Source: an uncultured Armatimonadetes bacterium
GTDB taxonomy: Bacteria; Armatimonadota; UBA5829; DTJY01
Direction: 5' to 3'
Assembly (NCBI GenBank): GCA_963717145.1
Contig: OY970325.1
Span: 5,219,248 to 5,283,247, forward strand
Length of the DNA stretch: 64,000 nucleotides
Shown: positions 1 through 64,000 of the stretch, one piece after another
Position numbering within the stretch: position 1 is the stretch's first letter
Layout of the letters: the number at the start of each line of letters is the position of its first letter
Notes under the pieces: model-generated
Seen by the model: only the letters and a program-made list of their open reading frames with translations
Told to the model about the DNA's origin: nothing
Databases searched by the model: none
Position numbers and translations under genes: made by a program

Positions 1-268
1 GATAGTCTCGCATCCATTCGCCTACAACGTACCTTGGGCAAGCTACCTGGTTACCAACGGGAAAGAAACCAAGACATTGACGGCGGCTTCTGGTTACGGG
101 GCAGGTTGGCTGAACTCCTACGGGTACTTCTGGTGCGAGCAGGGAATCTGTGATTTCGGTTTGGAGGAGGATTGGGCGTCAGTCCAAGAGTGGTACCCGG
201 GACACGGCTACTGGGTCGAGACTTATGTTGACGGGCTGGCTCTGATCGCGCCGAGAGTCGATCCATAG
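1..268 (+). CDS. Partial CDS (3' end) of a hypothetical protein; the frame is open from the window edge to the stop at 266-268
   Basis: Continuous reading frame from position 2 to the TAG. No recognisable domain. Confidence 0.3.
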   Translation, partial: IVSHPFAYNVPWASYLVTNGKETKTLTAASGYGAGWLNSYGYFWCEQGICDFGLEEDWASVQEWYPGHGYWVETYVDGLALIAPRVDP

Positions 269-528
269 GCCTGGACCAGGAGTGGATGGGCTAGACCGAA
301 TGCGGGCAGAGGCACAGCGGAGTTGCCTCTGCCCTTTGTTATGTGCTGGGAGTCAGCGTTACATTGGAGTTCAGACCTCCTGCCTGTCGGGACGCCGCCC
401 GTCGCCTTGCGAGAAGCCCGATAGCGAATGGGGGTATGCCGGGGGATGATTGCACGGCGGGCGTGTCGAATCTATCCGTGCGATGCGCTCTGCCACTGAC
501 ACAGCCGCCGAGGGGGACGCGAGGAGAG

Positions 529-2499
529 ATGGGGGGAGGAGAGACGCCGGGAGGATGCCACGGTCTGTCGCTCAGGGGCGTGATCGTCGGGCTCGTCATG
601 GTGGTCGTGATATGCCTGCTGGTCTCCTACGCCGAACTGGTCACCGCCGTCATCCTCGTCGGCTCGCAGCAGATGCCGCCCGCGGTCGTCGCCGTGTTCA
701 TGGTGATCGTGCTGATGAACGCGGGATTGAGCCGCCTGAAGAGGAGCCTCGGTCTCAGTCCCGCCGACCTCGTGACGGTCTACTGCATGATGCTGATCGC
801 CGCCATGATCTCCGCCAGGGGGATCGTCGAGAAGCTGCTGACGATGCTGGTGACCGCCAACTACTTCGCCGACCCGACGAACCGCTGGCAGGAGCTGTTC
901 TTCCCGCACATCAAGAAGTGGCTGGTCGCGTTCGATCCCGCCGGCGATCCGAAGCAGTTCGTGGCCACGCGCTTCTTCGAGGGACTCAGGGCGGGGGAGC
1001 ATATCCCATGGGGCTTGTGGATCGTCCCGCTCGCGGCGTGGGGAGCGCTCTGCCTGATGGTGCTCTTCGCATTCCTCTGTCTCGCCTCGATCCTCAGGCG
1101 GCAGTGGGTCGATAACGAGAAGCTCCCGTTCCCGCTCGTCCAGCCGTCGCTCGAACTGATCCGCGACTCGGTCACCGGCGGCTCGGTTCTGCGCAACAAG
1201 CCGCTCTGGATCGGGTTCAGCCTGCCGGTCGTGGTGTACGCGATCAACGGACTGCACAACTGGTATCCCAACCTCCCGATGATGCCGGTCGCGCAGAGCC
1301 TCGACTTCTTCACGAGCCCGCCCTGGAACGCCTGGGGTGGGGCGCGGATGTACTTCTCCTTCGCGGCGATCGGGTTCTGCTTCCTGCTGCCGATGGAGAT
1401 GCTCTTCTCGCTCTGGTTCTTCTACATGTTCTCGAAGCTGCAGGCGGTCATCGCGACGTCGTTCGGCATGGAGATGCAGGGCATGCCGATGTATCCGTGT
1501 AGCCAGATGATCGGCTATCAGACCGCGGGCGCATACATCGTGCTGGCGATCTACATGCTCTACACCGCGCGTCCGCACCTCAAGCGAGTCCTCCGCGCCG
1601 CGATGGGCAGGGAGCAGGTCGATGACTCGCGGGAACTGATGCCGTGTCGGACGGCGGTCTGGGGGCTCGCGCTCTCCTTCGTGCTGATCGTGGCGTGGTG
1701 CTGTCTCGCGGGGATGTCGCTCTGGGTCGCGGTCGGGCTGATGGGCATCTTCATCTTCGTGGTGGCGCTCGTGATGACCCGAGCCACCGCCGAGGCGGGC
1801 CTATTCATGACGGAGGTGTCGTGGCGGCCGATCGACCTCTATCGGATGTTCGCGCCGGTCAGCGCGCTCGGTCCGGCGAACATCACGATGCTCACGTTCA
1901 TGGACGCGGGCTTCATGCGCGATCAGCGGGGACTCGTGCTGACCGGGATCATGGACGCGCTCAAGATGACGGACAGCGCGAAGATCCGCAGCCGATCGTT
2001 CCTTCCCGGCCTGATCGCGGCGATCGTTCTGGCGCTCCTGGTGGCGGGCGCGGCACACGTCTGGCTGCCATACAAGTTCGCGGGGCTGACGATGTACTGG
2101 TATCCGTATCGCGGGAACAACCTGTGGGCGATGTGGGACTACCAGGGGCACATCACCGGGATGACGCGCGATCTGGGACGGCAGGCGTCGGCGTTCTTCG
2201 GGGTCGGGGTGGTGGTCACGATCCTGCTCTCGTACATGCGGGCGGCGTTCTACTGGTGGCCGCTTCATCCACTCGGGTACGCGCTCTGCGGCTCGTGGAG
2301 CATGGTCGTCCTGTGGTTCTCATGCGCGTTCGTATGGATCGTGAAGGGCTTCCTGTTGCGCTACGGGGGGATGCGCATGTATATTAGGGCGAGGCCGGTG
2401 TTCATCGGGATGATGCTCGGGGAGTTCTTCATGGCGGCGCTCTGGACGCTCATCAGCGCGACGACCGGCGCGCCCGTCCCGGAGTTCCCCTGGCCGTAA
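529..2499 (+). CDS. Large polytopic membrane protein, paralog 1 of a three-member family in this window
   Basis: ORF 343-2499 has many hydrophobic helices. Shared motifs with the ORFs at 25793 and 50822 include ILRRQWVDNEKLPFP, WFFY, FHPLGYAL and LRYGG. Start is uncertain (Met at 436 or 529). Confidence 0.6.
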   Translation: MGGGETPGGCHGLSLRGVIVGLVMVVVICLLVSYAELVTAVILVGSQQMPPAVVAVFMVIVLMNAGLSRLKRSLGLSPADLVTVYCMMLIAAMISARGIVEKLLTMLVTANYFADPTNRWQELFFPHIKKWLVAFDPAGDPKQFVATRFFEGLRAGEHIPWGLWIVPLAAWGALCLMVLFAFLCLASILRRQWVDNEKLPFPLVQPSLELIRDSVTGGSVLRNKPLWIGFSLPVVVYAINGLHNWYPNLPMMPVAQSLDFFTSPPWNAWGGARMYFSFAAIGFCFLLPMEMLFSLWFFYMFSKLQAVIATSFGMEMQGMPMYPCSQMIGYQTAGAYIVLAIYMLYTARPHLKRVLRAAMGREQVDDSRELMPCRTAVWGLALSFVLIVAWCCLAGMSLWVAVGLMGIFIFVVALVMTRATAEAGLFMTEVSWRPIDLYRMFAPVSALGPANITMLTFMDAGFMRDQRGLVLTGIMDALKMTDSAKIRSRSFLPGLIAAIVLALLVAGAAHVWLPYKFAGLTMYWYPYRGNNLWAMWDYQGHITGMTRDLGRQASAFFGVGVVVTILLSYMRAAFYWWPLHPLGYALCGSWSMVVLWFSCAFVWIVKGFLLRYGGMRMYIRARPVFIGMMLGEFFMAALWTLISATTGAPVPEFPWP

Positions 2500-2530
2500 A
2501 AAGTAGGGAACGTGCCGCCGTGCCGTTCCG

Positions 2531-2810
2531 CAGCCAAGATGTCCCCCTTACGAAGGGGGACCGGCCTCTGGGCCGAGGGGGTTTCCGCGTGTGGGTGCGC
2601 ATACAAACCTCCCCCGGCCTGCTGGCCGGCCCCTCCTTCGTAAGGAGGGGCGCAGACGGCTTCCGGGCCGAGGGGGTTGCCGCGCGCGGGTCCACGAAAC
2701 GGAACCGCCAAGACGCCAAGGACGCCAAGCGAACCTCCCCCGGCCTGCTGGCCGGCCCCTCCTTCGTAAGGAGGGGCGCAGACGGCCTGCTGGCCGAGGA
2801 GGTTTCAACA
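2531..2810. repeat. Cluster of three REP-like hairpin elements (family A: GGCCGGCCCCTCCTTCGTAAGGAGGGGC plus GAAACCTCCCCCGGCCTGCTGGCC)
   Basis: Near-identical copies at 2609-2680 and 2734-2810, plus a variant at 2531-2592. The same element occurs in inverted orientation at 7258-7309 and 7715-7770. Confidence 0.8.
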
Positions 2811-4960
2811 TGCGACAGATCGACTACAAGACATATCTCGACAAAGTGTACGGATGCTGGATCGGCAAGTGCGTCGCCGGCACGATCGGCGCTCCCTATG
2901 AAGGCGCGAAGGAGCTGTTCGACTTCGAGTACGACCCGAAGCTGATCGAGAAGATGCTCCCGAACGACGACCTCGACCTCCAGGTGCTCTGGCTGTCCGT
3001 CTTGGAAGAGAAAGGGATCGCCTTCACCTCCGACGACCTCGCCGATGCGTTCCTCAACAGGTGCAAGTACGCGCCCGGGGAGTACGCCTTCTTCAAGAAG
3101 AACTATGCCAGAGGCATCCATCCGCCGCTGAGTGGCGCGTACAACAACCGCTACTACATCGAGGGAATGGGCTGCCCGATCCGCTCCGAGGTATGGGCCT
3201 GCATCGCTCCCGGCAACCCGCAACTCGCCGCCGAACTCGCGGCGAAGGACGGGGTGCTCGATCACGCGGGGAACTCGGTCTACGCCGAGCAGTTCCTCGC
3301 CGCACTCGAGGCCGCCGCGTTCTTCGAGAGCGACATCGGGAAGCTCGTCGAGATCGGACTCAGTGTGATCCCCGAGGACTCGAAGATCGCCGGCCTGATC
3401 CGCGACGTCCGCGACTGGTGCCAGCTTGTGGGAGACGACTCGGGAGCGACTGTAGGGGCGTGCCTTGTGCCGCCTGTGACCGTCGACCAGGCGGCACAAG
3501 GCACGCCCCTACAGTCGCCTGTGACCGTCGACCAGGCGGCACAAGGCACGCCCCTACAGTCGCCTGCCGTAAGTGAGGACACCGGCGCTCCGGACTGGCG
3601 GTATGTCCGAAGCCAAATCCTGCGGAAGTACGGCCATCCGGACTGCACGAACATGTACCAGAACATGGGGATCACGCTCCTGGCGCTCTTCCTGGGAAGG
3701 GACTTCCTCGACACGACCATGATGGCGCTCAACTGCGGGTTCGACACCGACTGCACCTGCGCGACCGCCGGCTCGGTGCTCGGCATCATCCAGGGCGCGG
3801 AGTACCTGAGCACGACGCACGAGTTCCCCGAGCAGCGCTTCAAGCTCGGAGTCGATGCGCCTCGCCGATCCGACCGCGTCCTCGATCTGGCCGAGGATAC
3901 GTGCCTGATGGGCCTCCATTTCGCCGAGTACTTGAACAGGGATGTGGCGATCATTGACGCGCCGAAGCCGCCTCAAATCGAGCGGCCGGAGTACGAAACG
4001 GTCAAGGTCTCGATCGATTACCAGGGAGTCCCGGCGATGGGCATCGGTGAGACGCGAAAGATCAAGATTCTGTTTGACAACGAGCGCGTCAGCCCAGTCG
4101 GGATAGCGGTCTCCCTGACCGTCCCTGATGGCTGGGACGTATCCCCGACCTCCGCCGATCTGCTTCTCGATCCCGGCGTCAACTCCTGGGAGATCGAGGT
4201 GACCGTTCCGGCGGATATTCCGGTGCTGGATGAGCGGAACATGTTCGAGTTGGGATTCGATTCTTCCGCCGAGAGACCGGAAACCCCTCCCCAGCCCTCC
4301 CCGCAACGGAGAGGGAATCGCACTCTCTGCCCCCTCTCCGTTGCGGGGAGGGCTGGGGAGGGGTTTCCGGCTCGCTACCCATTCGGCATCGTCGGGGCGT
4401 CGGTGTGGGAAGTCTTCGGTCCATTCTGGCAGAACATCGGGCTCATCTCAGAGGGTACCAAGGACGAGATGGCGGATGTCGGCCGGATATACCACCTCAA
4501 CACGCGCGTCGATCCCGACCGGGAGTACATGACGCTCGACGAGATTCTCGGGCCGAAGATCACCGGCGACGCGGCGAAGGAAGGGCAGGTCGTCTGCTTC
4601 GGCGAGGACCTGATGTCGATGTCGGACGCGGTCGGATTCCAGGGGCCGTGCGCGGTGTATATGGTGCGGCGGATGATCTCGCCGGAGGACCGAACGCTCG
4701 GGGTGCTCGTCGGCCATACGGACGCGTACAAGCTGTGGATCAATGGGGAACTGATCAGCCGGCGGGACGACGTCGATTGGTGGACCGCCGAGAACGCGCA
4801 CATCCACGGGGTGAAGATCAACAAGGGCGAGAACATGATCGTCCTGCAGATGATCCGGCGCAGTTCCGAGGCGAAACTGAGCATCCTCTTCGTGAAGCGC
4901 GGCTCATGCTCCGAGCACTACTACGACTTCGCGTCGGTGAACCCGCGGCTCAGGGAGTAA
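2810..4960 (+). CDS. ADP-ribosylglycohydrolase family protein with a C-terminal beta-rich extension. Carries in-frame palindromic insertions.
   Basis: N-terminal GCWIGKCVAGTIGAPYEG and later GFDTDCTCATAGSVLG match the two conserved ADP-ribosylglycohydrolase metal-binding motifs. The caller ORF began at 2591 inside REP repeats. RBS-spaced ATG at 2810 (MRQIDYK). Confidence 0.6.
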   Translation: MRQIDYKTYLDKVYGCWIGKCVAGTIGAPYEGAKELFDFEYDPKLIEKMLPNDDLDLQVLWLSVLEEKGIAFTSDDLADAFLNRCKYAPGEYAFFKKNYARGIHPPLSGAYNNRYYIEGMGCPIRSEVWACIAPGNPQLAAELAAKDGVLDHAGNSVYAEQFLAALEAAAFFESDIGKLVEIGLSVIPEDSKIAGLIRDVRDWCQLVGDDSGATVGACLVPPVTVDQAAQGTPLQSPVTVDQAAQGTPLQSPAVSEDTGAPDWRYVRSQILRKYGHPDCTNMYQNMGITLLALFLGRDFLDTTMMALNCGFDTDCTCATAGSVLGIIQGAEYLSTTHEFPEQRFKLGVDAPRRSDRVLDLAEDTCLMGLHFAEYLNRDVAIIDAPKPPQIERPEYETVKVSIDYQGVPAMGIGETRKIKILFDNERVSPVGIAVSLTVPDGWDVSPTSADLLLDPGVNSWEIEVTVPADIPVLDERNMFELGFDSSAERPETPPQPSPQRRGNRTLCPLSVAGRAGEGFPARYPFGIVGASVWEVFGPFWQNIGLISEGTKDEMADVGRIYHLNTRVDPDREYMTLDEILGPKITGDAAKEGQVVCFGEDLMSMSDAVGFQGPCAVYMVRRMISPEDRTLGVLVGHTDAYKLWINGELISRRDDVDWWTAENAHIHGVKINKGENMIVLQMIRRSSEAKLSILFVKRGSCSEHYYDFASVNPRLRE
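3452..3557. repeat. Two tandem copies of the family B palindromic element (GTAGGGGCGTGCCTTGTGCCGCC ... GGCGGCACAAGGCACGCCCCTAC) inserted in frame in the CDS
   Basis: A 51-bp unit is duplicated in tandem. The frame is preserved and it translates to the repeated peptide PVTVDQAAQGTPLQS. Confidence 0.85.
4277..4370. repeat. About 94-bp perfect-arm palindrome (CCGGAAACCCCTCCCCAGCCCTCCCCGCAACGGAGAGGG ... CCCTCTCCGTTGCGGGGAGGGCTGGGGAGGGGTTTCCGG) inside the same CDS, in frame
   Basis: Inverted repeat read directly from the sequence. ORF 2591-4960 stays open across it. Confidence 0.8.
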
Positions 4961-5054
4961 GGGAGTGTGGGAGTATGGGAGTGTGGGGTATGGGAGTGTG
5001 GGAGTGTGGGAGTCCGGATCGCCCATACTCCCACACTCCCATACTCCCATACTC
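4961..5054. repeat. Hairpin built from GGGAGT/GGGAGTATG hexamer repeats, immediately after the stop codon at 4958-4960
   Basis: GGGAGTGTGGGAGTATGGGAGTGTGGG ... CCCATACTCCCACACTCCCATACTCCCATACTC. Related copy at 6184-6268. Confidence 0.8.
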
Positions 5055-5059
5055 TGCTA

Positions 5060-5959
5060 CTACTCCTCGTCGCCTCTGCCAAAGATGCGGGTCAGGAGGC
5101 CTGGCTTCCGGGGACTCTCGACCTCCGCCGGCTCATCGTCCGGCCAGTGGAGATCGTTCGCGGCTGCATTCAGTCGGCGGAAGAGATCGTCCGCGGATTC
5201 ATCCTGCTCGGTCTTATCCATGGAGTCGGCCTCAGATTGCGGCTTCACAATTGTTACCTGGGCGATCTCGGGTTCAGCCTCAGAGGCGGAGCGCGTCTCT
5301 TCGACCACCTCGGCCTCAACAGCGACCACCTCCTCACCTCGGGCTGACCGGGTCTCCGTGGGTCGAACGTCCCCCAGTGACTCCATGACAGGGGCGGGAG
5401 CGTCCACCGTCTGGGCGGAAGTGGTCTGTGCACTCGGCATCTCGACCGGCTCGGCTTCGACGTGCATCTCGGGCTTCGGCGACTCGACCTGCGGCGGAGA
5501 GGTCACGGGCGTCGTGACCGCGGAGACCTCTTTGGTCGGATCAGCCATTACCGGCCCGCTCGTCGTCCGGAAAATCTCGTCCTGCATCTCGCCGGCAAGC
5601 TCGTGTGTCCGGTGAAAGAGGTCGTTCACCCTGGACATGGTCTCTTCCCACTCGGGAGTGCCGCCGTCTTCGTTCTCCTTGGGGGCAGGCAGCTCCTTCA
5701 CCAGATGCGTGAACTCGGCGGAGAGCGCCAGGTTTGTGTCCTGCATCTGGTGGAGCACCGAACTGGCGCGATGGAGCATATAGTTCAACTCGCGCTGGCG
5801 TTGAAGTAGTTCGGAGGCGATGTGGTTCATCGAGGTCTCGCGAGTGCGGAAGTCCTCGACCTGCTGCTGGAGAAGCTTGCTCCGTTCGGCCAGAACAGCC
5901 TTGTGCTTGAGCGCTCTGAGCAGCTTGTCCTTCATGTTCTCGCTGAAATCTGGTGACAC
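5060..5959 (-). CDS. Hypothetical protein with a coiled-coil N-terminal half and an acidic, low-complexity C-terminal half
   Basis: 299-aa ORF with a coiled-coil-like N-terminus and no obvious stops in the surrounding GC-rich frame. No recognisable catalytic motif. Confidence 0.4.
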   Translation of the reverse strand: MSPDFSENMKDKLLRALKHKAVLAERSKLLQQQVEDFRTRETSMNHIASELLQRQRELNYMLHRASSVLHQMQDTNLALSAEFTHLVKELPAPKENEDGGTPEWEETMSRVNDLFHRTHELAGEMQDEIFRTTSGPVMADPTKEVSAVTTPVTSPPQVESPKPEMHVEAEPVEMPSAQTTSAQTVDAPAPVMESLGDVRPTETRSARGEEVVAVEAEVVEETRSASEAEPEIAQVTIVKPQSEADSMDKTEQDESADDLFRRLNAAANDLHWPDDEPAEVESPRKPGLLTRIFGRGDEE

Positions 5960-6183
5960 GAATCATCCCTCGCTTGGTTCCCTGACGACTCCCGTCGTCG
6001 GGGATACTGGTACTTATACCAGGATTATCGGCGGTTTCGACGGCTTTTCTGAGGCGGCACTGCCAGTTCAAGTTTATCACCATTCTCGGAGGATGTAAAC
6101 AAATGATGCCCGCCGACCCCTCATTCATCTCTACGCGTCACTCGGCCCAGGGGTTCCGGGTGAAGGAATCCGTCGTCCTGGAG

Positions 6184-6268
6184 GAGTATGGGAGTGTGGG
6201 AGAATGGGAGAATGGGAGTGTGGGAGTCCGGAACGCCCATACCCCCATTCTCCCACACCCCCATTCTC
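6184..6268. repeat. Second copy of the GGGAGT-type hexamer-repeat hairpin, just upstream of the RBS of the sugar-binding protein gene
   Basis: GGAGTATGGGAGTGTGGGAGAATGGGAGAATGGGAGTGTGGGAGTCCGGAACGCCCATACCCCCATTCTCCCACACCCCCATTCTC. Confidence 0.8.
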
Positions 6269-6285
6269 TCCCCAGGAGGCATGCC

Positions 6286-7257
6286 ATGAAGAACCTCGCC
6301 AGGTTGCTGGTGATCCTTTCGATACTGACGCTCGTCGGGTGCAGCAAGCAGCCCAAACCATCCGGTCGCATCACGATCGCCGTCATCCCCAAGGGCACGA
6401 TGCACGAGTTCTGGAAGACCGTCCATGCCGGCGCGGTCAAGGCATCGAAGGAACTCGACGTAGATATCATCTGGAAAGGCCCGATGAAGGAGGACGACAG
6501 GGACGCCCAGATTGCGGTCGTCGAGGACTTCATCAGCAAGGGTGTCTCGGGCATCGCGCTCGCCCCCCTCGACGACATGGCGCTCCGAGCACCGGTCGCC
6601 AATGCCACCAGGAGCGGCATCCCGGTCGTGATCTTCGACTCCGGCCTCCAGGGAAGCGACTTCATGAGCTTCGTCGCCACCGACAATCACAAGGGCGGAC
6701 AGATCGCGGGCGACTATATGGCCAAGCTGCTCGGCGACAAGGGCAGCGTCATGATGCTGCGGTACAACGAGGGATCGAACAGCACGATGCAGCGCGAGAA
6801 GGGCTTCCTCGATGCCATCGCCAGACATGCGGGCATCAAGGTCGTCAGTTCGAACCAGTATGGCGGAGTGACCACTGAGAGCGCGTACAAGGCGGGCGAG
6901 AACCTGCTCTCCCGCTTCAAGGACGTTGACGGCATCTTCTGCCCGAACGAGTCGACCACCTTCGGCATGCTCCGCGCGCTTCAGGATGGCGGATATGCCG
7001 GCAAGGTGAAGTTCGTCGGCTTCGACGCGTCCCAGCAGCTCATCGACGGCATGAAGAAGGGGCAGATCGACGGTCTCGTGCTCCAGGACCCGATGTTCAT
7101 GGGCTACATGGCGGTGAAAACCGTCGTCCAGAGCATCCGCGGCGCCCAGGTCGAGAATCGGATCGACACCGGCGCGAAACTCGTCACGCCTGAGAATATG
7201 GATACGCCCGAGATGAAGGCCCTCCTCCGCCCGGACCTCGACAAGTGGCTCAAGTAA
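6286..7257 (+). CDS. Sugar ABC transporter substrate-binding lipoprotein (periplasmic binding protein, ribose/galactose-binding type)
   Basis: AGGAGG RBS followed by ATG at 6286. Lipoprotein signal MKNLARLLVILSILTLVGC. Periplasmic-binding-protein type I motifs (IAVIPKG, GVSGIALAPLD, FDAS). Confidence 0.8.
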   Translation: MKNLARLLVILSILTLVGCSKQPKPSGRITIAVIPKGTMHEFWKTVHAGAVKASKELDVDIIWKGPMKEDDRDAQIAVVEDFISKGVSGIALAPLDDMALRAPVANATRSGIPVVIFDSGLQGSDFMSFVATDNHKGGQIAGDYMAKLLGDKGSVMMLRYNEGSNSTMQREKGFLDAIARHAGIKVVSSNQYGGVTTESAYKAGENLLSRFKDVDGIFCPNESTTFGMLRALQDGGYAGKVKFVGFDASQQLIDGMKKGQIDGLVLQDPMFMGYMAVKTVVQSIRGAQVENRIDTGAKLVTPENMDTPEMKALLRPDLDKWLK

Positions 7258-7309
7258 GCCCCTCCTTACGAAGGAGGGGCCGGCCAGCAGGCCGGGGGAG
7301 GTTTCCGGA
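7258..7309. repeat. Family A REP hairpin (inverted orientation) directly after the stop of the binding-protein gene
   Basis: GCCCCTCCTTACGAAGGAGGGGCCGGCCAGCAGGCCGGGGGAGGTTTCCGG. Confidence 0.8.
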
Positions 7310-7371
7310 TGGGCTGCTGGATGCGCTGCCGCTTGCAGGGGGGTGGCCGGAGGAGGTTAGAGGCTTGACCG

Positions 7372-7769
7372 AGTTGTTCAACCGGAAGACGGTGACCGCC
7401 AGACGTCGAGCACTGCGCGCTATCATGCCCGAGCCGGAAGTCGTCCTGTGGTCCAAGTTGAAGGGCAGGCAGGTGGACGGCGTCAAGTTTCGCAGGCAGT
7501 ACAGTGTCGGTCCGTACATCATCGACTTCTTCGCGCCAAAGGCCAAGCTTGCCATAGAAGTGGATGGCGACACCCATTCTGCGGAGGGGGCTGGTGAGCG
7601 TGATAGACAGAGGCAAGCTTACATTGAGGGTTTTGGCATCCGTGTGCTTCGGTTCACAAACAGGGAGGTTCTGCGCAACTTAGACGGTGTGCTGGTGACG
7701 ATACAACAAGCCATCTGCGAGGCCACGCCGGAAAACCCCCTCGGCCCAGAGGCCGGTCCCCCTTCGTAA
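7372..7769 (+). CDS. DUF559-type endonuclease-domain protein (very-short-patch-repair-like fold)
   Basis: Motifs LWSKLKGRQVDGVKFRRQ, IIDFFAPKAKLAIEVDG, H, RD and GIRVLRFTNREV are typical of DUF559. Start is uncertain (TTG 7372 or ATG 7428). The caller's Met at 7245 lies in the REP. Confidence 0.55.
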
Positions 7770-7770
7770 G
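7715..7770. repeat. Family A-variant REP hairpin overlapping the 3' end of the DUF559 gene
   Basis: CCGGAAAACCCCCTCGGCCCAGAGGCCGGTCCCCCTTCGTAAGGGGGAC. It is the reverse complement of the element at 2531-2592. Confidence 0.75.
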
Positions 7771-7803
7771 GGGGACATCTCGGTTGCGCCAGGTTGTCTT
7801 GAC

Positions 7804-8784
7804 ATGGAGATTTCGCAGTCAGAGACCAGAATGCGCGTCATGCTCACGTGGCTCAACCGGCTCGGGCCGGTGCTCGGGCTCGCGCTGGTCTACGGCCTGT
7901 TCGCGGCGCTCGCAGGTGAGAGCTTCACCGGCGTGCGGAATATGGAGACCATCGCGCGTCAGACCGCAGTCGTCGGGACCGCCGCGCTCGGGATGACGAT
8001 GGTTATCATCGCCGGAGGGATCGATCTCTCGGTCGGCTCGATCATCGCGCTCAGCACAGTCACGATCGCCTCATGCCTTGCGAAGGGCTTCAGCCCGCTC
8101 ACGGCCGCATTCGCCGGAATCATCGCAGGACTGATCTGCGGCCTCATCAACGGTTTCATCATCACCCGCTTGCGAGTCGTGCCGTTTATCGTCACGCTCG
8201 GCACGCTGCTCGCGGTTCGGGGCATCGCCAAAGGATTCGCCCACGAGCAGAAGGTGAACGCGCCGTGGACCTCGCTGAACGACCTGCTCGCCACTCTCCC
8301 TCCCGACAAGCACTGGATGATCGTCCCGCCGGGCGTATGGATCATGCTCATCATGGCGGTCGGGGTGGCGGTGATGCTACGTTACTCGCGATTCGGCAGG
8401 CACGTCTTCGCGATCGGATCGAGCGAGCAGACCTCGAGGCTCTCGGGGATCGATGTGCAGCGGATGAAGCTGATGGTCTATGCCGGGAGCGCCGCCTTCG
8501 CCGGGCTCGCTGGGTTGATGCAGTTCTCGCGCCTGACCGTCGGCGACCCGACCGCCGCGACGGGCCTCGAACTCGATATTATCGCCGCTGTCGTGATCGG
8601 CGGTGGGAGCCTTTCCGGCGGCGAGGGATCGGTGTTCGGGGCGTTGATCGGCGCGCTGATCATGACCGTCATCCGATCCGGATGCTCTCAGATAGGCCTC
8701 GAGAACTGGGTGCAGGAGATCATCACCGGCGGCATCATCGTCGTCGCGGTAGCCCTCGATCGCCTGCGCCACCGGGCGCGGTGA
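7804..8784 (+). CDS. Sugar ABC transporter permease (RbsC/XylH-like, CUT2 family)
   Basis: 326 aa with about 10 TM helices. Carries the conserved permease EAA-like loop region. Typical neighbour of the type I binding protein. Confidence 0.8.
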   Translation: MEISQSETRMRVMLTWLNRLGPVLGLALVYGLFAALAGESFTGVRNMETIARQTAVVGTAALGMTMVIIAGGIDLSVGSIIALSTVTIASCLAKGFSPLTAAFAGIIAGLICGLINGFIITRLRVVPFIVTLGTLLAVRGIAKGFAHEQKVNAPWTSLNDLLATLPPDKHWMIVPPGVWIMLIMAVGVAVMLRYSRFGRHVFAIGSSEQTSRLSGIDVQRMKLMVYAGSAAFAGLAGLMQFSRLTVGDPTAATGLELDIIAAVVIGGGSLSGGEGSVFGALIGALIMTVIRSGCSQIGLENWVQEIITGGIIVVAVALDRLRHRAR

Positions 8785-8785
8785 G

Positions 8786-9556
8786 TCAGCCCGCCCCGGA
8801 GGTCTCGATGTGTTCCTCACGCAGGCGGATGATCTCGACCTCGGGGAAGCGGTCCTTGATCCTGTGGGCGATGGCTTCCACGCCGAATAGCTCGGTGAAC
8901 GTGTGGCTGCCGATGAAGAGATCGAGGCCTGCGAACCGGGCGTATTCCAGCGTGTAGAGCATCCTCTCGCCGGTGATGTAGGCGTCGCAGCCCCTGTCGA
9001 CTGCCTCCTTCACGTGATTGGTCCACATCCCCCCACCGGTCACGATGTCGATGCGCCTGATCGGCCGGTCATGGTTACGCCAGGCGTGGATCGGCTCCTC
9101 CAGGACTCCCTCCAGACGCGACTTCAGCGCCTCGAAGGTCATCGGCTCGTCGAACTCGCAGACACGGCCGCAGTAGAAGGCTTCTTCCTCCAGGTGCGAC
9201 TTCTCCACGACGCGAGCGCCGAGTTTCTCTGCGAGCATGACACCGTTGCCGAAGTCGTCCGCGCCATCGAGCATCAAGTGGAACTGGCAGTGCGAGACGC
9301 AGTGCACCTGCATGCGTGAGAGGCAGACCTCCTTCATGCCGTAGAGGGAATCGAAAGCATCATGATGCGTGATGATGACGTTCACCCGATTCTTGATCGC
9401 CTCATCGACAACCTCCGGCGTAAGGTTGGTGCAATAGCCGATCCGTCGGACATCATCCACCCCATCGAACCGGAAGATGTGCTCGTTCTGCAGCTTCTCC
9501 AGATTCTCGACGCCGAACAGGTCGGTGATGTATTCCCGCAGTTCAGTCAGTTTCAT
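8786..9556 (-). CDS. Nif3-like dinuclear metal centre protein (YqfO/YbgI family)
   Basis: NVIITHHDAF and DAYITGE motifs. Length 256 aa. Confidence 0.8.
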   Translation of the reverse strand: MKLTELREYITDLFGVENLEKLQNEHIFRFDGVDDVRRIGYCTNLTPEVVDEAIKNRVNVIITHHDAFDSLYGMKEVCLSRMQVHCVSHCQFHLMLDGADDFGNGVMLAEKLGARVVEKSHLEEEAFYCGRVCEFDEPMTFEALKSRLEGVLEEPIHAWRNHDRPIRRIDIVTGGGMWTNHVKEAVDRGCDAYITGERMLYTLEYARFAGLDLFIGSHTFTELFGVEAIAHRIKDRFPEVEIIRLREEHIETSGAG

Positions 9557-10086
9557 GAGTTCCTCTTGGTTTGGAAGTGCTGGGCAATCAGGTCGAGGCC
9601 GGGGAAGAGCGGATCGGGCATAACCGACTCCTCGTAGTGCCCGTCGGTGTACTCGGCGATGATCCTGGTCCAGAAGGCACGGGCGGGCGCATTCTCAAGC
9701 ATCTCCCCTACCTCCCAGTTGCCTTGGAACAGGTCGAACATGCGTCGGGCGACATACTTGCCGACTCCCTTCCCGCGGAACTTGCGCAGGATGAAGAACT
9801 GGCCGATATCGTAGCTGTCTTCTCCAGTCTGACGAACCAGCGAGAACCCGGCGAGGCGTCCATCTACCCGCACCAGGAATGGGTATCCACGCCAACCCTC
9901 GGGCCAGGCGTACTCAGGGTCGCACGGCTTGCCCCAGTACTGCGGAAGCTCGTCGCATCCGCCGAAGAGGCCGCTCTCCGGGCAATCCCAGCCCATGTGC
10001 TCAGACATGTCGTAGATATAGAACCTGATCAGATTCTCGATGACCGGCATGTCCTCCTCACGGGCCTCGATGATCTCGATGTTCAT
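9553..10086 (-). CDS. GNAT family N-acetyltransferase
   Basis: Acetyl-CoA binding motif FFILRKFRGKGVGK. 177 aa. Overlaps the Nif3 gene start by 4 nt. Confidence 0.75.
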   Translation of the reverse strand: MNIEIIEAREEDMPVIENLIRFYIYDMSEHMGWDCPESGLFGGCDELPQYWGKPCDPEYAWPEGWRGYPFLVRVDGRLAGFSLVRQTGEDSYDIGQFFILRKFRGKGVGKYVARRMFDLFQGNWEVGEMLENAPARAFWTRIIAEYTDGHYEESVMPDPLFPGLDLIAQHFQTKRNS

Positions 10087-10219
10087 GCGCTATCTCCCTT
10101 CGGGACGCTTGACCGCCAGGGTCAACATCCGCTTGGAGTCGATAGTGAGTGCCGACGAGTCGAGGTCGCCCCAGACCGACTCGATGGTGAGGCCGGCCTG
10201 CCTCATCATACTCCGCATC

Positions 10220-10847
10220 TCACGGCTCGGTGTAGACGCGCAGGGACTGACAACTCTCGGTTCGGCGACCGTCCGCGTAGATTGTTCGCTCCGTGGCATT
10301 GGTACGGCCCGTCGCAGGATCGAACGATCGCTCGGACACTATGATATCGCCCCGGGAGTTCTCACGCCAGTCGCGTGGCTGGAACCGCCGCATCAGCGAC
10401 TCATAGCAGTGCGTCTCCAGGAGGAATTGCCCGCCGGGCTTGAGGGCGCGCGAGATGCCGTCGAGCACCTTCTGGTCCTCCTCGTCGGATTCCAGGTAGC
10501 CAAAGGAGGTCCACATGTTGATTGCCGCGTCGAACTCCGAGTCGAAGGCCAGGTCGCGCATATCCATCTGCACGAGATTGGGCTCGAGGCCCTCTCGTGC
10601 GGCGGTTTCCCGGCACTTGCCAAGCATGAACTCGGATAGATCGACGCCCACGACTTCCCCGACGCATGAGGTCGAGGAGGTGCCTACCCTGCCCGCAGCA
10701 GAGGTCGAGCACCCGCGCGCCGGGCCGGATCGCCATCTTCTCGATCGCGAAGTCGACCTGCGTCCGGCTCGCGTCGCTCTCGCCGTACATCTCGAACCTC
10801 AGAGGGTCTTCCTCAGCGAACAACTCTTCGTACCAGGCCATGTGCAT
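10220..10847 (-). CDS. Class I SAM-dependent methyltransferase, split by an apparent 1-nt frameshift near 10650
   Basis: Motif I VLDLCCGQG sits in frame a (10656-10847). The rest of the fold sits in frame b (10220-10651). The junction reads RRGSR then VGVDLSEFML after a single-base shift. Confidence 0.6.
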
Positions 10848-10930
10848 TCTCCTTTACCAGGCAGTCTACCTGGCGCATGGGAATCTGTCAATCTGCACGA
10901 ACTCGATGGTTTGACGATCAGATGTGAAAA

Positions 10931-12886
10931 ATGGTACGATTTGCCAGTCTTGTGGCCCGTGAGGGAAAGATATTGAAGACGACTGTTCTGCTGTCGGGCA
11001 ATGAGGCGATCGCCCGAGGCGCATATGAGGCCGGTGTTCGGGTCGCCGCGGGTTACCCCGGCACCCCGAGCACCGAGATACTTGAGAACATCACCCAGTA
11101 CGAGACGATCTACGCCGAGTGGTCGCCGAATGAGAAGGTTGCCCTCGAGGTCGCTCTCGGCGCTGCTCTCGGAGGCGCTCGGGCGCTCTGCACCATGAAG
11201 CACGTCGGCGTCAACGTCGCGTCCGACCCGCTGATGACCGCCTCGTACACCGGCATCAACCGTGGACTCGTGCTGGTGAGCGCCGACGACCCCGGCATGC
11301 ACAGCTCCCAGAACGAACAGGACAACCGTCACTACGCCCGGTTCGCCAAGATCCCGATGCTCGAACCGGCCGACAGCCAGGAGTGCAGGGACTTCACCAT
11401 CCGCGCCTTCGAGATCAGCGAAGCGTATGATACCCCGGTGCTGCTCCGAACGACCACCCGCGTGAACCACGGGAAATCGACCGTCAGCCTCTCTGAGCCG
11501 CAGGAGCCGGTCTTCGGCAGGTTTGAGTGCAACCTTCAGAAATACGTGATGATCCCCGCATACGCGATGAAGCGCCATGTGATCGTGGAGGAGCGGATGA
11601 TCCGCCTGAGGGAGTTGTCCAACGCCTCCGGTGTCGCCATTGCCCGTAGTGGCCGTGCCTCTGTGCCGGCCTCCGAGATCACTGGCCGGCACAGAGGCAC
11701 GGCCACTACGGGCAATGGCGACCTGCACCGCATCGAATGGGTCGACACGTCGATCGGCGTGATCACCTCGGGGATCGCATACCAGTACGTCAGGGAGGTG
11801 CTCCCGGAGGCGTCGGTACTGAAGCTCGGGATGACCTATCCGCTGCCCGACCGCCTGATCCGCGAGTTCGCGTCGAAGGTCGAGAAGCTGTACGTCGTCG
11901 AGGAACTCGATCCGTTCCTGGAGGATCAGATCAAGGCGCTCGGAATCGAGGTCATCGGCAAGGAGCGCTTCCCGATCATCGGCGAGCTGAACCCGAGGCT
12001 CGTCGCCGCTGGATTCGACTTGGGTAGGGGCGTGCCTTGTGCCGCCTGTGACGAGGTACCGGGCGGAGATGGACAGGCCACGGGCGGCACAAGGCACGCC
12101 CCTACAACCCAGCGGTTGGAGGGTGATATCCCCGGGCGGCCGCCGGTCCTCTGCCCGGGATGCCCTCACCGCGGGTTCTACCAGGTTCTGAAGAAGATGA
12201 AGGCCATCGTGACCGGCGACATCGGATGCTATACGCTCGGAGTGCTTCCGCCGCTCGAGGTAATGGACACCTGCATCTGCATGGGCGCATCGATCGGGAC
12301 CGCGCTCGGCATGAAGCGCGCTCAGTCGCCCGACGACAAGCGCCCGGTCGTGGCGGTGATCGGCGACTCAACTTTCGTCCACTCCGGGATCACCGGCCTG
12401 ATCGATGCCGTCTACAACGGCACGGCCGCGACGATATGCATCCTCGACAACTCCACGACCGCGATGACCGGCGGGCAGGAGCATCCGGCGTCGGGGAAGA
12501 CGCTCATGGGCAGTCCGGCGCCGAAGCTCGATCTGGCGGCCCTCGCACGTGCGATCGGTGTCGAGGACGTGCTGGTGGTCGATCCATACGATCTGGAGGC
12601 AGTCGAGAAGGCGCTCAGGTATGCGACCCGGACGGATAAGCCTTCGGTGATCATTACGAACAGGCCGTGCGTGCTGAGAGACAGGTCGGAGAAGCCGCCG
12701 AAGTCCTCCATCGCGCTGGAAATGTGTACCGGCTGCCAGGTGTGCTTCCGGATCGGATGCCCGGCGATGGAGTCGGTGGCGGTCGACGACAAGTTGCGCG
12801 CGCGGATCAACGCCAACCTGTGTCAGAGCTGTGGTGTCTGCATCCAGGTATGCCGCTTCGAGGCCATTGGGAGGCCGGAGGAATGA
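10931..12886 (+). CDS. iorA: Indolepyruvate:ferredoxin oxidoreductase alpha subunit, carrying two in-frame palindromic-element insertions
   Basis: N-terminal VLLSGNEAIARGAYEAGV and GYPGTPSTEI thiamine-pyrophosphate-enzyme motifs. C-terminal 4Fe-4S motifs CTGCQVCFRIGCP and CQSCGVCIQVC. 651 aa. Confidence 0.85.
   Translation: MVRFASLVAREGKILKTTVLLSGNEAIARGAYEAGVRVAAGYPGTPSTEILENITQYETIYAEWSPNEKVALEVALGAALGGARALCTMKHVGVNVASDPLMTASYTGINRGLVLVSADDPGMHSSQNEQDNRHYARFAKIPMLEPADSQECRDFTIRAFEISEAYDTPVLLRTTTRVNHGKSTVSLSEPQEPVFGRFECNLQKYVMIPAYAMKRHVIVEERMIRLRELSNASGVAIARSGRASVPASEITGRHRGTATTGNGDLHRIEWVDTSIGVITSGIAYQYVREVLPEASVLKLGMTYPLPDRLIREFASKVEKLYVVEELDPFLEDQIKALGIEVIGKERFPIIGELNPRLVAAGFDLGRGVPCAACDEVPGGDGQATGGTRHAPTTQRLEGDIPGRPPVLCPGCPHRGFYQVLKKMKAIVTGDIGCYTLGVLPPLEVMDTCICMGASIGTALGMKRAQSPDDKRPVVAVIGDSTFVHSGITGLIDAVYNGTAATICILDNSTTAMTGGQEHPASGKTLMGSPAPKLDLAALARAIGVEDVLVVDPYDLEAVEKALRYATRTDKPSVIITNRPCVLRDRSEKPPKSSIALEMCTGCQVCFRIGCPAMESVAVDDKLRARINANLCQSCGVCIQVCRFEAIGRPEE
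11636..11719. repeat. Family C palindromic element (GTAGTGGCCGTGCCTCTGTGCCGGCC ... GGCCGGCACAGAGGCACGGCCACTAC) inserted in frame within iorA
   Basis: Perfect inverted repeat. The frame is maintained and it translates to IARSGRASVPASEITGRHRGTATTGNG. Related copies at 24166-24230, 24326-24350 (half) and 50770-50800 (half). Confidence 0.85.
12024..12105. repeat. Family B palindromic element inserted in frame within iorA
   Basis: GTAGGGGCGTGCCTTGTGCCGCC ... GGCGGCACAAGGCACGCCCCTAC, translating to GRGVPCAACDEVPGGDGQATGGTRHAPT. Same family as 3452-3557, 25661-25721 and 54097-54155. Confidence 0.85.
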
Positions 12887-13461
12887 GCAATCGCACGACG
12901 AACATCAGACTGGCCGGTGTCGGCGGGCAAGGAATACTCGTAGCCAGTGAGGCGCTCTGCGATGCGCTGCTCGCGAGCGGCTTCGACGTGAAGAAGAGTG
13001 AGGTCCATGGGATGGCCCAGCGCGGCGGCACAGTGAACTCCGACGTGCGCTTCGGGGTCAAGGTGTGTTCCCCCATCATACCGGAGGGTGATGTGGACGT
13101 GCTGCTGGCATTCGAGCAGATGGAGGCGCTTCGGTATCTGCCGTCACTCAAGGCCGGCGGAGTCGTGATTGTGAATCGGCAGCGGATACTCCCGTCGGCG
13201 GTCGCCTCGGGGAAGCTGGAATACCCGGCCGACATCGAGAGCCGGCTCGCGGACCACGCGGGCGAGGTGATCTCGATCGATGCGCTGGACTTGGCGAAGG
13301 AAGCCGGCTCAGTCCGGAGCGTGAACGTCTGCCTGCTCGGGGCGCTGTCGCGGTTCCTCGAAGTCGAGGAATCGGTGTGGGAGAGCGTTCTCACCGAGCG
13401 GTTCAGGAACAAGGGGCTCGAGGCGAACCTGAAGGCCTTTGCGCTGGGGCGGGCCGTTTGA
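12883..13461 (+). CDS. iorB: Indolepyruvate:ferredoxin oxidoreductase beta subunit
   Basis: ATGA overlap with the iorA stop. MSNRTTNIRLAGVGGQGILVASEAL is the typical pyruvate-ferredoxin/flavodoxin oxidoreductase start. 192 aa. Confidence 0.8.
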   Translation: MSNRTTNIRLAGVGGQGILVASEALCDALLASGFDVKKSEVHGMAQRGGTVNSDVRFGVKVCSPIIPEGDVDVLLAFEQMEALRYLPSLKAGGVVIVNRQRILPSAVASGKLEYPADIESRLADHAGEVISIDALDLAKEAGSVRSVNVCLLGALSRFLEVEESVWESVLTERFRNKGLEANLKAFALGRAV

Positions 13462-13488
13462 GTATGAGTATGAGTATGAGTATGAGTA
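13459..13488. repeat. (GAGTAT)5 hexamer microsatellite directly after the iorB stop
   Basis: GAGTATGAGTATGAGTATGAGTATGAGTAGGAG. The complementary (ATACTC)n array is at 50463-50498. Confidence 0.8.
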
Positions 13489-13500
13489 GGAGCGGGAGCC

Positions 13501-14799
13501 ATGATTTGGAACAGAGAAGCTGAGTGCATGCCGGTTGAGGAGCGCCGGAAGCTCCAGGGCGAGCGACTGCGTCAGACCGTCAGGCGGTGCTACGACAACG
13601 TTCCGGTCTATCGGAAGAAGTTCGATGACGCCGGGATCAAGCCGGACGACGTTCGCTCGATCGACGACCTCAAGAGCCTGCCGTTCACCACCAGGGACGA
13701 TCTGCGCGACAACTACCCGTTCGGCATGTTCGCCGTCCCGATGGAGGATGTCGTCCGCGTCCATTCGTCTTCCGGCACGACGGGCAAGCCCAAGGTCGTC
13801 GGCTACACGCGCAACGATGTCGAGATGTGGGCCGAGCTGATGGCCCGCACGATCGGGTGCGGCGGCGCGGGGAAGCACGACATCATCCAGGTCGCCTACG
13901 GATACGGTCTCTTCACCGGTGGCCTCGGAGTCCATTACGGCGCGGAGAAGGTCGGCGCGACCGTCGTCCCGATCTCGGGCGGCAACACCAAGCGCCAGAT
14001 CATGATCATGCAGGACTTCGGCAGCACGATGCTCGCCTGCACGCCGTCCTATGCGCTATACCTCGCCGACACCGCGAAGGAGATGGACCTCGACATCCGC
14101 GATTTCCCGCTCAAGTATGGCATATTCGGCGCTGAGCCGTGGACCGTTCAGATGCGCAGAGAGATCGAGGCCAAGATGGGCGTCCGCGCGACCGACATCT
14201 ACGGCCTCAGCGAGGTCATCGGCCCCGGCGTATCGAGTGAGTGCGAGGCTCAGGACGGCCTGCACGTGTGCGACGACCACTTCGTCCCTGAGATCATCGA
14301 CCCGGTTACCGAGCAGGTCGTCCCTGCCGGAACGCCCGGTGAGCTGGTCTTTACATCGCTCACCAAGGAAGCGTTCCCGATCATCCGCTACCGGACGCGG
14401 GATCTCTCGGTGCTCAATGAGAATAAGTGCGAGTGCGGGCGGACTCACTTCCGCATGGGCAGGATCACCGGCCGGACGGACGATATGCTGATCATCCGCG
14501 GCGTGAACCTGTTCCCGAGCCAGATCGAGAGCGTGCTGCTCGAAATCGAGGGCACTGAGCCGCACTATCTCATCGTCGTGAACCGCGTTGACAGCCTCGA
14601 CTGCCTGGAAGTCTGGGTCGAGGTCAGCGAGAAGTTCTTCTCCGACGAGATCAAGGGGCTCGAAGCGCTGGAGAAGAAGATCGAGCACGAGATCCACAGC
14701 GTGGTCGGCATCAGCGCTGATGTCAAGCTGGTCGAGCCGAAGACGATCGAGCGGAGTGAGGGCAAGGCGAAGCGCGTGGTAGACAATCGGCCGAAGTAG
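13501..14799 (+). CDS. paaK: Phenylacetate-CoA ligase (PaaK family, adenylate-forming)
   Basis: [15 protein letters not shown]-loop, [25 protein letters not shown] and [13 protein letters not shown] motifs. 432 aa. Confidence 0.85.
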
Positions 14800-14831
14800 T
14801 GCAGAATCTGTAGTTCAAAGGAGAACGGTAG

Positions 14832-16439
14832 ATGAACACGGGAATACTGGTCATCGTTCTGTACGTCGTAGCCATGGTCATCCTGGGCTACTGGGCGATG
14901 AGGAAGACCCACAACGTGAGCGATTTCTTCCTCGGTGGGCGGAACATCGGACCGTGGATGTCGGCGTTTGCGTACGGCACGACGTATTTCTCAGCGGTAC
15001 TCTTCATCGGCTACGGCGGGAAGCTCGGCTGGGGATTCGGCCTCCACACGATGTGGATCGTCGCCGGAAACGTGCTCGTCGGAAGTCTGTTGGCGTGGTG
15101 GGTCTTGGGAAGACGGACTCGGGAGATGACCTCTCGGATCGACGCGATGACCATGCCCGATTTCCTTGCCAAGCGGTACAGCAGTCCGGCGCTCAAGGTG
15201 CTGGCTGCCCTGCTCATTTTCATCTTTCTGGTCCCGTACTCCGCGTCCGTATACATGGGACTCAGCTACCTGTTCCAGACGGCATTCGACATGCCCTACA
15301 CTACGGCACTGGGCATCCTGGCGGCTCTGACGGCGGTGTACCTGGTCATGGGCGGTTACTTCGCCATCACGCTCACTGACTTCCTCATGGGCCTGATAAT
15401 GCTCTCGGGAGTCGGAGTCATGCTGACCCTCCTGATCGGCAAGGCGGGCGGCATCGGTCACACTCTCCAACTTCTCACCGACTGGAAGACCTGCTCCCCT
15501 GCCCTGAACCTGCCACCGGGAGCGCCTGTCCCGCCGATCCCGAACTGGCTTACCCTGGCGTCTCTGGTCGTCCTGACGAGTCTCGGGCCGTGGGGTCTCC
15601 CGCAGATGGTACAGAAGTTCTACTCGATCAAGAGCGGCGACCAGGTGAAGCGCGCGATGATCGTAGCCACCCTGTTCGCGCTGGTCGTCACCCTCGGCGG
15701 CTACTTCACAGGCGCGATGACGCACATCAACGTGCCGAACGCCGCCCACGTCTCCGCATCGAGTGCATCCACCGGCGACTACACCTCTCCGAAGGACCTG
15801 CCGGTGAAAATGAGGGACGGCAAGCCGGTCATTCTGCCGAGCGGAAAGCCCGACGTCGACTGGGACAGATGGATTCCGACATACCTGGGGAACAAGCTGC
15901 CGGCATGGGTGATACTCGTCATCGCGCTGCTTGTGTTCTCGGCTTCCATGAGCACGCTGTCATCGCTGGTATTGGTCTCCAGTTCGGCCGTGGCGATGGA
16001 CCTCTACGGCGGGTCCATCAATCCAGGGGCTGACCGCAAGACCGTGCTTCTGCTGATGAGGATACTATGCGGCCTGTTCGTGGCAGTTTCGCTGTATGTT
16101 GCCCTCCAGCAGCCGAAGATCATAATCAATCTCATGGCGATATCCTGGGGCGTGTTGGCAGGCGCTTTCGCGGCCCCGTATTTCTATGGCCTGTTCTGGC
16201 GGAGAACGACAACTGCCGGGGCGGTTGCCGGCATGATCGTCGGAGTCGGCGCTGTGATCACGATCGTCAGGCACTACGGCGATCCGGGCATACCGCTCTC
16301 GGCGGCCGTGGCCATTCTGTTGCCCTTTGTCGTTGTGCCGGTCGTCAGCCTTCTGACGAAACCGATGGGGAGGGCACATCTCGACAAGTGTTTTGGCGAT
16401 GGGGGCGCTAAGCCGTCACCAGCTCTCAAAGGAGAATGA
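14832..16439 (+). CDS. Sodium:solute symporter family transporter
   Basis: 535 aa with 13-14 TM helices. N-terminal [13 protein letters not shown] motif is characteristic of the family. Confidence 0.8.
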
Positions 16440-16440
16440 G

Positions 16441-16870
16441 ATGAAGGTCAAACAGCTTTCCATATTCCTGGAGAACCAGTCCGGACGGCTCGCCGAGGTA
16501 ACCGAGGCGATCGGGAACGAAGGGATCAACATCCGGGCGCTCTCGCTCGCGGACACATCGGGCTTCGGAATCCTCAGGCTGATCGTGGACGACATAGACA
16601 AAGCCCGCGATATCCTCAAGGCCCGGCAGTTCACCGTTCGGGAGACCTACGTGATCGCCGTCGAGATCCCGATCGGCCGGGTGGGCTGGGAAGCGTACTC
16701 AAGATCTTCGGCGACGCGAAGATCAACATCGAGTACATGTACGCATTCGTTCAGAAGGCTTCAGAGAACGCGGTCGTCATCTTCCGCATCGACAATGTGG
16801 ACGAGGCGATCGAGAGGCTCAGGTCCAAGGGAGTGGGAATCCTCTCGGCAGAGCAGGTGTACGCGCTGTA
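16441..16870 (+). CDS. Tandem-ACT-domain regulatory protein (copy 1), with an apparent 1-nt deletion near 16685
   Basis: N-terminus [39 protein letters not shown] is paralogous to the downstream copy. After IPDRPGG the frame shifts by 1 and continues as [16 protein letters not shown]...VYAL to the stop at 16870. Confidence 0.6.
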
Positions 16871-17025
16871 GCCACTTCCTCCTAAAGACTTCTCCGGACA
16901 TCATCCGGGCGGAAGACTTTGAGCAAGAATTCACATATAACCGGCTGCGAGGGAGGAATCCGGCTCTCTAAGCGCTAATGATTGTGCAAAAGTGCACATT
17001 GTTCGCTGGAAGAGCAACTAAGCCT

Positions 17026-17457
17026 ATGAAAGTCGAACAGATATCCGTATTCCTGGAGAACAAGTCGGGGCGTCTCGGTGATGTGACCCACGCCCTCGCA
17101 CAGAGCGGAATCAATATTCGCGCCCTTTCGATCGCGGACACCGCCGATTACGGGCTCCTGCGCCTGATCGTCGATGACCCAAAGCACGCGACCGATGTGC
17201 TTACCGATCAGGGATTCACGGTCGCGGCGACCGAAGTCCTGGCGATCGAAGTGCCGGACAACCCGGGCGGCCTGGCGGGGATCATAGATATTCTGTCCTC
17301 CAAGGGCCTGAACATCGACTACATGTACGCCTTCGTCGGGACATCGGGCGAGAACGCCATTGTTGTGTTCCGGACCGAACCGGTCGATAAGGCGATAGAG
17401 GCGCTCAGGGAAGGCGGCGCCAGGATACTTACGGGAGACGAACTCCACGCGCTCTAG
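17026..17457 (+). CDS. Tandem-ACT-domain regulatory protein (copy 2)
   Basis: [39 protein letters not shown] and NIDYMYAFVG motifs. 143 aa. This is a common neighbour of PaaK in anaerobes. Confidence 0.7.
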   Translation: MKVEQISVFLENKSGRLGDVTHALAQSGINIRALSIADTADYGLLRLIVDDPKHATDVLTDQGFTVAATEVLAIEVPDNPGGLAGIIDILSSKGLNIDYMYAFVGTSGENAIVVFRTEPVDKAIEALREGGARILTGDELHAL

Positions 17458-17624
17458 AGGGAGGCGACTTCCTCTTGGCATATGCGCCATCGTCGGCGTG
17501 AAACGGGCGAAACTTCCGCGCCCGTGTATGGACATCGGTCGTATGACTGCCGGCCTAGTCGGAAGTGTCCAAGAGTGACACCGGGCCTGCGGCAGCGGCT
17601 AAATCCAGATTATGGAGGTCTGAA

Positions 17625-18779
17625 GTGACGCTAGGGAAACGAATCGCAGTAGTGACGCTCGTCTGCATGGTAGCCGCGCTCTGTGCCGTGAGCGCCCATG
17701 CAGCGGCGAAGTCGACGTACCTCGTCGGCGTGGTGCTCGACGTAACGGGCCCGGCTTCTCCTCTCGGAACCCCTGAGAAGCTGACCGTCGAGATGCTCCA
17801 GAAGGGGCTCAACGGAATGGGCGGCATCAACGGCCACCCGGTCAAGTTCATCATCTATGACAGCGCCAGCGAGGAATCGAAGGCCGTGTTGGCGGTCAAG
17901 AGGCTGATTGAGGCCGACAAGGTAAAGGCGATCATCGGCCCGAGCACCACCGGCACCACGCTCGCCATCGCCGGCATCTGCCAGAAGGCTAAGATCCCAC
18001 TGATCTCCTGCGCCGCCGGCATCAAGATCACTGAGCCGGTCCAGTCGTATGTCTTCAAGACGGCCCAGCCCGATACGCTCGCAATTGCGAAGGTAATCGA
18101 CTACCTGAAGGCCAAGAAGATCACAAAGGTCGCCTTCATCAACGATTCGAATGCCTTCGGCGCGAGCGGACTCGAGCAGATGATAAAGCAGGCGGCGACG
18201 GCGAAGATCACCATTGTGGCCAAGGAAGCCTTCGGAAGCAAAGACACGGATATGACGGTCCAGCTTACTCGGATCAAGGCGAAGAACCCGCAGGCGGTCA
18301 TCTGCTGGGGCACGAATCCCGGGCCGGCGCTCGTCGCGAAGAACATGAAACAGCTTGGCATCAAGTCGCCGCTCATCATGAGCCACGGCATTGCGAACAA
18401 GAAGTTCATCGAGCTGGCCGGAGACGCCGCCAATGGTGTCATCTTCCCCGCTGGTCACTTGATAGTGGCAAGCTCGATCCCGAACAAGGATCCGCAGAAG
18501 AAGGTCCTGCTGGGCTATGCGGCTCAGTTCAAGAACTTCGCCAAGGTGGACGCCGACACGTTCGGCGGTCATGCCTGGGATGCCGCCAAGATCGTGCTCA
18601 AGGCGATGGGTAAGGTCGGCGACAACCCCGCCAAGATCCGCGCCGCGATCGAGAACACGAAGGGCTTCATCGGCATCAGTGGGGTGTTCAACTTCACCGC
18701 CAAGGATCACAATGGCCTGACCAAGGACGCGTTCGAGATGGTGCTCATCAAGAACGGCAAGTGGACTTTGCTGAAGTAG
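17625..18779 (+). CDS. ABC transporter substrate-binding protein, branched-chain amino acid (LivJ/LivK) family
   Basis: Signal peptide VTLVCMVAALCAVSAHA, then YLVGVVLDVTGPASPLG and KAIIGPSTTG motifs typical of the Leu/Ile/Val-binding family. Start taken at GTG 17625. Caller ATG at 17565. Confidence 0.8.
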   Translation: MTLGKRIAVVTLVCMVAALCAVSAHAAAKSTYLVGVVLDVTGPASPLGTPEKLTVEMLQKGLNGMGGINGHPVKFIIYDSASEESKAVLAVKRLIEADKVKAIIGPSTTGTTLAIAGICQKAKIPLISCAAGIKITEPVQSYVFKTAQPDTLAIAKVIDYLKAKKITKVAFINDSNAFGASGLEQMIKQAATAKITIVAKEAFGSKDTDMTVQLTRIKAKNPQAVICWGTNPGPALVAKNMKQLGIKSPLIMSHGIANKKFIELAGDAANGVIFPAGHLIVASSIPNKDPQKKVLLGYAAQFKNFAKVDADTFGGHAWDAAKIVLKAMGKVGDNPAKIRAAIENTKGFIGISGVFNFTAKDHNGLTKDAFEMVLIKNGKWTLLK

Positions 18780-18804
18780 CAGATTGAAGGAATAGGGATC
18801 TAAG

Positions 18805-18912
18805 TCCCCGGAAATCTCCCGCGATGGATGCTGAATCAAGTTCAGCATGACGCGTCGCGCTACCGTCATGCTGAACTTGATTCAGCATCCATCGGGGGGA
18901 GGTTCCGGGGCG
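18805..18912. repeat. About 100-bp palindrome between the binding-protein gene and the first permease gene
   Basis: GGATGCTGAATCAAGTTCAGCATGACGCGTCGCGCTACCGTCATGCTGAACTTGATTCAGCATCC, with extending flanks CCCCGGAAATCTCCC and GGGAGGTTCCGGGG. Confidence 0.75.
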
Positions 18913-18944
18913 ATCTCCCATTCAGGATCAAGCAATTGACTAGT

Positions 18945-19811
18945 TCAGCACAGTTCCTGCAGTTCCTACTCTCAGGGGTGACAGTAGGCAGCATCTACGC
19001 GCTTACCGCAATCGGGTTCACGATCATCTATAACTGCACGCAGGTCGTCAACTTCGCGCAGGGTGAGTTCGTGATGCTCGGGGCGATGATCGCGGCGGTT
19101 CTCGTCGTGGCAGGTCACGTCTCGCTTCCCGTCGCATGTATTGCCGCGGTCGTCATAACCGGCATCGTCGGCTGGCTTATCGCATCTTCACTCCTCAGAC
19201 CGCTCAGGACCGGCTCCACGGTTACGCTCATCATCATCACCGTGGGCGCTTCGATCCTGTTTCGCGGAATCGCCATGCTGTTCTGGGGCAAGGATGCAAT
19301 GCCGCTGCCGGCGTTCTCCGGTGAGAACACGCTGCATTTCGGCGGCGCCTCGATGCAGCCCCAGAGCCTGTGGGTGCTGGCTGTCACGGCTGTGCTCGTG
19401 ATCCTCCTGAGGCTCTTCTATCAGTACACTCTGCTCGGTCGCGCGATGAGGGCCTGCGCATCCTGCAAGCCGGGCGCGAAGCTCGTCGGCATCAACACCA
19501 ACCGAATGACGATCCTGTCGTTCGTTCTTGGCGGGGCAGTCGGCGCGGTGGCCGGAGTCGTGATCGCTCCGATGACCATGGCCCAGTACGACATGGGCAC
19601 GATGCTCGGGCTGAAGGGGTTCTGTGCCGCAATCCTCGGCGGGCTGGGCAACTTCACGGGCGGCATCGTGGCCGGACTCGCACTCGGCATTCTGGAGGCG
19701 ATGGGCGCCGGTTTCATATCGAGTGGCTACAAGGATGCCATAGCCTTTGTGATCCTTCTCATCATCCTCTTTGCCCGCCCGCAAGGGGTCTTCGGCGGGA
19801 AGAAGGGATAG
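18945..19811 (+). CDS. Branched-chain amino acid ABC transporter permease (LivH-like)
   Basis: LQFLLSGVTVGSIYALTAIGFTIIYNCTQVVNFAQGEFVMLGAM is the canonical LivH N-terminus. TTG start at 18945 is likely. The caller Met at 18828 lies in the palindrome. Confidence 0.8.
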   Translation, partial: SAQFLQFLLSGVTVGSIYALTAIGFTIIYNCTQVVNFAQGEFVMLGAMIAAVLVVAGHVSLPVACIAAVVITGIVGWLIASSLLRPLRTGSTVTLIIITVGASILFRGIAMLFWGKDAMPLPAFSGENTLHFGGASMQPQSLWVLAVTAVLVILLRLFYQYTLLGRAMRACASCKPGAKLVGINTNRMTILSFVLGGAVGAVAGVVIAPMTMAQYDMGTMLGLKGFCAAILGGLGNFTGGIVAGLALGILEAMGAGFISSGYKDAIAFVILLIILFARPQGVFGGKKG

Positions 19812-19840
19812 ATAGCATCTGTTGGGTCTCTGTTGGGTCG

Positions 19841-19927
19841 GGAGTTGTACTCCCGAACCGGAGACTGGTTTGGCGGAGTTCAACTCCGCGTCGGTTCGGC
19901 GGGATGGAGTGCAACTCCATCCCGAAC
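19841..19927. repeat. Family D REP-like element (GGAGTTGTACTCC / GGAGTTCAACTCCG hairpins) in the livH-livM intercistronic region
   Basis: GGGAGTTGTACTCCCGAACCGGAGACTGGTTTGGCGGAGTTCAACTCCGCGTCGGTTCGGCGGGATGGAGTGCAACTCCATCCCG. Related copy at 36121-36228. Confidence 0.75.
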
Positions 19928-21334
19928 GGGGACGGTAGGCTTTCGACTTTGGACTTTCGACTTTCGACTAGACCTGCGATCCTGCGCCTGTTGCCGTTCA
20001 TCGCGCTCGTCGCAGCCATACTGGCGATACCGAACCTGGTATTCAAGCCGTCCGAAACGGGCGGCAACTACTACCTCACGGTTCTGATCTACGTCGGGAT
20101 CAACACGATCCTGGCGGTCGGACTGAACCTGCTCATGGGGTATGCGGGCCAGGTGTCGCTCGGTCACGCCGCCTTCTACGGTCTTGGCGCGTATGCGTCC
20201 GCCGTTCTGACGACCCGTGGCGTCCCTGCCGGTATCGTGGCCCCCGCAGCCGCCGTGATCGCCGTAATGGCGTCCGCCGCAGCGATCATCTCCATGCTTC
20301 GAGCCGAGTCCGGCAGGTTCTTGCTCTCGGTGGGCGGCTTCCTCCTTGCAGCAGTCTCCGCCGTCCACTTCGGACTCGCACACCCGGTGCCCTACATTCT
20401 GCTGGTCGCGGGCTGGATGGTTTCGTATGTTGCATACAGGATGTCGCCGATCAAACTGGCAGTCCCCTACGCCATCGGAGCGGTGGTCGGGCTCGTCACC
20501 TATTGGCTACTCGGACACGCCACGGGCGGCATGTCGCCCTGGTACGCGATGGCCGCCGGACTGGTCTTCACCTGCCTGATCGCGTATCTTATCGGCTCTC
20601 AGGCACTGAAGCTCCATGGACACTACCTGGCGATGGCGACTCTCGGCTTCGGCGTGATCATCGCCATCATCCTCGTGCAGTGGGAGCCGATGACGGGCGG
20701 CACATCGGGGATCTATGGCATTCCCAGCCTGCAACTCGGCAAGCTGGCCCTCGACAACGATATCTCCGTCTATTACCTGGTATGGGCGCTGGTTGCGGTA
20801 GTGATCGCGTTATCCGCCAACATCGTCAACTCGCGGATCGGGCGCGCGTTCCGAGCCGTGCACGGAAGCGAGGTTGCGGCGGCTTCTCTCGGGGTCGACG
20901 CGACTCGGTACAAGGTGCAGGTCTTCGTGCTGAGCGCCGCCCTGGCTTCGATCGCCGGCAGCATCTACGCTCATTACGTCACTTTCATCAGCCCCGAGCC
21001 GTTCGGGTTCAAGTTCTCGATCGAACTGGTGGTCATGGTGGTCATCGGGGGCTTGGCGAGCATCTGGGGCGCGGTGTTTGGGGCAGCGACGATAACAATC
21101 CTCGGCGAACTGCTGCGCGGGCTGGGAACGACCCAGACATTGGGCGCGGAGAAGGGCGTCTTTGCCCTGATCCGAGATAGACTCGGTGCTTCCCCCTCAG
21201 ATTTTGACGTGATCATTTTCGGCCTGATCCTGATGCTCATCATGATATACATGCCCAACGGCCTGCTCCGGACGATCGTCGACAGCGCGAAGTCTGCCAT
21301 CCGCCTGGCGCGGAGAAAGAAGGCGGTGGAGTGA
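19908..21334 (+). CDS. Branched-chain amino acid ABC transporter permease (LivM-like) with extra TM segments
   Basis: LLMGYAGQVSLGHAAFYGLGAYASAVL core motif. Start is uncertain because the first in-frame ATG lies inside the REP. Confidence 0.7.
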
Positions 21335-22128
21335 TGGAGACCTCAGCCGCTTTGGTCCAGGTGCGGAAGGCACGCAAGGTTTTCGGCGGACTCACAGCCG
21401 TCGATGATGTTACGTTCGACGTGGCGCTTGGGCAGTTGTTTGCGGTCATCGGGCCAAACGGAGCAGGGAAGAGCACCATGCTGAACCTGCTATCCGGCGT
21501 CCTCAAGCCGACGGACGGCGAGATCTTCTTCCGGCAGACCGCCACTTCGGGCCTCCCGCCATACGAGATCGCCGGCCTGGGGATCGCCAGGACGTTCCAG
21601 AATGTACAGCTCTTCCCGAACATGACCGTCCTCGAAAACGTCATGGTGGGACGGCATCTGCGCTCCAGTCAGGGACTCCTGGCGGCCGCGCTCCGTTTCC
21701 CCGGGCAGATCAGGGAAGAGCGGCGGATCCTCGAATCAGCGCTCGAGCGGCTGGACTCGGTCGGGCTCGCGGACAAGCGCGAGGACTCCGCCTCGAGCTT
21801 GTCGTTCGGACAGCAGCGGCTCCTCGAGATCGCCCGCGCGCTCGCGCCTGAGCCGAAGATGCTTCTGCTGGACGAGCCGGCATCCGGTCTCAGTTCCCAT
21901 GAGACCGAGACGCTCGCGGATTACCTCCTGCGAATCGTCGCCGAGGGGATCACAGTCATCCTCGTGGACCACGACATGCAGTTCGTGATGGACATATCCG
22001 ACCACGTTGTAGTGCTCGACCACGGGCAGAAGATCGCCGAGGGAACGCCGACGGAGGTGCAGGCCGATCGGAAGGTCATCGCCGCATACCTGGGAGAGGA
22101 GGTCCACGGTCATGCTAAGACTGACTAG
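21331..22128 (+). CDS. ABC transporter ATP-binding protein (LivG-like)
   Basis: Walker A GPNGAGKST, signature LSFGQQRLLEIARAL, Walker B LLLDEPASG. ATGA overlap with livM. Confidence 0.85.
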   Translation: MMETSAALVQVRKARKVFGGLTAVDDVTFDVALGQLFAVIGPNGAGKSTMLNLLSGVLKPTDGEIFFRQTATSGLPPYEIAGLGIARTFQNVQLFPNMTVLENVMVGRHLRSSQGLLAAALRFPGQIREERRILESALERLDSVGLADKREDSASSLSFGQQRLLEIARALAPEPKMLLLDEPASGLSSHETETLADYLLRIVAEGITVILVDHDMQFVMDISDHVVVLDHGQKIAEGTPTEVQADRKVIAAYLGEEVHGHAKTD

Positions 22129-22849
22129 CCTCGTCTCGGGGTATGGCAGGATCACGGTCCTCCGCCGCATATCGATGCACGTGGGGGCCGGCGAGATCGT
22201 CGCGGTTATCGGTGCGAACGGAGCGGGCAAGACCACGCTCCTCGATACGGTATGTGGAGTGCTCCCGGCGCAGTCGGGGTCGATCAAGCTGGACGGGAAG
22301 GAAGTCGCCGGGGCCGCCCCGGAGCGCCTGGTGAGGATGGGCATGTCGCACGCGCCTCAGGGACGCCAGCTTTTCCCCGACATGACGGTCTACGAGAACC
22401 TGGTTCTCGGCGCGTACAGAAGGAGCCGCTCCGAGAAGCGAACTCAGATGCGCGGCGACCTGGAGAACGTCTACTCTATCTTCCCGACGCTGGAGGAGCG
22501 ACACGGTCAGCTCGCCGGGACGCTTTCCGGCGGTGAACAGCAGATGCTCGCGATCGGACGAGCGCTGATGTCGAAGCCGAGGCTCCTGCTGCTCGATGAG
22601 CCATCGATGGGCCTCGCGCCGCTCGTCATCAAGGACATTTTCAAAGTCATCAGCGCACTGCACAAGCAGGGTACGACTGTGTTGGTTGTCGAACAGAACG
22701 CCAAGGCAGCGCTCTCTATCGCCCAGCGAGGCTACGTCATAGAGACGGGGCGCGTCATCCTCGAGGGGACGGCTCACGAGCTGGAGCGCAATCCCGAGGT
22801 CCAGAGAGCCTATCTGGGCAAGGGTTACAAGCACATGATAGAAAGCTGA
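22112..22849 (+). CDS. ABC transporter ATP-binding protein (LivF-like)
   Basis: Walker A GANGAGKTT, signature LSGGEQQMLAIGRAL, Walker B LLLDEPSMG. Confidence 0.85.
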   Translation: MLRLTSLVSGYGRITVLRRISMHVGAGEIVAVIGANGAGKTTLLDTVCGVLPAQSGSIKLDGKEVAGAAPERLVRMGMSHAPQGRQLFPDMTVYENLVLGAYRRSRSEKRTQMRGDLENVYSIFPTLEERHGQLAGTLSGGEQQMLAIGRALMSKPRLLLLDEPSMGLAPLVIKDIFKVISALHKQGTTVLVVEQNAKAALSIAQRGYVIETGRVILEGTAHELERNPEVQRAYLGKGYKHMIES

Positions 22850-22857
22850 GGAAGCCT

Positions 22858-24153
22858 ATGCCTATCTGGAACAGAAGATGCGAAACGATGTCGCGTGAAG
22901 AGATGGGGCAGTTGCAGCTCGAACGGCTCCAGTCGACCGTCAACCGCGCGTACCGGAACGTCCGCTTCTACCACAGAAGGTTCGAGAGGCTCGGGATCGA
23001 GCCGGAGGACGTTGGCTCGCTCGACGATCTCAAGCGTCTGCCGTTTACGACGAAGGAGGACCTCTGCGACGCCTATCCCTACGAGATGTTCAGCGTCCCT
23101 CTGAGGGAGATCGTGCGCATCCACGCCTCGTCCGGGTCCTCAGGGCAGGGAGCGGTCATCGGCTATACGCGCAATGACCTGCGCACGTGGAGCGACCTCG
23201 TCGCGCGCGTCGTCAGTGCGGCCGGAGTCACGAAGCATGATGTGCTTCAGGTGACGTTCGACTACGGGCTGTTCACGGGCGGCTTCGGGATCCATTACGG
23301 AGCCGAGCGAGTCGGCGCGTCGGTCATCCCGGCGTCGGGAGGGAATACCGAGCGCCAGATCCGCATCATGAAGGACTTCAAAACAACGGTGCTCGTCGGC
23401 ACTCCGAGCTATGCCCTCCATATCGCCGAAGTGATGGACCAGATGGATGTGGATCGGAGCGCGTTCTCTCTGCGGCTCGGGCTCTTCGGGGGCGAACCGT
23501 TCCCCGAGCATCTCAGGAGCGAGATCGAGGAGCGCCTCGGAATAAGCGCGACCGACAACTATGGGATCAGCGATGTCATGGGCCCCGGGATCGCGGGCGA
23601 GTGCGAGTGCAAGTGCGGCCTCCACGTGAATGAGGACCACTTCCTAGCCGAACTGGTGGATCCCCAGACGCTCGAATCGGTTCCATATGGCGCGGAGGGC
23701 GAATTGGTTCTCACAACGATCACGAAGCAAGGCATGCCGCTGCTCCGATACCGAACCAGAGACCTGACGACGCTGAATCCCGAGAAATGCGTCTGCGGGC
23801 GCACCAACGTCCGCATGAGCAAGATCGCCGGCCGCACCGACGACATGCTGATCATCCGCGGCGTGAACGTCTATCCCTCGCAGATCGAGTCGATCCTGCT
23901 CGAGATCGAGGGCGTCGAGCCGCATTACCGCATCGTCATCGACCGCGTGGCGGCGATGGACGAGATGACCATTCAGGTGGAGGTATCGAAGGAGATCCTC
24001 ACCGACCAGATGCGCAGGCTCGCGGAGCTTGAGGAGAAGATCAAGTCCCGGATGCATGCCGTCATCGGCCTGACACCCAAGCTGAAGTTGGTCGAGCCCA
24101 GGACACTCCAGGATATGGGTGGACAGAAGGTAGTCGATAACCGCAATCTTTAG
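22858..24153 (+). CDS. Second PaaK-family phenylacetate-CoA ligase paralog with a divergent P-loop
   Basis: Full-length similarity to the gene at 13501, but the P-loop reads SSGSSGQGAVIGYT instead of [14 protein letters not shown]. Other core motifs are kept (YGLFTGGFGIHYGAERVGASVIP, IIRGVNVYPSQIE). Confidence 0.8.
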   Translation: MPIWNRRCETMSREEMGQLQLERLQSTVNRAYRNVRFYHRRFERLGIEPEDVGSLDDLKRLPFTTKEDLCDAYPYEMFSVPLREIVRIHASSGSSGQGAVIGYTRNDLRTWSDLVARVVSAAGVTKHDVLQVTFDYGLFTGGFGIHYGAERVGASVIPASGGNTERQIRIMKDFKTTVLVGTPSYALHIAEVMDQMDVDRSAFSLRLGLFGGEPFPEHLRSEIEERLGISATDNYGISDVMGPGIAGECECKCGLHVNEDHFLAELVDPQTLESVPYGAEGELVLTTITKQGMPLLRYRTRDLTTLNPEKCVCGRTNVRMSKIAGRTDDMLIIRGVNVYPSQIESILLEIEGVEPHYRIVIDRVAAMDEMTIQVEVSKEILTDQMRRLAELEEKIKSRMHAVIGLTPKLKLVEPRTLQDMGGQKVVDNRNL

Positions 24154-24165
24154 CAGATGGCTCAT

Positions 24166-24230
24166 GTAGTGGCCGCGCCTCCGTGCCGGCCACTGAGGTG
24201 GTAAGGCCGGCACAGAGGCACGGCCACTAC
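24166..24230. repeat. Family C REP hairpin downstream of paaK2
   Basis: GTAGTGGCCGCGCCTCCGTGCCGGCCACTGAGGTGGTAAGGCCGGCACAGAGGCACGGCCACTAC. Confidence 0.8.
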
Positions 24231-24401
24231 ATGCTATTTCACATCCATTTTGCTCGAGGAGGTGATCTTACTGCACCTGAGCTTGGTTTCTATCTGATAA
24301 GGCGAAACAAGGACAGCCTTATCAGGTAGTGGCCGGTGAATGCCGGCATAGTACGAGCGGATTTCGGTCCGCGATTCGAAAATACAGAGGAGGTAAGGAA
24401 A

Positions 24402-25556
24402 TTGTTACACAGCAAGAAGCGCATCCTGCTCGCAACGATTGCCGTGCTGATGATGGTCTCAGCAGGCATGTTGTTTGCGCAGGGCGGAGGCGCGGCCCCC
24501 GCAGCGGCCGCCCCTGGACCGCCTACCATCAGCGTGCATGGCTACATGCAGAACAGGTTCTACTTCGGTGAAGGCGCGAATCCCGAGTTCCGGTCGGAGA
24601 GGATATCGATCTCAACGCTCGCGACCTTCGCGGACGCCAGCACCGCGTTCGTAGAGCTGTACTATCATCCATGGGCTCCGGCAGCCGGGCTCTACCTCGA
24701 GAGCGCCTATTACGACAAGGTCCTGGCTGACAGTCACCTCAGGGTGGGCAAGGGCAGAAGGCAGACCTTCGGTATCACACCCGCCTATCCGAACCGGAAG
24801 ACCTCCAACTACGGGATCGTCTCAGAGGCGTTCACGCAGGACCGCATCCAGGGTCTTCAGTACTTTGGCACGAAGAACAATCTGGATATCGGCCTGTCGC
24901 TGCACACCGCATATCGTCTCGGCACTCGGAACATCGGAGAAATCCCGGGAGATAGCCTGCGCAACGCAACCCATCAGGTGCCTCACCTGGCCCTCAGAGA
25001 AGCAAACGGCGATCTCAGCCAGAAGCTCCAGGTCTCAGGACGAGTCGGTATGAACACGGACGGATGGAAGGCCGGTGTCTCGCTCTCGTTTGCCGGTCTC
25101 GACCGGCGCGATGTGACCAACCTCACGACGTCCGGCGCGACCAATCCGCTGACTCCCGGCGCAACACCTGCTCTGCTTCCGGTTGGATCAGACAACAATA
25201 TGAGCCAGTGGGGTCTGGACTTCATGAAGAAGTGGTCATCCGGATTCATGGCTCAGGGCGAGTTCTACGGGGCCAGCGTCAGTGAGCTGGACTACAACGC
25301 GTGGAACGTACTCGCCGGCCAGGAGTTCACCAGCGGGTGGAAGGTCATCCTGCGGTATGCTCAGCAGAACATGGATACACCGCTTACGAGCAACCCACTC
25401 TCATGGGACGTTCAGCAGACCAGCATATCGGTGGTCCAGCCGATCGCCAAGTCGGTCTGGATCCAGTACGAGTACGAGATCAACACCGAGCGCACGAACA
25501 CCGGCGGGGACGTCGGGAACGATGTGTTCTTCATTGAGCTGTTCAGCGGGTTCTAG
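24402..25556 (+). CDS. Putative outer-membrane beta-barrel (porin-like) protein
   Basis: Signal peptide LLATIAVLMMVSAGMLFAQ. Alternating-hydrophobic strands. C-terminal ELFSGF ends in an aromatic residue, typical of outer-membrane proteins. Start is uncertain. Confidence 0.5.
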   Translation: MLHSKKRILLATIAVLMMVSAGMLFAQGGGAAPAAAAPGPPTISVHGYMQNRFYFGEGANPEFRSERISISTLATFADASTAFVELYYHPWAPAAGLYLESAYYDKVLADSHLRVGKGRRQTFGITPAYPNRKTSNYGIVSEAFTQDRIQGLQYFGTKNNLDIGLSLHTAYRLGTRNIGEIPGDSLRNATHQVPHLALREANGDLSQKLQVSGRVGMNTDGWKAGVSLSFAGLDRRDVTNLTTSGATNPLTPGATPALLPVGSDNNMSQWGLDFMKKWSSGFMAQGEFYGASVSELDYNAWNVLAGQEFTSGWKVILRYAQQNMDTPLTSNPLSWDVQQTSISVVQPIAKSVWIQYEYEINTERTNTGGDVGNDVFFIELFSGF

Positions 25557-25660
25557 GAATCCGAGGGAATGGAGTGGTGGAGTGTCGGGATAACGGGCAC
25601 CTCACCACACGATAGGCGCGAGGGCCGGGGGCATCTGCTCCCGGCCCTTATGCTGACAAT

Positions 25661-25721
25661 GTAGGGGCGTGCCTTGTGCCGCCCGTTGCCGCGTGTCGGG
25701 CGGCACAAGGCACGCCCCTAC
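25661..25721. repeat. Family B REP hairpin in the intergenic region
   Basis: GTAGGGGCGTGCCTTGTGCCGCCCGTTGCCGCGTGTCGGGCGGCACAAGGCACGCCCCTAC. Confidence 0.8.
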
Positions 25722-25792
25722 ATCGTGATTGGCGGTAGGACTTCCGACGCCCGAGGGCGAAGAATACCCCAGAGGCATCCGCGAAGATCACC

Positions 25793-27783
25793 ATGGCAGT
25801 CGAACCCTACGATCCGCGACTCTTATCCGCAGCAGACACCGCGACCGAGCACGAATCCGCCCAGGCCGATCCTTCGACAGGCTCAGGAGGCATCACCTGG
25901 CGCGCGCTCCTGATCGGGTTCATCGCCATCATCCCCGGCGTCTTCTGGGGCGTCTACGGCGATGTCGTCTCCCAGACCGACCTGACCTCGACCTCGCTGA
26001 TGATGCCGCCGGTCCTCATCCTGATGGCGCTCCTCGTCCTCAACGGCATCGTCAGGCGCATCAGGCCGATATGGGTGCTCGGCCGCACGGAGTTGATCAC
26101 CATCTACGCGATGCTTACCGTCTCCGTGATCCTCTCCGGCATGGGGATGCTCCAGTTCCTGATGACATCCCTCGGCGCGGTCCCGCACTTTGCCACCCCC
26201 GAGAACGGATGGGGCGCTTACCTCAACATGGTCCCGCACTGGATCATGCCGAAGCTCTCCGCCATCGACGGCTTCTACGTCGGCAACAAGCCGATCCCCT
26301 GGTCTGCGTGGACGAACCCGATCCTCCTGTGGAGCGGATTCCTCTTCGCGATGCTCTTCTGCATGATGTGCATCAACACGATCCTCCGCAAGCAGTGGAT
26401 CGAGCGGGAACGGCTCACATATCCCATAGTCCAACTTCCGCTGGAGATGACCGACCCGAAGAGCCGGTTCTTCTCGAACAGGCTGATGTGGGCAGGGTTC
26501 TTCACCGCCGCCGCACTCGAGACGCTGAACAGCCTCGCGTTCCTCTATCCGAATGTTCCCCAGGTGCAGTTGCGGGCGTTCGACCTTCAGCCGTTCTTCA
26601 GCACCGCGCCGTGGAATGGGGTGGGGTACTTCCCGACGACCTTCTACCCGCTCGCCATCGGACTCGGGTTCGTGCTCGCGACCGACGTGAGCTTCTCGTG
26701 CTGGTTCTTCTACCTCGTGACCAAGGTGGAGGGAGTCCTCACCTCAGCGCTCGGCTGGACGGGTGGGGCGGGCGCGATGAGCGCTCCGCCGTATCTCGCC
26801 CAGCAGAGCGTCGGCGGGTTTATCGGCATCGGCGTCGTGGTGATCTACCTCGCGAGGAATCACCTCAGGGACGTCTTCGCGAAGGTCTTCACCCGCGACT
26901 CCGGCGTTGACGATTCCGAAGAGCCGATGAGCTATCGGATGGCGGTCTTCGGGCTGGGGCTCGGATTCCTCATCATGGTGATATTCTGCGTGGCGGTCGG
27001 CGTCTCTCCGGCTGTGGGGATCGCGTATCTCGGCCTCTACATGCTCTTCGCCACGACGATCAGCCGACTCCGCGCCGAAGCCGGGCCTGCATGGGTGATG
27101 GGCCCGGGTGGGACGCGCTCGACAGCCTCACCCGCCCGATCGGGACCGGGGCATTCAGCGGGGGAAACCTCGTCGCGCTCGCCTACTTCCACTGGTTCAG
27201 CATCGAGATGAGGTGCTGTCCGATGGGCGTGCAGGCCGAGGGGATGAAGATGGCGCAGGCGACCCGAACGAAGCAGCGGGTGATGACGATCGTTCTCCTC
27301 GCGGCGATGGTCATCGGGATCGCGGTCGGATTCTGGGCGTGCCTCGCGGTATGGTACAAGTTCGGCGCGGGGACGGCGAAGGTCGAGCCGTGGCGCACCG
27401 GTATGGGCGCGGCGCCATTCGACCGGGTCACGGACTACATGCAGAACCCGCAGAGGGCCGATGTCGCGGGCATCCTGGCGATCGTCTTCGGCACGGGGTT
27501 CACGTTCCTGCTCAGTCTGATGCGGAGCCGGTTCGTATGGTTTCCGCTCCATCCGGCGGGATACGTGCTCGCGAACACCGGCACGATGTACTGGCTCTGG
27601 TGTCCGTTCCTGCTGGCGTGGATCATCAAGGTCCTGATCATCCGCTACGGCGGGATCAAGGGCTACCGGACCGCGCTCCCATTCTTCCTCGGCCTCGTCC
27701 TCGGCGACTACATAGCCTCGAGCCTCTGGGCCCTCGCGGGCTCCGTTCTCGGCATCACCATGTACCGCTGCTTCCCCTGCTGA
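25793..27783 (+). CDS. Large polytopic membrane protein, paralog 2 (reading frame shifts around 27090-27210)
   Basis: ORF 25793-27211 continues in ORF 27091-27783. Together they align end to end with paralogs 1 and 3 (ILRKQWIERERLTYP, WFFY, FPLHPAGYVL, IRYGG). Confidence 0.55.
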
Positions 27784-27845
27784 TTTCATACTAGTACTCG
27801 TGCTCGTAATCGTACTCGTAATCGCGGTCTTGGGGTTGTCGCGCG

Positions 27846-28298
27846 CTAAGCAGTAGTGGCGACGATCTCCGACGGGGTGATCGCGGTGATCTCGGGGTAT
27901 CGAGCGAAGTCGGAGGGATTCAGGGTCACCAGATGAGTGATGCCGTGCGCCATCATGAAGGCGACTATCCGTGCATCGTGGGCCTTCTTGCCGAGGACGG
28001 AGTATGACTGGACTACCGTCCGCCAACGAGCCGCCATGTCTTCAGGCTCAGGCAGACAAGGAAAGAGTATCTCGATCTCGTCCATGTGGCCGTCGGCCTT
28101 CTCGAGGTCGAACCCCAGTCCATTCACATCCAGCGGCCTGGTAGCCACAACCCAGGATTCTATCAGCACCTGAGCACACACATGGCAAGGCACACCCGAC
28201 TTGCGAAGGGAATCCAGCGCCGCTACGATCTCAGGGTTGCTCGGATCGCTCAGTTCGAAGAACCTGAGGAGCACGTTGGTGTCGATCAGGAAGGTCAC
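27846..28298 (-). CDS. vapC: Type II toxin, PIN-domain ribonuclease (VapC-like)
   Basis: MTFLIDTNVLL start with the conserved acidic residues of the PIN fold. 150 aa. 4-nt overlap with the upstream antitoxin gene. Confidence 0.8.
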   Translation of the reverse strand: MTFLIDTNVLLRFFELSDPSNPEIVAALDSLRKSGVPCHVCAQVLIESWVVATRPLDVNGLGFDLEKADGHMDEIEILFPCLPEPEDMAARWRTVVQSYSVLGKKAHDARIVAFMMAHGITHLVTLNPSDFARYPEITAITPSEIVATTA

Positions 28299-28528
28299 AG
28301 CCGGTCCTCATACATATTCTCACGCCTGAGGGCCTCATCGGGGATGCGGACGCCGGATACCCGCCCGGCAAGGAGTCTCCGCCAGGCTGCATCTTTTGAC
28401 GAAGTGCGCCGACGCTGAGGCTTCTCAACCGCGAGTTGGATTACCAGCGACTGGTTGATCGGCAGGTCCACCGGATCGTCGGGAACGATGGTCTTGCCAT
28501 CATAATGCGCGCGGATTCTCATTGCCAT
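28295..28528 (-). CDS. vapB: Type II antitoxin (VapB-like, DUF104-like small beta protein)
   Basis: MAMRIRAHYDGKTIVPDDPVDLPINQSLVIQLA resembles the DUF104 antitoxin pattern. Translationally coupled to vapC. Confidence 0.55.
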   Translation of the reverse strand: MAMRIRAHYDGKTIVPDDPVDLPINQSLVIQLAVEKPQRRRTSSKDAAWRRLLAGRVSGVRIPDEALRRENMYEDRL

Positions 28529-28560
28529 GGGATTCACCTCGCAAGCATTATACCACATCG

Positions 28561-28800
28561 GCTCTGCATCGGTCGGGATACGTGTTGGTGAACACCGGCA
28601 CGATGTACTGGCTCTGGTGTCCGTTCATGGTGGCATGGTTCGTCAAGGTCCTGATCATCCGCTACGGCGGGATCAAGGGCTACCGGACCGCGCTCCCGTT
28701 CTTCCTCGGGCTCGTCCTCGGCGACTACATCGCCTCATCCCTCTGGGCCCTCGCGGGCTCCGTCCTCGGCATCACGATGTACCGCTGCTTCCCGTGCTGA
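28561..28800 (+). pseudogene. Duplicated 3' fragment (last 80 codons) of the paralog 2 membrane-protein gene. It forms a direct repeat with 27541-27783.
   Basis: About 230 bp nearly identical to 27545-27783. Both encode YVLxNTGTMYWLWCPF...IRYGGIKGYRTALPFFLGLVLGDYIASSLWALAGSVLGITMYRCFPC and stop. Confidence 0.7.
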
Positions 28801-29034
28801 TGGTCGATGGTTGATGGTTGATGGGGAAACGTCAGCCCTGAGTGTGCTGGTGAATGACGTCGTGTATAGAAGGGCGGGCCACCGAAGGGAGGACATTCCG
28901 ACGACCGCTGACGGGCAGTTCCCGCTAGTTGTGCCTGCCCCCCGTTTCTTGTCCCTCATTTCTGTCCGGTGAAGGAACTCCTCGGCATAAAGATGAATGC
29001 TCTAATCACTAGCTAACCCGCAGAGGTAGGGCGC

Positions 29035-32000
29035 ATGGGCGACAAGCCAAAGAAGGTTCGGACACCGATACCGGCGGAGATCGAGCGGCAAGTAAAAGTC
29101 GAGGCAGGCTTTCGCTGCAGCATACCAAGATGTGGAAGCACGTCAGTCTTGGAGATCCACCATATCGATGAAGACGCGAGCAATCATGATTCCACGAATC
29201 TGCTTGTTCTCTGTTCAATCTGTCACGCGCGTATAACCAGAGGGGAGATCGACCAGAAAGCTTGCCGGATGATCAAGCAGGCCATGCTCTCACACGGCGC
29301 GTCACAAGATGAGTTGCTCGCTATCAAGGACACCATCTTCTCAGAGATGCGCAGGCTGGTTGGTCAGCAGGATGTGTCCAGACCTCTTGACGAAGCCGAG
29401 AAGGGGAATATCGGAGTCCCTCTTGGCGTCTTGGACTCGAGTGGAAGACCGGAGAATGGCTTGGTTCCCGTGCGCCCGCCGTTCGCAGATGATCTGAGGA
29501 TCGACGAGAAAGCGGCTATCATGGACGCTCGGGCGCTCACCGAAGTCGACTACATATTCTTTCGGCGTTACTCGGATGGTCGCTCCTCTGTTATCTCTGC
29601 GTACGTTGTCGATAACACCGACGATAGGCTTACTCACGATGGGCTTGCCCAACTGCATCGAAAAGTCTGGCTGCGTGGCACAGTCCCCCTGCTCTACGTC
29701 TTCCAGCATACTCACATAGACCTGCTCGCCTGTGCAAGAGGAGCGGACTTCTGGAGAGATGACGAGGACAGATGCCACTACAACCCTGTGAAATGTATAC
29801 AGATTGCCGGTGACATAACTAATGAACTGAAACGCCTAGCCGAAGGGACGTTTTGGGAAGACCCGGCCAACAGGGAACTTGCCGATTATACAAAAGCTTC
29901 ACACCAGTGTTTGATACAGGCCGTTGTCGAGGCGGATCGCGACCTAAGAGGTAAGGAGAACCCGACACTCCGTCATCTCCTCCTACTGATGGTGCTGATC
30001 AAGTACCTGGAGGATCGCCGTGTTTTTCCGGAGGGTCGGCTATCGCAATTCAGGCCGAGTGCGGAGACCTTCTTCGACATACTCCGAGGTGGCGATCCAT
30101 CCCAAGTCTACGAATGCCTGGATGCCCTGGAATCCAGGTTTGATGGCGATATATTCGCGTTACCCCGCGTCGATATTACCTCTGAGAGACTACACAGCTT
30201 CGCTCGTCTTGTTGAAGCGAGAACGATAGGGCACCAGAGATATCTCTGGACCAGTTTTCATTCGAATACCTGCCGGTGGAGATCATAAGTCATCTGTATC
30301 AACGCTTCGTTGAAGGTGGTCATGGGGCAGTCTACACCCCACCGTTCCTCGCTGCGCTTCTACTAGATCATGCGATGCCCTACGAAGGGCTACGGGGTGA
30401 CGAACGAGTGCTCGACCCGGCGTGCGGCTCCGGCGTATTCCTAGTCGCTGCTTTTCGTAGACTCGTCAATCACTGGCGAAGCAAACACGGGTGGAAGCCG
30501 CCCGATGTAGAGGTGCTCAAATCCATCGCAAAGCATAGCATATTTGGCGTTGAGCTTGATGAGTTCGCGGTCAGTCTCACGGCTTTCAGTTTGTCATTGG
30601 CCATCTGTGACTCATTACATCCCAACGTTATCTGGGACAGGCTGAAGTTTGATCCCTTGTGTCATTCGAATGTGCTACAATCCGACTTCTTTGAGGTACT
30701 GCTTGCCTCTAGGTTAGGCAAGCGTACGATTCTGAATGATGAGTTCGATGTAGTGCTTGGCAATCCTCCCTTCGTGAGCATTCTGTCTGAGGCAGCCAGT
30801 GAAGTGAACCGCGTTTCTAGACGAGATACTTCCCGTGTACCAGTCTCCGACAAGCAGTTAGCTTATCTGTTTCTAGAGCAATCCTTTAGCATTCTTCGCC
30901 CTGGGGGTCGAGTCTGCCTTATTCAGCCTGCGGGATTGCTTCACAACAGGATGGCCAAGGCGTTCCAGCAGGGCTTGTTTCGGAAGCAGACGATCCATGC
31001 GATTCTGGATTTGGCTTCCATACGTAATCTTTACGACGGGGCCGATCCCAGGACCATCGCAGTCTCGGCCACACACAGCCCGCCAAGAAGCGATCATTGG
31101 ATCGAGCATCTGGTGTTTCGTCGTACAGTTAGCGTCAGAGAACGGATATGTTTCGAGCTAGATCACTATGATCGTTTCACGGTGTCCCAGCATGACGCGC
31201 AGACCGACCCCTATGTATGGAGGGTGAATCTATTCGGTGGAGGTCGTCTTCTCGATCTTTCCAGAAGACTAAGAGAGATGCCGACACTGCGGCAGCATCT
31301 CGACCATATGACTGAACGCAGGGGATGGGAGTATGGGGAAGGGTATATCGCAGGAAAGAAGGGCAAGAGATCGAGAGCCCTGTTCCTAACTGGCAAACCG
31401 CTCCTGCCAGCAGTGGCCTTCACAGATGAAGGGATAGATCACACCCAGCTGTCTACCGTGAAGGAGACCACCTTTGCTTCTCCCCGCAGAGAAGCATTCT
31501 ACACGCCGCCACTTATCTTAATTAAGGAAACAGCCTCTCTTCCCATAGTCCTATGGGATGAGGGGCCGATCGCATACGGACATAGGATTGTGGGCATACA
31601 CGCGCCATCGGCGCAATCAGCCGTCTTGCAGTCTATGTATCAGATGCTCAGAGAGCGGCATGCTACATATCGGTTCTGTACCGCTCTACATAGTACGGAA
31701 GCGGGGATAGACAGAGCTACCTCCATCCGAAAGCAGGATCTGGATGCCCTTCCATATCCCGAAAACGCGGAAGAGCTAGCCTTCTGTGATTGGGAGCAGT
31801 CACTCTGTGATGACGTCACTGGCCTGATGTTTGACTACTTACTGAAGGGAGAGGAGTCAATCCTTCTCAGGACAGCGGCAAGCAATGGAGAACTTGATCA
31901 GTACTCAGGCACGTTTGTCCAGATGCTAGGAAGCATCTACCCGAACCTCAAGGCATCCTTTCCACGGTTCACGAACGGCCTCATCTGCCAACCTTTCTAC

Positions 32001-32228
32001 TTCGACGAACTGCCAGATTTGTCATGGCTAGATGAGCCGATGTCGGGCAAGCTGGACGCGCTTATCTATGACCAGCGGCAGCATCTGCGAACGGTCCGTG
32101 TATTGCGTCTATACCTGGATAATGTGCTGCTGCTGATCAAGCCTGACAGGTTGCGGTATTGGATCAGATCTACGGCCATTCGTGATGCAGATGAAACATT
32201 GCTTCACCTACAGGAGTGGGGTTACTAG
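29035..32228 (+). CDS. HNH nuclease fused to a PglX/MmeI-like gamma-class N6-adenine DNA methyltransferase with a C-terminal specificity region. Two caller ORFs are joined across an apparent 1-nt frameshift at about 30200-30240.
   Basis: HNH at residues 25-70: CSIPRCGSTSVLEIHHIDEDASNHDSTNLLVLCSICH. The helical linker (LLLMVLIKYLEDRRVFPEG, FDGDIFAL) and ISLDQFSFEYLPVEIISHLYQRFV continue in frame 0 upstream of the caller GTG start at 30276. Methyltransferase motif I is VLDPACGSGVFLV and motif IV is VVLGNPPFV. Local GC is clearly below the flanking sequence. Confidence 0.65.
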
Positions 32229-32230
32229 TC

Positions 32231-32971
32231 ATGAACAGCGGTTATCCCTACTCAGCGCCAATCGGGAGGATCACAGCGGGTATTGAGCTGGGCACACTCG
32301 CTAACAAGATTATCGATTTCGTTCGCCAGCAGCTGCCAGCATGGAGGGACCACCCCGACCGTGATGATGTCCAGTCGGAGTTCCGCCTAACCTCCCAACT
32401 CTGTGTATTCCTCAATGCCAGGGCGCGCCAGGCTCGCTTCTCTATGATCCAGTTCCATCACGAGCTACCGCAGCCCCGGAGTCGAAGCGTCGATCTATCA
32501 GTACATCCGTTGGATCCCCTGCAGATCGATGCCCGACTCTTCTCAGTATTTCACCCAGTTCTGGTGTTAGAGTGCAAGCGACTTCCCCCTCCAGATCCAA
32601 AACGCGAGAGGGAGTATGTGACAGGCGATGCGAACAAGCGGAGCGGCGGCATACAACGTTTCAAATTGGGTTTGCATGGTTCTGACACCGATGTCGCGGG
32701 TATGATTGGATTTCTCCAGGAGGCCACCGCTCCACATTGGCATAGCACAATCAACGGATGGATTCTTGAGCTATGCAACGGCACTCCGGCCGATGGATGT
32801 ACTTGGAGCAGTGACGAGGTTCTATCGGAGATCGATTGCAGTGTTTCCGGTGGCGTTACCAGCTACTGCTCAGTTCACTCGAGGACTTCCTCAAGATCAG
32901 GCCAGCCTATCACCATCCATCATGTGTGGGTTGCGATGAACCAGCTACAGGGTGCTTGTAGAACGAGTTGA
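32231..32971 (+). CDS. PD-(D/E)xK-like nuclease-fold protein, translationally coupled to the methyltransferase gene
   Basis: Stop TAG at 32226-32228 and ATG at 32231. Possible nuclease motif SVDLSVHP ... PVLVLECKRL (D ... E-x-K). Confidence 0.45.
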   Translation: MNSGYPYSAPIGRITAGIELGTLANKIIDFVRQQLPAWRDHPDRDDVQSEFRLTSQLCVFLNARARQARFSMIQFHHELPQPRSRSVDLSVHPLDPLQIDARLFSVFHPVLVLECKRLPPPDPKREREYVTGDANKRSGGIQRFKLGLHGSDTDVAGMIGFLQEATAPHWHSTINGWILELCNGTPADGCTWSSDEVLSEIDCSVSGGVTSYCSVHSRTSSRSGQPITIHHVWVAMNQLQGACRTS

Positions 32972-33130
32972 TGCCGGTAAGTGGGGTGGTTGGTGGGGCT
33001 ATCTCAGGGAAAGATGTGACCAAATCGTTCTACAGGGGTTCTGTAGAACGATTTGACGCCGGTAAGTGGGGTATTTGGTGGAGGTAACTCACGGAAAGAC
33101 GCCGCCAACGCGGTCTACAGACAGTCTGTA
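32955..33130. repeat. Boundary repeat block at the right end of the low-GC island: direct repeats of TGTAGAACGAnTTGAnGCCGGTAAGTGGGGT plus two hairpins
   Basis: Copies begin at about 32958 and 33041. Hairpins CAAATCGTTCTACAG/CTGTAGAACGATTTG and CGCCGCCAACgcgGTCTACAG/CTGTAGACggaGTTGGCGGCG. Confidence 0.7.
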
Positions 33131-33342
33131 GACGGAGTTGGCGGCGTTTTCATGCCGATTGGGAATCACTGCTGGGGAGTTTGCGCCGTCCGGTAGCCGA
33201 GGGAACCCTGCTGAGAGCCGAGTGGCAGGCCATAATATCTAATAGGTAACGAGTAATGAGTAAGCAGGAGGAACGCGCGCTCATCTTTCGCCGGTCATTA
33301 CTTGTTACCCATTACCCATTGCGCCTTACCGGGAGGATACCC

Positions 33343-34002
33343 ATGGCTGGAGATTATGTTCCACATTCGGAGTTGAAGCTGATCAGTTGGGCGGAGAAGT
33401 TCGTGGGCTTCCTGGAGGATCATGCCGCCGAGACCGGCCTGCCTCCCGAGGAACTGGCGGCGGTCCGGTCGGAGTTCGATGAGTTCGCAAGCGCCTTTGC
33501 CGCGCACGACGCCGCTCGGGTTCACGCAAAGGCAATGTGCAGCGTGAAGGATGATGCCCGGCGGCCACTGGTGAACAGACTTCGCTCGATCGCCACGCGC
33601 GTGAAGGTCAATATGACCATCGATGCCGAGGTCAAGAACGGGGCACGGGCAGTCATCGGCAAGTCGCCTCGACACCCGCGGATGGGAGTATCCGACGACC
33701 GCCCGCACGCGATCATAGATACCGGGCAGCGGCTGAGGCACATCTTCCGCATCATGAACGAGAATACACAGGGCATACACAAGGCTCGGCCGTCGGATGT
33801 CGTCGCCTGCGAGCTTTGGAGGCGGAACGGCGATGGGACCGGCGACTGGAAATACGTTGGCGGCAAGTCGGGCAAGCCGTTTGCTATCCTGTATCGCGAG
33901 GAGGACTCCGGCAAGCAGGTGCAGTACCGGCTGCGCTGGGTCGGCCGCCAGGGTGTTAAGGGCGGCTGGAGCGGAATCAAGATCGCGACGATCGCGGCGT
34001 AA
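33343..34002 (+). CDS. Hypothetical protein, paralog of the gene at 62769-63443
   Basis: Shared N-terminus (MAGDYVPHSELKLISWAEKF versus MGGYLPGSDLELQVWMNKF) and C-terminus (RWVGRQGVKGGWSGIKIATIAA versus RWVYTNGVKGAWSDLESATIAA). Confidence 0.5.
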   Translation: MAGDYVPHSELKLISWAEKFVGFLEDHAAETGLPPEELAAVRSEFDEFASAFAAHDAARVHAKAMCSVKDDARRPLVNRLRSIATRVKVNMTIDAEVKNGARAVIGKSPRHPRMGVSDDRPHAIIDTGQRLRHIFRIMNENTQGIHKARPSDVVACELWRRNGDGTGDWKYVGGKSGKPFAILYREEDSGKQVQYRLRWVGRQGVKGGWSGIKIATIAA

Positions 34003-34250
34003 TGCGGAATGCGGATTGCGGAATGGGGCGGGGACGATGGGGTCCCCGCCCATCCTGCATTCTTGTCTGAGCCGGACGAAAGACACCGGCATACTCAGGG
34101 CTGACGGGGTGGGGGAGCGAACACCTGTGCCCAACATGCTCCTTCGAAAGAAACTCCCTACTGGGTGGGCGGGCGGGTACAAACTCCGGGAACGGCGACC
34201 GCATCCGGAGTTTGTACCCGCCCGCCCACCCAGTAGGGAGTTTCTTTTAC
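34003..34250. repeat. Post-stop hairpin built from CGGAAT-type repeats (34003-34062), followed by a long palindrome with about 45-bp arms (34147-34250)
   Basis: TAATGCGGAATGCGGATTGCGGAATGGGGCGGGGACGATGGGGTCCCCGCCCATCC. Then GAAAGAAACTCCCTACTGGGTGGGCGGGCGGGTACAAACTCCGG ... CCGGAGTTTGTACCCGCCCGCCCACCCAGTAGGGAGTTTCTTT. Confidence 0.8.
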
Positions 34251-34262
34251 TCCCATACTCCC

Positions 34263-36083
34263 TCACTCCTTGCCTCTGACCATCCAGGCCGTGCTGTGCG
34301 GGGGGATAGCGAGCCTCTGGGATGAAAGCCCGGTCGCGGGGAATGCCCTGCCGGGCGACTCGACGCTGACGGCGGTGGGCGAGTCCCAGTGATTGACCGC
34401 GACATCCACCTCGTAGCCATCCCCGACGAGGAGGGCGGTCTCGACGCCCGGGGTCGCGGGCAGACGGGATGCGCGGAGGGCGTCCGACATCTCTCTGAGA
34501 GTCGATTTCAGCGGACCGAGGCCGGAGTCCTCGCCGCCGTCGAGGGAGAGCGTGATGATCGTCGCCCCGCGCTTCTCGGCATCGGCAAGCGCGTCCCGGA
34601 ACGCGTCGGAGTAGGGCGCATCGGGGACGACGAGCAGCTTGTACGGGTCGATCTTGTCGGTGCTGGAGAATGCCCAGTCCACGGGGACATCCGCGTCGTG
34701 GAAAGTCTGCCAGATTCGTACCAGGCGGCGGTCGAGCGGGATCTCATCGGCATTGCGCATCACATACGCCTCGTAGGGCATCACGATGGCGGCTCGTGAG
34801 GGTGCAGGCTTCGCGGCGTAGAGGTAGGGCGCGACCTCCAGGAACGTCTTGTTCGCGTCGGCGGCTTCCTCGGACGCCTTCTTCTGCCAGAGGGGAGCGT
34901 CCGCCTCCCGCCGGCCCGTGGCGATGACGCCCGCGCGGTCGTCACGTTCGTTGTAGCCGTAGTGGAGGGGGAGCAAGCCGCGCGCGGACATACTGCCGAG
35001 CATCTCCGACTGACCCCACGGGCGGTGGAACTCGACCGGGCGGGCGGTCCACGCCTTGTAGCCCGAGTCGAGGTAGTAGATCAGCGCGCCGATCCGCCCC
35101 ACGGAGGCCGACTTCATCAGATCGGCGTCGGCGAGGACGAACTCGAGGCCGTCGTCGCCGTCCGGTTCGTCGCCGATCACGTCGAAATCCTTCCAAAGCT
35201 CGGGCCGGATCGCCCTTCGACCGATGCCGCCCTGGTTGACTCCGCTCTTGCTGCCTTCGAGGAGTCCGTGCTGGCGGAACGCGACCATCGTGTAGAGGCC
35301 GGGGAACTTCGCCTTGAGCCCGCGAGCGACCTGGCCCCAGCCGTCCGCAATGTACTGAGCGCGGAACTCGCCCCAGAGGAGGAGGGCGTCCTGCCTGTCG
35401 GTGTCGGTCGACTTCGGCGGCGTATCGGCGATCACCTTGCCGACGTGCTGCTTCTGGTACTCGATCCATGCGGCATTCGTGTCGGCGGAGTACTCCAGCC
35501 AGTCGCCGTTGTAGTCGGCCATGCCTGTCTCATAGATCACGAGCATGAGCGGATGATGCTTGCCGTCTGGCCCGAGGATTCGGGGCCACGCGGGATGGTC
35601 GATGTAGCGGGCGATCATCTGCGCCTCGTAATCGACCATGGCGGACACCCACTCGGGATCGCCCCACCGGGCGACGCATCCCGGGCAGAAGTTGGTCGGC
35701 GGCGCGCCCATCTCGGTGATCGGCGGCTCATGGCGCTGGGCGAACGGACCGCCCGCGTGGTAGTTCGCGTTCCACTGATCGGGCATCACCATCAGGCCGA
35801 GGCGCTCTGCGGTGGCGTAGTAGTGGTCCCAGACCTCGCCGAGCGAGAGATGCGTGTAGTCGGTATAGGCGACGGTCCATCCCCGGGCGACGACATCCTC
35901 GAGGTCGCGGTCCATGAGCGCGTACTCGGAGGGGAAGTCGTAGTACCGCTCGTAGTACATCGTGGAGACGAACGGCTTCCCGTTCTGGAGCATGCCGGTG
36001 AACGCCTTCGGCGGCTCGGGGATGTCGGCGGCCATCGCGCCGGATATGGTGGATATTGCGATCATCAGAATCACCGCTTTCAT
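34263..36083 (-). CDS. Secreted glycoside-hydrolase-like protein (TIM-barrel type with a C-terminal trimerisation-like domain)
   Basis: Signal peptide MKAVILMIAISTISGAMA. Tyr/Trp-rich barrel region. C-terminal KLLVVPDAPYSDAFRDALADAEKRGATIITL. Family assignment is tentative. Confidence 0.5.
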   Translation of the reverse strand: MKAVILMIAISTISGAMAADIPEPPKAFTGMLQNGKPFVSTMYYERYYDFPSEYALMDRDLEDVVARGWTVAYTDYTHLSLGEVWDHYYATAERLGLMVMPDQWNANYHAGGPFAQRHEPPITEMGAPPTNFCPGCVARWGDPEWVSAMVDYEAQMIARYIDHPAWPRILGPDGKHHPLMLVIYETGMADYNGDWLEYSADTNAAWIEYQKQHVGKVIADTPPKSTDTDRQDALLLWGEFRAQYIADGWGQVARGLKAKFPGLYTMVAFRQHGLLEGSKSGVNQGGIGRRAIRPELWKDFDVIGDEPDGDDGLEFVLADADLMKSASVGRIGALIYYLDSGYKAWTARPVEFHRPWGQSEMLGSMSARGLLPLHYGYNERDDRAGVIATGRREADAPLWQKKASEEAADANKTFLEVAPYLYAAKPAPSRAAIVMPYEAYVMRNADEIPLDRRLVRIWQTFHDADVPVDWAFSSTDKIDPYKLLVVPDAPYSDAFRDALADAEKRGATIITLSLDGGEDSGLGPLKSTLREMSDALRASRLPATPGVETALLVGDGYEVDVAVNHWDSPTAVSVESPGRAFPATGLSSQRLAIPPHSTAWMVRGKE

Positions 36084-36120
36084 AGTTCGATCTCCTTCGG
36101 GAGCGCCGATCACGTTCGGG

Positions 36121-36228
36121 CTGGAGTTGTACTCCAGCCCGCATAACTGACCGCGGAGTTGGACTCCGCTCGGACGGGGAGTACAACTCCCCTGGTTAGT
36201 GTCGCGTGCCGGAGTACAACTCCGGCAC
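36121..36228. repeat. Family D REP-like element (three GGAGTTGTACTCC-type hairpins) between convergent or divergent genes
   Basis: CTGGAGTTGTACTCCAG, GCGGAGTTGGACTCCGC, GGGGAGTACAACTCCCC, CCGGAGTACAACTCCGG. Confidence 0.8.
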
Positions 36229-36239
36229 GAACAGGGTGG

Positions 36240-38305
36240 TTATGTCTTGGTCTCCAATTTGGCCGGGCTTTCGCCGGACCGAATACGGGCGTACTCGATC
36301 AACCCGGCGAAGGGGTTCGCGTCCTTGTAGCCCCCGACGAGCGAGCCGTGGTCCACTCCGACCTGCAGACCCTCGACCGGCTTCACCGGGAGCCGGCCGA
36401 TGTCGTTCGAGGCGACGAGCTTCCTGTCCACCCACAACTGCGCGCCCTTCGACGTGAGATTGGCGTTGATGCGGGACCATCCCTCGCCGATCGGATACTT
36501 CGCCGCGACCTCGGTCAGCGCCCCGTCGATGCGGATCGCGAGCGTGGGGATTCTATCCCTAAGGTAGAGCGCGTACCCGTGGCTCTCTCCTCCCTGGGCG
36601 AGGATGACGCCATCCGACTCGGGCTTCACCATTGCCTCCACGTTCCAGTCGATCGCGCCGGGATCGAGGCTCTTGGAGGGTGGGACATCGACGAAATCGC
36701 CTTTCGCGAGCTTCAAGACCTTCTTGCCGCCGTCTTCCACGAACGTCCCGCCGTGGAGCGTGCCATGGTTCCCCTGGCCGGAGAGATCATCAGCGTTCCC
36801 CTTGCTGAAGTCGAAACTCAGCACCGGGCCGATCACCCGCTCGACCTTCTCACCGACGACCGGCGGCGCTCCGAGTTGGACTCCCTCGGGGTAGCCGGTC
36901 GCCTTTTTGAGCCGTGCAAGTTCCTTCCGCATCTCCTTGAGCCTGACCGCATGAGCCGGATCCTGCGCGAGGTTGTGCATCTCGATGGGATCGGCCTTCA
37001 GGTCGTACAGCTCGTCGATGTCGTTCATGTCCGGATAGGTGCAGTACTTCCATCGATCCGTGCGGACGCCGAGCATGAGGGGAAGGCCCGCCGCCCAAGA
37101 CTCGCGGAAGTATTCGTACAGGAACGACTCGTGGCCCGGCTTGCCCTTCAGGACGGGGACCATCGAGCGCCCCTGCATGCCCTCGGGGATCTTCACGCCC
37201 GCGAGTTCGAGCACGGTCGGCGCAAGGTCGATGTTCAACACAGTGCCGTCCACCTTGCTGCCTGCCTTGACGAGCTTCGGGTAGCGCACGAGCATCGGGA
37301 TGCGGATCGATTCCTCATACATCAGCCGCTTGTCGCCGAGTCCGTGCTCGCCGACGAAGTATCCGTTGTCGCCCGCGAAGACGATGATCGTGTTGTCGAG
37401 CTTCCCGGCCTTCTCCAGCGTATCGAGCACGCGCCCGATGCTCTCGTCGATCCCGAGGATCGTGCGGTAGTAGTCCATCATACCCTTGCCGTTCCAGTCA
37501 CCGCGCTTTATCTCGTCGGGGATCGGCTGGCCCTCGCTCGCGGCCCACTGGTTGCGCTGCATACCATGGGTGAACGCGCGTCTCATCCACTTCGGCTTGT
37601 CGGCGAACGTGTCCTTGAAGCTCGCGGGCTCGGGGATGGAGTCGTCGGCGAATGCATCCCTGTGCCGGGGCGCGGGGTGAAGGGCCCGTGCACCGCCTTG
37701 TGGGAGAGCACCATGCAGAACGGCTGGGTCCGATCCTTCCTCAGCCACCTGAGGGCGTAGTCGGTCAGGATGTCGCTCATGTACCCCTTGGCCCTGAACT
37801 CGCGACCGTTCTCGTTCAGCTTCGGGTCCTCATAGACTCCCTGCCCGAGGAAGCTGAGCCAGTAGTCGAATCCCGGGCGAGGATTCGACGTCGGGGCCTG
37901 ATGCCACTTCCCCACGAACGCGGTATCGTAGCCAGCATCCTGGAGAAGCTTGGGGAACGTGGGACATGAGGGATCGGGATCGAAGCCCTCGTTGGTGACG
38001 ACGCCGTGCTTGTGGGCATAGGTCCCGGTCAGGAAGCACGCTCGGCTCGGGGAGCAGAGCGCGATCGTGACGAACGCATTCCGGACGTGCGCTCCCTCGC
38101 GGGCGATGCGGTCGAGGTTCGGCGTCTTGAACCACGACGGGTGACCCATGAACCCCATTGCGTCATGGCGCTGGTCGTCGGTCAGGATGAAGAGGATGTT
38201 CGGCCGCTCGCCTGCATCGGCCTCATCCATGGAGAGCCCGGCGGCGAGTACCCCGGCTGTTGCCATCCCCCGACTCAGGAATTCACGTCGTGTGATTGTG
38301 GTCAT
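36240..38305 (-). CDS. Arylsulfatase (formylglycine-dependent sulfatase) with a TAT signal, split by a frameshift in a C-run near 37690
   Basis: TRREFLSRGMATAGVLAAG twin-arginine signal. CSPSRACFLTG sulfatase signature. The junction ...HKAVHGPFTP / (A)PRHRDAFADDSIPEP is restored by adding one C. Paralog of the gene at 38318. Confidence 0.7.
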
Positions 38306-38317
38306 TGTGTTCTCCTG

Positions 38318-39814
38318 CTAATCCTTGCGTTCGCCGCCGGTTACCGGCTCGGTCTTGGCGGCGGTCACCGGAGGCCGGCCAACTTGAACGCCCTCGGGGT
38401 ATCCGTTCGCCTTCTTGAGTCGGGCAAGCTCGTCCCGCATCTCCTTGAGCTTCTCCGCATGAGCCGGATCCTGGGAGAGGTTCGTCAACTCGTTTGGATC
38501 GCTCTTCACGTCGTACAGCTCCTCGATGTCATTCATGTCGGGATACGAGCAGTACTTCCATCGACCGCTTACAACTCCGAGCATGAGCGGCATGCCCGGC
38601 AGGCTCTCCTCGCGGAAATACTCGTAGAGGAACGACTTACGCCCCGCTTTCCCTTGCAGGACGGGGAGCATCGAACTGCCCTGCACGCTCTCGGGCGACT
38701 TCACGCCGGCGAGTTCCAGGAATGTGGCAGCGAGGTCTATATTCAGGACGGTCCCATCGACCTTGCTCCCCGCTTTCACGAGTTTTGGATAGCGCACGAG
38801 CATCGGGATGCGGATCGACGACTCATAGATCAGCCGCTTGGTGTTCAATCCGTGCTCGCCGAGGAAGTACCCATTGTCGCCCGCGAAGACGATGAACGTG
38901 TTGTCGAGGCGGCCGGACGCCTCAAGTTCACTCAGCACTCGCCCGACGCTGTCGTCGATCGCAAGTAGGGTCCGATAGTAGTCCAGCCCGTTCTTGCCGT
39001 CCCAGGGCTTCCTCTCGACCTTTTCGGGGATCGGCTTGCCCTCGCTTTCGGGCCACGTGCCGGGACCTGCCCCAGAGGTGAAGGCACGCCTCATCCACTT
39101 GGGCTTGCCGGCGAACGTATCCCTGTAGTTCGCGGGCTCTGGGAGGGATTCGTTCGCGAATGCATCCTTGTGCCTGGGAGCAGGGGTGAACGGCGCGTGG
39201 ATCGCCTTGTGGGCGAGCACCATGCAGAACGGCTGGGTACGGTCCCTTTTCAGCCACTTGATGGCATAGTCGGTCAGGATGTCCGTCATATAACCGGCGG
39301 CCTTGAACTCACGACCGTTCTCATTCAGGTCCGGGTCCTCGTACACTCCCTGGCCGAGAAAGCTCAGCCAGTAGTCGAAGCCCGGCCTGGGATCCGACTT
39401 CGGTGCCTGGTGCCATTTGCCGATGTAGGCAGTCTTGTACCCGGCTTTCTGGAGAAGTTGGGCGAAGTTGGGGCATGAGGGATCGGGGTCATAGCCCTCA
39501 TTGTTGACCACCCCGTGCTTGTGGGGGTAGGCCCCTGTGAGGAACGTGGCGCGACTGGGGGCACAGAGCGCCAGTACCACATAGGCGTTCCGGACGTGCG
39601 CCCCCTCTCGAGCGATGCGGTCGAGGTTCGGCGTCTTGAGGAACGGCGTCTTTCCCATGAACCCCAGGGCGTCGAAGCGTTGGTCGTCGGTCAGGATGAA
39701 CAGGATGTTCGGCCGCTCGTCTGCACTGGCCTCACTCATGGAGAGCACGGCGGCGAGTACCCCGGCCGCGGCAATTCCTCCAGTCATGAAGTCACGTCGT
39801 GTAATCGTGGTCAT
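38318..39814 (-). CDS. Arylsulfatase (formylglycine-dependent), TAT-exported
   Basis: TRRDFMTGGIAAAGVLAAV twin-arginine signal. CAPSRATFLTG. 498 aa, intact. Confidence 0.85.
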   Translation of the reverse strand: MTTITRRDFMTGGIAAAGVLAAVLSMSEASADERPNILFILTDDQRFDALGFMGKTPFLKTPNLDRIAREGAHVRNAYVVLALCAPSRATFLTGAYPHKHGVVNNEGYDPDPSCPNFAQLLQKAGYKTAYIGKWHQAPKSDPRPGFDYWLSFLGQGVYEDPDLNENGREFKAAGYMTDILTDYAIKWLKRDRTQPFCMVLAHKAIHAPFTPAPRHKDAFANESLPEPANYRDTFAGKPKWMRRAFTSGAGPGTWPESEGKPIPEKVERKPWDGKNGLDYYRTLLAIDDSVGRVLSELEASGRLDNTFIVFAGDNGYFLGEHGLNTKRLIYESSIRIPMLVRYPKLVKAGSKVDGTVLNIDLAATFLELAGVKSPESVQGSSMLPVLQGKAGRKSFLYEYFREESLPGMPLMLGVVSGRWKYCSYPDMNDIEELYDVKSDPNELTNLSQDPAHAEKLKEMRDELARLKKANGYPEGVQVGRPPVTAAKTEPVTGGERKD

Positions 39815-39830
39815 CTTTGTGCTCCTTAAG

Positions 39831-42827
39831 TTATCGCTGAACCTCCGCGAGGACCGGGGTCATCGGGAGGAGGGTGCGGACCTCCGACTTACCGCCGAGG
39901 CTGAGCAGATCGACGGCCTTGAGGACGGGATCGTCCGGGCTGGTCCGCTCATAGATCACATACCTGCGGGAGATGATCTTCACATTCACCGGCTTGCTGA
40001 GCAGGTCGACGATGTTGATCACCGTGCGGCCATCGATCTCCCCCGCGAGCCACTCGACGCCCCACACGGGCTCGCCGGTATCGGCATCGACCACGCGGAC
40101 TTCGGGCAATGCATGGGCGTCGTCCAGGCGGTTCATGAACGTCGGCCACATATCCTTCTCGGAATCCGCATCATACGGGATGGAGAAGCTCTTCAGCAGG
40201 GTGACTTCCGGCTCGCCGAAGGGACGGCCGTACTGGTCCTTCTGCGGCGCTTGTCCGATCACGATCAGACGGGTCGTCGGGGCGATGCTGATCAGGGCGT
40301 CGAACGCGGCCCTCGGAAGGTGAGTCACCTCCGGGAGGACGATCAGGCTGTAGTCCTTACCCTTGCCCGCCGCGAGCTGCCTCTCCGAGATGAAGTCGAC
40401 GTTCACGCCGCAGAAGTTGAGCGCGGTGTATGCCCTCCCGACCGCATCGGCGTATCCCTGGCTGTGGATCAGCGATGCCATCGAGTAGACGATCGCGACC
40501 GGAGAGTCCGCGTTCTGCAGGGCCGTCACCTCATCCGCGAACCGGTTGAGGTCGAGGCACGTCCGACCGACGGCCTCCGCGCATCCCGGGCGGTCCATGA
40601 CGTTGCCGTAGAACGGTGCCGTCCAGGCGTAGGAGGGATCGTCCCGGTCGGAGGCGCGATCCCAGACCCAGATCGTCGTCGCGCCCTGGCCGTGGATCGC
40701 TCCCTGCCAGAGGGCGGTGCGGAAGTGCTCCGGCGGGACGTAGTTCGTCGAGCCGTCGAGCGTGATATGGTTCTCGGAGTTGAAGATCGGCTTCCGGCCG
40801 ACCGAGCGCTGGAGGTCATAGGCGAGGTTCTGCCCATGCCAACCGAGCGCCCATCCGCCGCCCTCGCGTCCCCAGATGATGCAGTCGTTGCCGTTGATCT
40901 GCGAGAAATCGGCGAACCGCTCGGCATCGATCCCCCAGGCGACATGCGGGCGCTGGAGGAGAGTCCATGCCATGACCTTCGTGTGGATCGGGATGTTCGG
41001 CGCCATCTCGTGGATGATGTCGGCCATCCACTGATGCCAGCCTGCGAAGCGCTCCTGGTTGAAGATGCAGTAGTCATAGAACTGGGGCGCGCCGAAGTCA
41101 CCGTTGCCGGGGAGCGGGACGGACGCGAAGTCGGCGTAGGTCGTTCCGTAGAGCTTGTTCATCGTCGCCACGTCGCGGTGGACGCGCGCGAGGTACTTCG
41201 GCCACATCGCCCTCGTGATCTCGCATCCCTGGCCCCGGTCGAACATCGACTCGTTCGAGAGGCAGAAGCTGTTGAGCGCCGGCTTGTTCCCGATGATCGG
41301 GATGACGGTCCGCATGAACCGCTCCATCACCTGCTTGGCCTCGGGCTCATCGACGCAGAACCCGAGGAATCCGCCGCCGCCCTGACCGAGCTTCGGCCAC
41401 TTGGCCATCGCCCACGCGGGGAAGTAGTGCGGTGAGAGCAGGACGTTCACCATGACGTTGTTCTTCGCGGCGTTGTCGAGCACTTTGGCGACATCCCGCG
41501 CGGCCTTGAGGGAGATCTCGTCCTCGGTCGGGAAGGTGATCGCCGGCCCGACCTCGATCTGAATGATATTCACCCCGTAGCCTGGGAAGCGCGGGATGTC
41601 CTTGCGCACCTGGGAGAAGTGCCCGTAGCCGCAGAAGAAGACCGGCCCGCGGTCCGAGTTCCCCTTCGCATCCTTCCTGTCGCCGATGAAGCTGATGCCC
41701 TCGATCTCGAGCTTGCCTGTCTTGTATCGTCGAGCGGTCGGGACCGTCTTCGGATCGGCGAGGTAGGCCCTCATCTCAGCCATCGCGTTGTCGAGCGAGG
41801 CACTCAGGTCCTTGACGGCGAAACCGGCGCGCCGCTCCTCGCCCTTCACGAGGTCCGTGCGGGTGAGCGGGATGAACTGCTCCAGGAGGGTCTTCGTCGC
41901 CGTGGGATAGTCGAGCGGGATCTTCTTCGCGGCGCACTTGGCATAGAGTGACTTGAAGAGGCCGAACTTCCTCTCGACGGCATCGAGGTCCGCGCTGATC
42001 ACCTTGGGGCTGAGCTTCTCGATCGTGCGGGAGGCGGTGGCGATGATCTTGCTGTCTGCGCCCGATACCGTAACCTCGCACTGGAGATTCCTCACCGCAT
42101 CCTTGCCGGTATTCCATTGCCATTCGATCGAGTTCTGCCCCGGTTTGAGCTTCTCTATTCCCTGGAAGAGCGTCGTCTTTCCGGCAACGACGGACGCCTC
42201 GATTATACAGCCCTCCGGCGCGGAGTCGATTGCGACCGCGAGGAGCGCCGGCTTGTCGTCGCCCTGGACTTGCCCGGGGATGATCACCGATCCCTCGAAG
42301 CCGCCGCCCCTGAGAGGCATTCCGACGGGCCGGAGAGAGATGTCATCGATGGCGAGTTCCTTGCACACATTGACGATGTTGATCCCGATGTTGACGCCGG
42401 TCTGCCCGTCGCCGGCCTTGAAGCGGACCGAGACGCGCCGCCAGTCGTAGGTGCCCGCCGGGAGGTCCAGCGTGTACGTGCTCCAGTCGGTGAAGTGGAT
42501 GCCGGTGGCGACTCCCTCGCCGCGGACCCAGACGCTCAGCTCGTACTCGATCCCCGGTAGAACCCCGACTCCCTGATAGAGGCGGGCGTAGACCTCGGGC
42601 GCGAGACTGCTCCTGTTCACGAAGACGAGGCATCGCTCGCCGGAGTGCGGGTTGGTGGTGCTGGAATGGTAGCTCGCATCGGCGCGGGTGTACCATCCCC
42701 AGCCGGGCGAGTCGTTGCCGGGAGCGACTTCCTCGAAGCCGGGGTTGTTGATCGTCGGAACGAGCGCCGATCCGGTGCAGGGAGAGATCAGGGCGATGCA
42801 GAGCAGGATGACGGCGAGACAGCGCAT
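39831..42827 (-). CDS. Large secreted carbohydrate-active protein (N-terminal CBM-like beta-sandwich domains plus a TIM-barrel glycoside-hydrolase-like core)
   Basis: Signal peptide MRCLAVILLCIALISPCTG. NPGFEE...W...Y motif resembles a carbohydrate-binding-module fold. About 1000 aa. Family is uncertain. Confidence 0.5.
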   Translation of the reverse strand: MRCLAVILLCIALISPCTGSALVPTINNPGFEEVAPGNDSPGWGWYTRADASYHSSTTNPHSGERCLVFVNRSSLAPEVYARLYQGVGVLPGIEYELSVWVRGEGVATGIHFTDWSTYTLDLPAGTYDWRRVSVRFKAGDGQTGVNIGINIVNVCKELAIDDISLRPVGMPLRGGGFEGSVIIPGQVQGDDKPALLAVAIDSAPEGCIIEASVVAGKTTLFQGIEKLKPGQNSIEWQWNTGKDAVRNLQCEVTVSGADSKIIATASRTIEKLSPKVISADLDAVERKFGLFKSLYAKCAAKKIPLDYPTATKTLLEQFIPLTRTDLVKGEERRAGFAVKDLSASLDNAMAEMRAYLADPKTVPTARRYKTGKLEIEGISFIGDRKDAKGNSDRGPVFFCGYGHFSQVRKDIPRFPGYGVNIIQIEVGPAITFPTEDEISLKAARDVAKVLDNAAKNNVMVNVLLSPHYFPAWAMAKWPKLGQGGGGFLGFCVDEPEAKQVMERFMRTVIPIIGNKPALNSFCLSNESMFDRGQGCEITRAMWPKYLARVHRDVATMNKLYGTTYADFASVPLPGNGDFGAPQFYDYCIFNQERFAGWHQWMADIIHEMAPNIPIHTKVMAWTLLQRPHVAWGIDAERFADFSQINGNDCIIWGREGGGWALGWHGQNLAYDLQRSVGRKPIFNSENHITLDGSTNYVPPEHFRTALWQGAIHGQGATTIWVWDRASDRDDPSYAWTAPFYGNVMDRPGCAEAVGRTCLDLNRFADEVTALQNADSPVAIVYSMASLIHSQGYADAVGRAYTALNFCGVNVDFISERQLAAGKGKDYSLIVLPEVTHLPRAAFDALISIAPTTRLIVIGQAPQKDQYGRPFGEPEVTLLKSFSIPYDADSEKDMWPTFMNRLDDAHALPEVRVVDADTGEPVWGVEWLAGEIDGRTVINIVDLLSKPVNVKIISRRYVIYERTSPDDPVLKAVDLLSLGGKSEVRTLLPMTPVLAEVQR

Positions 42828-43285
42828 TACGGGCCTCCGCAAGGTGGAAAGGTATGCCCTAAGATACCCGTGCTGAGGCGCACTTGTCAAATATTATTGG
42901 GCAGCGACATGAGTCGATGGAAGATCCAGAACATGCATTCCGCCCAGCCGGTCCGCATATCTGTAACCTAGAGCAGGCCCTGCCAGTCCCGCTTACGCCA
43001 TCGTGCCGCTGCCCAAACTTAGTGTGCCGGTCCATCAGTCGAACAGACATACTGACGCACCGACAGTCTGACATACTGAAATACTGTGAATCTCTGCGGG
43101 TGGTGGATAGCCACCGTCTTCGGCGCAACCGCTGTCCGGAACGGTCTGGTGCTACCCAATCAAGGGGTAATGATTCTCGTATCGCAGCCATGGCGATACC
43201 AAGCACTAAGAGTATACCCTAAACCTACTAACTTGTCAACAATGCATCAACGCTGACGGCAAGTTTTTTCGCCGATCGGCATACT

Positions 43286-43924
43286 CTATTCCGAAGCGTC
43301 GGCGTCCTTTCGGCGAGACGGATCTTTGCCCACTGTCGACATGAATGCCTTGTCTGCTGCGATGATCTCCTCAGCCACCTGTCGCATCGTCTTGTTCTGA
43401 TTCCTGCACTTGAGCGTCAAATGCGAGTGTGCGGCGGCTTCGCTGAGTGAGACTCGCTCCATGAGTATCGACTTCGCGCGCTCGGTGAGCTTTCGGACCT
43501 GAAGCGCCGTTTTCGTATCGGCTGCTTCCTTCCGCAGTTCGGCGAACTCGATCGCTCGCTTGGCGGCGATCGCGATATTAGCCGCCAGAGCCTCTTTGGT
43601 GACCGGCTTGAGCAGATAGGTGAAAGCGCCGGCCGCGATCGATCCTTCCACGAATTCCGGATCGCTGTACGCGGTCAGTATCACCACCCCGACATCGGCT
43701 CGCCGCACAATGTCGCGCGTGGTCTCGATGCCGTCCATGCCGGGCAGCTTGACGTCGATGACGGCGACGTCCGGCCGAGCTTCTTCAAGCAGTGACAGTG
43801 CTTCTTCCCCGCCCCGCGCCATCGCCACTACCTCGTGGCCCGAGTCTTCGATCATCGAGCGGATCCCTACTGCGACCACCGGCTCGTCCTCAATAACCAT
43901 TACGCGTAACCTCATTGTCTGCAC
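43286..43924 (-). CDS. Response regulator with receiver and ANTAR RNA-binding antiterminator domains
   Basis: Receiver: VMVIEDEP, VAVIDVKLPGMDG, LTAY. ANTAR: KAALQVRKLTERAKSILMERVSLSEAAAHSHLTLKCRNQNKTMRQVAEEII. Confidence 0.8.
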   Translation of the reverse strand: MQTMRLRVMVIEDEPVVAVGIRSMIEDSGHEVVAMARGGEEALSLLEEARPDVAVIDVKLPGMDGIETTRDIVRRADVGVVILTAYSDPEFVEGSIAAGAFTYLLKPVTKEALAANIAIAAKRAIEFAELRKEAADTKTALQVRKLTERAKSILMERVSLSEAAAHSHLTLKCRNQNKTMRQVAEEIIAADKAFMSTVGKDPSRRKDADASE

Positions 43925-43937
43925 TCCTTTCGCAGTG

Positions 43938-46406
43938 TCAGAACTCTATGCGAGCGAGCGTGCCCGGCTCGGATCTCGAGATGCTGAACTTGCCGTGCAG
44001 CCCGTGCTCCACGAGAGACGAGACCAGCCCGAGCCCCGACTTCGCCTTGCGAGGCGTGTTGAAGGTCTTGGGCAGGCCGACTCCATCGTCTGATACTTCC
44101 ACCACAGTCATTGTGGGGCTGACTGAGACTCTGATCGCGATCTCTCCGGAGTTCCTGCCCGCCAGTCCGTGTTCGACGGCATTACTCACCAGTTCGTTTG
44201 CTATCACCCCGATAGCGACTGCCGTATCAGGAGAGAGAGCCCGGTCACGACCTTCCACGGTGACGCGGACATCTTCGCTCCGACCGGCAGCAGCCACTGC
44301 CGTCTGCGCGACTTCGGTCAGCAGCTTCTTTAGCCGCACTCCGGATGCCAAGTGCTTTGGTGTCAGCAGCGAATGGACCGTAGATATGGCGCCGATCTGG
44401 CCCATGCACCTCTCGAGCGCCCTCGTGCTCTGCTCTCCCTCTTGAGAGGAGATGCTCAGCAAGCCTGCGATAGTCTGGAGGTTGTTCTTGATGCGGTGCT
44501 GCATCTCCCTGCCGAGGACCTCGAGTTCGAGCGTTCTGGCATGCTCGGCGCCATACAGCCTTGCGTTGGCGACGGCGATCGCCAGATGCTCGGCGACCGC
44601 CTGCAGTATCGAGCCCTCCCTTCGTCCGAAGACGTCTTCCTTCTGAGACCAGATCTTGAGCAGGCCGGTCACCGTGCCCTTATATATCAGCGGGGAAACG
44701 GCGACCATTCCCGAGGTGATCTCGCGCTCCTTGTGCTCTATTCGGTAGCTCTGCATCTCACTTGATTTGGCCCAGGAGTGCATCTCATACGTGGCCTTGA
44801 AGGTGCGAAAGTGCTGCTGGGTGAGCTTCTTGCGAGTGTGGACGAGTTCGCTCCCGCCCTCGAAGGAGTATACGTCCGCAATCTGATTCCCGCCGAATAC
44901 GACGAGACAGACATCGTCGCAGTCGATAAGCTCTCGCAGTCCCGCCTGGCAGGCGGTGAATATGCTGGGCACATCGAGGCCGGAGTTGATGGAGAGCGCC
45001 ATGCGTTCGAGCATCGCCAATCGGTTTGCCCTGTCCGCCACTTCACCCTGGAGTATTGCATTCTCGATCGCTGCGCCGAGTATGCGCGAAGCCAGGTCGA
45101 GAAACTCGATCTGCTCCACCGATAGCTCGCCGGAAGGCGGGCCCGCGAGGCCGATGCATGCGTGCTGGCCCAGCATCGATCGGAGGCGCACCAGTGCGAA
45201 GGACTTGACGCCTATCTCCAGCACGCTTGCCCGCACGACCTCATCCAGCCGCTGATCGGTTGCTACATCATCGATGATCTTCACGGATTCCGCCTCGGGA
45301 CAGACAGCATCCAGACTTGCCAGGATGTGCTCGGGGGCGATCATGATCCCCCCACCGCCTATAAGCGCAGATGCCATGTACTCGGTCCCGTCCGCGCTCA
45401 CCGCGATGATGCCTCCACTGGAAAGGCCGAGGAACGCGAGGATCTGCTCCATTGCTGCTCTCAGCGCATCGTTGATGCTCTCGGCCCTGGACAGGGTCAG
45501 CACTATGCTGCTCAGCACTGCAAGCGCCTCCTGTCGGGCCTGGAGTTTCTCGCGCAGTTGCATGGTCTCGGTAACATCCTTGGCGATGCCCATATAGCGC
45601 ACTCCACCGCCGACATTCAGCCTTTCTCCCCTAACCGCGATGTGACGCTGGCTGCCATCCGGGAGTATCAGGCGATACTGAATGTCCGTCATGGGCACGC
45701 CCTGCTTGGAAAGATCACTCAGGATCGACTGGCACCGCTCGATGTCCTCGGGATGGACGATCTCGGACATGTGCATTCCATAGACGTTGTCCGGCTCCGC
45801 TCCCATCGTCGCTCGGATGGACGGGCTCACATACGTGTGGAATCCAAGCTGGTCTATGGCGAACATGAACTCCATGGAGTTCTCGACCATGGCCTGGTAG
45901 TCTTCGGGTGTGAGAGCGTCGGCCTGGGGATACTGCAGGAAGGTACTCGCTATCCTGCAGGTGATGCCGGAGACTCCGGCGTCATTGAGATTGGGACTGA
46001 GAAGTATGACCCGACGCTCGGGCTCGGGGTGGAAGAGCATGACTGCGTTGCGATAGACGGAGAACCCGCTCGGAAACCGGCCGCCCGACAGGATGGTTTC
46101 GCACGCCTGGAGAGCCTCGGACGGATCGAGGCCGGCTATGGACTCGGGGAGCGACTTGCCGATGAGGTCGCCGAGACTCGTGGTTTGGACGGCGCGTGCC
46201 GGCCCGACGCAGGCGGATTCCCGCGCGTCTGTAATCTTGAGGTTCTTGTCTGCAATCAGGAGTACCTGTGCGGAGAGAACCTTCTCCATGGAAGCGTCTC
46301 CAATATCTCCAGTGCAGGGCAGGTCTGCATGCTCATTATACCGCATCTTTCGAATTCCGGCTAGACAAAAGCAAATGTGCCGGCCCGTCATGAGACAGGC
46401 CGGCAC
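43938..46406 (-). CDS. Multi-sensor (PAS/GAF) histidine kinase of the HisKA_2/HWE type
   Basis: H-box EMQHRIKNNLQTIAGLLSIS. ATP-binding region NELVSNAVEHG. Cotranscribed with the ANTAR regulator. Confidence 0.75.
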   Translation of the reverse strand: MPACLMTGRHICFCLAGIRKMRYNEHADLPCTGDIGDASMEKVLSAQVLLIADKNLKITDARESACVGPARAVQTTSLGDLIGKSLPESIAGLDPSEALQACETILSGGRFPSGFSVYRNAVMLFHPEPERRVILLSPNLNDAGVSGITCRIASTFLQYPQADALTPEDYQAMVENSMEFMFAIDQLGFHTYVSPSIRATMGAEPDNVYGMHMSEIVHPEDIERCQSILSDLSKQGVPMTDIQYRLILPDGSQRHIAVRGERLNVGGGVRYMGIAKDVTETMQLREKLQARQEALAVLSSIVLTLSRAESINDALRAAMEQILAFLGLSSGGIIAVSADGTEYMASALIGGGGIMIAPEHILASLDAVCPEAESVKIIDDVATDQRLDEVVRASVLEIGVKSFALVRLRSMLGQHACIGLAGPPSGELSVEQIEFLDLASRILGAAIENAILQGEVADRANRLAMLERMALSINSGLDVPSIFTACQAGLRELIDCDDVCLVVFGGNQIADVYSFEGGSELVHTRKKLTQQHFRTFKATYEMHSWAKSSEMQSYRIEHKEREITSGMVAVSPLIYKGTVTGLLKIWSQKEDVFGRREGSILQAVAEHLAIAVANARLYGAEHARTLELEVLGREMQHRIKNNLQTIAGLLSISSQEGEQSTRALERCMGQIGAISTVHSLLTPKHLASGVRLKKLLTEVAQTAVAAAGRSEDVRVTVEGRDRALSPDTAVAIGVIANELVSNAVEHGLAGRNSGEIAIRVSVSPTMTVVEVSDDGVGLPKTFNTPRKAKSGLGLVSSLVEHGLHGKFSISRSEPGTLARIEF

Positions 46407-46436
46407 AGAAGATCTCTCAGGACCATCCGGTCCGCG

Positions 46437-47444
46437 CTATTCCTCTTCGATCATCTGGTCGTAGAAGCCCACATAGTCGTGCGGGTTGTCGCCGGATCTC
46501 ATCTTGATCGCCGTGCGGGGATGCATGTTCATCTGCCCGGTTATCATGTACGGGATCTTGTAGCCCCACTCCATGTCGCCCGCTTGCTCGAGCGGAAGGA
46601 AGACGTCCTGGATGCACTTCAACACCGGCCGAAGCTGGAACTTGGGATTCTTCAAGAATCCGAGCAGCAGTTCGAGCGGGCAGTTCCCCGCGCCTCGGCC
46701 CATCCCGTTGATCGTCGCATCGAGCCGGTTCGCGCCGACGATCAGCGACTCGAGCGTGTTGGCATAGGCGAGCATCTGATTGTTGTGCGCGTGGATGCCG
46801 ATCTCGATATCCTTGCCCTCGACCGCCGCCAGGAATTGCAGAGTGAGGTCCCTGATCTGCTCCGAATAGTAGGATCCGAAGCTGTCGACGATATAGATCG
46901 CGCACAATGGCTGGTTCGACAGGATTTCGAGCGCCTCGCCGAGTTCACGCTCCTGCACCGTGGATATCGCCATCAGATTGACCGTCACGCGGTAGCCTTT
47001 GTCGTGCGCGTCTTTGATCATGTCGAGGGCCGTTGGAAGCTGGTGGATGTAGGTCGCGACCCGGACGATGTCGATCACGCTCTCGGACTTCGGGAGGATG
47101 TCATTGTGGTAGTCGGTCCGCTCGGCGTCGGCCATGACCGCGAGCTTCAGGTCGGTCGGATTGTCGTCCACGATGCGCCGCATGCAATCCTCGTCGCAGA
47201 ACTTCCATTTGCCGTGCTCCGAGGGCGCAAAGATCTTCTTGTCGGCTTTGTAGCCGAGTTCCATCGCGTCGATTCCGGCGGCAACGCAGGTATCGTACAC
47301 TGCCTTGACGAATCCATCCTCGAAGCCGTGATCGTTGATGAGGCCGCCGTCTCGAACGGTGCAGTCCAGAATCTTGATTTCGGGTCTGTATGTCAACCAG
47401 GTGCCCTTTGCCAACTGGTCTTTGACATGCTCCATTTTTGCCAT
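46437..47444 (-). CDS. HMGL-like aldolase / pyruvate carboxyltransferase-domain protein (4-hydroxy-2-oxovalerate-aldolase-like)
   Basis: ILDCTVRDGG, IVDSFGS, IHAHNNQMLAYANTL and GMGRGAGNCPLE motifs. Confidence 0.7.
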   Translation of the reverse strand: MAKMEHVKDQLAKGTWLTYRPEIKILDCTVRDGGLINDHGFEDGFVKAVYDTCVAAGIDAMELGYKADKKIFAPSEHGKWKFCDEDCMRRIVDDNPTDLKLAVMADAERTDYHNDILPKSESVIDIVRVATYIHQLPTALDMIKDAHDKGYRVTVNLMAISTVQERELGEALEILSNQPLCAIYIVDSFGSYYSEQIRDLTLQFLAAVEGKDIEIGIHAHNNQMLAYANTLESLIVGANRLDATINGMGRGAGNCPLELLLGFLKNPKFQLRPVLKCIQDVFLPLEQAGDMEWGYKIPYMITGQMNMHPRTAIKMRSGDNPHDYVGFYDQMIEEE

Positions 47445-47620
47445 AGTGCTCTCCTGCCAATCGAATGTTAAGAATACGTCATATATTCGCACAAAACGCC
47501 GGTTCTGTCAATACCGAGAAACGGGAGACCTTAGACTTTGGACCTTGGACCGGCCACCCGGATCGTGGGAACTAGAGTCCAACGTCTAGGGTCTAGGATC
47601 TACCGCCACGGAGGAATCGC

Positions 47621-49105
47621 ATGAATGTCGATGACAACCTGAAGCTCTTCTACGAGAAGCTGAAGGAGATGTACAATCTGCAGTGCATCGAGGCGCTGCT
47701 CGGATGGGACCACCAGGTCTACATGCCGCCGCAGAGCGCCCAGGCCCGGGCCGACCAGCAGGAGTATATCTCGTGCCTCGCCCACCAGCGGGCGACCGAC
47801 CCTGAGTTCTGTCGGGTGGTGGATGAACTCGCCGAGGCGCGTGAGAGCCTCTCGGAAATCGATCAGGTGAACGTTCGTGAGATCAAGAGAGGACTCGACA
47901 TCGAGCGGAAGCTCCCCGAGGATTTCGTGGCGGAATTCGCGCAGGCCTCCTCGACCGGTTACAGCATTTGGGCAGAGGCGCGCCCGAAGAACGATTGGTA
48001 TGCCGTCGAGCCGGTCCTGGAGAGGATCTTCCAGTTATCGAAGCGCAGGGCGGATCTCGTCGGCTACGAGGAGCATCCCTACGACGCGCTACTCGACATC
48101 TTCGAGCCCGGCATGAGGCTCTCACAGGTCAAGCCGCTCCTCCTTGATCTGGCCGACCAACTCAAGCAGATGATCCCACCGATCGCCGAGAGATTCAGCG
48201 GCGAGGGAAAGCTCAAGGGCCACTTCGATAAGGACTGCCAACACCGGTTTGTATCCAAGGTCGCGAGCGATCTCGGCTTCGACTTCCAACAGGGACGGCT
48301 CGATACGACCGCGCATCCCTTCATGACGTCCATCGGCCCGCATGACTTCCGGATCACGACTCGCTACAACGAGGGCAACTTGCTCGCCGGGCTGTACGGA
48401 ACTATGCACGAAACCGGCCACGCCCTCTACGAGATGGGCCTCCCGAAGGAGCGCGCCGGCACTCCGAGGGGTGAATCGGTGTCCCTCGGGATCCACGAGT
48501 CGCAATCGCGGTTCTGGGAGAACCTAGTCGGCCGGTCCCGCGAGTTCTGTGGGCACCTGATCGGAGTAATGAGGGAGTTCTTCCCGGAGCAGACCGGTGC
48601 ATTGACCTGCGACGACCTGTGGAAGCGCGTGAACCAGGTCGAGCCGAGCCTCATCCGCGTCGAAGCGGACGAGGTCACGTACAACCAGCACATCGTGATC
48701 CGCATGCTCCTGGAGGAGCGCCTTATCACCGGCGACCTGAGCGTATCCGATCTCCCCGGCGCGTGGGATGACCTCTACGAGGAGTACCTGGGCGTCCGAT
48801 CGCCCGACGCGAAGGACGGCGTGATGCAGGACATGCACTGGTACACCGGCGGGGTCGGCTACTTCCCGACGTATTCGCTCGGGAACCTCTACGGCGCTAT
48901 GATGATGCAGACGGCCCGTGAGGCGCTCCCGGATATGCCGCGTCAGATCGAGCGCGGGGAGTTCGCACCACTACTCGCCTGGCTGAGGACGAACGTCCAC
49001 CAATACGGCATGACGTTTCGCGCCGCCGACCTGATTCGCCATATCACCGGGCACGACCTCAGCGATCAGCCGTTTGTCGAGTATCTGAGAGCCAAGTTCA
49101 TGTAG
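47621..49105 (+). CDS. M32 family carboxypeptidase (carboxypeptidase Taq-like)
   Basis: HETGHALYEMG zinc-binding HExxH in M32-typical context. 494 aa. Confidence 0.8.
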   Translation: MNVDDNLKLFYEKLKEMYNLQCIEALLGWDHQVYMPPQSAQARADQQEYISCLAHQRATDPEFCRVVDELAEARESLSEIDQVNVREIKRGLDIERKLPEDFVAEFAQASSTGYSIWAEARPKNDWYAVEPVLERIFQLSKRRADLVGYEEHPYDALLDIFEPGMRLSQVKPLLLDLADQLKQMIPPIAERFSGEGKLKGHFDKDCQHRFVSKVASDLGFDFQQGRLDTTAHPFMTSIGPHDFRITTRYNEGNLLAGLYGTMHETGHALYEMGLPKERAGTPRGESVSLGIHESQSRFWENLVGRSREFCGHLIGVMREFFPEQTGALTCDDLWKRVNQVEPSLIRVEADEVTYNQHIVIRMLLEERLITGDLSVSDLPGAWDDLYEEYLGVRSPDAKDGVMQDMHWYTGGVGYFPTYSLGNLYGAMMMQTAREALPDMPRQIERGEFAPLLAWLRTNVHQYGMTFRAADLIRHITGHDLSDQPFVEYLRAKFM

Positions 49106-49138
49106 TGTCCGACCGGTCCGACATCCAAGGAGGTACCA

Positions 49139-49903
49139 ATGAGCCCATTTGTTGCAGGCCGCGAGTTCCTCAAGGCCCACGTGTGGAAGGAGTTCAGCGA
49201 CCAGAAGCTTGTCACCGGCCAGAGTATGGGAGCGCCCAGACCTGATCCCGAGAAGCCGTTCCCGAGCGACGCCCGGCTGATCGACCTCGTCGATCCCGCC
49301 GACTTCACGGTTGGCGACGTCCCGATCAAGGACGTCATCCGCCGCAGACGAAGCCGGCGGAAGTTCACAGACGAGGCGCTGTCACTCGAAGAGTTGTCGT
49401 ACCTGCTCTGGGCGACCCAGGGCGTTACGAAGGCCGCGAACCTCCGAGACGGTGTCCTCACGTACCGGACGGTCCCGGCGGGAGGCGCGCTTCAGCCGTT
49501 CGAGACCTACCTGGCCGTCAACCGGGTCACCGGCGTCGAAGCGGGCCTGTACCGATACCTCCCGATGGAGCACAAGCTGCTCTTCATGCGCTCGGATCCC
49601 GATCTCATGGAGAAGGCTGCCCTCGGGTGCGCCGGTCAGGACTTCGTGGCGACGAGCGCGGTCGTCTTCATCTGGACGTGTCTCCCGTACCGCAAGGAAT
49701 GGCGGTATTCGGTCGCCGCGCACAAGATCATCGCCCAGGACTCCGGCCATCTCTGCCAGAACCTCTATCTCGCTGCCGAGTCGGTCGGCGGCGGGACGTG
49801 TGCGATCGGGGCATACTTCCAGGAGGAGATGGACACCCTTCTGAGCGTCGACGGCGAGGACGAGTTCACCATCTACGTCGCCCCGGTGGGGAAGGTCGGG
49901 TAG
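49139..49903 (+). CDS. SagB/ThcOx-type nitroreductase-fold dehydrogenase domain protein
   Basis: RRSRRKF, LSYLLWATQG and GHLCQNLYLAAESVGGGTCAIGAYF motifs. Confidence 0.7.
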   Translation: MSPFVAGREFLKAHVWKEFSDQKLVTGQSMGAPRPDPEKPFPSDARLIDLVDPADFTVGDVPIKDVIRRRRSRRKFTDEALSLEELSYLLWATQGVTKAANLRDGVLTYRTVPAGGALQPFETYLAVNRVTGVEAGLYRYLPMEHKLLFMRSDPDLMEKAALGCAGQDFVATSAVVFIWTCLPYRKEWRYSVAAHKIIAQDSGHLCQNLYLAAESVGGGTCAIGAYFQEEMDTLLSVDGEDEFTIYVAPVGKVG

Positions 49904-49976
49904 TGAGCAGTAAATGGTGAACGGTGAGCAGTGAGTTCCGAGACCGTTCACCGTTTACTGCTTACCGTTCACCGGC
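49904..49976. repeat. 72-bp palindrome between two convergent genes (bidirectional-terminator-like)
   Basis: TGAGCAGTAAATGGTGAACGGTGAGCAGTGAGTTCCGAGACCGTTCACCGTTTACTGCTTACCGTTCACCGG. Confidence 0.75.
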
Positions 49977-49977
49977 C

Positions 49978-50439
49978 CTACTCCGCCCAGTGGAAGCACG
50001 AATCCCCGAGCAGCGTCTGGATGTAGTTGATCTGGCCGTCGTGATAGGTCATGTGGCTGATCGGCAGGAGGATCGCCTCTCCGATCCGGAACTTCGCGCC
50101 CCAGGGCATCGTGACCTCCCTGTCCAGGTCGGCCTCGCTCAGCGAGTCGAGTACCAGGCAAGCCTTCTCGGCGCTCTCGATGACCAGCTTCCCGAGCGCT
50201 TCCAGGGTCGTCGCCTGATCCACTCGCTTGTTGAACTCCTCATCGGGCGCCGCACATGCGATGGCGACTCCGAGCATGACATTGCTCCGCGCGATCTCGG
50301 CGAGGATATCCTTGGCGGTTTTCGCACATCCCGCCGGGCAGAAGCAGAACTTATCCTCGGGTATGTACTTCGCGTCCTTCACGATAAGTTCGGCCTGGCG
50401 CATCGTCCCGCCCTTAGCCATCTCGATGATCGAAGCCAT
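49978..50439 (-). CDS. DinB/YfiT-like metal-dependent four-helix-bundle protein
   Basis: Conserved His positions (HMTYHDGQINYI) and length 153 aa. Family assignment is moderate. Confidence 0.55.
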   Translation of the reverse strand: MASIIEMAKGGTMRQAELIVKDAKYIPEDKFCFCPAGCAKTAKDILAEIARSNVMLGVAIACAAPDEEFNKRVDQATTLEALGKLVIESAEKACLVLDSLSEADLDREVTMPWGAKFRIGEAILLPISHMTYHDGQINYIQTLLGDSCFHWAE

Positions 50440-50462
50440 TCTCTCTACCTCCTTCAGAAATC

Positions 50463-50638
50463 CTACTCATACTCATACTCATACTCATACTCATACTCAA
50501 TCCGGGGCGAAGCATTGGCGATTCTGTCCCGAAGTCGGCGCAGTCCGAAGGGCCAATGCTTCGCCCCTACATCCTGGGCGGAGAACTGGCGATTCTGTCC
50601 CGAAGTCGGTACAGTCCGATTGGCCGATGTTTCGCCCC
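50463..50638. repeat. (ATACTC)6 microsatellite followed by two tandem copies of an about 65-bp palindrome
   Basis: CCGGGGCGAAGCATTGGCGATTCTGTCCCGAAGTCGGCGCAGTCCGAAGGGCCAATGCTTCGCCCCTAC, then a variant copy. Confidence 0.8.
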
Positions 50639-50890
50639 TACACCCGGAGATGTCTGGTCTAGCGCAGCTTTCTTCTGCGGCAACTACGGTATATATACCG
50701 TGCTGTACTTGCCGCATAGTGCGGTAAGTCGCGCACTCCCCCAGGACGTGCCGTTGCCGCCGTCCCGCCGGATGGCCGGCACGGAGGCACGGCCACTACG
50801 GTTTTCGTCGCACCGGCCTGCTTGTCCTGCGAGGCAGGGAAACGGATGGTTTACAATCCCGGGCGCTTTCCACTATCATTGTCCCACGCA

Positions 50891-52870
50891 ATGAACACCC
50901 CGACAGCACCCGGAACCGATACGGCAACACGATACGACCGCGTCACACCGCGCGCGGTGATCCTGTCGCTCATCCTTGCGGTCATCAACGACTACTGGCT
51001 TGTCCAGATCGAGGTCGTGCGCTACTCCTTCGCCACCTATGCCGCGCCGTTCTACAACTGCATCTTCACCCTCCTGGTCGTCACGGCGGCGAGCTTCCTT
51101 GTCAAGCGGCGATTCCCGCGGCTCGCGCTCAGCCGGGTCGAGCTGATAACCGTCTACGTCATGCTCTCGATCACCAGCGCCGTCTGCTCCCACAACATGA
51201 TGGAGGTGCTCGTCTCGCTGATGGGCTACGCGTTCTTCTTCCAGACGCCGGAGAACGGGTGGGGCAAGCTCTTCATCGACAAGATTCCGAAGTGGCTGAC
51301 TGTAAGTGACCCGGAGAGCCTGAAGCACTTCTATTACGGGCACTCCACGCTCTACGATCCGGTCAACTACACTCCGTGGATCGTGCCGGTGCTCTCGTGG
51401 TCGGCGTTCTCGGCAGTCCTGCTCTTCACCATGCTGTGCATCAACAGCATCCTCCGCAAGCAGTGGGTCGAGGCCGAGCGGCTGACCTTCCCGTGTATCA
51501 TGCTCCCCCTCGAGATGACCGAAGAATCCGGCTCGCTCTTCCGAAACCGCTACATGTGGATGGGGTTCGCCATCGCCGGTTTCCTCACGTTTCTGGCCGG
51601 CCTCAACTATCTCTATCCATCGATCCCCTGCGTTCGGATCGTGCGCCAGAACTTCGGGCAGTACATCGTGAACCCACCGTGGAATGCGATCGGCGCGATC
51701 ATCGTCGGCTTCTACTTCTGGGCGATCGGGATCGCGTTCCTGATGCCGCTCGAGCTTTCGTTCTCATGCTGGTTCTTCTACTGGGTCGTCAAGATGGAGA
51801 TAGTCGGCACGCGGATCCTGGGCCTTAACGAGCTGAATGTCGTCGGCGGGAGCTTCGACCGGACCTATCCGTTCCTGATCTCGCAGTCCTACGGCGGGTA
51901 CCTCGGCTTCTTCGCGATGAGCATGTGGTCGAGCCGCCGCTACCTCAGGCGCGTCTTCCGGACCGCCTTCCTCGGCACGAAGGAGGAGGACGAGTCCCGG
52001 GAGGCCCTGAGTTACCGATCGGCGATCCTCGGCCTGATCGGAGGACTGCTGTTCCTGGGCACATTCGCCTACCGAATGGGCATGTCGATCCCGATCATCA
52101 TCGCATTCTTCGTGCTCTATCTGACATTCGCGATCATCATCAGCCGCATCCGGGCCGAACTCGGCTTCCCGACTCACGATATGCACCAGATGAACCCACC
52201 GTACCCCATCACGACGGCTTTGGGCACGGAGAACATCGACGCGCAGAACCTGGTCGGCTTCTCGCTGTTCTACTGGTTCAACCGCACCTACGCGAGCCAT
52301 CCGTCACCGCACCAGTTGGAGGCGTTCAAGCTGTCGGAGCGAGTCGGCAATCCCGCGAGGCAGATGTTCTTCGCCGTCATGATCGCCGGCATCTTCGCGC
52401 TCCCGATCGGATTCTGGAAGCTCCTGCACACGTACTACCACAACGGCGGCGCGACGGCCAACATGGAGATGTGGGCGCTCACGTTCGGAAGCGAGGCTTG
52501 GAACAGGCTCGGCACGTGGATCAAGCAGCCGACCCAGCCGAGCGTGCTCTCGCTCGGGTTCGTTGGCGTCGGGTTCGCGATTTCGACGATCCTCGCGTGG
52601 CTGAGAATGCGGTTCTTCTGGTTCCCATTCCATCCGCTCGCGTATGCCCTCGGCCCGAGTTGGGGGATCGCGCAACTCTGGATGCCGATCTTCATCGGGA
52701 GCACCGCCAAATTCCTCGTGCTGCGGTTCGGGGGACTCAAGCAGTACCGGAAGGCGATCCCTTTCTTCTTCGGGCTGATCCTCGGCGAGATCACGGTCGG
52801 AAGCCTCTGGACGATCATCGGGATCGTGCTCGGCATCCCGACCTACGACTTCTGGCCGGGGAAGATGTAG
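50891..52870 (+). CDS. Large polytopic membrane protein, paralog 3
   Basis: ILRKQWVEAERLTFP, WFFYWVV, FPFHPLAYAL and LRFGG motifs shared with paralogs 1 and 2. 660 aa. Confidence 0.6.
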   Translation: MNTPTAPGTDTATRYDRVTPRAVILSLILAVINDYWLVQIEVVRYSFATYAAPFYNCIFTLLVVTAASFLVKRRFPRLALSRVELITVYVMLSITSAVCSHNMMEVLVSLMGYAFFFQTPENGWGKLFIDKIPKWLTVSDPESLKHFYYGHSTLYDPVNYTPWIVPVLSWSAFSAVLLFTMLCINSILRKQWVEAERLTFPCIMLPLEMTEESGSLFRNRYMWMGFAIAGFLTFLAGLNYLYPSIPCVRIVRQNFGQYIVNPPWNAIGAIIVGFYFWAIGIAFLMPLELSFSCWFFYWVVKMEIVGTRILGLNELNVVGGSFDRTYPFLISQSYGGYLGFFAMSMWSSRRYLRRVFRTAFLGTKEEDESREALSYRSAILGLIGGLLFLGTFAYRMGMSIPIIIAFFVLYLTFAIIISRIRAELGFPTHDMHQMNPPYPITTALGTENIDAQNLVGFSLFYWFNRTYASHPSPHQLEAFKLSERVGNPARQMFFAVMIAGIFALPIGFWKLLHTYYHNGGATANMEMWALTFGSEAWNRLGTWIKQPTQPSVLSLGFVGVGFAISTILAWLRMRFFWFPFHPLAYALGPSWGIAQLWMPIFIGSTAKFLVLRFGGLKQYRKAIPFFFGLILGEITVGSLWTIIGIVLGIPTYDFWPGKM

Positions 52871-52971
52871 GCCGGAGTTCCGTCATGCACCGCTTGACGC
52901 TGTCCCCGAAATACCGGATAATCACTTATGGAAACCAACTCCGTGTTGGAACACGTCATGGAGGATATCCG

Positions 52972-54087
52972 ATGCGTATAACTCTCGTAATACTGGCTCT
53001 GCTCAGCATAGTCACAGCGGCCTGCGCGGCCGATGGTCAAGCATTCCTCGGCATGTTTGCCGAGACGAGCATCATGCAGATCGCGGGCATGCCCGAGATG
53101 CCGCCCATTCCGCCCGGCATCGAGATGCCGAACATCCCCGGCATGGAGGGGATGATGAGCATGGGCAAACCCGTCCGATCGTTCACCGTGAGACTCTGGT
53201 CGCCTGGGATCGCTCCGGAGGGCGCAACGGCAGGCATCGTTCCGCCCGAGGGCCTGAAACAGGGGAACAGACTCGACCTCGAACTCTATCGACCCAAGGC
53301 CGAGAAGTCCGAAACCGGCGGTGAGACCGGTCCGGGCCAGGATGGGGGCAAGATTCCCGACTTCACGATCAAGTACTACTGGGGATCGTCCGCCACAGTC
53401 AGGCCCGGCCAGCCGAAGATCATCAGCTCGAAGTCGATGACCGCTGAAGCGAAACAGCTTATGGAGAAGGAGCGACCGGCGGCCAGGGGAGGCTCATCCT
53501 ACTTCTACAAGCCCGACTGGACCACCGCATACTGGCCGACCAAGAAGCAGCCCGGCAAGATCGCCAAGGATGCGGCGCTGCCCGGGAAGTACGCCCTGAC
53601 GACCAGCTACACCGGCAATGTCGAACTCGATTGCCCGCCGAACGTCGACTTCCTCGCGCCGATCAAGCTCGTCAGCCCGAGCCTGGCGGATCCGGTGGAT
53701 CTCTCCGGCGTCTTGACGCTCAAATGGAAGCCGATCCCGAACCTGCTCGGCTCTCATGCCGTCATCATGGGCATGGAGGGCAAGGACACGCTCATCATGT
53801 GGAGTTCCGCCGAAATCTGGCGCGACGATATCATGTCGGTCGACTGGGGCTACCTCCAGATGGCGGAAGTCCAGCAGTATGTCAAGGACCAGATCATGAT
53901 GCCCGGCGCGCAGACGCAGTTTGTCGTCCCCGCGGGCATCTTCAAGGAGAGCGATATGGCCTCGCTAACGATGACCGGTTATGGCCCGGGCGCGGCTCGA
54001 ATGGACACTCAGCCGCTGCCCCGCATCCAGACCAAGACGAAGCTCACAGTCCAGCTCGGCGGCAAAGCCGTCGGGGAGATGAAGTGA
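52972..54087 (+). CDS. Secreted hypothetical protein with a Met/Pro/Gly-rich N-terminal region
   Basis: RBS-spaced ATG at 52972. Signal peptide MRITLVILALLSIVTAACA. The caller ORF 51925-54087 is a spurious upstream extension that overlaps the membrane-protein gene. Confidence 0.5.
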   Translation: MRITLVILALLSIVTAACAADGQAFLGMFAETSIMQIAGMPEMPPIPPGIEMPNIPGMEGMMSMGKPVRSFTVRLWSPGIAPEGATAGIVPPEGLKQGNRLDLELYRPKAEKSETGGETGPGQDGGKIPDFTIKYYWGSSATVRPGQPKIISSKSMTAEAKQLMEKERPAARGGSSYFYKPDWTTAYWPTKKQPGKIAKDAALPGKYALTTSYTGNVELDCPPNVDFLAPIKLVSPSLADPVDLSGVLTLKWKPIPNLLGSHAVIMGMEGKDTLIMWSSAEIWRDDIMSVDWGYLQMAEVQQYVKDQIMMPGAQTQFVVPAGIFKESDMASLTMTGYGPGAARMDTQPLPRIQTKTKLTVQLGGKAVGEMK

Positions 54088-54096
54088 CCATGGGCT

Positions 54097-54155
54097 GTAG
54101 GGGCGCGCCTTGTGCCGCCCGAGATAGGGCTGCGGGCGGCACAAGGCGCGCCCCT
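54097..54155. repeat. Family B REP hairpin (GCGC variant)
   Basis: GTAGGGGCGCGCCTTGTGCCGCCCGAGATAGGGCTGCGGGCGGCACAAGGCGCGCCCCTAC. Confidence 0.8.
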
Positions 54156-54184
54156 ACAGCCTAAGTGTCTAAGAGGAACTCATC

Positions 54185-55694
54185 ATGGCGGATGAAACCA
54201 GATTGACGAGACTCGAGCCCGGCATGCCGATACTCATCGGCGGCGACCGGGTCGTGCACGTCTCGCAGGAATTGGCGGACAGGTTCCGGCCCGGTGACAA
54301 GCTGATCGTCGTGCGCAAGACCGGCGAGATACTGCACATACCCGCGGCCGTCGACCAACTGGCGACCGAGGCCGTCAGCCGCGCCCTTCAGGCATTCCGT
54401 GACCAGCAGAGCGCATCGGACGAGCAGTTCACGCTGTTCTACAATTCGTTCGCAGGCCGCCTCGCCGACGACGCGGTATGGAACGAGATCGCCAGGATCA
54501 ACGTGCAGGATGTCGATCGCGCGAAGTCCAAGGGGCGCTCGACCACGCGCCTCGTCGCCGGCGACAAGATGCGTCGGGACATGATCGCCGGACTTGCACA
54601 GTGGGCGGAACTGGAATCGCGACGTGACAAGGTGACCGGCCGGGTCGAGCACGAGGGCTGGGTCGTCGAGGAGGTCGTCAGCCCGTGCGGGGTCGTCGCG
54701 TTCGTGTTCGAGGGGCGGCCGAACGTCCTGGCCGACGCGACCGGCGTGCTCCGGAGCGGCAACACCGCCGTCTTCCGCATCGGAAGCGACGCCCTGAACA
54801 CGGCACAAGCGATCATGGAACTCGCGCTCCGGCCCGCGTTGATCGACGCCGGACTGCCCGAGTATTCCGTCACGCTTCTGGAGAGCGCCGAGCATTCCGC
54901 CGGATGGGCGCTCTTCGCCGATCCCAGGCTCGCGCTGGCGGTCGCTCGCGGAACGGGCCGAACGGTCGATACACCTGGGCGCCATCGCCCGGGAGGCCGG
55001 GAACGACGTGAGCCTCCATGGAACCGGCGGCGGGTGGATCATCGCCGATACCCACGCCGACCCCGACAAGTTCGAACTCGCGGTCTACAATTCCCTCGAC
55101 CGCAAGGTCTGCAACACGGTCACTGTGATCTGCATCCCCCACTCGCGGGCGGGCGATCTCGTCCCGAAGCTCTTGAGCGCCCTTCAGAAACGCGGCGAGA
55201 AGCTCGGACACGGCTACCGGCTGCACGTCGCTCACGGGAGTGAGGACATAATCCCCAAGGAGCTGTTCACCACCGAGACCGAGGTCCTCCGGGCAACCGG
55301 CGCGGTGCACGAGTTGACCGCGACCGTCTGGCCCGCCGATCAGCTCGGCCACGAGTGGGAGTGGGAGCAGACGCCCGAGGTCACGGTGGTCGCGATCCAC
55401 GATCTCGATGAGGGTATCCGGCTCTTCAACGAGCAGTCGCCGCTGATGGTGGCGTCGCTGATCAGCGAGGATGAGGCCGCGCACGAGAAGCTCCTACGGG
55501 AACTGAACGCGCCATTCATCGGGAACGGCTTCACTCGCTGGGTCGACGGCCAGTACGCGCTCTGTCGCCCGGAACTCGGGCTCTCGAACTGGCAGAACGG
55601 CCGGCTCCTCGCCCGCGCCGCGGTCCTCACCGGCGACGGTGTCTTTACCGTGAAGTTGAGGGTCAAGCAGTCCGATCCGGACGTGCATCGGTAG
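54185..55694 (+). CDS. Gamma-glutamyl-phosphate-reductase-like (ProA-like) aldehyde dehydrogenase with an N-terminal extra domain, split by a frameshift near 54975
   Basis: CGVVAFVFEGRPNVLADATGVLRSGNTAVFRIGS matches the ProA core. The frame switches from ...ALAVARG to IHLGAIAREAGNDVSLHGTGGGWIIAD after a 1-nt shift. Confidence 0.6.
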
Positions 55695-55756
55695 TCCGTA
55701 GGGGAGGCCTTCGACGGCCTCCCGCCCGCCTGTGGACCGATTGGAGGGTTGACGAC

Positions 55757-55984
55757 ATGGCTTCTTCGCCCAGTATGCCGGCAAAGCGAATTCCGTGGAA
55801 GATCGCTCTACGGGTCTTGTTCTTTGTCGGTGCTTCCTACCTGGCCTTCAGAAGATGGACACAGTGGCAGAACGGCGATTCGACTGCCGTCCTGTTCGCC
55901 ATTGTCTGGGTGCTTGTAGCCCTGAGTCAGTTGCTCCAGATAGTGTACCCAAACCTGCTATCGAAGCCTGATAGGCCCGAGTGA
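55757..55984 (+). CDS. Small two-TM hypothetical membrane protein
   Basis: 75-aa ORF with two hydrophobic helices. Weak support. Confidence 0.3.
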   Translation: MASSPSMPAKRIPWKIALRVLFFVGASYLAFRRWTQWQNGDSTAVLFAIVWVLVALSQLLQIVYPNLLSKPDRPE

Positions 55985-56127
55985 CTGCTTCCTCACCACC
56001 GAATGGCGAGGCTATCGATGTCCAAACAAGCTGAAGCAAGCTAGTTTGAGTCCGAGCTTGCCTCAGCTTGCTTCTCGTACCACTGGCCTGGGGATTTGAT
56101 GCCCAGGCAGTCGAGGACCATATGCAT

Positions 56128-58269
56128 TTCGCTCTCATAGTCGCCCTGCTCGCAATATCAGCCGCACACGGAGGGACCATGGACACCCTGAGGACCGAGT
56201 TCGCCAATCCGGGGAACGACTACCGCGCGATTCCGATGGAGTTCGACTATGCCAAGCCAACCGAGTTCGCCGACAAGCTCGTCGATGGCAAGTGGGGTGG
56301 GGCGCACTTCAACTACCCCCACGGCGGTCCGGGATACCTCCGCGACGAGGCGGGATGGGACCAGTACAAGGCGGCGGTGGCGGCGTGCCGGGAGCGCGGG
56401 CTGAACGTCTGGATCTACGACGAAATGGGCTACCCGAGCGGCCGCGCGGGCGGCCACGTCCTGGAGGGCCATCCCGAGTACGAATCCCAGGGCCTCTTCT
56501 ATGACTCCAGAGACATCGCGGTCGGCAAGGATGGGCAGACGATCGAGTGGCGCGTCCCCGAGGGCGCGCCGTTCTACGTGGCGGTCGCGCAGGTCGATTG
56601 GGGCGGCGGTCTCTACGACATTACCGAGGTCACGGACAAGGTGACGGACGGCGTCCTGAAGATGGAGTTGAAGCCCGGCAGTTGGCGGCTGATGGCGTTC
56701 GTCCAGAACCGCCTGCGGGAAGGCACGCACGCCTCGATCGCATTCGGGCCATACATCAACATCATGGATCCCGATGCAGTAAGAAGCTTCATCGAGATCA
56801 CCCACGACGCCTTCTATGCCCACTGCGGCCCGGATTTCGGCACTACGATCAAGGCCGTCTTCAACGACGAGGTCTCGCTGATGAGCGGCTTCCTCACCGA
56901 TGACGCGCAGCCCCATCCCGCGGTCGCCTGGTATCACGGCCTGCCGGAGATCTTCCGGAAGCGGACCGGCTACGACATCCGCGAGTGCCTGCCCGCTCTC
57001 TTCAACAACGTCGGGCCGGATACCGCCCGGAAGCGATGTGATTACTATTCAGTGATCGCCCAGCAGGTCGCGGAGTCGTTCTTCAAGCAGGTCCGCGAAT
57101 GGTGCGAGGCGCACAAGGTCGCGTCCACCGGCCATCTGCTGTGGGAGGAGTCGCTGATCTTCCATGCCAACTTCTACGGCAGCGTCTTCCCCTCGCTGAA
57201 GGAACTCGACTGGCCGGGGATCGACGTGCTCGGCGCGGGATATGGGAACACATCCGGCTCGCACGTCGAGGGCGGGCCGGTCACCCCGAAGCTGATCGGC
57301 TCGGCGGCGCACATCTATGACAAGAAGCGCACGATGTCCGAGTCGTTCTGCTTCGTCACCGGCAAGACGCCGATCGAGGAACTCCTCGCGCACATCGCCT
57401 GGCAGCAGGTGCTCGGCATCAACAGCTTCACGACGCTGAGCATCAACGACCAGTACCCGGCGGAGTCGTTCCGCCTGCTGAACGACTACACCGGCCGCCT
57501 GAGCTACATGCTCACACAGGGACGCTTCACGGCGGATGTGGCGATTCTCTACCCGATCGCCTCCGTGTGGGCCGACTTCAAGCCGACGAACCGCCATGTC
57601 CACCACCTCGACGACAACCCGAAGGCTAAGGATGTCGATGACGCCTGGCGCGCGATCTCCCAGGAGGTGCTCGCCTGCCAGCGCGATTTCGACTACCTCG
57701 ATGAGGATGCGGTCCGGCGCGCGAAGATATCCTCAGGCAAGCTGATGATCGGGAAGAACGCCTACTCGGTCCTCATCCTCCCGCACGTCACGACGCTCGA
57801 CTACTCGACCCTCAAGCGGATCAAGCAGTTCGTCGATGCCGGCGGGACGGTGATCTCCTACGAGACGCTCCCCTACACCCGCGCCGATGCAGGCCCGGCG
57901 GATGAGCATCGCGCCCTCGTCGACGACCTCTGGGATGGCAAGGGCGTCATCCATACCGAGACCATGCCCTCATTCCGCGAGGCTCTGAGGTCGAGCGGCA
58001 CCCCCGACCTCGTCATCACTCCATCGACTCCCCATATCTACTACCAGCACCGCATCCTCCCCGCAGGCGACATCTTCTTCCTCGTCAACAACTCGACCGA
58101 CCCCGTCACCGGCGACTTCGCCTTCCGCGCATCCGGCAAGCCTGAGGTCTGGAATCCCCAAACCGCCGAGACCTCCCCCGCCGACGCCTCGAAGAAGAAC
58201 GGCATGACCACCCTCCACCTCACCCTCCCGCCGAGAAGCGGGAGGTTCGCGGCATTCCGGGGCCAATGA
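56128..58269 (+). CDS. Putative glycoside-hydrolase-like protein (family unassigned)
   Basis: Signal-like N-terminus MHFALIVALLAISAAHG. WIYDEMGYPSG and STGHLLWEESLIFH motifs. About 713 aa. Confidence 0.45.
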   Translation, partial: FALIVALLAISAAHGGTMDTLRTEFANPGNDYRAIPMEFDYAKPTEFADKLVDGKWGGAHFNYPHGGPGYLRDEAGWDQYKAAVAACRERGLNVWIYDEMGYPSGRAGGHVLEGHPEYESQGLFYDSRDIAVGKDGQTIEWRVPEGAPFYVAVAQVDWGGGLYDITEVTDKVTDGVLKMELKPGSWRLMAFVQNRLREGTHASIAFGPYINIMDPDAVRSFIEITHDAFYAHCGPDFGTTIKAVFNDEVSLMSGFLTDDAQPHPAVAWYHGLPEIFRKRTGYDIRECLPALFNNVGPDTARKRCDYYSVIAQQVAESFFKQVREWCEAHKVASTGHLLWEESLIFHANFYGSVFPSLKELDWPGIDVLGAGYGNTSGSHVEGGPVTPKLIGSAAHIYDKKRTMSESFCFVTGKTPIEELLAHIAWQQVLGINSFTTLSINDQYPAESFRLLNDYTGRLSYMLTQGRFTADVAILYPIASVWADFKPTNRHVHHLDDNPKAKDVDDAWRAISQEVLACQRDFDYLDEDAVRRAKISSGKLMIGKNAYSVLILPHVTTLDYSTLKRIKQFVDAGGTVISYETLPYTRADAGPADEHRALVDDLWDGKGVIHTETMPSFREALRSSGTPDLVITPSTPHIYYQHRILPAGDIFFLVNNSTDPVTGDFAFRASGKPEVWNPQTAETSPADASKKNGMTTLHLTLPPRSGRFAAFRGQ

Positions 58270-58284
58270 GGCAGAGCTGGCGCA

Positions 58285-59484
58285 CTACAGACCCTTGCAC
58301 GCTTCTTTGGTCACGTCCAGTCCCGCGAACGGTTTCACCTGTCGAATGTCCGGGATGCGTACCCCTTCCCAGATGTAGGTCGGGCTGCCATCGTAGACCA
58401 GGTATAGCTCGGCCACATAGTCATACTCGCGCTTGAGGAGGGCCTCCCGGTTTGCCTTGATCTCGGTCTCAATGGCGTTGACCGCTGCGGCGTCCATTCC
58501 GGCATCGCTTGCGATCTGTTTCCACGGCGCATCACCGGCGGCGCGCTGACCCAGGTATTCAGGGAACGACTTCGGGAACCTGTCTCGGATGACGATCTGC
58601 ACCAGGTCCTCGTTGAGCTCATCCTCGCCGTGCATCGATGTGAACTTGTCCTTACCGTCGACCTGACGCTTGTAGAGGATGTAATGAACGTCGAGTTGGG
58701 GAGTCTGACCGTCCGGTGTGGCCGTTCGCAGGAACGATATGATGGCCGATTCCGCGCGCTTGGCGAACGGGCACTGGCTCATGACCAGTAGGTCGAGAGT
58801 GTTCGTCCTCCGCTCCGCGAACCGTGTCACCTCTATCTCATCGCCGGCCTTGAGGTAGCCGGTCACGACTGTCGGTTTGCCGATTCGCGATCGCAGGTTG
58901 TCGAGCAGAGAGCCCGTGACCTTGTAGGAGTAGGAAGCGTTCCGGATGTATACGTTGCCATCAGCGGCGGATAGAGTTCCCGCGAACGTCACCGTATCCC
59001 AGACCGGGTGGGCCTTCGCCTCATCCAGCTTCGTCATGAGCGACTTGAGAGCTGCGAACTCCTTCTTCGCCGTATCGCTCAGCTTGCCGAAGTCCGCCGC
59101 GCTCACCATATCGGCTGCCTTCGATGCCAGGGAGACTCGCCAGGAATCGATCAGCGCAGAGTCTTTGACGGTAATGGTCCACTCCACATCGGTCGCGATT
59201 CGCTCGAGTTTGGCGGTGAATTCGGTCCTACCTCCTTGTGCGCTCAGACTCCGCTGAGCGGCGTCCACCAACAGCGAGAACTCCAACGGTGCAAGGCTCA
59301 GTTCATAGCGGAGCCCGCTGCTCGCTAATCCCGGATCCGACGCGGCCCGTACGCAGACAGCGGTAGCGAGAGCGAAGGATCCCAGGACCGTCACAACGAC
59401 AATCCACCTGGACCATAATCTCCGCCGACCGAGGAGCATATTGCGGGCCATTTCGCCCAGTGAGTTGCTATGGTGAACAGACAC
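58285..59484 (-). CDS. Membrane-anchored protein with a DsbA-like thioredoxin-fold domain (degenerate CxxC, reads CPFA)
   Basis: N-terminal TM helix. [18 protein letters not shown] in DsbA-like context. Low-moderate confidence. Confidence 0.45.
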
Positions 59485-60475
59485 AGCAAGTTCCAGTGGG
59501 GCCGCTGCGGTTACAAGTACCCGTGTCGGAGGTTACGCCGCAGGAACCGTGTGATTCGGCGATGACCCGGCCAACACATATGTTGCTGCATGGCGTTTCG
59601 GCTGACTGGCACACCGCACTTGTGTGCACCGCAGGACCTGCTGGACCCTCAGTTCCCTGTGGTCCGGTGGGTCCGGTAGCACCAGTGGCCCCGGTAGGTC
59701 CTTGCGGGCCCTGAGGTCCTTGCGGACCTTGCGTCCCTTCTGCACCTGTGTCGCCCTTAGCCCCCGCAAGCCCTTGAAGTCCCTGTGCTCCGGCATCACC
59801 CTTGGGTCCTTGCAGGCCTTGCGGTCCCTGCGGACCGGGTTCACCCTGAGGGCCCTGCAACCCCTGCGTCGCCGCGGTCACCTGCAATGACCCATCCGCG
59901 AATTGGACACCGCCGGTCGATCTGATCACACCGATCACGTCCAGTGCTGTCAGGGGACTCCCGGTTCCGATCCCCAACGACCCGGTGACGTACACGTTGC
60001 CGATAAACCGGCCCGCCGGTCCTGCGCCAAGGTTAGTGACCTGGAACGCCGGCAGGTCGCTCGACGCACTCCCTGCGAACGGCAGTGAGAGGTCTGCCGC
60101 ACGTATTGCATACGGCGCGGTCGTCAGCCGTGTGCGAGGGCAGAGCTCCGCCGAACTGAGAGGCTGCATGCCGAGCCAGTATTGCCTGTCGAACGGCAGA
60201 GCGATCGGTGTCACCGCGCCGAGGTTGACGTTGAATACACCGCCGCTGGTCTGAACGCTCTGAACCTCCTGCCAGAGCGCCGTGCCCTGTCCGCAGGTTC
60301 CCACATCATACAGGCGGAATGTCACGCTCTGCACGCCGTCACTCACCGGCTGGCCGAGCGAGTTGGTCAGCTTGCCCTGTAACGTGAGTATCCTCGGCAC
60401 GTCACCGAGAACTCCAGCGGCCAACAGATGCGACAAAGTTAGCAGCATCACGAATGGAACCAAGTGTGTCTTCAT
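59468..60475 (-). CDS. Secreted protein with collagen-like Gly-X-Y repeats and a Cys-rich C-terminus
   Basis: Signal peptide [22 protein letters not shown]-terminal domain shared with the next gene. About 30 G-X-Y triplets ([22 protein letters not shown]...). C-terminus CVCSP. Confidence 0.65.
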
Positions 60476-60529
60476 ATTCCGTTTCTCCCTACTCGAACCC
60501 TTGATCGGACATAGTTGCCGAGCCGGATG

Positions 60530-61354
60530 CTACAGCTTCATGATGAACGCCAGGGCATAGAACGGCGGGCAGTTCTCATGAGGCTGGTTGCCGCCCGTTG
60601 CGCCCGTCTGTACACTCTCGGGACGCTGCACGCCATCCTGGCCGCCATTACACCCGGCCCAAGCATGGCCGCTCTCAGTATGCGTATGCGACGGCATCTC
60701 GGCCACGGTCAGGGTATGTTGATGCTCTCCGCCGGTGAGCATCGGACTCCCCTTCACGGTGGTATAGGCTACTCCTCCGACATCCTGGCTTGCCCCGACA
60801 AGGAACCTGTCCCTCAGATTGGGCGTCCCGTTCGTCCCGTCGCAGATCACCCAGCCCTGAGGGATCGTGGCAATCGAGCCCGACCACATCAGGATTACAC
60901 CGGACGGTACTACTCCGACTCCTGCCGCAAGCTTTTCAGGCGTGATCGCGCCGTCCTTTACCGTATCCGCTATCTCCGCCCTCACTGCATACGGCGCGGT
61001 CGTCAGTCGCGTGCGAGGGCACAGCTCCGAACCCGTTGCCGGCTGCATCCCGAGCCAATACTGCTTGTCGAACGGCAGACCAATCGCCGTTACTGCACCG
61101 AGGTTCACGTTGAACACTCCGCCGTTGGTCTGAACGTTCTGGACCTCCTGCCACAGAGCTGTGCCTTGCCCGCACGTTTCCACGTCGTAGAGCCGGAATG
61201 TCACACTCTGCACCCCGTCACTCACCGGCTGGCCGAGCGAATCGGTCAGCTTGCCCTGAAGTGTCAATACTCTCGGCACCTCGCCGAATGCACCGGCGGC
61301 CAGTGCACATAACATCATTGTTACTACGGCATATCGCAACACAAGCGTCCTCAT
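60530..61354 (-). CDS. Secreted protein with a phage tail-collar (MdpB-like) C-terminal domain. Shares its N-terminal domain with the collagen-like protein.
   Basis: AAGGAGG RBS before the ATG. Signal peptide MRTLVLRYAVVTMMLCALAAGAFG. C-terminal LMWSGSIATIPQGWVICDGTNGTPNLRDRFLVGA ... NCPPFYALAFIMKL is the tail-collar signature. Confidence 0.65.
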   Translation of the reverse strand: MRTLVLRYAVVTMMLCALAAGAFGEVPRVLTLQGKLTDSLGQPVSDGVQSVTFRLYDVETCGQGTALWQEVQNVQTNGGVFNVNLGAVTAIGLPFDKQYWLGMQPATGSELCPRTRLTTAPYAVRAEIADTVKDGAITPEKLAAGVGVVPSGVILMWSGSIATIPQGWVICDGTNGTPNLRDRFLVGASQDVGGVAYTTVKGSPMLTGGEHQHTLTVAEMPSHTHTESGHAWAGCNGGQDGVQRPESVQTGATGGNQPHENCPPFYALAFIMKL

Positions 61355-61400
61355 CCCTCTTTCCTCCTTTGTGATATCTCCATCAGTACACCAGCGATAG

Positions 61401-62266
61401 CTACTCCACAACCTCCAGATCATCGGCCTTGCGAGGCTGGACAACCGCGTCGAGCACGCTCCCCCGCACGCGCACACCTGATATTCCGCTCACCAACACG
61501 TACCCCCCGACCTCCGGTACCGTGGTGAGATTCGCCTTGGCCACTCTGAGACCCGTCTCCCAAAACGGTGACTTCGATCCGTCGTTGATCACGATGTAGT
61601 CGGCGTAGCTGTTGTCGATAACTACCCCGCTGGTACGAATAAAGAGGCCCACATTGTTCACCCCGATTGCGCCGAGTACCCCCCGCTGGCCCAGCGGCGG
61701 AACACCCAGATTGGCCCCCCGACCTGGCGATTGATCATGAAGATCCCTGCGAGTGGATCTCCCTGGCCCACTACCGCGAGCATGGGGTTCAGAATGATCC
61801 GCTCTCCGTTCAAAGTAGATACACTGCCAACCACATTGATCAGGCATCCCTCGAGCAGCGAGGCGGTCTCTCCTCCGATTCCGACCAGTGCAATGCCGCT
61901 CGACCTGTCCGATGCTTCGGCGTAAATGCGGTCGGCAAAGCAGCCCGGCTCGGCGGTCACCACCAGAGACGCGAGTGCCAGGCGCATCCCGTCTCCCTGG
62001 AGCTTCGCCAATCCGGGTGACGATACGAGCAATGGCGGCGACTCCTCGGCAGACCACACGCCGAGTTGGGCCATTCGCTGCCCCGCCACGGCTGCCCCGA
62101 TGGTGAGCTGGCCAATGCTTACAGTGGCGACGCTGTTCCCGCCGACCATTCGCTCGCCGCCGCACGTGTTGGCAGACCAGCTAATCGCATAGTCGTCCGC
62201 CGCCACTTGCCCGGCGCACACCGCCATCAAGAGGATCACCGGCACAACAATGTACAGCTTGCTCAT
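61401..62266 (-). CDS. Secreted hypothetical protein, split by a frameshift in a G6 homopolymer near 61727-61732
   Basis: Signal peptide MSKLYIVVPVILLMAVCAGQVAA. ORF 61658-62266 continues in ORF 61401-62165 after a 1-nt shift at GGGGGG. Confidence 0.45.
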
Positions 62267-62647
62267 CTTTCCCTCCTTTCATTCATAGCCCATAAAACAG
62301 AACACCCGCGTGCACTACATCGAGCAACCCACGGAAAGCTCGGAGTGTACAGCGGGTATAGTTATCTTCTACTCTCATCTGATGGAAAAGTCAATAGATG
62401 TAAGAGGGATTGCCGAAAAACCGGTATTATTACCAGTTGGTTGTCATGCGTGCGTTCCGTCGCAGGCATCGCGGGGAGGTTCGGAACAGACACAAAAAAA
62501 GTGGCCCGGTCCGCCGAAGCAGACCGAGCCGAGTCAGAAAGGAGTGATTATGTACCGATTACTTCCCGAACAACGATCAATACTTATTATCGGCCAACCC
62601 GCGCGAATCTTCAGGTCTTTTTGCCAGGTAATGGTTTGTGGTCTATG

Positions 62648-62768
62648 GCTGATGGTTAATGGGGAACGGGGGATGGGCAATGGTCCGGCCATGAACCATC
62701 AACCATCCCCCATGAGCCATTCCGGTCTCCGGCATCAACCATTGACCATCAGCCATCAACCATTCCCC
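62648..62768. repeat. Long hairpin built from GGTTGATGG-type repeats, immediately 3' of the minus-strand gene 62769-63443
   Basis: GCTGATGGTTAATGGGGAACGGGGGATGGGCAATGGTCCGGCCATGAACCATCAACCATCCCCCATGAGCCATTCC ... Short relative at 28803-28830. Confidence 0.8.
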
Positions 62769-63443
62769 CTACGCCGCGATCGTCGCGCTCTCGAGATCGG
62801 ACCACGCGCCCTTCACGCCGTTCGTATAGACCCAGCGCATCTTGTAGTGCGCCTGCTTGTTTCCATCCTCGGGCGCGAACGGCACGACCACGGTGTTTCG
62901 GCTCGACATGTTGACGTAACGCATGTCGGTCGGCGGGCTCGCCGGCACTTCGCCGATCTTCACCCAGACCTCGACCGCCTTCACACCCTGCGGCTTCCCC
63001 GGTGAGACTGTGCCCTCGTTGTCATTCTGGATGCGGAGCGTATGCCTCAGGGGCGCACCGATGTTGATACCCGCTGTCGGCCTGTCGAGCGATGTCTCGA
63101 TCTCGGTCGGGACGGACGGTGCATTGCCGCGCGTCGGGATGCCAAGCTCTTCCCTGTCCTGGTTCGTAGTTTCGGGATAGGCCTGGATTCGAGCGACCAT
63201 CGGTCTGATCAGGCTCTCCATGGTCTCCCGCTTGGTGTTCTTGTCCTGAACCTGGCCTCGATACGTAGTCCAGGTGCCCTCAGCCGTGACTCTCGCCAGG
63301 CTGAACTCCGGCTCAGAGTCCGCCAGGTCGACGACATCCGCCGGCAGCAGCCCGAAGTGAGCGAGATTCGCGCCCAGGTATGCCATGAACTTGTTCATCC
63401 ATACCTGGAGTTCCAAGTCAGATCCGGGGAGATAACCTCCCAT
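62769..63443 (-). CDS. Hypothetical protein, paralog of the gene at 33343-34002
   Basis: Conserved N- and C-termini (see 33343-34002). Confidence 0.5.
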   Translation of the reverse strand: MGGYLPGSDLELQVWMNKFMAYLGANLAHFGLLPADVVDLADSEPEFSLARVTAEGTWTTYRGQVQDKNTKRETMESLIRPMVARIQAYPETTNQDREELGIPTRGNAPSVPTEIETSLDRPTAGINIGAPLRHTLRIQNDNEGTVSPGKPQGVKAVEVWVKIGEVPASPPTDMRYVNMSSRNTVVVPFAPEDGNKQAHYKMRWVYTNGVKGAWSDLESATIAA

Positions 63444-63651
63444 AGTAATACTCTCCTATGTTCCGATCCGTCGTTCCCGACAATGATCGGTCAGGTACTG
63501 CAACGGCTTGCGTTCAGATTAGCCGTCCATTTCCATTGTCGGAGGGCCGGGCCGGCAAAGTTACCTATACTGTAGTCTTTTTTCGCGATTTCTTGTCCCA
63601 CGTCTCTGGGAAGATGACCTTCCGTCTATGGAAAGCAGGCCATTAACCTGC

Positions 63652-63773
63652 AGTAAACAGGCCTCCCAACCATGGTAAACAGGCCTCCCAACCATGGTAA
63701 ACAGGCCTCCCAACCGTGGTAAACAGGCCTCCCAACCGTGGTAAACAGGCTTTCCGACCATGGTGAACAGAGG
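63652..63773. repeat. Tandem array of about 5.5 copies of a 22-bp unit (GGTAAACAGGCCTCCCAACCAT)
   Basis: Direct tandem repeats with no unique spacers. Confidence 0.85.
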
Positions 63774-64000
63774 TTCCGTCGATGGAAGTGACGCCTCCGA
63801 CCGGCTCCCGGAAGCCTTCCGGGGATCCCCCCAAGGCCTGACGCAGAGCCCGAGACGCACTTGATGCCGGCGCAGGGGGCACAAACCACGCGCCTCCACC
63901 CTCCGCCGAATCGTGCTGGCAAAGAGCGGGTTGCTCGTCCATTCCATGCTCATTGCGGAGGTGGATACCCAGAAGAGGATATAGAGCCTTCGTCGCCGAA

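Follow-up and report, generated by a model that had tools for sequence, protein, structure and literature searches.

The stretch of DNA analysed here, 64,000 nucleotides long and referred to below as the window, carries a pair of sugar transporter genes that encode an RbsB-like binding lipoprotein and an RbsC-like permease (Table 1). In NCBIfam, the former matches the RbsB/allose-binding-like proteins under their equivalog cut-offs and the latter is ribose permease-like; translation of the permease probably starts at 7831 because the 317-aa product is the one called elsewhere. As the first-pass annotation had it, the two genes are parted by a gap that holds a small DUF559 gene; the spacing, as measured here, is about 535 bp. 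The genes that neighbour this segment on the minus strand are a NIF3 gene downstream and another gene upstream.

Table 1. Coordinates of the transporter locus, of the modules inserted into it and of the related gene-less array within the window.
Feature	Position	Strand	Description
Gene-less miniature bracket	2537-2651	-	left module, 19-20-nt spacer, right module
Two 'closed' units	2657-2804	-	C-arm, hairpin, G-arm; 73 nt, 95% alike; repeat family D13
RbsB-like sugar-binding lipoprotein gene (CUT2-type binding protein)	6286-7257	+	Pfam Peripla_BP_4, E 2e-66
Left end module	7258-7304	+	hairpin GCCCCTCCTTACGAAGGAGGGGC, small hairpin CCGGCCAGCAGGCCGG, G-run GGGAGGTTT
Extra 55-nt segment	7305-7364	+	not in L001; direct repeat D2
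DUF559 (Vsr-fold PD-(D/E)xK) nuclease gene	7365-7769	+	134 aa, TTG start; Pfam PF04480, E 1e-29
Right end module	7730-7775 (to 7790 with shared tail)	+	C-run GGAAAACCCCCTC, small hairpin GGCCCAGAGGCC, hairpin TCCCCCTTCGTAAGGGGGA
RbsC-like ABC permease gene	7804-8784 (start likely 7831)	+	Pfam BPD_transp_2, E 1.5e-49

The DUF559 gene is bracketed by two hairpin modules. The left one begins one base after the TAA stop codon of the binding-protein gene (7255-7257) and consists of a perfect hairpin with a 10-bp stem (7258-7280), a small GGCC hairpin (7280-7295) and a G-run (7296-7304); the right one ends in a hairpin (7757-7775) that is followed by about 14 nt, CATCTCGGTTGCG, common to the gene-less copy described below. 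The opposed orientation of these flanking elements, referred to as family A, was recognized at first reading, with the right one placed at 7715-7770; as an inverted repeat, the modules have arms of 33 nt (76% complementarity) and of 17 nt (88% complementarity). The 22-nt core of the left module is found in three copies in the window as compared to zero matches in any shuffle of it, and family A hairpins number only five in the 64 kb, at two sites. Within the insert, nothing resembling a promoter or a terminator was found, and no Rfam family matched the whole window at gathering thresholds, the only match near the insert being a chance snoRNA hit (E 0.28). Family A peptides of mis-called open reading frames gave zero matches at E ≤ 10 when used as queries, and a scan of the genome collection with the loose pattern CCTTACGAAGGN{4,5}CCGGCC yielded 85 chance matches, with a hairpin-like look in L020 only. 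The left end of the insert is not pristine, in that it contains 55 extra nucleotides; a second G-arm, degenerate in sequence (GGCCGGAGGAGGTT, 7345-7358), closes this segment and doubles as the ribosome-binding site, and the segment may be a relic of an earlier left end. In the homologous insert of another organism (contig L001, see below), the G-run, compared by eye, abuts the ribosome-binding site.

The open reading frame of the DUF559 gene spans positions 7245-7769, but the true start is the TTG codon at 7365, which is preceded by the ribosome-binding site GGAGGAGG; the N-terminal sequence read from it, MTELFNRK..RRR.LR, is kept among homologues. The stop codon TAA (7767-7769) lies inside the right hairpin, being made up of the loop T and the first two bases of the 3' arm, and the right end module encodes the C-terminal tail of the protein (residues about 117-134). 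The protein matches PF04480 with 102.9 bits (cut-off, 20.6) over profile positions 3-108 of 109, and the residues D54, E65, D67, H71 and D80, which include the D...ExD..H pattern, are invariant in an alignment of 24 sequences. Only the DUF559 and MTES_1575 domains were found in it, and no HUH Y1 (IS200-like) transposase domain. The closest solved structure by sequence, with the same domain and size, is that of the 'endonuclease-like protein' of N. gonorrhoeae (PDB 3HRL; E 1.3e-17, residues 21-119, spanning the catalytic region). Both this protein and the DUF559 proteins of the E. coli YcjD type (NCBIfam PRK09767) are functionally uncharacterised, and the window protein is not a PRK09767 orthologue, since it scores 62.7 bits against the equivalog cut-off of 218 bits. 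The dN/dS ratio between the window gene and the L001 copy is 0.235, and the gene is intact, its catalytic residues included, and under purifying selection. DUF559 is a large nuclease family of 'unknown function': 25,771 clusters are found at E ≤ 1e-3, and, at 50% identity, the small DUF559 proteins fall into over 10,000 clusters to which no function is assigned.

No ABC ATPase adjoins the transporter pair, as judged from the locus neighbours and a profile search, so that the absence of a cognate ATPase reported at first reading is real; the sole ABC ATPase gene within the window (22013-22846) is LivF-like. With a binding protein and a permease present but the fused double ATPase absent, the pair does not qualify as a CUT2 (ribose-type) ABC importer operon. 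In four relatives (L087-L090), the binding-protein/permease pair likewise has no ABC ATPase nearby, within flanks of up to 8 kb in L088-L090 and a 3-kb contig in L087; the pair is followed in relatives by a PAS kinase and an ANTAR regulator. Because all four relatives lack the ATPase in the available flanks, its absence is ancestral, that is, an older trait separate from the insertion rather than damage caused by it.

The same relatives show what the locus looks like when unoccupied. Their binding proteins are 84-90% identical to that of the window, and the two transporter genes are separated by only 10 nt in L087 (90% identity) and by 25-45 nt in L088-L090 (84% identity), where the upstream synteny is kept; neither a DUF559 gene nor a family A hairpin is found at any of the four orthologous sites. 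On the permease side of the junction, homology with L087 and L088 resumes at about 7842, and comparison with these two relatives reveals no target-site duplication at the insert junctions. Hence, judging from these alignments, the gap is a lineage-specific insertion and the orthologous loci of the relatives are empty sites, so that an intact nuclease gene is polymorphic for presence and absence at an orthologous site. Since the empty sites are free of family A hairpins, the hairpins came with the DUF559 gene or earlier. Contig L001, which comes from another organism, contains a DUF559 gene with an 83% identical product between the same left and right hairpin modules, after an unrelated gene. 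The left ends of the two inserts are identical in 52 of 53 positions and the right ends in 39 of 39, as compared to only 85.8% for the coding sequence; that is, the hairpin ends are more conserved than the gene that they enclose.

The hairpin modules exist also without the gene. The left end (2606-2651) and the right end (2537-2584) of the miniature bracket in the window are identical to the left and right modules of the insert in 46 of 46 and 48 of 48 positions, respectively, and a segment of about 410 bp is all that sets the miniature apart from the occupied site. The miniature adopts a single long hairpin (DNA fold -43.4 kcal/mol, z -5.75), and its spacer together with the right module reads as residues 117-134 of the DUF559 protein, with 72% identity (tblastn E 8e-4). 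Along with the two closed units, it makes an array that fills the gap between the co-oriented genes 343-2499 and 2810-4960. Elsewhere, the gene-less bracket is seen in L137, where the G-run directly abuts the C-run, and in L167, and L124 and L172 have a permuted version of it; decayed DUF559 copies, tandem and fragmentary, lie beside intact ones in L093, L098, L112 and L113.

Such arrangements could be expected from a free-standing homing endonuclease for which the gene-less doublet would be the empty target: a dimer would cut the near-palindromic centre, the gene would be copied by recombinational repair, and the hairpin modules would serve as homology arms, that is, as a part of the target rather than of the element. 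The miniature at 2537-2651, with its identical 46-48-nt arms, would then be the candidate empty allele; the direct contact of G-run and C-run in L137, the decayed copies next to intact ones, which fit a cycle of invasion and decay, and the C-terminal tail that is read from flank sequence all conform to this possibility. Moreover, Vsr-fold (EDxHD) homing endonucleases are known, namely I-Bth0305I (PMC3239194) and the family described in PMC2677866, which share with the DUF559 gene the fold superfamily, the character of a selfish nuclease gene that is present or absent at a defined site and, possibly, a palindromic target split by the insertion. However, family A hairpins are missing from the empty sites of the relatives, the genome that carries the intact gene also has an empty site left uncut, and there is one copy of the gene only although targets are present. 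Furthermore, EDxHD enzymes are found in group I introns, by split inteins or in phages, whereas the gene considered here is chromosomal, free-standing, hairpin-bracketed and nearly absent from viral sequences, with one close relative only among 2.9 million viral contigs, a count on which a phage-borne origin was rejected as well. The structure of I-Bth0305I (PDB 3R3P) is not matched by the protein at E ≤ 0.01, and we do not assign it to the EDxHD enzymes. A homing endonuclease thus seems to us rather unlikely.

As far as can be judged, copy number is low: there is one DUF559 gene in the 64 kb, and its cluster at 90% identity consists of a single sequence from a single contig. For the protein P0097, the possibility of identical copies at different sites was rejected, the context being identical in the 10 places listed among the 13 contigs that carry it. 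A collection of plasmids contains 23 distant, single-copy DUF559 homologues, which served as examples from isolates. In several lineages, the DUF559 gene has kept a single syntenic position over a nucleotide divergence of 80-90%, and the upstream hairpin is often all that remains of the bracket; because of this stable synteny, movement would be rare or the copies fixed. The lineage of the window is not among the syntenic ones, and the data point to a single copy there.

The bracket is common well beyond the window. We surveyed 69 metagenomic loci with DUF559 proteins of 43-60% amino-acid identity. Scored for inverted repeats, the flanks have a median of 34 as against 16 in shifted controls, and 62% of the DUF559 genes score 28 or more compared to 0.16% of the shifted controls (p 2e-19) and to 1.8% of 112 other open reading frames at the same loci; a clear inverted repeat is absent in about a third of the loci. 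The metagenomic flanks are built on a CCCCTCC-TTnnnAA-GGAGGGG hairpin accompanied by a G-run, a motif that is shared around proteins only about 50% identical and from different organisms. A perfect C-rich hairpin lies at most 200 nt upstream of the gene in 60 of 75 loci and at the stop codon in 47, the background being 0.04 per equivalent interval. The stems show compensatory changes from C:G to T:A, with pairing of 71-87% versus 30-38% elsewhere, which indicates selection for pairing. Related flanks are found in cultured isolates of Picosynechococcus, Pseudanabaena and Deinococcus, in two cases inside operons. Bracketing is thus both specific and widespread in this DUF559 subfamily, and gene and hairpins have the appearance of partners. 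Of the initial view of the locus as a hairpin-flanked cargo insertion, the insertion stands, in the light of the empty sites and of the L001 context, but DUF559 is no arbitrary cargo. No prior description of an association between DUF559 or Vsr and repeats was found in the literature searched, an incomplete set, and the similarly incomplete set of papers on small dispersed repeats of cyanobacteria describes no association with DUF559.

These comparisons bear on the view that the protein is an ordinary solitary repair nuclease, similar to Caulobacter VsrA, around whose gene REP-like hairpins merely accumulate, with the gene itself having arrived by unrelated horizontal transfer or by recombination between repeats. 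DUF559 proteins can serve as Vsr-like repair enzymes without linkage to a methyltransferase gene (PMC12907096), and E. coli Vsr and VsrA have the DUF559/Vsr fold and the same catalytic residues and are small stand-alone proteins. No methyltransferase gene is adjacent here, and the locus is not assigned to the very-short-patch repair systems, which are marked by linkage to a cytosine-5 methyltransferase gene and by nicking of T:G mismatches, although linkage, as VsrA shows, is not obligatory. The purifying selection on the gene, its stable synteny in some lineages, and the presence in the source genome of several further hairpin repeat families beside other genes are also compatible with a repair nuclease. 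Against it stand the rarity of matching inverted flanks around the neighbouring genes, the recurrence of one hairpin motif around strongly diverged proteins, and the hairpin ends, which accompany the gene into a new context and are better conserved than its coding sequence; for Vsr and VsrA a hairpin bracket is undescribed, and the one seen here moves with its gene. We therefore consider this explanation unlikely.

Among the 35 loci whose two neighbouring genes agree in orientation, the DUF559 gene follows them in 32, with median gaps of 95 and 83 nt. This near-constant orientation is pertinent to the possibility that the DUF559 segment undergoes programmed inversion at the inverted repeats. 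A survey of genes flanked by inverted repeats does list the 'DUF559 domain-containing protein' (odds ratio 14.3) and the 'Endonuclease domain-containing protein' (9.6) as enriched among predicted inversion targets (PMC9881135), but such an enrichment follows trivially from inverted flanks. With no invertase gene nearby, and with the context of P0097 invariant as noted above, an invertible cassette is exceedingly improbable and was rejected.

Co-orientation with the neighbours and the absence of a promoter or terminator from the module could also mean that the hairpins act in RNA, the upstream G-run being the Shine-Dalgarno sequence of the DUF559 gene, sequestered by the downstream C-run or by hairpin arms; alternatively, the hairpins could be where the Vsr/RAP-like protein processes the operon transcript, which would leave the insert nearly harmless. 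Consistent with a role in RNA, about 45% of the bracketed loci have the G-run at a distance of 0-19 nt from the start codon, the hairpin arms AAGGAGG and CCUCCUU resemble a Shine-Dalgarno sequence and its anti-sequence, and Vsr-like RAP/FASTK proteins act on RNA (PMC11879112). Yet, in the remaining half of the loci, the unit is 25-100 nt away from the start, and gene-less units and arrays occur far from any DUF559 start. An action in RNA would account for expression, yet it leaves the insertion, the miniature and the conserved ends unexplained; as the principal explanation it appears quite improbable, although it may add to the model that we prefer.

According to that model, the insert is a module of a large, apparently undescribed class in which a DUF559 nuclease and REP-like hairpin units form a partnership analogous to REPIN/RAYT, a proposal to which we would give about an even chance. 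In this class, small DUF559 genes are enclosed within inverted REP-like units, and the unit exists also without the gene, as doublets and arrays. The promoter-less module of about 535 bp, [hairpin][G-run]-DUF559 gene-[C-run][hairpin], entered the junction between the binding-protein and permease genes in the source lineage. The tie to one hairpin architecture across lineages suggests that the enzyme acts on its flanking repeats: the nuclease, probably as a dimer, would recognise and cut its own hairpin/G-run units or the palindromic junction of a G-run/C-run doublet, and this action may be what drives movement, with repair or replication then copying the units and, occasionally, the enclosed gene into new intergenic sites between co-oriented genes.

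The closest known counterpart is the REP/REPIN-RAYT system (Bertels & Rainey 2011, PMC3116915), where, as here, a nuclease gene is flanked by inverted short palindromic repeats, the repeat occurs also as gene-less inverted doublets, which fold into long hairpins, and as arrays, and repeat and gene diversify together between lineages. In REP/REPIN-RAYT the repeat is abundant genome-wide, and the gene is single-copy and mostly inherited vertically, with occasional relocation; these traits of the gene may be shared by the DUF559 gene. Both hallmarks, a gene within inverted palindromes and gene-less doublets, are present in the window, with family A confined to its two sites. The principal difference is that a Vsr-fold PD-(D/E)xK nuclease would take the place of the HUH tyrosine transposase and offers no obvious strand-rejoining chemistry; since a PD-(D/E)xK nuclease alone cannot rejoin DNA, a transposition-like step would need host functions. 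Also unlike in REPIN/RAYT, the ribosome-binding site and the C-terminal codons of the DUF559 gene lie inside the repeat units.

Miniature inverted-repeat elements (MITEs) and their parent insertion sequences are similar in having terminal inverted repeats and in the coexistence of full-length and miniature copies with common ends. Here, however, neither a DDE nor any other known transposase domain is found, no target-site duplication is seen, copy number is low, and the ends are perfect hairpins rather than plain inverted repeats; despite its inverted ends, the insert is not classified as an IS or MITE transposon. An integron cassette was rejected as well, as there are no attC cores (RYYYAAC/GTTRRRY) in either module (by eye), hairpins are present on both sides and no integrase gene is in the neighbourhood.

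More generally, and with somewhat less than even confidence, it can be suggested that small DUF559 proteins are the nuclease partners of widespread, unrecognised REP-like hairpins and represent a second system of repeat and nuclease, independent of REPIN/RAYT, with a Vsr-fold enzyme at its core. If so, such systems would become inserted between genes of like orientation and give rise to gene-less miniatures, and a testable function would be on offer for the DUF559 family. Few bacterial short palindromic repeats besides REP/RAYT have a known origin or mode of spread, and this would be a second example, based on a different chemistry. In practical terms, the hairpins yield false calls of 'programmed inversion', give predicted proteins spurious extensions at the N- and C-termini and break short-read assemblies; some of the contigs with a DUF559 gene end at the hairpins.

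The ORF located between the genes of the binding protein and the permease matches Pfam DUF559 (E 1e-29). As the first-pass annotation had claimed, this gene is enclosed by inverted hairpins of family A, a repeat built on CCCCTCC-TTnnnAA-GGAGGGG plus a G-run (see the table), and the transporter lacks a cognate ATPase gene at the locus: none adjoins the pair, and the sole ABC ATPase within the 64-kb window is LivF-like. The hairpin of the left module starts one base past the stop codon of the binding-protein gene, and that of the right module contains the DUF559 stop codon TAA (7767-7769). The DUF559 gene truly starts at TTG 7365, as can be judged from the GGAGGAGG directly upstream and from the N-terminal 20 residues, MTELFNRK..RRR.LR, which are kept across homologues; the publicly annotated protein P0001 (114 aa) begins 20 codons downstream. 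No promoter-like or terminator-like site was found in the insert between the transporter genes. The real start of the binding protein, with a lipoprotein signal, is ATG 6286; a second hairpin family, whose 8-nt GGGAGTGT/GGGAGAAT repeats form fold-backs with CTCCCACA, has been translated as an N-terminal extension of P0122, the 384-aa binding protein of the public annotation.

Coordinates of the features (positions in the window unless a contig is named)
Feature	Position	Description
RbsB-like binding-protein gene	6286-7257	Peripla_BP_4, E 2e-66
Left module	7258-7304	perfect 10-bp-stem hairpin, then small GGCC hairpin, then G-run
Right module	7730-7775	mirror image of left: C-run, small hairpin, hairpin
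RbsC-like permease gene	7804 or 7831 to 8784	BPD_transp_2, E 1.5e-49
Gene-less miniature	2537-2651, minus strand	left module, 19-20-nt spacer, right module
LivF-like ABC ATPase gene	22013-22846	
Tandem DUF559 genes or truncated fragments adjoining intact copies	L112 189-1406; L113 4861-5049; L093 2-142; L098 295-402	
Second hairpin family	4946-5063; 6175-6277	both sides of minus-strand gene 5060-5959
ADP-ribosylglycohydrolase gene	2810-4960	in-frame insertions at 3451-3560 and ~4250-4360
Dispersed ~63-nt hairpin family (TGTAGGGGCGTGCCTTGTGCCGCC...GGCGGCACAAGGCACGCCCCTACA) and GGCCGGCACAGAGGCACGGCCACTAC family	3451, 3496, 12023, 25660, 54096; also 11684, 24205, 50774	
Perfect 11-bp-stem hairpins (CGGGnnGGAGTnnnACTCCnnCCCG)	19900-19924; 36117-36141; 36205-36229	
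Two-copy tandem repeats	32945-33114; 50500-50641	85 nt, with 15-bp-stem perfect hairpin at 33021-33055; 71 nt
Segment pairs	36828-37973/38336-39482; 60097-60423/60976-61302; 27547-27784/28564-28801	77-92% identical, 0.9-1.5 kb apart
Tandem array	63631-63784, window end	~seven 22-nt units (GTAAACAGGCCTCCCAACCATG)

The orthologous loci of relatives are empty. The gap between the binding-protein and permease genes measures 10 nt in contig L087 (binding protein 90% identical) and 25-45 nt in L088-L090 (84% identical), which share with the window the upstream genes, one for an ADP-ribosylglycohydrolase and one, on the minus strand, of 286 aa; neither a DUF559 gene, nor a family A hairpin, nor an ABC ATPase was found in the available flanks of L087-L090. 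Homology to these relatives stops at the stop codon of the binding-protein gene and restarts at ~7842 within the permease gene, with no target-site duplication seen at the junctions. The earlier suggestion of a hairpin-flanked insertion into the operon is supported by this comparison, on which the absence of the ATPase gene is ancestral and predates the insertion. Since genes for a PAS/HisKA_2 kinase and an ANTAR response regulator come after the permease gene in L088-L090, a sensing role of the ATPase-less pair is a possibility. The short gaps of the relatives themselves consist of heptamer-like repeats (GTGAACG/GTGACCA; L087 1620-1650), together with AATCCGMAA repeats in L088 (9003-9095).

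The DUF559 gene travels with its hairpins. Its closest homologue, P0002 (83% identical, dN/dS 0.235), is preceded on contig L001 by a gene that has no relation to that of the binding protein, and carries the same two modules, the left one directly ahead of the ribosome-binding site and the right one across the stop codon; the modules are identical at 52/53 and 39/39 positions, whereas the coding sequences are only 85.8% identical. The window copy has 55 extra nucleotides (7305-7358) ending in a second, degenerate G-arm, so that its left end may be composite. Short-read contigs with these genes (Logan, run ERR12037368; L001) end ~30 nt beyond the binding-protein gene or within the right hairpin, indicating that the hairpin repeats break assemblies.

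The same bracket occurs without the gene in the miniature, where the left module (46/46) and the right module (48/48) are identical to those around the DUF559 gene and ~14 further bases adjoining the right module are similar. The miniature folds into a single long hairpin, with a DNA free energy of -43.4 kcal/mol and a z of -5.75, and two further "closed" units of 73 nt, each made up of C-arm, hairpin and G-arm, prolong it into an array that occupies the whole gap between two co-oriented genes; the five family A-type hairpins of the window are confined to two sites. Since the spacer and right module still encode DUF559 residues 117-134 (72% identity), the two forms differ by a ~410-bp segment that encodes the catalytic domain and includes the ribosome-binding site. 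The miniature could be a deletion derivative or, alternatively, an unoccupied target; the latter corresponds to pure homing, with the gene-less doublet as target, the main rival to the repeat-and-nuclease partnership favoured below.

Scanning metagenomes with an alignment of 24 sequences yielded 80 loci (43-60% identity). When the 130 nt before the start were aligned with the 170 nt past the domain end, taken as reverse complement, the median inverted-flank score was 34 at the 69 testable loci versus 16 in controls of identical geometry shifted by 700 nt or more; 62% of DUF559 genes scored at least 28, as compared to 0.16% of these shifted controls (p 2e-19) and to 1.8% of the other ORFs tested at the same loci (n = 112). 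All strong cases share one build, in which the perfect hairpin (C/T)CCC(C/T)CC-TT-nnn-AA-GG(A/G)GGG(A/G) is separated by 2-5 nt from a G-run, and the mirror image of this arrangement follows downstream. Such a hairpin lies within 200 nt upstream in 60/75 loci and around the stop codon in 47/75, against a background of 39 in 219,909 nt. In flank hairpins selected only on the core CTTnnnAAG, six positions beyond it are paired in 71-87% of cases versus 30-38% elsewhere, and several stem positions alternate between C:G and T:A, which indicates selection on the hairpin structure. Judging from these loci, bracketing characterises this DUF559 subfamily in general. DUF559 genes whose proteins are only ~50% identical are flanked by hairpin cores identical to those of the window; gene-less doublets with the same bracket (L137, L167), permuted doublets (L124, L172) and decayed DUF559 fragments beside intact copies (L093, L098, L112, L113) also occur. 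Around the L113 fragment, the bracketing hairpins are of another type, CCCCCTCCCATCGGGAGGGGG. Of the 35 loci whose two neighbours agree in orientation, 32 have the module pointing the same way, and the gaps to the neighbours (~90 nt) are mostly taken up by hairpin units. Among cultured isolates, related flanks are found in Pseudanabaena, in Picosynechococcus PCC 7003 (within a DUF499/DUF1156 operon) and in Deinococcus NW-56 (within the hpa operon). The DUF559 family is a large one: 25,771 clusters match at E <= 1e-3, and 10,512 still do so at E <= 1e-10.

The copy number of the module appears to be low: the window contains one DUF559 gene, the 90% cluster consists of one sequence, and the locus of protein P0097 is identical in the 10 places shown, of 13 contigs carrying it. 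In eight loci (L097, L100, L101, L103, L117, L123, L136, L146), the gene is kept between those for fumarate hydratase and a UbiA-like protein over 80-90% nucleotide divergence, the upstream hairpin usually being the sole one remaining; in the pairs L116/L135 and L140/L169, one flank differs. Given this low copy number and stable synteny, with one flank differing in other pairs, movement of the module is best described as occasional, not IS-like. Close DUF559 relatives are nearly absent from viral contigs.

The DUF559 protein has Vsr-type catalytic residues, and its closest solved structure is 3HRL, an uncharacterised N. gonorrhoeae protein. A plain repair role like that of Caulobacter VsrA (PMC12907096) fits poorly with the specificity of the hairpin flanks. 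By analogy, we favour a repeat-and-nuclease partnership like REPIN/RAYT (PMC3116915), the nuclease here being a PD-(D/E)xK enzyme that would have its own hairpin units as substrate. Control of DUF559 translation is probably a further role of these units, as the G-run occupies the Shine-Dalgarno position in ~45% of bracketed loci. No account of a DUF559/hairpin-repeat association was found in the literature searched, and Rfam contains no matching family; what comes closest is one entry in a table of a survey of genes flanked by inverted repeats, where DUF559 proteins are enriched as "inversion targets" (PMC9881135), an enrichment attributable to the hairpin flanks. To our knowledge, the pattern is new, a variant among known selfish repeat/nuclease systems.

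The window also contains other repeats. As compared to the 662-aa L088 orthologue, the ADP-ribosylglycohydrolase gene contains two in-frame insertions (~32 and 35 aa) made of other hairpin families, with TGTAGGGGCGTGCCTTGTGCCGCC... and PPQPSPQRRG-type units; they resemble the Rickettsia palindromic elements, which insert into coding sequence. Of the two dispersed families in the table, at least one copy (12023-12109) is contained in a long ORF (10931-12886). The three CGGGnnGGAGTnnnACTCCnnCCCG hairpins are of one type and represent yet another palindromic family, and the segment pairs are probably tandemly duplicated genes.

Follow-up and report, generated by a model that had tools for sequence, protein, structure and literature searches.

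Probable in-frame insertion of two GTAG-tagged REP dimers in iorA of an uncultured Armatimonadetes bacterium

iorA and its two palindromic inserts

The window, that is, the whole 64,000-nucleotide stretch of DNA analysed here, comes from a genome with a G+C content of 61% and contains iorA, the gene for the alpha subunit of indolepyruvate:ferredoxin oxidoreductase, followed by iorB (Table 1). The start codon of iorB overlaps the stop codon of iorA (ATGA), and the arrangement permitting translational coupling is therefore intact. The predicted protein carries the Pfam domains POR_N (residues 30-191), TPP_enzyme_C (430-575), and Fer4 (594-646) and has the architecture of an IorA, with POR_N, TPP_enzyme_C, and two [4Fe-4S] clusters encoded ahead of iorB. 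A protein search returned 8000 homologues, several called IorA by their sources, at identities of up to 84% by BLASTP or 90-91% over aligned columns, and the gene order iorA-iorB-paaK was common to the window and two relatives, L091 and L092. Because orthologues begin MKTTVLLSG, the true start of IorA may be the TTG codon at 10973. Frameshifts affected at least two further genes of the window, including the methyltransferase gene immediately upstream of iorA; some gene decay or indel error therefore exists in the assembly.

A sequence-only reading of this DNA had described iorA as a single reading frame containing in-frame palindromes of two different repeat families, and both palindromes were found. 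The second lay exactly where that reading had put it (12024-12105), while the first proved longer, 11633-11722 and not 11636-11719. The two peptides it had quoted are correct substrings of IorA; each insert had been credited with about 27 residues without a break in the frame, and the frame is indeed unbroken but insert 1 adds 30. The palindrome of insert 1 has arms of 39 nt (100% complementary) around a 12-nt loop; that of insert 2 has arms of 27 nt (96%) around an unusually long spacer of 28 nt, which possibly holds a scrap of the native linker.

Table 1. Positions of the genes, inserts, and repeat copies in the window
Feature	Position	Strand	Remarks
Family B copy, three arms	3446-3563		dimer plus 45-nt tandem duplication of spacer and right arm; in frame in gene 2810-4960
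Palindrome unrelated to families B and C	4277-4370		perfect 39-nt arms; in frame in gene 2810-4960
iorA, indolepyruvate:ferredoxin oxidoreductase alpha subunit	10931-12886	+	651 aa, one ORF
Insert 1, family C GTAG REP dimer, head-to-head	11633-11722		90 nt, 30 codons, V235-D264 (VAIARSGRASVPASEITGRHRGTATTGNGD)
Insert 1, left REP unit	11646-11671	+	GTAGTGGCCGTGCCTCTGTGCCGGCC; preceded by copy-specific extension GTCGCCATTGCCC (11633-11645)
Insert 1, right REP unit	11684-11709	-	exact reverse complement of left unit; followed by mirrored extension (11710-11722)
Insert 2, family B GTAG REP dimer, head-to-head	12023-12106		84 nt, 28 codons, G365-T392 (GRGVPCAACDEVPGGDGQATGGTRHAPT)
Insert 2, left REP unit	12024-12046	+	GTAGGGGCGTGCCTTGTGCCGCC; core comparison
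Insert 2, right REP unit	12083-12105	-	core comparison
iorB (POR gamma-type subunit)	12883-13461	+	192 aa; matches the 192-aa PF01558 gene after iorA in L091
Family C dimer, extragenic	24163-24233		10 nt past stop of second paaK-like gene
Family B dimer, extragenic	25656-25726		core match
Family C single unit, extragenic	50774-50799	-	core match
Family B dimer, extragenic	54093-54161		6 nt past stop codon; same variant GCGCGCC in both arms

Each insert is built of two REP units, GC-rich imperfect stem-loops within the 20-40 nt typical of such units, with the stem directly after GTAG (z about -3.4). A single unit of insert 1 folds as GTAG plus a stem-loop at -6.3 kcal/mol (z -3.45) and one of insert 2 at -7.1 kcal/mol (z -3.44). 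In both inserts the units are inverted and form a larger hairpin, with DNA folding energies of -62.8 and -38.8 kcal/mol (z -15.7 and -7.5) for inserts 1 and 2, respectively; within the iorA mRNA the corresponding RNA hairpins reach -97 and -69 kcal/mol. None of 100 shuffled controls had any match to either family core. Insert 1 is flanked by CCTCCGGT and CTGCACCG, insert 2 by GACTTGG and AACCCAG, and no direct repeat indicative of a target-site duplication was found in the flanks of either.

Repeat families B and C in and beyond the window

All nine family B arms and all five family C arms in the window open with GTAG, and the arms pair with GTAG on the outside as head-to-head dimers. The families have a common loop, TGCCT(Y)TGTGC, and their stems differ by compensatory changes (GGGCG/CGCCC in B versus GGCCG/CGGCC in C); to judge from sequence, they are two related families. 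The shared core of family B (23 nt) is identical at 3452, 25661, and 25721, and the copies at 54097 and 54157 have one mismatch per arm. That of family C (26 nt) is identical to one arm at 24205-24230, the other arm having two mismatches. The intergenic loci listed by the sequence-only reading as perfect copies of the inserts were all found, but the list lacked the three-armed family B copy and the single family C unit, and it is the REP core alone that the copies have in common, since whole elements differ in spacers and outer flanks. The outer flanks beyond GTAG are palindromic yet copy-specific, extending up to 13 nt, and arms within one dimer resemble each other more than they resemble the arms of other copies. 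Counted over the 64 kb of the window, family B occupies four loci and family C three, the extragenic ones 6-100 nt past stop codons.

A second gene in the window, encoding a member of the ADP-ribosylglycohydrolase family (2810-4960), also contains two in-frame palindromes. The 53-aa segment encoded by its three-armed family B copy is absent from most orthologues; its other palindrome is likewise absent from orthologues and folds as RNA at -102 kcal/mol.

Beyond the window, the family B core was again dimeric in independent metagenome assemblies. An exact scan of the GTDB genome collection returned zero matches to this core, and a protein-based follow-up scan found only relatives at no more than 55% identity. 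In the viral contigs scanned, family B was present in one contig and family C was absent. One metagenome match, L002, had a phage-like look; none of its ORFs was RAYT-like when the translations were inspected. A search for in-frame copies elsewhere with the concatenated insert peptides gave no match, and Rfam gave no family at gathering score, with sub-threshold matches to generic (miRNA-like) hairpins only.

A single-contig assembly with several frameshifted genes fits indel errors, and the palindromes might on that account be artefacts of assembly or sequencing. We consider this very improbable: the families are multi-copy with conserved cores at several loci, the dimer architecture of family B recurs in assemblies made independently, and the inserts, which lie in real genes, have lengths exactly divisible by three, a constraint to which artefacts would not be subject.

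Orthologues, predicted structure, and selection

The window IorA was aligned with 120 homologues. At the first insertion site the spacing is exactly 16 residues in 118 of the 120 homologues (118 of the 121 aligned proteins) and 46 in the window protein; the site 1 element is unique to the window genome among the aligned IorA proteins. At the DNA level, insert 1 corresponds to a clean 90-nt gap in iorA of the three closest orthologues, L092, L091, and L093 (89, 83, and 74% nucleotide identity). The second site corresponds to the variable linker that precedes the C-terminal TPP domain (L353 to R403), which is the most variable segment of the IorA family and measures 24-39 aa in the 120 homologues and 49 aa, the longest, here. 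No orthologue carries a peptide homologous to insert 2 at this site; some carry other GTAG elements there.

That the segments are native IorA sequence, palindromic by chance, is scarcely credible. The length of site 2 does vary across the family, but the spacing at site 1 is fixed and the same cores are found outside genes. When 77 distant iorA genes were screened at the DNA level, long inverted repeats turned up only in L092 and L093, both REP-bearing; a protein-level 'antisense palindrome' screen of the 120 homologues picked out the P0012 cluster, one weak case, and no others. We therefore rejected native origin, which is contradicted by the orthologue gap, the site 1 spacing, and the extragenic cores; the earlier claim of insertion holds up against this comparison.

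GTAG elements sit in the site 2 linker of at least four separate lineages (the window genome; L092; L093; and L095/L096, which are Geobacteraceae-like), as REP dimers of no fewer than four different sequence families. Those of L092 and L093 appear to stand in place of most of the native linker and not to add to it. The Geobacteraceae-like group has a common diverged linker of 34 aa, with a REP unit still recognisable in one member, and on its sequence appears to retain the element as ordinary, inherited protein. This repeated occupation, the apparent replacement of native sequence, and the shared diverged linker would fit inserts kept for use, either exapted as flexible linkers or as hairpins tuning mRNA processing, pausing, or IorA:IorB stoichiometry. 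We hold such usefulness to be improbable. Recurrence is explained equally well by tolerance of the only freely variable segment, the site 1 element occurs in one genome alone, L091 (the closest REP-poor relative) has no insert at either site, and the insert peptides are not conserved between lineages.

An AlphaFold2 model of IorA (pLDDT 84, pTM 0.86) folds well but fell below a pLDDT of 50 at residues 240-262, within insert 1, and 373-407, at insert 2; outside these segments, confidence was low only at the N-terminus (1-11) and over a short stretch (435-438). Insert 1 lies between domain I and domain II and insert 2 between domain II and the TPP_enzyme_C domain. The inserts thus map to low-confidence loops at domain junctions and not between thiamine-pyrophosphate and ferredoxin motifs, where the sequence-only reading had placed them. 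The first two domains align to the alpha subunit of 2-oxoacid:ferredoxin oxidoreductases (OFOR; PDB 1yd7, 6n2n), and the match of the model to 6n2n chain A spans 413 columns. Neither a PDB sequence search nor the 50 best matches of a fold search included an IOR structure, the matches being OFOR alpha subunits and generic ThDP enzymes only. The alpha subunit of the heterodimeric enzymes resembles the first two IorA domains; unlike them, IorA fuses an alpha-like and a beta-like (TPP_enzyme_C) part, and insert 2 lies in the fusion linker.

All of the more than 100 invariant IorA columns are retained, cluster cysteines included. The dN/dS of iorA relative to its relatives is 0.12-0.15, a value that mostly covers pre-insertion time, as the perfect or near-perfect arms mean that the insertions may be too recent for decay to show. 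Synonymous and nonsynonymous changes number 64:26 on the window branch and 46:32 on the sister branch; no relaxed selection is seen in iorA, the window branch being no worse than its sister. Each insert has a length divisible by three and is read in one of the two frames in which the TAG of GTAG does not form a codon. By frame analysis, two inserts would survive in frame by chance with a probability of about 0.05, and with all four intragenic palindromes of the two genes leaving the ORF open the chance falls to about (1/3 x 2/3)^4 = 0.002.

These data bear on whether iorA was recently inactivated, its inserts being in frame and stop-free by luck, as in a young pseudogene or a gene poorly expressed because of mRNA hairpins. 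The perfect arms imply recency, and other genes of the window, including the nearest one upstream, are frameshifted. If the very stable mRNA hairpins have any effect, they could impair iorA expression, and the 39-bp perfect RNA duplex of insert 1 could plausibly serve as a substrate for RNase III or as an obstacle to ribosomes. The two-insert probability, though small, is also not negligible. We nevertheless judge inactivation unlikely: the joint chance over four palindromes is far lower, every invariant residue is kept, the window branch has no nonsynonymous excess, both sites are inter-domain loops, and other lineages tolerate REP elements in the same linker, one apparently by inheritance. 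The insert-bearing IorA predicted here is probably still made and active.

Identity and origin of the elements

GTAG-tagged REP families, and head-to-head dimers of them known as REPINs, have been described previously (Bertels & Rainey 2011, PMC3116915; Di Nocera et al. 2013, PMC3733652). The elements in the window resemble them in having a terminal GTAG beside a short GC-rich stem-loop, in the inversion of two units with GTAG outside to give one long hairpin, in the presence of several families per genome, and in the location of the window's extragenic copies just downstream of genes. They differ in the copy-specific palindromic outer flanks beyond GTAG and in their host, which is neither a proteobacterium nor Opitutus (best named matches Armatimonadota-like, 52-67% identity); the host gene, too, is a core catabolic oxidoreductase, where the literature stresses replication and repair genes. 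Intragenic in-frame GTAG REP dimers encoding 20-30 aa, sometimes two per gene, are known from free-living, high-GC bacteria, and orthologous genes have been found with different REPs at roughly corresponding positions (Di Nocera et al. 2013, PMC3733652). The judgement that in-frame insertion in such a genome is remarkable was therefore overstated. With intragenic dimers and double insertions already described, the iorA case is a fresh example of documented behaviour, and its inserts reveal no new kind of element.

The sequence-only reading had likened the inserts to Rickettsia palindromic elements (RPEs). The behaviour is analogous: palindromic repeats lie in frame inside the ORF of an apparently functional iorA, adding short peptides at tolerant positions of likely functional genes. 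The anatomy is that of GTAG REP dimers of the REPIN type, in a genome of 61% G+C as against AT-rich obligate intracellular hosts. The tag of RPE-4 and RPE-6 is CGTC, and RPE-1 is longer (PMC3733652); by tag and unit length, no sequence relationship is apparent, and membership was rejected.

Bacterial MITEs are small, non-autonomous palindromic DNAs that can lie inside ORFs and supply peptide sequence, and the iorA inserts are like them in each of these respects. In-frame insertions of MITEs are the subject of reviews (PMC3184786, PMC10969869) and of work on Coxiella (PMC5896051). MITEs are defined by IS-derived terminal inverted repeats and target-site duplications (PMC3733652). This identity was also rejected, as neither insert has a flanking direct duplication and the units are REP stem-loops of 23-26 nt. 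No IS was identified in the window.

We consider it probable that the inserts are head-to-head GTAG REP dimers (REPIN type) that landed in frame in the connectors of iorA after the split from the closest sampled relatives, with the enzyme probably kept. The reconstructed course is as follows: in a REP-rich genome with two related, non-autonomous families resident, each element would have entered iorA after the lineage diverged from those relatives, one in the link from domain I to domain II and the other in the linker that fuses the counterparts of the separate alpha and beta subunits of other 2-oxoacid:ferredoxin oxidoreductases. IorA would have gained 30 plus about 25-28 residues of disordered surface loop. 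Mobilisation, we infer, would be by a RAYT (an IS200/IS605-like Y1 HUH transposase, whose gene typically has its REPs on either side) via single-stranded hairpin intermediates; a scan of 31 window ORFs revealed no RAYT (PF01797), the window being about 1.2% of the 5.37-Mb source contig. The visible copies would be those that selection has spared, since insertions out of frame or at other places in the gene would be purged.

REP-type hairpins, extragenic by name, can on this account add loops of 25-30 residues to a conserved redox enzyme at its domain junctions, and in this poorly studied, REP-rich lineage the 64 kb would hold four in-frame insertions, two of them in iorA. Inserts of this type skew gene calling and annotation by homology, show where a protein tolerates insertion, and supply new linker sequence. 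The reoccupation of one IorA linker by unrelated REP families provides a system for asking whether insertion is targeted or only filtered by selection.

We regard as doubtful the joint proposal that the alpha/beta-fusion linker of IorA is a preferred, and not merely tolerant, landing site and that, separately, the dimers form by fold-back synthesis. If the first part were true, a local DNA feature would target REP insertion, or REP-encoded peptides would be recruited as inter-domain linkers. Simple cut-and-paste of a fixed unit leaves the copy-specific palindromic flanks, and the possible native scrap in the spacer of insert 2, unexplained. Together with the likeness of arms within a dimer, these flanks hint that dimers may arise from one unit plus donor flank via fold-back synthesis and may not move as fixed doublets.

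Insertions in iorA

The product of iorA carries POR_N and TPP_enzyme_C domains and two 4Fe-4S motifs; its homologues number in the thousands, several of them called IorA by their sources. Two palindromes lie within the gene (see table). In codon register, insert 1 is exactly 90 nt (V235-D264) and insert 2 exactly 84 nt (G365-T392). Folded as single-stranded DNA, palindromes 1 and 2 reached -62.8 kcal/mol (z -15.7) and -38.8 kcal/mol (z -7.5), respectively, and the cores of the two repeat families involved, B and C, never occurred in shuffled sequence. The sequence-only reading was essentially correct in its coordinates and peptides for both hairpins; its figure of about 27 residues per insert needs correction for insert 1, which is 30 residues long.

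Palindromic elements and the genes that carry them
Feature	Location	Position	Strand	Description
iorA	window	10931-12886	+	single ORF, 651 aa
Palindrome 1 (insert 1, family C)	iorA	11633-11722		39-nt arms, 100% complementary; loop 12 nt
Palindrome 2 (insert 2, family B)	iorA	12024-12105		27-nt arms, 96%; spacer 28 nt
ADP-ribosylglycohydrolase-family gene	window	2810-4960	+	ADP_ribosyl_GH N-terminal domain; two further in-frame palindromes
Three-armed family B copy	gene 2810-4960	3446-3563		45-nt tandem duplication; reads in other open frame
Unrelated perfect palindrome	gene 2810-4960	4277-4370		39-nt arms; in frame
Family C dimer	window, extragenic	24163-24233
Family B dimer	window, extragenic	25656-25726
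Family B dimer	window, extragenic	54093-54161
Lone family C unit	window, extragenic	50774-50799
L092 elements	metagenome contig L092	3411-3472; 2390-2443
L093 site 2 element	metagenome contig L093	3960-4039		GTAGGGGCGAAGCATTTGC...GCAAATGCTTCGCCCCTAC

That the insertions are in frame had also been claimed from the sequence, and at site 1 comparison with homologues bears this out. When the window IorA was compared by alignment to 120 homologues, the invariant residues R222 and E269 were 16 residues apart in 118 proteins and 22 apart in two; a spacing of 46 was peculiar to the window. A clean 90-nt gap was present in all three orthologous metagenome iorA DNAs aligned (nucleotide identity to the window gene 89% for L092, 83% for L091 and 74% for L093). 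Site 2, between GEL and RPPVLCPGCPHRG, varies more in length than any other segment of the family, with 49 residues in the window as compared to 24-39 in homologues. Judged by these alignments, neither inserted segment is native IorA sequence.

Residues 21-192 and 269-324 align to the alpha subunit of solved 2-oxoacid:ferredoxin oxidoreductases, and TPP_enzyme_C begins at residue 430, which places insert 1 in the connector joining domains I and II and insert 2 in the linker fusing the alpha-like and beta-like halves, rather than between the TPP and ferredoxin motifs as previously proposed. An AlphaFold2 model, built from an alignment of 119 sequences, was confident overall (mean pLDDT 84.1, pTM 0.86). 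Confidence was low at the N-terminus, over 240-262 and 373-407, and briefly at 435-438; the two long stretches are the inserts.

All family-invariant columns are retained, among them those of the TPP motif and the cluster cysteines, and the overlap of the iorB start with the iorA stop (ATGA) is preserved. Against relatives, dN/dS was 0.12-0.15; parsimony with L091 as outgroup gave 64 synonymous and 26 nonsynonymous changes on the window branch and 46 and 32 on the sister branch. These data suggest that iorA is still under constraint, and neither dN/dS nor the branch counts show relaxed selection, although both mostly span the time before the insertions, which the perfect arms suggest were recent. 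Frame preservation is the stronger argument for constraint. GTAG dimers read open in two of the three frames, so a random insertion would keep the ORF with a probability of about 1/3 x 2/3; each of the window's four intragenic palindromes leaves its ORF open (chance probability ~0.002 for all four). Both palindromes of the ADP-ribosylglycohydrolase-family gene are missing from most orthologues, and two orthologous proteins (P0126 and P0127) carry different inserts at the first site.

GTAG dimers and their copies

Read from the outside inward, each arm consists of GTAG followed by a GC-rich stem-loop. The family B unit is GTAG-GGGCG-TGCCTTGTGC-CGCCC and the family C unit GTAG-T-GGCCG-TGCCTCTGTGC-CGGCC; their loops are near-identical, the differences between their stems are compensatory, and single units fold as predicted. 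In each element two units stand face to face with GTAG outside, a layout known as the HH dimer from Di Nocera et al. (PMC3733652) and as the REPIN from Bertels and Rainey (PMC3116915). The two iorA inserts are intragenic GTAG REP dimers and, because that class is already documented, a further case of a known kind: REP dimers that code for 20-30 residues, and genes with two insertions, have been described, most abundantly in Opitutus terrae (PMC3733652). The earlier likening to Rickettsia palindromic elements holds for behaviour and fails for element identity, because the tag here is GTAG and that of RPE-4 and RPE-6 is CGTC (PMC3733652). No Rfam family matched the elements. The RAYT transposase is the defining partner of REPINs; no Y1 transposase domain was detected among the 31 window ORFs scanned. 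A MITE reading was rejected, since neither insert is flanked by the target-site duplication that defines such elements.

Extragenic copies in the window lie 6-100 nt past stop codons, the usual REP position. They had been taken for perfect copies of the iorA hairpins; only a core of 23-26 nt is shared, not the entire element. The family B core was found in nine metagenome contigs with G+C contents of 43 to 67%, in dimer arrangement in three of them (L004, L008 and L009, one truncated where its contig ends); the sample that yielded L004 also yielded the closest iorA relative. On a phage-like contig of 49% G+C (L002, 11155-11811, minus strand), single family B units stand at gene ends, one of which forms part of the N-terminal sequence of a called ORF (..GGTRHAPT..), which shows that the core is present across very different genomes.

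Palindromic repeats are dense in the window, with at least 13 loci of several families. Strong extragenic palindromes of other families occur at 34147-34247 (perfect 43-nt arms), 18806-18910, 4953-5061, 6184-6268 and 50504-50567; GGGAGTGTGGGAGTATGGGAGT-type arrays flank genes at 4953 and 6184, and the 50504 element is similar to the intragenic REP of L093 (GGGGCGAAGCATT). A separate family upstream of the ADP-ribosylglycohydrolase gene (2540-2817) comprises a 73-nt self-complementary unit, AACCTCCCCCGGCC...GGCCGAGGGGGTT, which is present twice and contains an internal GCCCCTCCTTCGTAAGGAGGGGC hairpin.

Recurrent REP occupation of the IorA linker

At site 2, relatives carry different GTAG-type elements. 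That of L092 is TAGGAGCGCCCGTGTCCTC...GAGGACATGGGCGCTCCTA, with a further copy of its family just upstream of iorA; here, as in L093, the element seems to stand in place of most of the native linker. In the linker of the Geobacteraceae-like L095, two perfect GTAG stem-loops form a heterodimer; L096, a relative of L095, retains just one of them, and the diverged 34-residue linker is common to a group of proteins. Site 2 of L091, which comes from a REP-poor contig, is without an element. The relatives' linker elements are read in the frame AGG GGC ... CCT AC in all cases checked. With 77 more distant iorA genes scanned, long inverted repeats were found only in L092 and L093. Site 2 is thus a recurrent REP site, and site 1 is occupied in this genome alone. 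Different REPs at approximately one site are also known from recB of two Xanthomonas species (PMC3733652). That unrelated REP families have repeatedly occupied one and the same IorA linker is the most useful lead from this work.

Proposed movement and formation of the dimers

Two GTAG REP dimers lie in frame at inter-domain connectors of an otherwise constrained-looking gene, and the in-frame insertion of two mobile palindromes is well supported as genuine. Going by established REP/RAYT and IS200/IS605 biology, the elements would move as single-stranded hairpins via a Y1 HUH transposase, and selection would purge every copy except in-frame, stop-free ones in tolerant loops. The insert-bearing protein is putatively active, and the predicted mRNA hairpins (-97 and -69 kcal/mol) would be overcome by translation, not cleaved.

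Five of seven dimers have palindromic yet copy-specific bases outside GTAG (11633-11645/11710-11722, 3446-3451, 54093-54096 and 24163-24165; L004 1379-1383); in the family C copy within iorA these bases number 13 and are non-native to the gene. Both arms of a dimer share private variants absent from other copies, a pattern that suggests derivation of each dimer from a single unit plus flank. The insert 2 spacer (12047-12082) is 28 nt long, as compared to 11-13 nt in other family B and C dimers, and contains GGACAGGCC (Gly-Gln-Ala), which reads in frame and matches native linker codons of L091 exactly; a match of this length was reached in ~1.2% of shuffles. Outer flanks, private variants and long spacer would fit fold-back copying of one unit and its flank or, alternatively, arms that enclose a remnant of native sequence.

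The methyltransferase gene adjoining iorA (10107-10847, minus strand) differs from its L092 orthologue by a 5-nt deletion and by an insertion of 1 nt, giving two overlapping ORFs; the gene is a pseudogene, or else the assembly has an indel error here. A DUF6785/DUF6784 gene (25793-27783, plus strand) is broken into overlapping ORFs (25793-27211 and 27091-27783), with intact paralogues at 343-2499 and 50822-52870, and a sulfatase (37583-38305) is apparently truncated. A lower-GC island at 28000-34000 (53-57% vs 61% overall) probably represents a mobile restriction-modification / toxin-antitoxin region: it has an Eco57I/MmeI-like N6 DNA methylase (30276-32228), a PIN-domain protein (27846-28298) and an ORF at 29035-30288 whose match to HNH endonucleases is weak and sub-threshold.

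Follow-up and report, generated by a model that had tools for sequence, protein, structure and literature searches.

The vapBC genes of this Armatimonadota locus lie between two direct repeats of the 3' end of a membrane-protein gene (Table 1). The locus is one neat instance of a recombination scar of a known type, and it shows no sign of a dedicated integrating element. How did it form? In the reading that we favor, and to which we give about an even chance, a gene end together with vapBC was gained from a relative by integrase-independent, homology-anchored recombination, and the resident gene end was displaced. The locus seems to preserve both junctions of such an acquisition. They point to homology-anchored capture beside a conserved gene, with the donor's own gene end carried along, and away from acquisition by a transposase or an integrase.

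The gene concerned encodes a DUF6785/DUF6784 membrane protein. It has two paralogs inside the window (the whole 64-kb stretch of DNA that was analyzed), at 343-2499 and 50822-52870. Compared with all orthologs, its frame is shifted by 1 nt near 27100, within a GGGCCCGGG run; every ortholog has AEAGPAWVMGPGWDA there, and the gene is full length once the shift is repaired. Repeat search and alignment define two copies of its end, 238 nt each, whose starts are offset by 1017 nt and which match at 218 of 238 positions (91.6%) with no indels. To the left, similarity decays across about five further bases, to about 27541/28559. To the right, it ends one base past the TGA. The window contains a 45-mer of the repeat twice, where 100 shuffles give an expectation of 0. 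The original prediction was that direct repeats of the membrane-gene end bracket vapBC, and alignment of both copies confirms this. It also holds that nothing else lies between the repeats, vapC and vapB being the sole credible genes there, both on the minus strand. Its description of the repeats as near-identical overstates a similarity that is nevertheless real. Similarly, the 80 codons that it counted are the final 79 codons of the membrane-protein frame plus the stop, with the ending correctly given (...GITMYRCFPC-stop in both copies).

Table 1. Features of the vapBC locus, in window coordinates
Feature	Position	Strand	Description
DUF6785/DUF6784 membrane-protein gene (paralog 2)	25793..27783	+	Pfam DUF6785 E=1e-129, DUF6784 E=1e-34
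Repeat copy A	27547..27784	+	Attached to the membrane gene; probable incoming (donor-type) end
Spacer	27784-27845		62 nt after the stop; CGTACT/CGTAAT-type hexamer repeats; part of the presumed incoming segment
vapC, PIN-domain toxin gene	27846..28298	-	150 aa; Pfam PIN 37.9 bits (cut-off 23.6)
vapB, putative antitoxin gene	28295..28528	-	77 aa; ATG at 28528, GAGGTG ahead; 4-nt overlap with vapC
ATGTGGTATAAT, candidate extended -10 promoter box of vapBC	28547..28558	-	Final stretch common to L012
Repeat copy B	28564..28801	+	Orphan 3' fragment; probable resident end, displaced downstream, decay beginning
Copy B flank	28802..29034		GGTTGAT heptamer repeats; REP-like element 28830-28861; possible third gene-end remnant
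Low-GC island	29035..32971	+	Split type IIG restriction-modification gene and 251-aa ORF (32216-32971); neighbor, outside the repeat unit

At the protein level copies A and B are identical at 72 of 79 residues. Their codons differ by 11 synonymous and 7 non-synonymous changes, and in the final 52 codons there are 8 synonymous changes and no non-synonymous ones. This excess of synonymous differences suggests that, while they diverged, both copies served for most of the time as functional gene ends. They are two diverged alleles, neither an assembly duplicate nor a fresh target duplication. Copy B has substitutions at three residues that are invariant across all orthologs (P-to-R and A-to-S, which turn HPAG into HRSG, and A-to-V, which turns LAN into LVN). 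The changes unique to it are mostly non-synonymous, and no convincing start codon or ribosome-binding site was found for it. These unique changes fit what a short period of neutral decay after orphaning would be expected to leave.

The same differences bear on whether the second copy is real. A noisy long-read assembly might have joined two coexisting strain alleles in tandem. The DNA comes from one contig of 5.37 Mb, and frameshifts split three genes within 11 kb (the membrane gene, a type IIG restriction-modification (RM) gene and sulfatase-2, the last with its frameshift at 37583-37748), which suggests that the assembly is error-prone. However, the copies are separated by 20 substitutions with a codon-position bias rather than by indels, copy B has lineage-specific decay changes and the joint at 28558/28559 has no shared sequence that could mediate a mis-join. 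An assembly duplication, the pitfall that the original prediction had itself named, is therefore very unlikely.

If the copies are alleles, which of them is native? One clue comes from L011, the closest ortholog and the closest protein match. The upstream 586 nt of the gene share 34 of 44 L011-derived states, whereas copy A shares 6 of 20 (Fisher p=0.0006). Copy B shares 12 of 20, which is not significantly different from the upstream gene. The derived states common to copy B and L011 include a double-change serine codon at 27720-27722 that is absent from copy A. Quartet sites point the same way, with eight that pair A with L001 and B with L011, four that pair A with B and L011 with L001, and none that pairs A with L011 and B with L001. 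In a Tajima relative-rate test of A versus B with L001 as the outgroup the counts are 2 versus 13 (p=0.007), copy A being the nearer to L001. These comparisons show, with the moderate strength afforded by few sites and one close outgroup, an apparent discordance between the ancestry of copy A and that of the gene's 5' part. Copy A has the look of an incoming end and copy B that of the resident gene's own, a polarity drawn from about 20 informative sites in 237 nt and from L011 as the one close outgroup. The 3' end of L011 itself bears a cluster of unique changes. Its post-stop flank weakly resembles the spacer that follows copy A and its L012 counterpart (p about 0.05-0.1; against the copy A spacer p=0.10, not significant), which would fit copy A as the clade-typical end and so counts against the proposed polarity.

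Another clue is a related locus, L012 (SRR29054613; about 80% nucleotide identity), in which a membrane-gene end, a homologous spacer, vapC and vapB are found and the second repeat is absent. This is a donor-like arrangement, and it comes with an exact breakpoint. In a base-by-base alignment the homology between the window and L012 ends at 28558 after ...ATTATACCACAT; the window then enters copy B, and L012 continues for 54 nt to the stop of a GH42-like gene. The comparison sets the illegitimate junction at 28558/28559. The spacer homology is supported by a local alignment (score 44, 0 of 3000 shuffles) as well as by the continuous alignment, and the spacer is unrelated to the copy B flank. 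The L012 contig ends 30 nt into the membrane-gene end, so that the presence of a full gene there is not readable from L012.

L012 could also be taken as proof that vapBC resides natively between two genes. That argument is weakened by this contig end and by the order GH42-sulfatase-orf34263c/orf33256, which is ancestral in L046-L050 and makes the GH42-vapB adjacency of L012 a derived one.

What if the polarity is the reverse? In this scenario vapBC and copy A would be resident, and an 11.3-kb block (28559-39830) that starts with a foreign copy B and includes the RM island, orf33256, orf34263c and the sulfatases would have been imported. Its right join would be homologous, in the GH42-like gene (39831-42890), and its left join illegitimate, beside the vapB promoter. 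It would explain why the GH42-like stop of L012 is only 54 nt from vapB and why homology between the window and L012 picks up again at 39839. It would also suit the spacer of copy A, common to L012 and weakly to L011, and the flank of copy B, which has no relative. However, the copy that is discordant with the attached gene is A and not B, and the decay-type substitutions sit in copy B. In addition, the ancestral gene order of L046-L050 would have to be lost and then regained in the window. This reversed scenario is improbable.

Judged by its sequence, vapBC is an ordinary type II toxin-antitoxin pair consisting of a predicted PIN-domain RNase toxin and a small putative antitoxin. As in other type II VapBC systems, the toxin has the conserved acidic residues (D6, E47 and D108 are invariant among 40 homologs, and D130 is conserved in at least 90% of them), and the small gene lies upstream and overlaps it in one operon. 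The match of VapC to an NCBIfam VapC subfamily is below the cut-off, and neither protein has a useful match among PDB sequences. VapC has orthologs in L012 (86% amino acid identity) and in L058 (79.6% nucleotide identity). VapB is 82% identical at the amino acid level to the upstream ORF of L012, and 77-aa ORFs also precede the VapC homologs of L053, L055 and L056. The pair differs from described systems in that the putative antitoxin matches no described family (Pfam, NCBIfam, PADLOC and PDB were searched). In L058 (ERR13934896) the orthologous vapBC abuts an FGGY-kinase-like gene, which shows that the context of the cassette is not fixed. At five other vapBC homolog loci there are no flanking repeats.

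For the displacement of the resident gene end we infer the following pathway. The donor would have been a related Armatimonadota lineage with vapBC convergent just 3' of its orthologous DUF6785 gene, as in L012. The incoming segment would have included at least the donor's final 79 codons, the 62-nt spacer, vapC, vapB and the vapBC promoter box. On the left side, homologous recombination would have taken place within the resident gene, at 27547 or some tens of bases upstream. Sliding identity is too noisy to place the crossover, because the gene is a mosaic among lineages, and this junction would lie somewhere around 27495-27570. On the right side, where the segment would have lacked a homologous partner, an illegitimate join at 28558/28559 would have linked it to the resident gene at a point about 79 codons ahead of the stop. 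Perhaps this join was made by homology-facilitated illegitimate recombination. Alternatively, the fragment might have been circularized and then integrated by a single Campbell-type crossover. It counts against the displacement model that recipient DNA is usually deleted and not duplicated in homology-facilitated illegitimate recombination. The outcome would be a gene that ends in the donor's copy A, with the resident copy B left non-functional behind vapBC and directly upstream of its promoter.

The original prediction had gone further and proposed an integrative element that targets the 3' end of a protein-coding gene, by analogy to tRNA-targeting islands. One part of that proposal survives, in that the donor-like copy A and the resident-like copy B suggest that vapBC did bring along a gene end of its own. 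The dedicated element itself is not supported. A search of about 50 ORFs within the 64-kb window (those of at least 200 aa, nearly all of which were covered) turned up no integrase, recombinase or transposase domain, and vapC and vapB fill the 1017-bp unit, which leaves no space for a recombinase. The arrangement does not recur, a second gene-end fragment being present at 0 of 43 orthologous loci. No viral contig with the gene end or VapC was found, and likewise no phage or provirus carrier. L012 has vapBC without an attR-like fragment on the far side, and in L058 vapBC is at a different gene. The repeat search detected no inverted repeats or transposon ends flanking vapBC, and no Rfam families or tRNA targets were found near the locus. 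No empty site was seen either among the 10 loci of a genome scan, the 32 of a metagenome scan and the closest protein match, L011; the nearest of these is about 89% identical at the nucleotide level, and none shares the downstream region.

A reduced version of the idea is a site-specific mini-element, made up of gene end A and vapBC, that is non-autonomous or decayed and whose integrase is elsewhere or has been lost, comparable to a CIME or to e14 and phage 21. Its attP would bear a surrogate 3' end, and the crossover would have occurred at the left repeat edge. The precedent is the icd gene of E. coli, where e14 or phage 21 brings in a surrogate 3' end, so that the target stays intact, and the native end persists on the far side as the C-terminal pseudogene icdC with mostly synonymous differences (Hill et al., 1989, as described in PMC13626634). 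The present locus has the same architecture and the same kind of gene completion by the incoming DNA. Copy A is donor-type and copy B resident-type throughout their informative length, which puts the exchange at or left of the repeat edge. Since copy B is resident-type from its first informative site onward, any RecA crossover within the 238 nt must lie at the extreme left edge, as a site-specific crossover predicts. Furthermore, the identical stretches GGGATACGTG and a 37-mer are found close to that edge. However, e14 is a prophage of 15 kb that encodes an integrase and is excised site-specifically upon SOS induction, whereas here the unit is 1 kb and no recombinase was found in it or in the tested ORFs of the window. 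Together with the lack of recurrence and of viral copies, and with the arrangements in L012 and L058, this makes a mini-element doubtful.

A parallel to the displacement of a resident end is provided by rhs, CDI and T6SS effector-immunity loci, which undergo C-terminal (3'-end) displacement (Jackson et al., 2009, PMC2935791; Kirchberger et al., 2017, PMC5361080). These loci likewise consist of an intact gene, cargo and an orphan 3' fragment from a conserved gene body; the incoming DNA brings its own end, and there is no integrase. Two routes have been proposed for them, one through a circular intermediate and a single homologous crossover, the other through homology-facilitated illegitimate recombination (PMC2935791; PMC5361080). 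The locus described here works like a member of this class outside the polymorphic-toxin loci, with the order gene-cargo-orphan and a foreign attached end. It differs in what is exchanged. The rhs, CDI and T6SS loci exchange variable toxin domains with immunity genes and commonly form multi-orphan arrays. Here a highly conserved DUF6784 C-terminus was displaced with no new function, the cargo is vapBC, encoded on the opposite strand, and a single clear orphan is accompanied by a doubtful 38-nt remnant.

Another known arrangement arises when RM systems insert with long target duplication (Nobusato et al., 2000; Furuta et al., 2010, PMC2853133). Again a small addiction-type module without mobility genes stands between direct repeats whose length ranges from tens to hundreds of bp; these often reach across the stop codon and thereby leave the target gene intact. 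Could vapBC have inserted in situ with a 238-bp target duplication, followed by divergence and possibly by allelic replacement of copy A? The layout is the same, a small selfish module with repeats of about 100-400 bp across the stop codon and no mobility genes. Repeats that are as little as about 93% identical have been published (PMC2853133), and the gene has a mosaic recombination history. Nevertheless, in the RM systems both repeats derive from one target, whereas here the repeats exceed 30 bp but have different ancestries, and the cargo is a toxin-antitoxin pair rather than an RM system. The 8 to 0 ratio of synonymous to non-synonymous changes in the final 52 codons and the two-base serine switch shared by copy B and L011 are not expected of a decaying fresh duplicate. 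Moreover, the adjacency of vapBC and the gene is common to L012 at about 20% divergence, and A and B differ by only 8%, so that the insertion cannot have made the duplication. The model needs an extra event. We regard an in-situ insertion as unlikely.

Displacement of the resident end leaves a structure that might be reversible. RecA-mediated recombination between the repeats could excise a 1017-bp circle, with vapBC and one gene end, and restore an intact gene. This is conceivable because identical runs of 55 and 37 nt are kept between copies A and B. At the junction of the circle ...ATTATACCACAT would be joined to CGGCTCTGCATC..., followed by a hybrid B/A repeat and then by the spacer and vapC. 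In the repaired chromosome the copy B flank would come after one hybrid gene end. It is a long step from there to a functional integrase-free mobile cassette, released by RecA as a 1017-bp circle and re-inserted by a single crossover into the conserved DUF6785 3' ends of related genomes, and we think that it is unlikely to be correct. If it were, bringing one's own gene end would be a general chromosomal spreading route for toxin-antitoxin pairs, and perhaps the same route would serve the neighboring RM and HipA-like modules. On that view the doubtful remnant in front of the RM island would date from an earlier round of the process. What we describe is a single case in which no new function and no generality were found, and its value is that of a worked example. 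It supplies a search image for systematic scans, namely an orphan 3' gene fragment just past a small accessory module.

The region 3' of the membrane gene varies among relatives. In the window and L012 it contains vapBC, in L011 a gene pair of DUF3037 and HipA_2 kinase, and in other relatives genes that are unrelated. L001 is syntenic with the window across livG-livF-paaK-porin-like-mem, and the synteny stops at the membrane-gene stop codon. This variability agrees with a further suggestion in the original prediction, that of an integration hotspot assembled in steps. No further full repeat brackets the RM-like island or lies beyond it. Assembly of the locus in several steps is plausible, though not necessarily by one mechanism. 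In addition, the island does not begin immediately beyond the second repeat, as had been stated, but about 230 nt past copy B.

The intervening flank (TGGTCGATGGTTGATGG) has no homolog that could be found downstream of any ortholog. The possible degenerate third gene-end remnant within it (38 nt, 28979-29016) is doubtful. A 32-nt inverted pair, 28830-28861 and 34075-34106, was considered as the termini of the island and rejected. It belongs to a REP-like family that is found in tandem in other Armatimonadota, and the enclosed orf33256 is an ancestral neighbor of the sulfatase genes.

The island itself has a GC content of 0.52-0.55 against about 0.63. Its type IIG RM gene is split into 29035-30288 and 30276-32228 by a frame switch near 30240. 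The gene matches Pfam Eco57I, N6_Mtase and MmeI_Mtase, with a weak HNH match, as well as positions 285-542 of the PADLOC REase_MTase_IIG profile, and its second frame contains the motif FSFEYLPVEIISHLYQ.

The 3' end of the DUF6785/DUF6784 membrane gene is present twice, with the two copies starting 1017 nt apart (see table). They are identical at 218 of 238 positions, without a single indel, and a 45-mer taken from them is found twice in the window but in none of 100 shuffles. Each copy encodes the final 79 codons of the protein, including the terminus MYRCFPC-stop. The similarity ends one base past the TGA on the right and tails off over ~5 bases on the left. It includes two identical runs, one of 55 nt (27626-27680) and the other of 37 nt (27573-27609). 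The original prediction therefore read the architecture correctly, as direct repeats of a gene end with only vapC and vapB between them, but its 80 codons are 79 and its near-identity is 92%. Likewise, the low-GC island is a neighbor of copy B but does not follow it immediately, starting ~230 nt beyond. Short tandem repeats begin directly 3' of both stop codons (27790-27830 and 28803-28824). Those after copy A are hexamers of the CGTACT/CGTAAT type, in common with L012 (a vapBC ortholog contig), and those after copy B are GGTTGAT heptamers, a motif seen again near 62.7 kb (62639-62763).

Features of the duplicated gene end and the vapBC operon
Feature	Position	Strand	Length	Basis or remark
Complete membrane gene	25793-27783			DUF6785 + DUF6784
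Direct repeat copy A	27547-27784		238 nt	Repeat search and alignment
vapC	27846-28298	minus		PIN domain above Pfam threshold
vapB	28295-28528	minus		4-nt overlap with vapC
Direct repeat copy B	28564-28801		238 nt	Repeat search and alignment

The 20 differences between the copies are all substitutions; the codons affected are synonymous in 11 cases and non-synonymous in seven, and these seven all fall within the first 27 codons of the repeat. In the final 52 codons there are eight synonymous differences and no non-synonymous ones. A decaying duplicate should have about half of its differences changing an amino acid, and under this simple model the probability of eight silent changes out of eight would be about 10^-3. 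The very divergence of the copies rules out assembly duplication of a single molecule. Concatenation of two strains by the assembler would be a different kind of artifact, and a very improbable one.

Which copy is the newcomer? The closest ortholog found, L011 (88.6% nt and 90% aa identity; the next, L001, L013 and L014, have ~79% aa), has states in common with copy B that are missing from other orthologs (27568T, 27618A, and a serine codon switch at 27720-27722). Copy A retains L001-like states where copy B matches L011. Quartet sites pair A with L001 and B with L011 eight times, A with B and L011 with L001 four times, and A with L011 and B with L001 never. A relative-rate test of A vs B with L001 as the outgroup gives 2 vs 13 (p = 0.007), and 5' of the repeat L001 is equally distant from the window and L011. 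Sites at which L011 differs while L001 and L015 (another related locus) agree were scored as L011-derived. Across the 586 nt preceding the repeat, the window has the L011 state at 34/44 of these. Copy B (12/20) does not differ from this upstream gene sequence (p = 0.23), whereas copy A (6/20) does (p = 0.0006). Copy B also has three substitutions at residues invariant across all orthologs (HPAG to HRSG, LAN to LVN), the mark of a brief period without selection. With moderate confidence, based on few sites and a single close outgroup, B would be the resident gene end and A an arrival from another lineage. Further caveats apply to this polarity: the extreme 3' end of L011 bears its own cluster of unique changes, and the sequence right after its stop is weakly like the A-type spacer (p ~0.05-0.1). 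The reverse, import of an 11.3-kb block beside a resident vapBC, is unlikely.

L001, L013 and L014 share the conserved upstream neighborhood (livG, livF, paaK and a porin-like gene). Synteny with these loci breaks off at the stop codon, and the downstream content varies in almost every lineage. Orthologs of the gene are present at 43 loci (L001-L011, L013-L044), and at none of these is there another fragment of the gene end or a downstream vapBC. Behind the L011 gene (1821-3363) are a DUF3037-like gene and a HipA_2 kinase gene, which match the PADLOC candidate system PDC-M66A. This is a different addiction or defense-type pair at the same place.

The most telling relative is L012, a 1727-bp contig reached via the closest VapC homolog (85% aa). 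In window orientation it starts with the membrane gene's final 30 nt, followed by the spacer, vapC, vapB and the box ATGTGGTATAAT. Its spacer is homologous to that following copy A (alignment score 44; 0/3000 shuffles as high). After the box come 54 unrelated nt and then the stop of an ortholog of the GH42-like gene (window 39831-42890). Homology with the window stops exactly at 28558, ≤5 nt ahead of copy B, and picks up again at 39839. In GH42-like orthologs elsewhere (L046-L050, 75-79% nt) a sulfatase gene comes next, and beyond it an ortholog of orf34263c (85% aa, L050) or orf33256 (54% aa, L046-L048), so the close packing of the GH42-like gene and vapB in L012 is a derived state. By the same gene order, window 33256-39830 is the old neighborhood of the GH42-like gene. 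L012 vapC (1197-1331) has an apparent frameshift near its 5' end, seen as split tblastn matches. In L058 (1-1082) a second vapBC ortholog, with 79.6% nt identity to its window counterpart, extends over the stop codon of an FGGY-kinase-like gene, with neither membrane gene nor spacer present. Five more distant vapBC loci (61-63% aa) lie amid housekeeping genes without flanking repeats.

Divergence between the window and L012 is ~20% for vapBC and the spacer, vs 8% between A and B. Therefore, the adjacency of vapBC and the gene end is older than, or independent of, the orphaning of B, which rules out a vapBC insertion that produced the duplication in place. Decay-type change in copy B is only ~1-3%. 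These figures agree with the transfer of a ready-made segment of gene end, spacer and vapBC from an L012-type lineage. In its simplest form, this would have taken one homologous exchange within the membrane gene and one illegitimate joint at 28558/28559. The route may have been homology-facilitated illegitimate recombination, or the incoming fragment may have circularized and entered by a single Campbell-type crossover. The most likely mechanism, for what is a single case, is an integrase-independent, homology-anchored displacement of the gene end.

The original prediction instead proposed an integrative element targeting the gene's 3' end. A site-specific element of the e14/icd/icdC type (PMC13626634) would explain why A is donor-type and B resident-type over the whole informative length. 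That pattern locates the exchange on the repeat edge or to its left, as for an att core, and a RecA crossover would more likely land in one of the two identical runs. However, the 1017-bp repeat unit has no room for a recombinase, none of the ~50 ORFs across the 64 kb has an integrase, recombinase or transposase domain, the arrangement does not recur at the 43 loci, and the L012 arrangement also stands against it. Such an element is therefore doubtful. No tRNA or Rfam family was found near the locus, and no viral contigs carrying the gene end or VapC.

Gene-end displacement is a known kind of event, most likely represented here with toxin-antitoxin cargo in Armatimonadota, an understudied phylum. 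For rhs genes, C-terminal displacement has been modeled via a circular intermediate that carries a core fragment and a tip, along with whatever genes lie between (PMC2935791), and the same model was proposed for T6SS effector ends with their immunity genes (PMC5361080). It is also the combination of homologous exchange and illegitimate joint proposed here. RM insertion accompanied by a long duplication of the target matches the architecture too: its repeats are 46-423 bp with identity down to ~93%, often span the stop codon, and leave the target gene alive (PMC2853133, PMC3874152). However, that process derives both repeats from the target, in contradiction to the A/B ancestry test here. Duplication in place followed by allelic replacement is quite improbable. 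How toxin-antitoxin modules enter chromosomes is an open question on which this locus bears (PMC7167474).

The cargo is most likely an ordinary type II toxin-antitoxin operon with a candidate promoter. All of 40 VapC homologs share D6, E47 and D108, and ≥90% of them have D130; VapB matches no described family. The candidate extended -10 box, TGGTATAAT (28547-28555, minus strand), is conserved in L012 but was not flagged by a simple promoter scan because a -35 match is absent. Directly upstream of the box is copy B, best read as a pseudogene fragment with no convincing start codon or ribosome-binding site. Since A and B retain their identical runs, homologous recombination between them would excise vapBC as a 1017-bp circle, leaving one intact gene end.

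Unlike all of its orthologs, the membrane gene is frameshifted by 1 nt, in a GGGCCCGGG run near 27100 (27085-27120). Its window paralogs (343-2499 and 50822-52870) have 28-37% aa identity. The three distant DUF6785/DUF6784 genes sit amid sugar and amino-acid transport, glycoside hydrolase and sulfatase genes, and among them only paralog 2, with its orthologs, has the invariant C-terminal MYRCFPC.

The low-GC island (29035-32971; GC 0.52-0.55 vs ~0.63 in the flanks) holds a type IIG restriction-modification gene, divided in two where the frame changes near 30240 (30230-30290), and a 251-aa ORF without known function. The enzyme has a weak N-terminal HNH match and methylase domains of the Eco57I/N6_Mtase/MmeI type, and is called REase_MTase_IIG by PADLOC. 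No further full gene-end copy bounds the island. Directly before it, 28979-29016 reads LGIKMNALITS-stop, and a 17-mer there (28979-28995) matches the gene end (28763-28779) at 15/17 nt with an in-frame stop at equal distance (expected 0.03 per window; local-alignment shuffle p = 0.02, marginal). This could be an older displaced remnant, a very short degenerate third copy, although the evidence is thin. A hotspot put together in several steps is plausible because the cargo at this position varies among relatives.

Frameshifts interrupt three genes in a span of 11 kb: the membrane gene, the type IIG gene and the second sulfatase gene (36240-38305), whose coding sequence falls into two ORFs that overlap (37583-38305 and 36240-37748). 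Local pseudogenization or noise in a long-read assembly would account for this. A 533-aa ORF at 36159-37760 (+) is an antisense shadow of that sulfatase gene; its "homologs" in L046-L050 are on the reverse strand of sulfatase genes. ARAGORN calls a 100-nt tRNA-Ala(cgc) at 54463-54562 (-), and Rfam at gathering threshold finds no tRNA or other family in the whole window. The last ORF of the island is overlapped at its end by an 85-nt tandem duplication (32945-33114, 78% identity), and the gap between orf33256 and orf34263c contains a perfect inverted repeat of 43 nt with a 15-nt loop (34147-34247). A REP-like interspersed element with the core ACTCAGGGCTGNCGGGGTG flanks the island and orf33256 in inverted orientation (28830-28861 and 34075-34111). 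Related units are arrayed in tandem in contigs of other Armatimonadota (L002, 9550-9900; L027, 60-720), in L027 on both sides of a GIY-YIG-like ORF.

Follow-up and report, generated by a model that had tools for sequence, protein, structure and literature searches.

A probable Type II-style restriction-modification cassette in an uncultured Armatimonadetes bacterium, with an apparently one-off HNH extension of its methyltransferase gene

Type IIG restriction enzymes are defined by a DNA-cleavage domain residing in one polypeptide with the methyltransferase (PMC4081073), and the MmeI family (Type IIL) has diversified (PMC4081073). The locus described here lies within a 64,000-nucleotide stretch of DNA (the window) and is likely an uncharacterized Type II-style restriction-modification cassette, in which a Type IIG/PglX-like methyltransferase scaffold is combined with a separate nuclease and, in this copy, with a one-off HNH chimera. 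The gamma-class N6-adenine methyltransferase of Type IIG, with motif I and NPPF, is present. In contrast to the Type IIG/IIL enzymes MmeI, BpuSI, DrdV, and Eco57I, however, the nuclease of the cassette family that has a recognizable triad is encoded apart, as a protein of 240 aa, and no PD-(D/E)xK or other nuclease signature is detectable in the N-terminal domain of the methyltransferase chain; the HNH domain of the window sits in a frameshifted singleton chimera. For three intact homologues, no Pfam families beyond methyltransferase domains were found even at E ≤ 10, and hence there is no match to the N-terminal, linker, or recognition domains of MmeI. MmeI_Mtase is thus the sole domain shared with that family. 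The C-terminal region of the cassette family is conserved to the same degree as the catalytic core, in contrast to the diversified MmeI family (PMC4081073). The NCBIfam PglX models give 37 to 54 bits against cutoffs of 400 to 900 and thereby set the protein apart from BREX PglX/BrxX; its partner is instead a restriction-fold nuclease, and PglZ, BrxC, BrxL, and other BREX genes are absent from the window and from the called genes of four homologous loci, in agreement with the first-pass annotation, which had noted the lack of PglZ and BrxC. Similarly, the MAD2 methyltransferase model of MADS reaches 68.5 bits against a cutoff of 720, and the context here is one of two genes. M.TaqI/R.TaqI and the orphan methyltransferase CamA, in which a gamma-class methyltransferase likewise has a recognition domain of its own, lack the additional conserved N-terminal domain plus linker (approximately 290 aa) of the cassette family, which differs from classical Type II pairs by a tight, near-invariant two-gene coupling across phyla. 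In kind, the cassette is nevertheless an ordinary restriction-modification pair, consisting of adjacent, co-inherited methyltransferase and endonuclease genes. Pfam, NCBIfam, and PADLOC hold no name for the two-gene module, and the literature yielded nothing specific on an HNH-Type IIG fusion or on a comparable two-gene system that already bears a name. Since the nuclease and the N-terminal domain match nothing in these three collections, current finders of defense and restriction-modification systems would report a lone methyltransferase at most.

Three ORFs on the plus strand, at positions 29035 to 30288 (ORF1), 30276 to 32228 (ORF2), and 32231 to 32971 (ORF3), form the island. Both the common orientation and the low GC content that had drawn attention to it were confirmed: the GC fraction is 0.50 to 0.56 versus 0.60 to 0.68 in the flanks, and GC3 is 0.57 to 0.63 (0.63 for the HNH-encoding part and 0.57 to 0.59 for the cassette) versus 0.77 to 0.92 in host genes. 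The cassette is horizontally acquired. To its left lies a vapBC-type toxin-antitoxin pair on the minus strand (27846 to 28558; ORF layout and a Pfam PIN match with an E value of 3.1e-9), composed of the PIN toxin (27846 to 28298) and a small upstream partner (28295 to 28558). It is followed by a 238-nt duplicate of the 3′ end of a DUF6785/DUF6784 gene on the plus strand (28564 to 28801), which was identified by direct repeat detection, is 92% identical to positions 27547 to 27784, and overlaps a Pfam DUF6784 match at 28522 to 28800. The vapBC pair and the duplicated fragment described in the first-pass annotation are thus both present. The 3′-end copies flank vapBC on both sides and identify the region to the left of the cassette as a rearranged hotspot for insertions; vapBC itself is a neighbor outside the module.

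On the right, a repeat block dedicated to the system had been proposed. Repeat detection and RNA folding confirmed the block (32945 to 33155, plus strand), but, since every homologous locus lacks it, the block is no component dedicated to the system. It begins within the final codons of ORF3 and contains 2.1 tandem copies of an 85-nt unit (32945 to 33120), with an inverted partial copy extending to 33150. The block folds into three CTACAG..CTGTAG hairpins (dG of −101 kcal/mol, z score of −7.1), the last of which, with a 27-bp stem followed by TTTT, resembles a terminator. No further copies of the unit exist elsewhere in the 64-kb window, no match was obtained with Rfam, and no integron attC cores (RYYYAAC/GTTRRRY) were seen by eye; the candidate roles as a system component, an attC site, or a known RNA were consequently discarded.

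ORF1 and ORF2 are one gene (gene 1) interrupted by a 1-nt frameshift, as anticipated by the first-pass annotation and now confirmed by three-frame translation and by continuous homologues. Specifically, the plus strand at 30247 to 30249 reads GG where the homologues need GGG (TGG GAx), which splits the gene into the two called ORFs. Intact homologues of approximately 950 aa read '...QRYLWEQFSFEHLPVEIISHLYQRF...' unbroken, and in the window the same reading requires a single additional base behind TGG. Insertion of this base results in an ORF of 1064 aa (approximately 118 kDa), and gene 1 contains no stop codons beyond those caused by the single shift. Alignment from the first residues of the homologues places an N-terminal α/β domain and a helical linker at 29410 to 30249 (plus strand), in the ORF1 frame, the former comprising approximately residues 128 to 290 and the latter approximately residues 291 to 414; AF2 pLDDT values are approximately 75 to 90 across this region. 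The N-terminal domain alone has no sequence match in Pfam or the PDB, no ExK motif among its invariant residues, and no (D/E)xK triad in adjacent strands, and neither HMM nor profile comparisons connect it with ORF3 or with any nuclease. It is followed on the same strand, at 30249 to 32228, by a gamma-class N6-adenine methyltransferase domain with a C-terminal recognition-type region of approximately 400 aa. Motif I (VLDPACGSGVFLV) is located at approximately 30408 to 30446 and motif IV, NPPF, at approximately 30762 to 30773; the columns of D-x-x-CGSG in motif I and of NPPF are invariant among 40 sequences, and the scores for Pfam Eco57I, N6_Mtase, and MmeI_Mtase exceed the respective cutoffs. 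The C-terminal approximately 400 aa superpose with the methyltransferase and recognition region of CamA and M.TaqI. The earlier assignments of the methyltransferase class and of a Type IIG/PglX/MmeI-like linker and recognition region therefore hold. The gene 1 product comprises the α/β N-domain, a PglX/MmeI-like linker, the NPPF methyltransferase domain, and a CamA/M.TaqI-like recognition region, and it is predicted to protect the host by methylation of adenine within a fixed DNA motif.

ORF3 (plus strand) encodes a 246-aa protein with a PD-(D/E)xK restriction-endonuclease fold, which is BamHI/BglII-like. It follows the stop codon of the methyltransferase gene after a 2-nt spacer, is preceded by GGAG, and is translationally coupled to that gene. 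The putative catalytic residues are D88 (32492 to 32494), E114 (32570 to 32572), and K116 (32576 to 32578). All three are invariant in 40 ORF3 homologues, so that the D...ExK protein proposed earlier, which was to be abandoned if these residues proved not to be conserved, stands. Its product may cut DNA lacking the methyl mark, acting either alone, as a Type II enzyme, or docked as a detachable nuclease subunit on the N-terminal domain of the gene 1 product; both the methylation and the restriction activity of the cassette are predicted from sequence.

The two genes belong to a large family. The search for the methyltransferase returned 1155 matches, with more than 1,000 homologues in many phyla, and ORF3 partners number 713 in the databases searched. 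The best 120 of the 1155 are approximately 950 aa long, are 54 to 59% identical to the repaired protein, and cover 85 to 89% of it, starting at about residue 125. An ORF3 homologue lies directly downstream of the methyltransferase gene in 81 of 84 loci. Paired loci occur in Planctomycetota, Nitrospirota, Chloroflexota (Dehalococcoides), Acidobacteriota, Verrucomicrobiota, Myxococcota, and others, and hosts with intact copies include Kolteria novifilia Pan216 (CP036279), Novipirellula rosea JCM 17759, Sorangium sp. So ce1014, and Dehalococcoides mccartyi AP024514. Clustering of flanking ORFs from 82 loci revealed no other conserved partner except for a LexA-like gene in 11 loci. The conserved unit is thus made up of two genes, encoding a methyltransferase of approximately 950 aa that includes a recognition domain of its own, and a nuclease of approximately 240 aa.

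Of the three origins that had been considered for the frameshift, namely sequencing error, inactivation, and phase variation, the first is favored. The window contains three 1-nt deletions in G/C runs, in gene 1, in the DUF6785/6784 gene, and in a sulfatase gene, and for this reason the loss of one G from GGG in gene 1 is probably an assembly error. Seven other overlapping same-strand ORF pairs that were checked comprise five that are clearly separate genes and two without a Pfam match on either ORF. Programmed frameshifting and phase variation were rejected, as the site lacks a slippery heptamer and its run consists of just three Gs. If real, the frameshift is a very recent inactivation. The cassette could then be a decaying remnant, a pseudogene that was already damaged when it arrived, having lost its 5′ end in recombination, and from which at most ORF2 and ORF3 are expressed, separately. 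We consider this rather unlikely, even though the deposited sequence does have the gene split and a Logan contig from an independent assembly of ERR12037368 begins at 30249 and leaves the site unbridged. The rearranged surroundings, with vapBC, the duplicated end of a gene, and another broken gene at a distance of 3 kb, also speak for decay, as does the number of departures from family-invariant positions, which is highest in the window copy: the methyltransferase departs at 11 of 198 positions that are invariant in 39 others (control mean of 2.1, maximum of 7) and ORF3 at 2 of 40, which could mean relaxed constraint, i.e., decay, rather than simple divergence. Nevertheless, all catalytic motifs and approximately 95% of the family-invariant residues are retained, the single shift accounts for every stop codon, and the three indels of the same type per 64 kb favor assembly error. 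Moreover, a cell with an intact nuclease but a dead methyltransferase would not survive unless ORF3 were silent as well.

The part of ORF1 upstream of the family start (29035 to 29409, plus strand) encodes an HNH (ββα-metal) nuclease module and a helical linker, as determined by profile matches, homologue alignment, and tblastn. The canonical HNH motif noted in the first-pass annotation is intact, with the layout C28-x4-C33 ... H42H43 ... N55 ... C60-x2-C63-H64, except that the first cysteine pair is spaced Cx4C instead of CxxC. The catalytic and Cys4 zinc-binding residues of HNH endonucleases are present, and C28, C33, H43, N55, C60, and H64 are 99% conserved among 152 subfamily sequences. 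Pfam HNH matches the window with an E value of 1.8e-3 and 18.8 bits, below the cutoff of 21.4, and the relatives match Pfam HNH, HNH_2, or HNH_3. A PADLOC match to a ZorE-type HNH (E value of 2e-6) covers the HNH core alone; the NCBIfam ZorE model yields 15.8 bits where the cutoff is 600, which separates the protein from Zorya type II, and the ORF list of the window contains no ZorA or ZorB near the island. An exhaustive HMMER search with the HNH part yielded 2001 matches, the best 150 of which have an N-terminal HNH and a length of 74 to 476 aa; apart from ORF1 of the window itself, none of these 150 exceeds 476 aa. Such proteins carry C-terminal TPR repeats or other short domains and no methyltransferase. 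The closest relatives, P0243 and P0244, contain TPR repeats and are 59 to 61% identical to residues 4 to 124 of the window protein, and across the HNH-TPR proteins P0243 to P0248 the N termini, including the linker behind the HNH, are 39 to 61% identical to the same residues. By homology, the first 124 codons belong to this HNH-linker-TPR family. In tblastn, the homology stops at nt 29409, right where the methyltransferase family starts, and the fusion is therefore best described as a singleton chimeric junction. No TPR remnant of the donor gene was found elsewhere in the window, and the fold prediction is uninformative for residues 1 to 125, where the alignment has no rows and AF2 pLDDT values are below 50.

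None of the 84 homologous loci has an HNH fused to the methyltransferase; in these, an in-frame stop lies 6 to 127 codons upstream of the conserved methyltransferase start. A fusion is likewise absent from the best 120 of the 1155 methyltransferase matches, and a word-indexed search with residues 1 to 154 retrieved only a free-standing 165-aa HNH protein in an unrelated context. A fused HNH in relatives was accordingly rejected, given the lack of upstream in-frame extensions and the length limit of 476 aa among the best 150 HNH relatives. So was the idea of the HNH as a loosely linked third member: when the six-frame ORFs of all loci were scanned with a subfamily HMM, an HNH ORF turned up near the module in just 2 distinct loci of approximately 82, upstream in L003/L011 and downstream in L018, which differ in HNH subfamily and position, a count close to chance in defense islands. 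The undescribed single-chain HNH-methyltransferase system suggested by the first-pass annotation is thus not upheld. Judging from the homology boundaries, the architecture appears to be no evolved design but a one-off chimera, in which recombination would have joined the front part of an unrelated HNH-TPR gene to gene 1, its first 124 codons taking the place, in frame, of the start of gene 1 and the sequence upstream. The HNH part shares the foreign codon composition of the cassette, so that the chimera probably formed prior to the transfer or in the course of it.

The junction, being in frame, free of stops, and placed exactly at the methyltransferase start, is tidier than expected for a random accident and leaves room for a selected fusion. 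It also speaks for a functional single-chain enzyme of HNH, methyltransferase, and recognition domains, a Type IIG-like protein in which an HNH replaces or supplements a PD-(D/E)xK domain. Such an enzyme would act together with the coupled PD-(D/E)xK protein, and the frameshift would be a sequencing error. This reading draws further support from the intact catalytic and zinc-binding residues of the HNH, from the foreign composition common to both parts, from the resemblance of the frameshift to an assembly artifact, and from other restriction enzymes in which swaps of HNH for PD-(D/E)xK domains work (PMC12707154). Furthermore, the own start of the methyltransferase is gone, and translation from the HNH or from an internal start would therefore be needed for protection against ORF3. 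Still, we regard a functional single-chain enzyme as improbable: it would be a singleton, without counterpart in the 84 loci, the best 120 methyltransferases, or the best 150 HNH relatives; nearby HNH genes are about as frequent as expected by chance and belong to different subfamilies; and the family already possesses a dedicated nuclease partner. Equally doubtful is that the organism makes the 1064-aa protein of HNH, N-domain, methyltransferase, and recognition region alongside its BamHI-like partner, with the frameshift as an assembly error. Any activity of the HNH head is putative. More improbable still is that the family is true Type IIG/IIL, which would follow if the N-terminal domain were a divergent nuclease and ORF3 an accessory (second-strand cutter, controller, or unrelated nuclease), considering the missing (D/E)xK triad, the missing profile link of that domain to nucleases or ORF3, and the invariant triad and near-constant pairing of ORF3.

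With the two-gene cassette as the preferred reading, the HNH head goes back to one recombination event and would be evidence for a new enzyme class only if it proved to be expressed and active. If the 1064-aa protein were made, it would be a natural graft of an HNH nuclease onto a Type IIG-like scaffold, and more broadly the family would then be a "split Type IIG," with an N-terminal domain docking a detachable nuclease subunit. The family matters more than the fusion, as it is a large two-gene module distributed across phyla. The uniform conservation of its recognition region points to a single specificity common to the family, which could be read from existing methylomes, and if the N-terminal domain recruits the small protein, the family would stand between the classical pairs of Type II and the Type IIG/IIL enzymes that consist of one chain.

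Three ORFs on the + strand, called as ORF1 (29035-30288, 417 aa), ORF2 (30276-32228, 650 aa), and ORF3 (32231-32971, 246 aa), form an island whose GC content is indeed lower than that of its surroundings, as had been noted in the first-pass annotation (0.50-0.56 versus 0.60-0.68 in both flanks). Their GC3 values are 0.57-0.63, those of the adjoining host genes 0.77-0.92, and the island is clearly foreign DNA. ORF2 matched the Pfam families Eco57I, N6_Mtase, and MmeI_Mtase, all over cut-off; ORF3, encoding a small protein of the PD-(D/E)xK nuclease fold, had no match in Pfam, PADLOC, or NCBIfam. Only 2 nt separate the methyltransferase stop codon from ORF3, which is preceded by GGAG, and translational coupling of the two genes is tight.

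Translation of the frame upstream of ORF2 gave ...ISLDQFSFEYLPVEIISHLYQRFV, as read previously. Addition of one base after TGG (30247-30249) yielded a 1064-aa product, which was used as search query and returned 1155 matches. The best 120 of these are all about 950 aa long, with 54-59% identity and 85-89% query coverage, and homologues read QRYLW-E/D/Q-QFSFEHLPVEIISHLYQRF uninterrupted across the break point of the window. This continuity shows that ORF1 and ORF2 are a single gene with a 1-nt frameshift, in agreement with the earlier proposal. The lesion is a 1-nt deletion (GGG to GG) at 30247-30249. Two further genes are split by lesions of the same kind: a DUF6785/DUF6784 membrane-protein gene (25793-27783; two ORFs, break at ~27115-27135, 1-nt deletion inside GGGCCCGGGTGGG) and a sulfatase gene on the - strand (36240-38317; break at ~37660-37700, 1-nt deletion in CCCCG(G)CG), with Pfam Sulfatase positions 1-179 in one ORF and positions 200-301 plus SGSH_C in the other. 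Inspection of seven other pairs of overlapping same-strand ORFs revealed no further split gene: in five pairs the two genes are clearly distinct, and in two neither ORF matched Pfam. A density of three 1-nt deletions per 64 kb, all in short runs of G or C, is the error pattern of long-read assembly, and of the explanations offered earlier, sequencing error is therefore the favored one, an assembly artefact being somewhat more probable than a genuine mutation. In an independent Logan assembly of ERR12037368, a 3929-nt contig corresponding to window positions ~30249-34177 carries an identical ORF3 and a partial first product of 659 aa, which places its start at 30249, exactly at the frameshift site; such a break is compatible with disagreement among reads over the number of G in the run. 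Were the frameshift genuine, ORF2 would keep the entire catalytic and recognition portion, and host protection might still be possible. Programmed slippage was ruled out by the absence of a slippery heptamer and phase variation, also considered previously, by the shortness of the run (three G).

The same arrangement was found in Dehalococcoides mccartyi AP024514, a Candidatus Thiosymbion symbiont, and two metagenome-assembled genomes, where 3-4 nt separate a ~950-aa gene from a downstream gene for 234-248 aa; the latter has no Pfam match in any of the four loci and shows 45-47% identity to ORF3 in the two that were aligned. A wider survey, scanning one genome per species, added 80 loci from Planctomycetota, Nitrospirota, Desulfobacterota, Chloroflexota, Acidobacteriota, Verrucomicrobiota, Myxococcota, and Gammaproteobacteria. 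An ORF3 homologue lies immediately 3′ of the methyltransferase gene in 81 of the 84 loci; the remaining three all have an incomplete methyltransferase match, and two of them reach a contig end. ORF3 searched alone had 713 homologues. The methyltransferase starts with a conserved 'M..(S)LQ.VDF' at all homologous loci, and reading upstream from there in frame reached a stop codon after 6-127 codons and an HNH extension at none of them. The conserved unit is two genes, without HNH. Clustering of all flanking ORFs in these loci revealed only one other recurrent partner, a LexA-type repressor (LexA DNA-binding and Peptidase_S24 domains), located directly upstream of and co-oriented with the methyltransferase gene in 11 of ~82 loci from several phyla (L047, L049, L050 [4303-4950], L051, L061, L064, L067, L069, L084, L087, and L088); a subclade of the module may be regulated by it, possibly in connection with the SOS response. 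In D. mccartyi (L001, 11587-18859), the module stands beside a second methyltransferase of the Eco57I/TaqI_C type (1069 aa) and a PLD-nuclease/SNF2-helicase protein (1062 aa), which is a defense-island context. Locus L004 carries a GIY-YIG and N6_N4_Mtase pair ~5 kb from the module.

The N terminus of ORF1 shows an HNH signature (C28-x4-C33, H42H43, N55, C60-x2-C63-H64), with a Pfam HNH match (E = 1.8e-3, 18.8 bits) slightly under the 21.4-bit cut-off and matches to the ZorE-type HNH models of PADLOC at 2e-6. Residues 1-142 served as query for an exhaustive HMMER search, in which 2001 relatives were detected; the top 150 listed, ORF1 itself aside, are 74-476 aa long and have the HNH N-terminally in nearly all cases. 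The closest among those listed, P0243 and P0244, share 59-61% identity over residues 4-124, including the linker ...EMRKLVGSQDVARPL..DKG, and continue with TPR repeats. In tblastn searches with five such HNH-TPR proteins (P0243, P0244, P0246, P0247, and P0248), homology stopped at nt 29406-29409, and no TPR remnant was detected anywhere in the window. Since homology to the methyltransferase family starts within a few codons past this point, sequence comparison indicates that the ORF is a chimera, in which 124 codons of an HNH-TPR-type gene are joined in frame to the methyltransferase gene at about codon 3-5. The native start codon and upstream region of the latter are lost, so that in the window copy translation of the methyltransferase would have to begin at the HNH start or at an internal one. 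The GC3 of the HNH part is likewise foreign and close to that of the cassette; the join is therefore probably older than the arrival in this genome. HNH genes near the module occur at only two other distinct loci (L003/L011, upstream, and L018, downstream) and belong to different HNH subfamilies, which by rough estimate is about chance level in defense islands. The proposal that an HNH-methyltransferase fusion constitutes the system was not supported, as the fusion is a singleton. Exchange of a PD-(D/E)xK domain for HNH is tolerated in other restriction enzymes (PMC12707154), so that a functional fusion in the window is conceivable, albeit unlikely.

Residues 128-290 form a predicted α/β N-terminal domain, with conserved residues including E158, R177, D181, R183, D193, N194, H208, D229, and R235, among which there is no (D/E)xK motif. 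This domain alone had no match among PDB sequences, Pfam searches of intact homologues gave none over this region, and profile comparison found it unrelated to ORF3; it could serve for the docking of ORF3 or be a nuclease that has degenerated. The C-terminal region is as conserved as the catalytic core (mean pairwise identity of 62-66% and 67%, respectively), which suggests one specificity common to these relatives, whereas specificities in the MmeI family have diversified (PMC4081073). Of all members compared, the window copy has the most deviations at positions otherwise invariant in the family (methyltransferase, 11 of 198; ORF3, 2 of 40); this could reflect relaxed constraint or, equally, an outgroup position in a set chosen by likeness to the window copy.

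On the left, vapBC (27846-28558, - strand) is bracketed by a 238-nt direct repeat (27547-27784 and 28564-28801; 92% identical) whose copies both correspond to the DUF6784 gene's 3′ end. This duplication resembles a scar left by an insertion aimed at this 3′ end; no integrase was seen near it. A 7-nt tandem repeat (TGATGGT, 3.9 copies, 28798-28824) directly follows the duplicated fragment. On the right, a repeat block (32945-33155) begins inside the last codons of ORF3 and has an RNA fold with three strong hairpins (z = -7.1); the rightmost of these, with TTTT after it, resembles a terminator. Previously taken for a dedicated boundary, the block has no other copy in the window, no Rfam match, and no counterpart at homologous loci, and is no part of the system. 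The ORF immediately right of the island (33256-34002, + strand, 219-248 aa) resembles host genes in GC (GC3 of 0.77) and was without a match in Pfam, PADLOC, or NCBIfam. The stretch that separates ORF 33343-34002 from the convergent gene 34263-36113 contains a perfect inverted repeat, whose 43-nt arms (34147-34189/34205-34247) are 15 nt apart and inside which the Logan contig is calculated to end. Another inverted repeat of 32 nt (28830-28861 and 34075-34106; 81% complementary, with the perfect 14-nt core CGTCAGCCCTGAGT) encloses the whole island plus ORF 33343-34002. It could have arisen by chance; the number of perfect 14-nt inverted repeats expected at random in the 9 kb scanned is estimated at ~0.15.

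The large protein would use SAM to methylate an adenine in a fixed DNA motif, and the coupled nuclease would cut unmethylated copies of the same motif; the nuclease may do so on its own or after recruitment via the N-terminal domain. In its activities, as we infer them, the module resembles a Type II restriction-modification pair, its methyltransferase having a scaffold like that of Type IIG enzymes and PglX. Membership tests placed it outside BREX, MADS, the MmeI family, and Zorya. Type IIG enzymes have their defining nuclease in the same chain, which is not demonstrable in this family; the window copy does have HNH joined to the methyltransferase chain, but this chimera is a singleton. The system is thus ordinary in kind, and its family variant is new, unnamed, and widespread, with a one-off 5′ recombination in the window.
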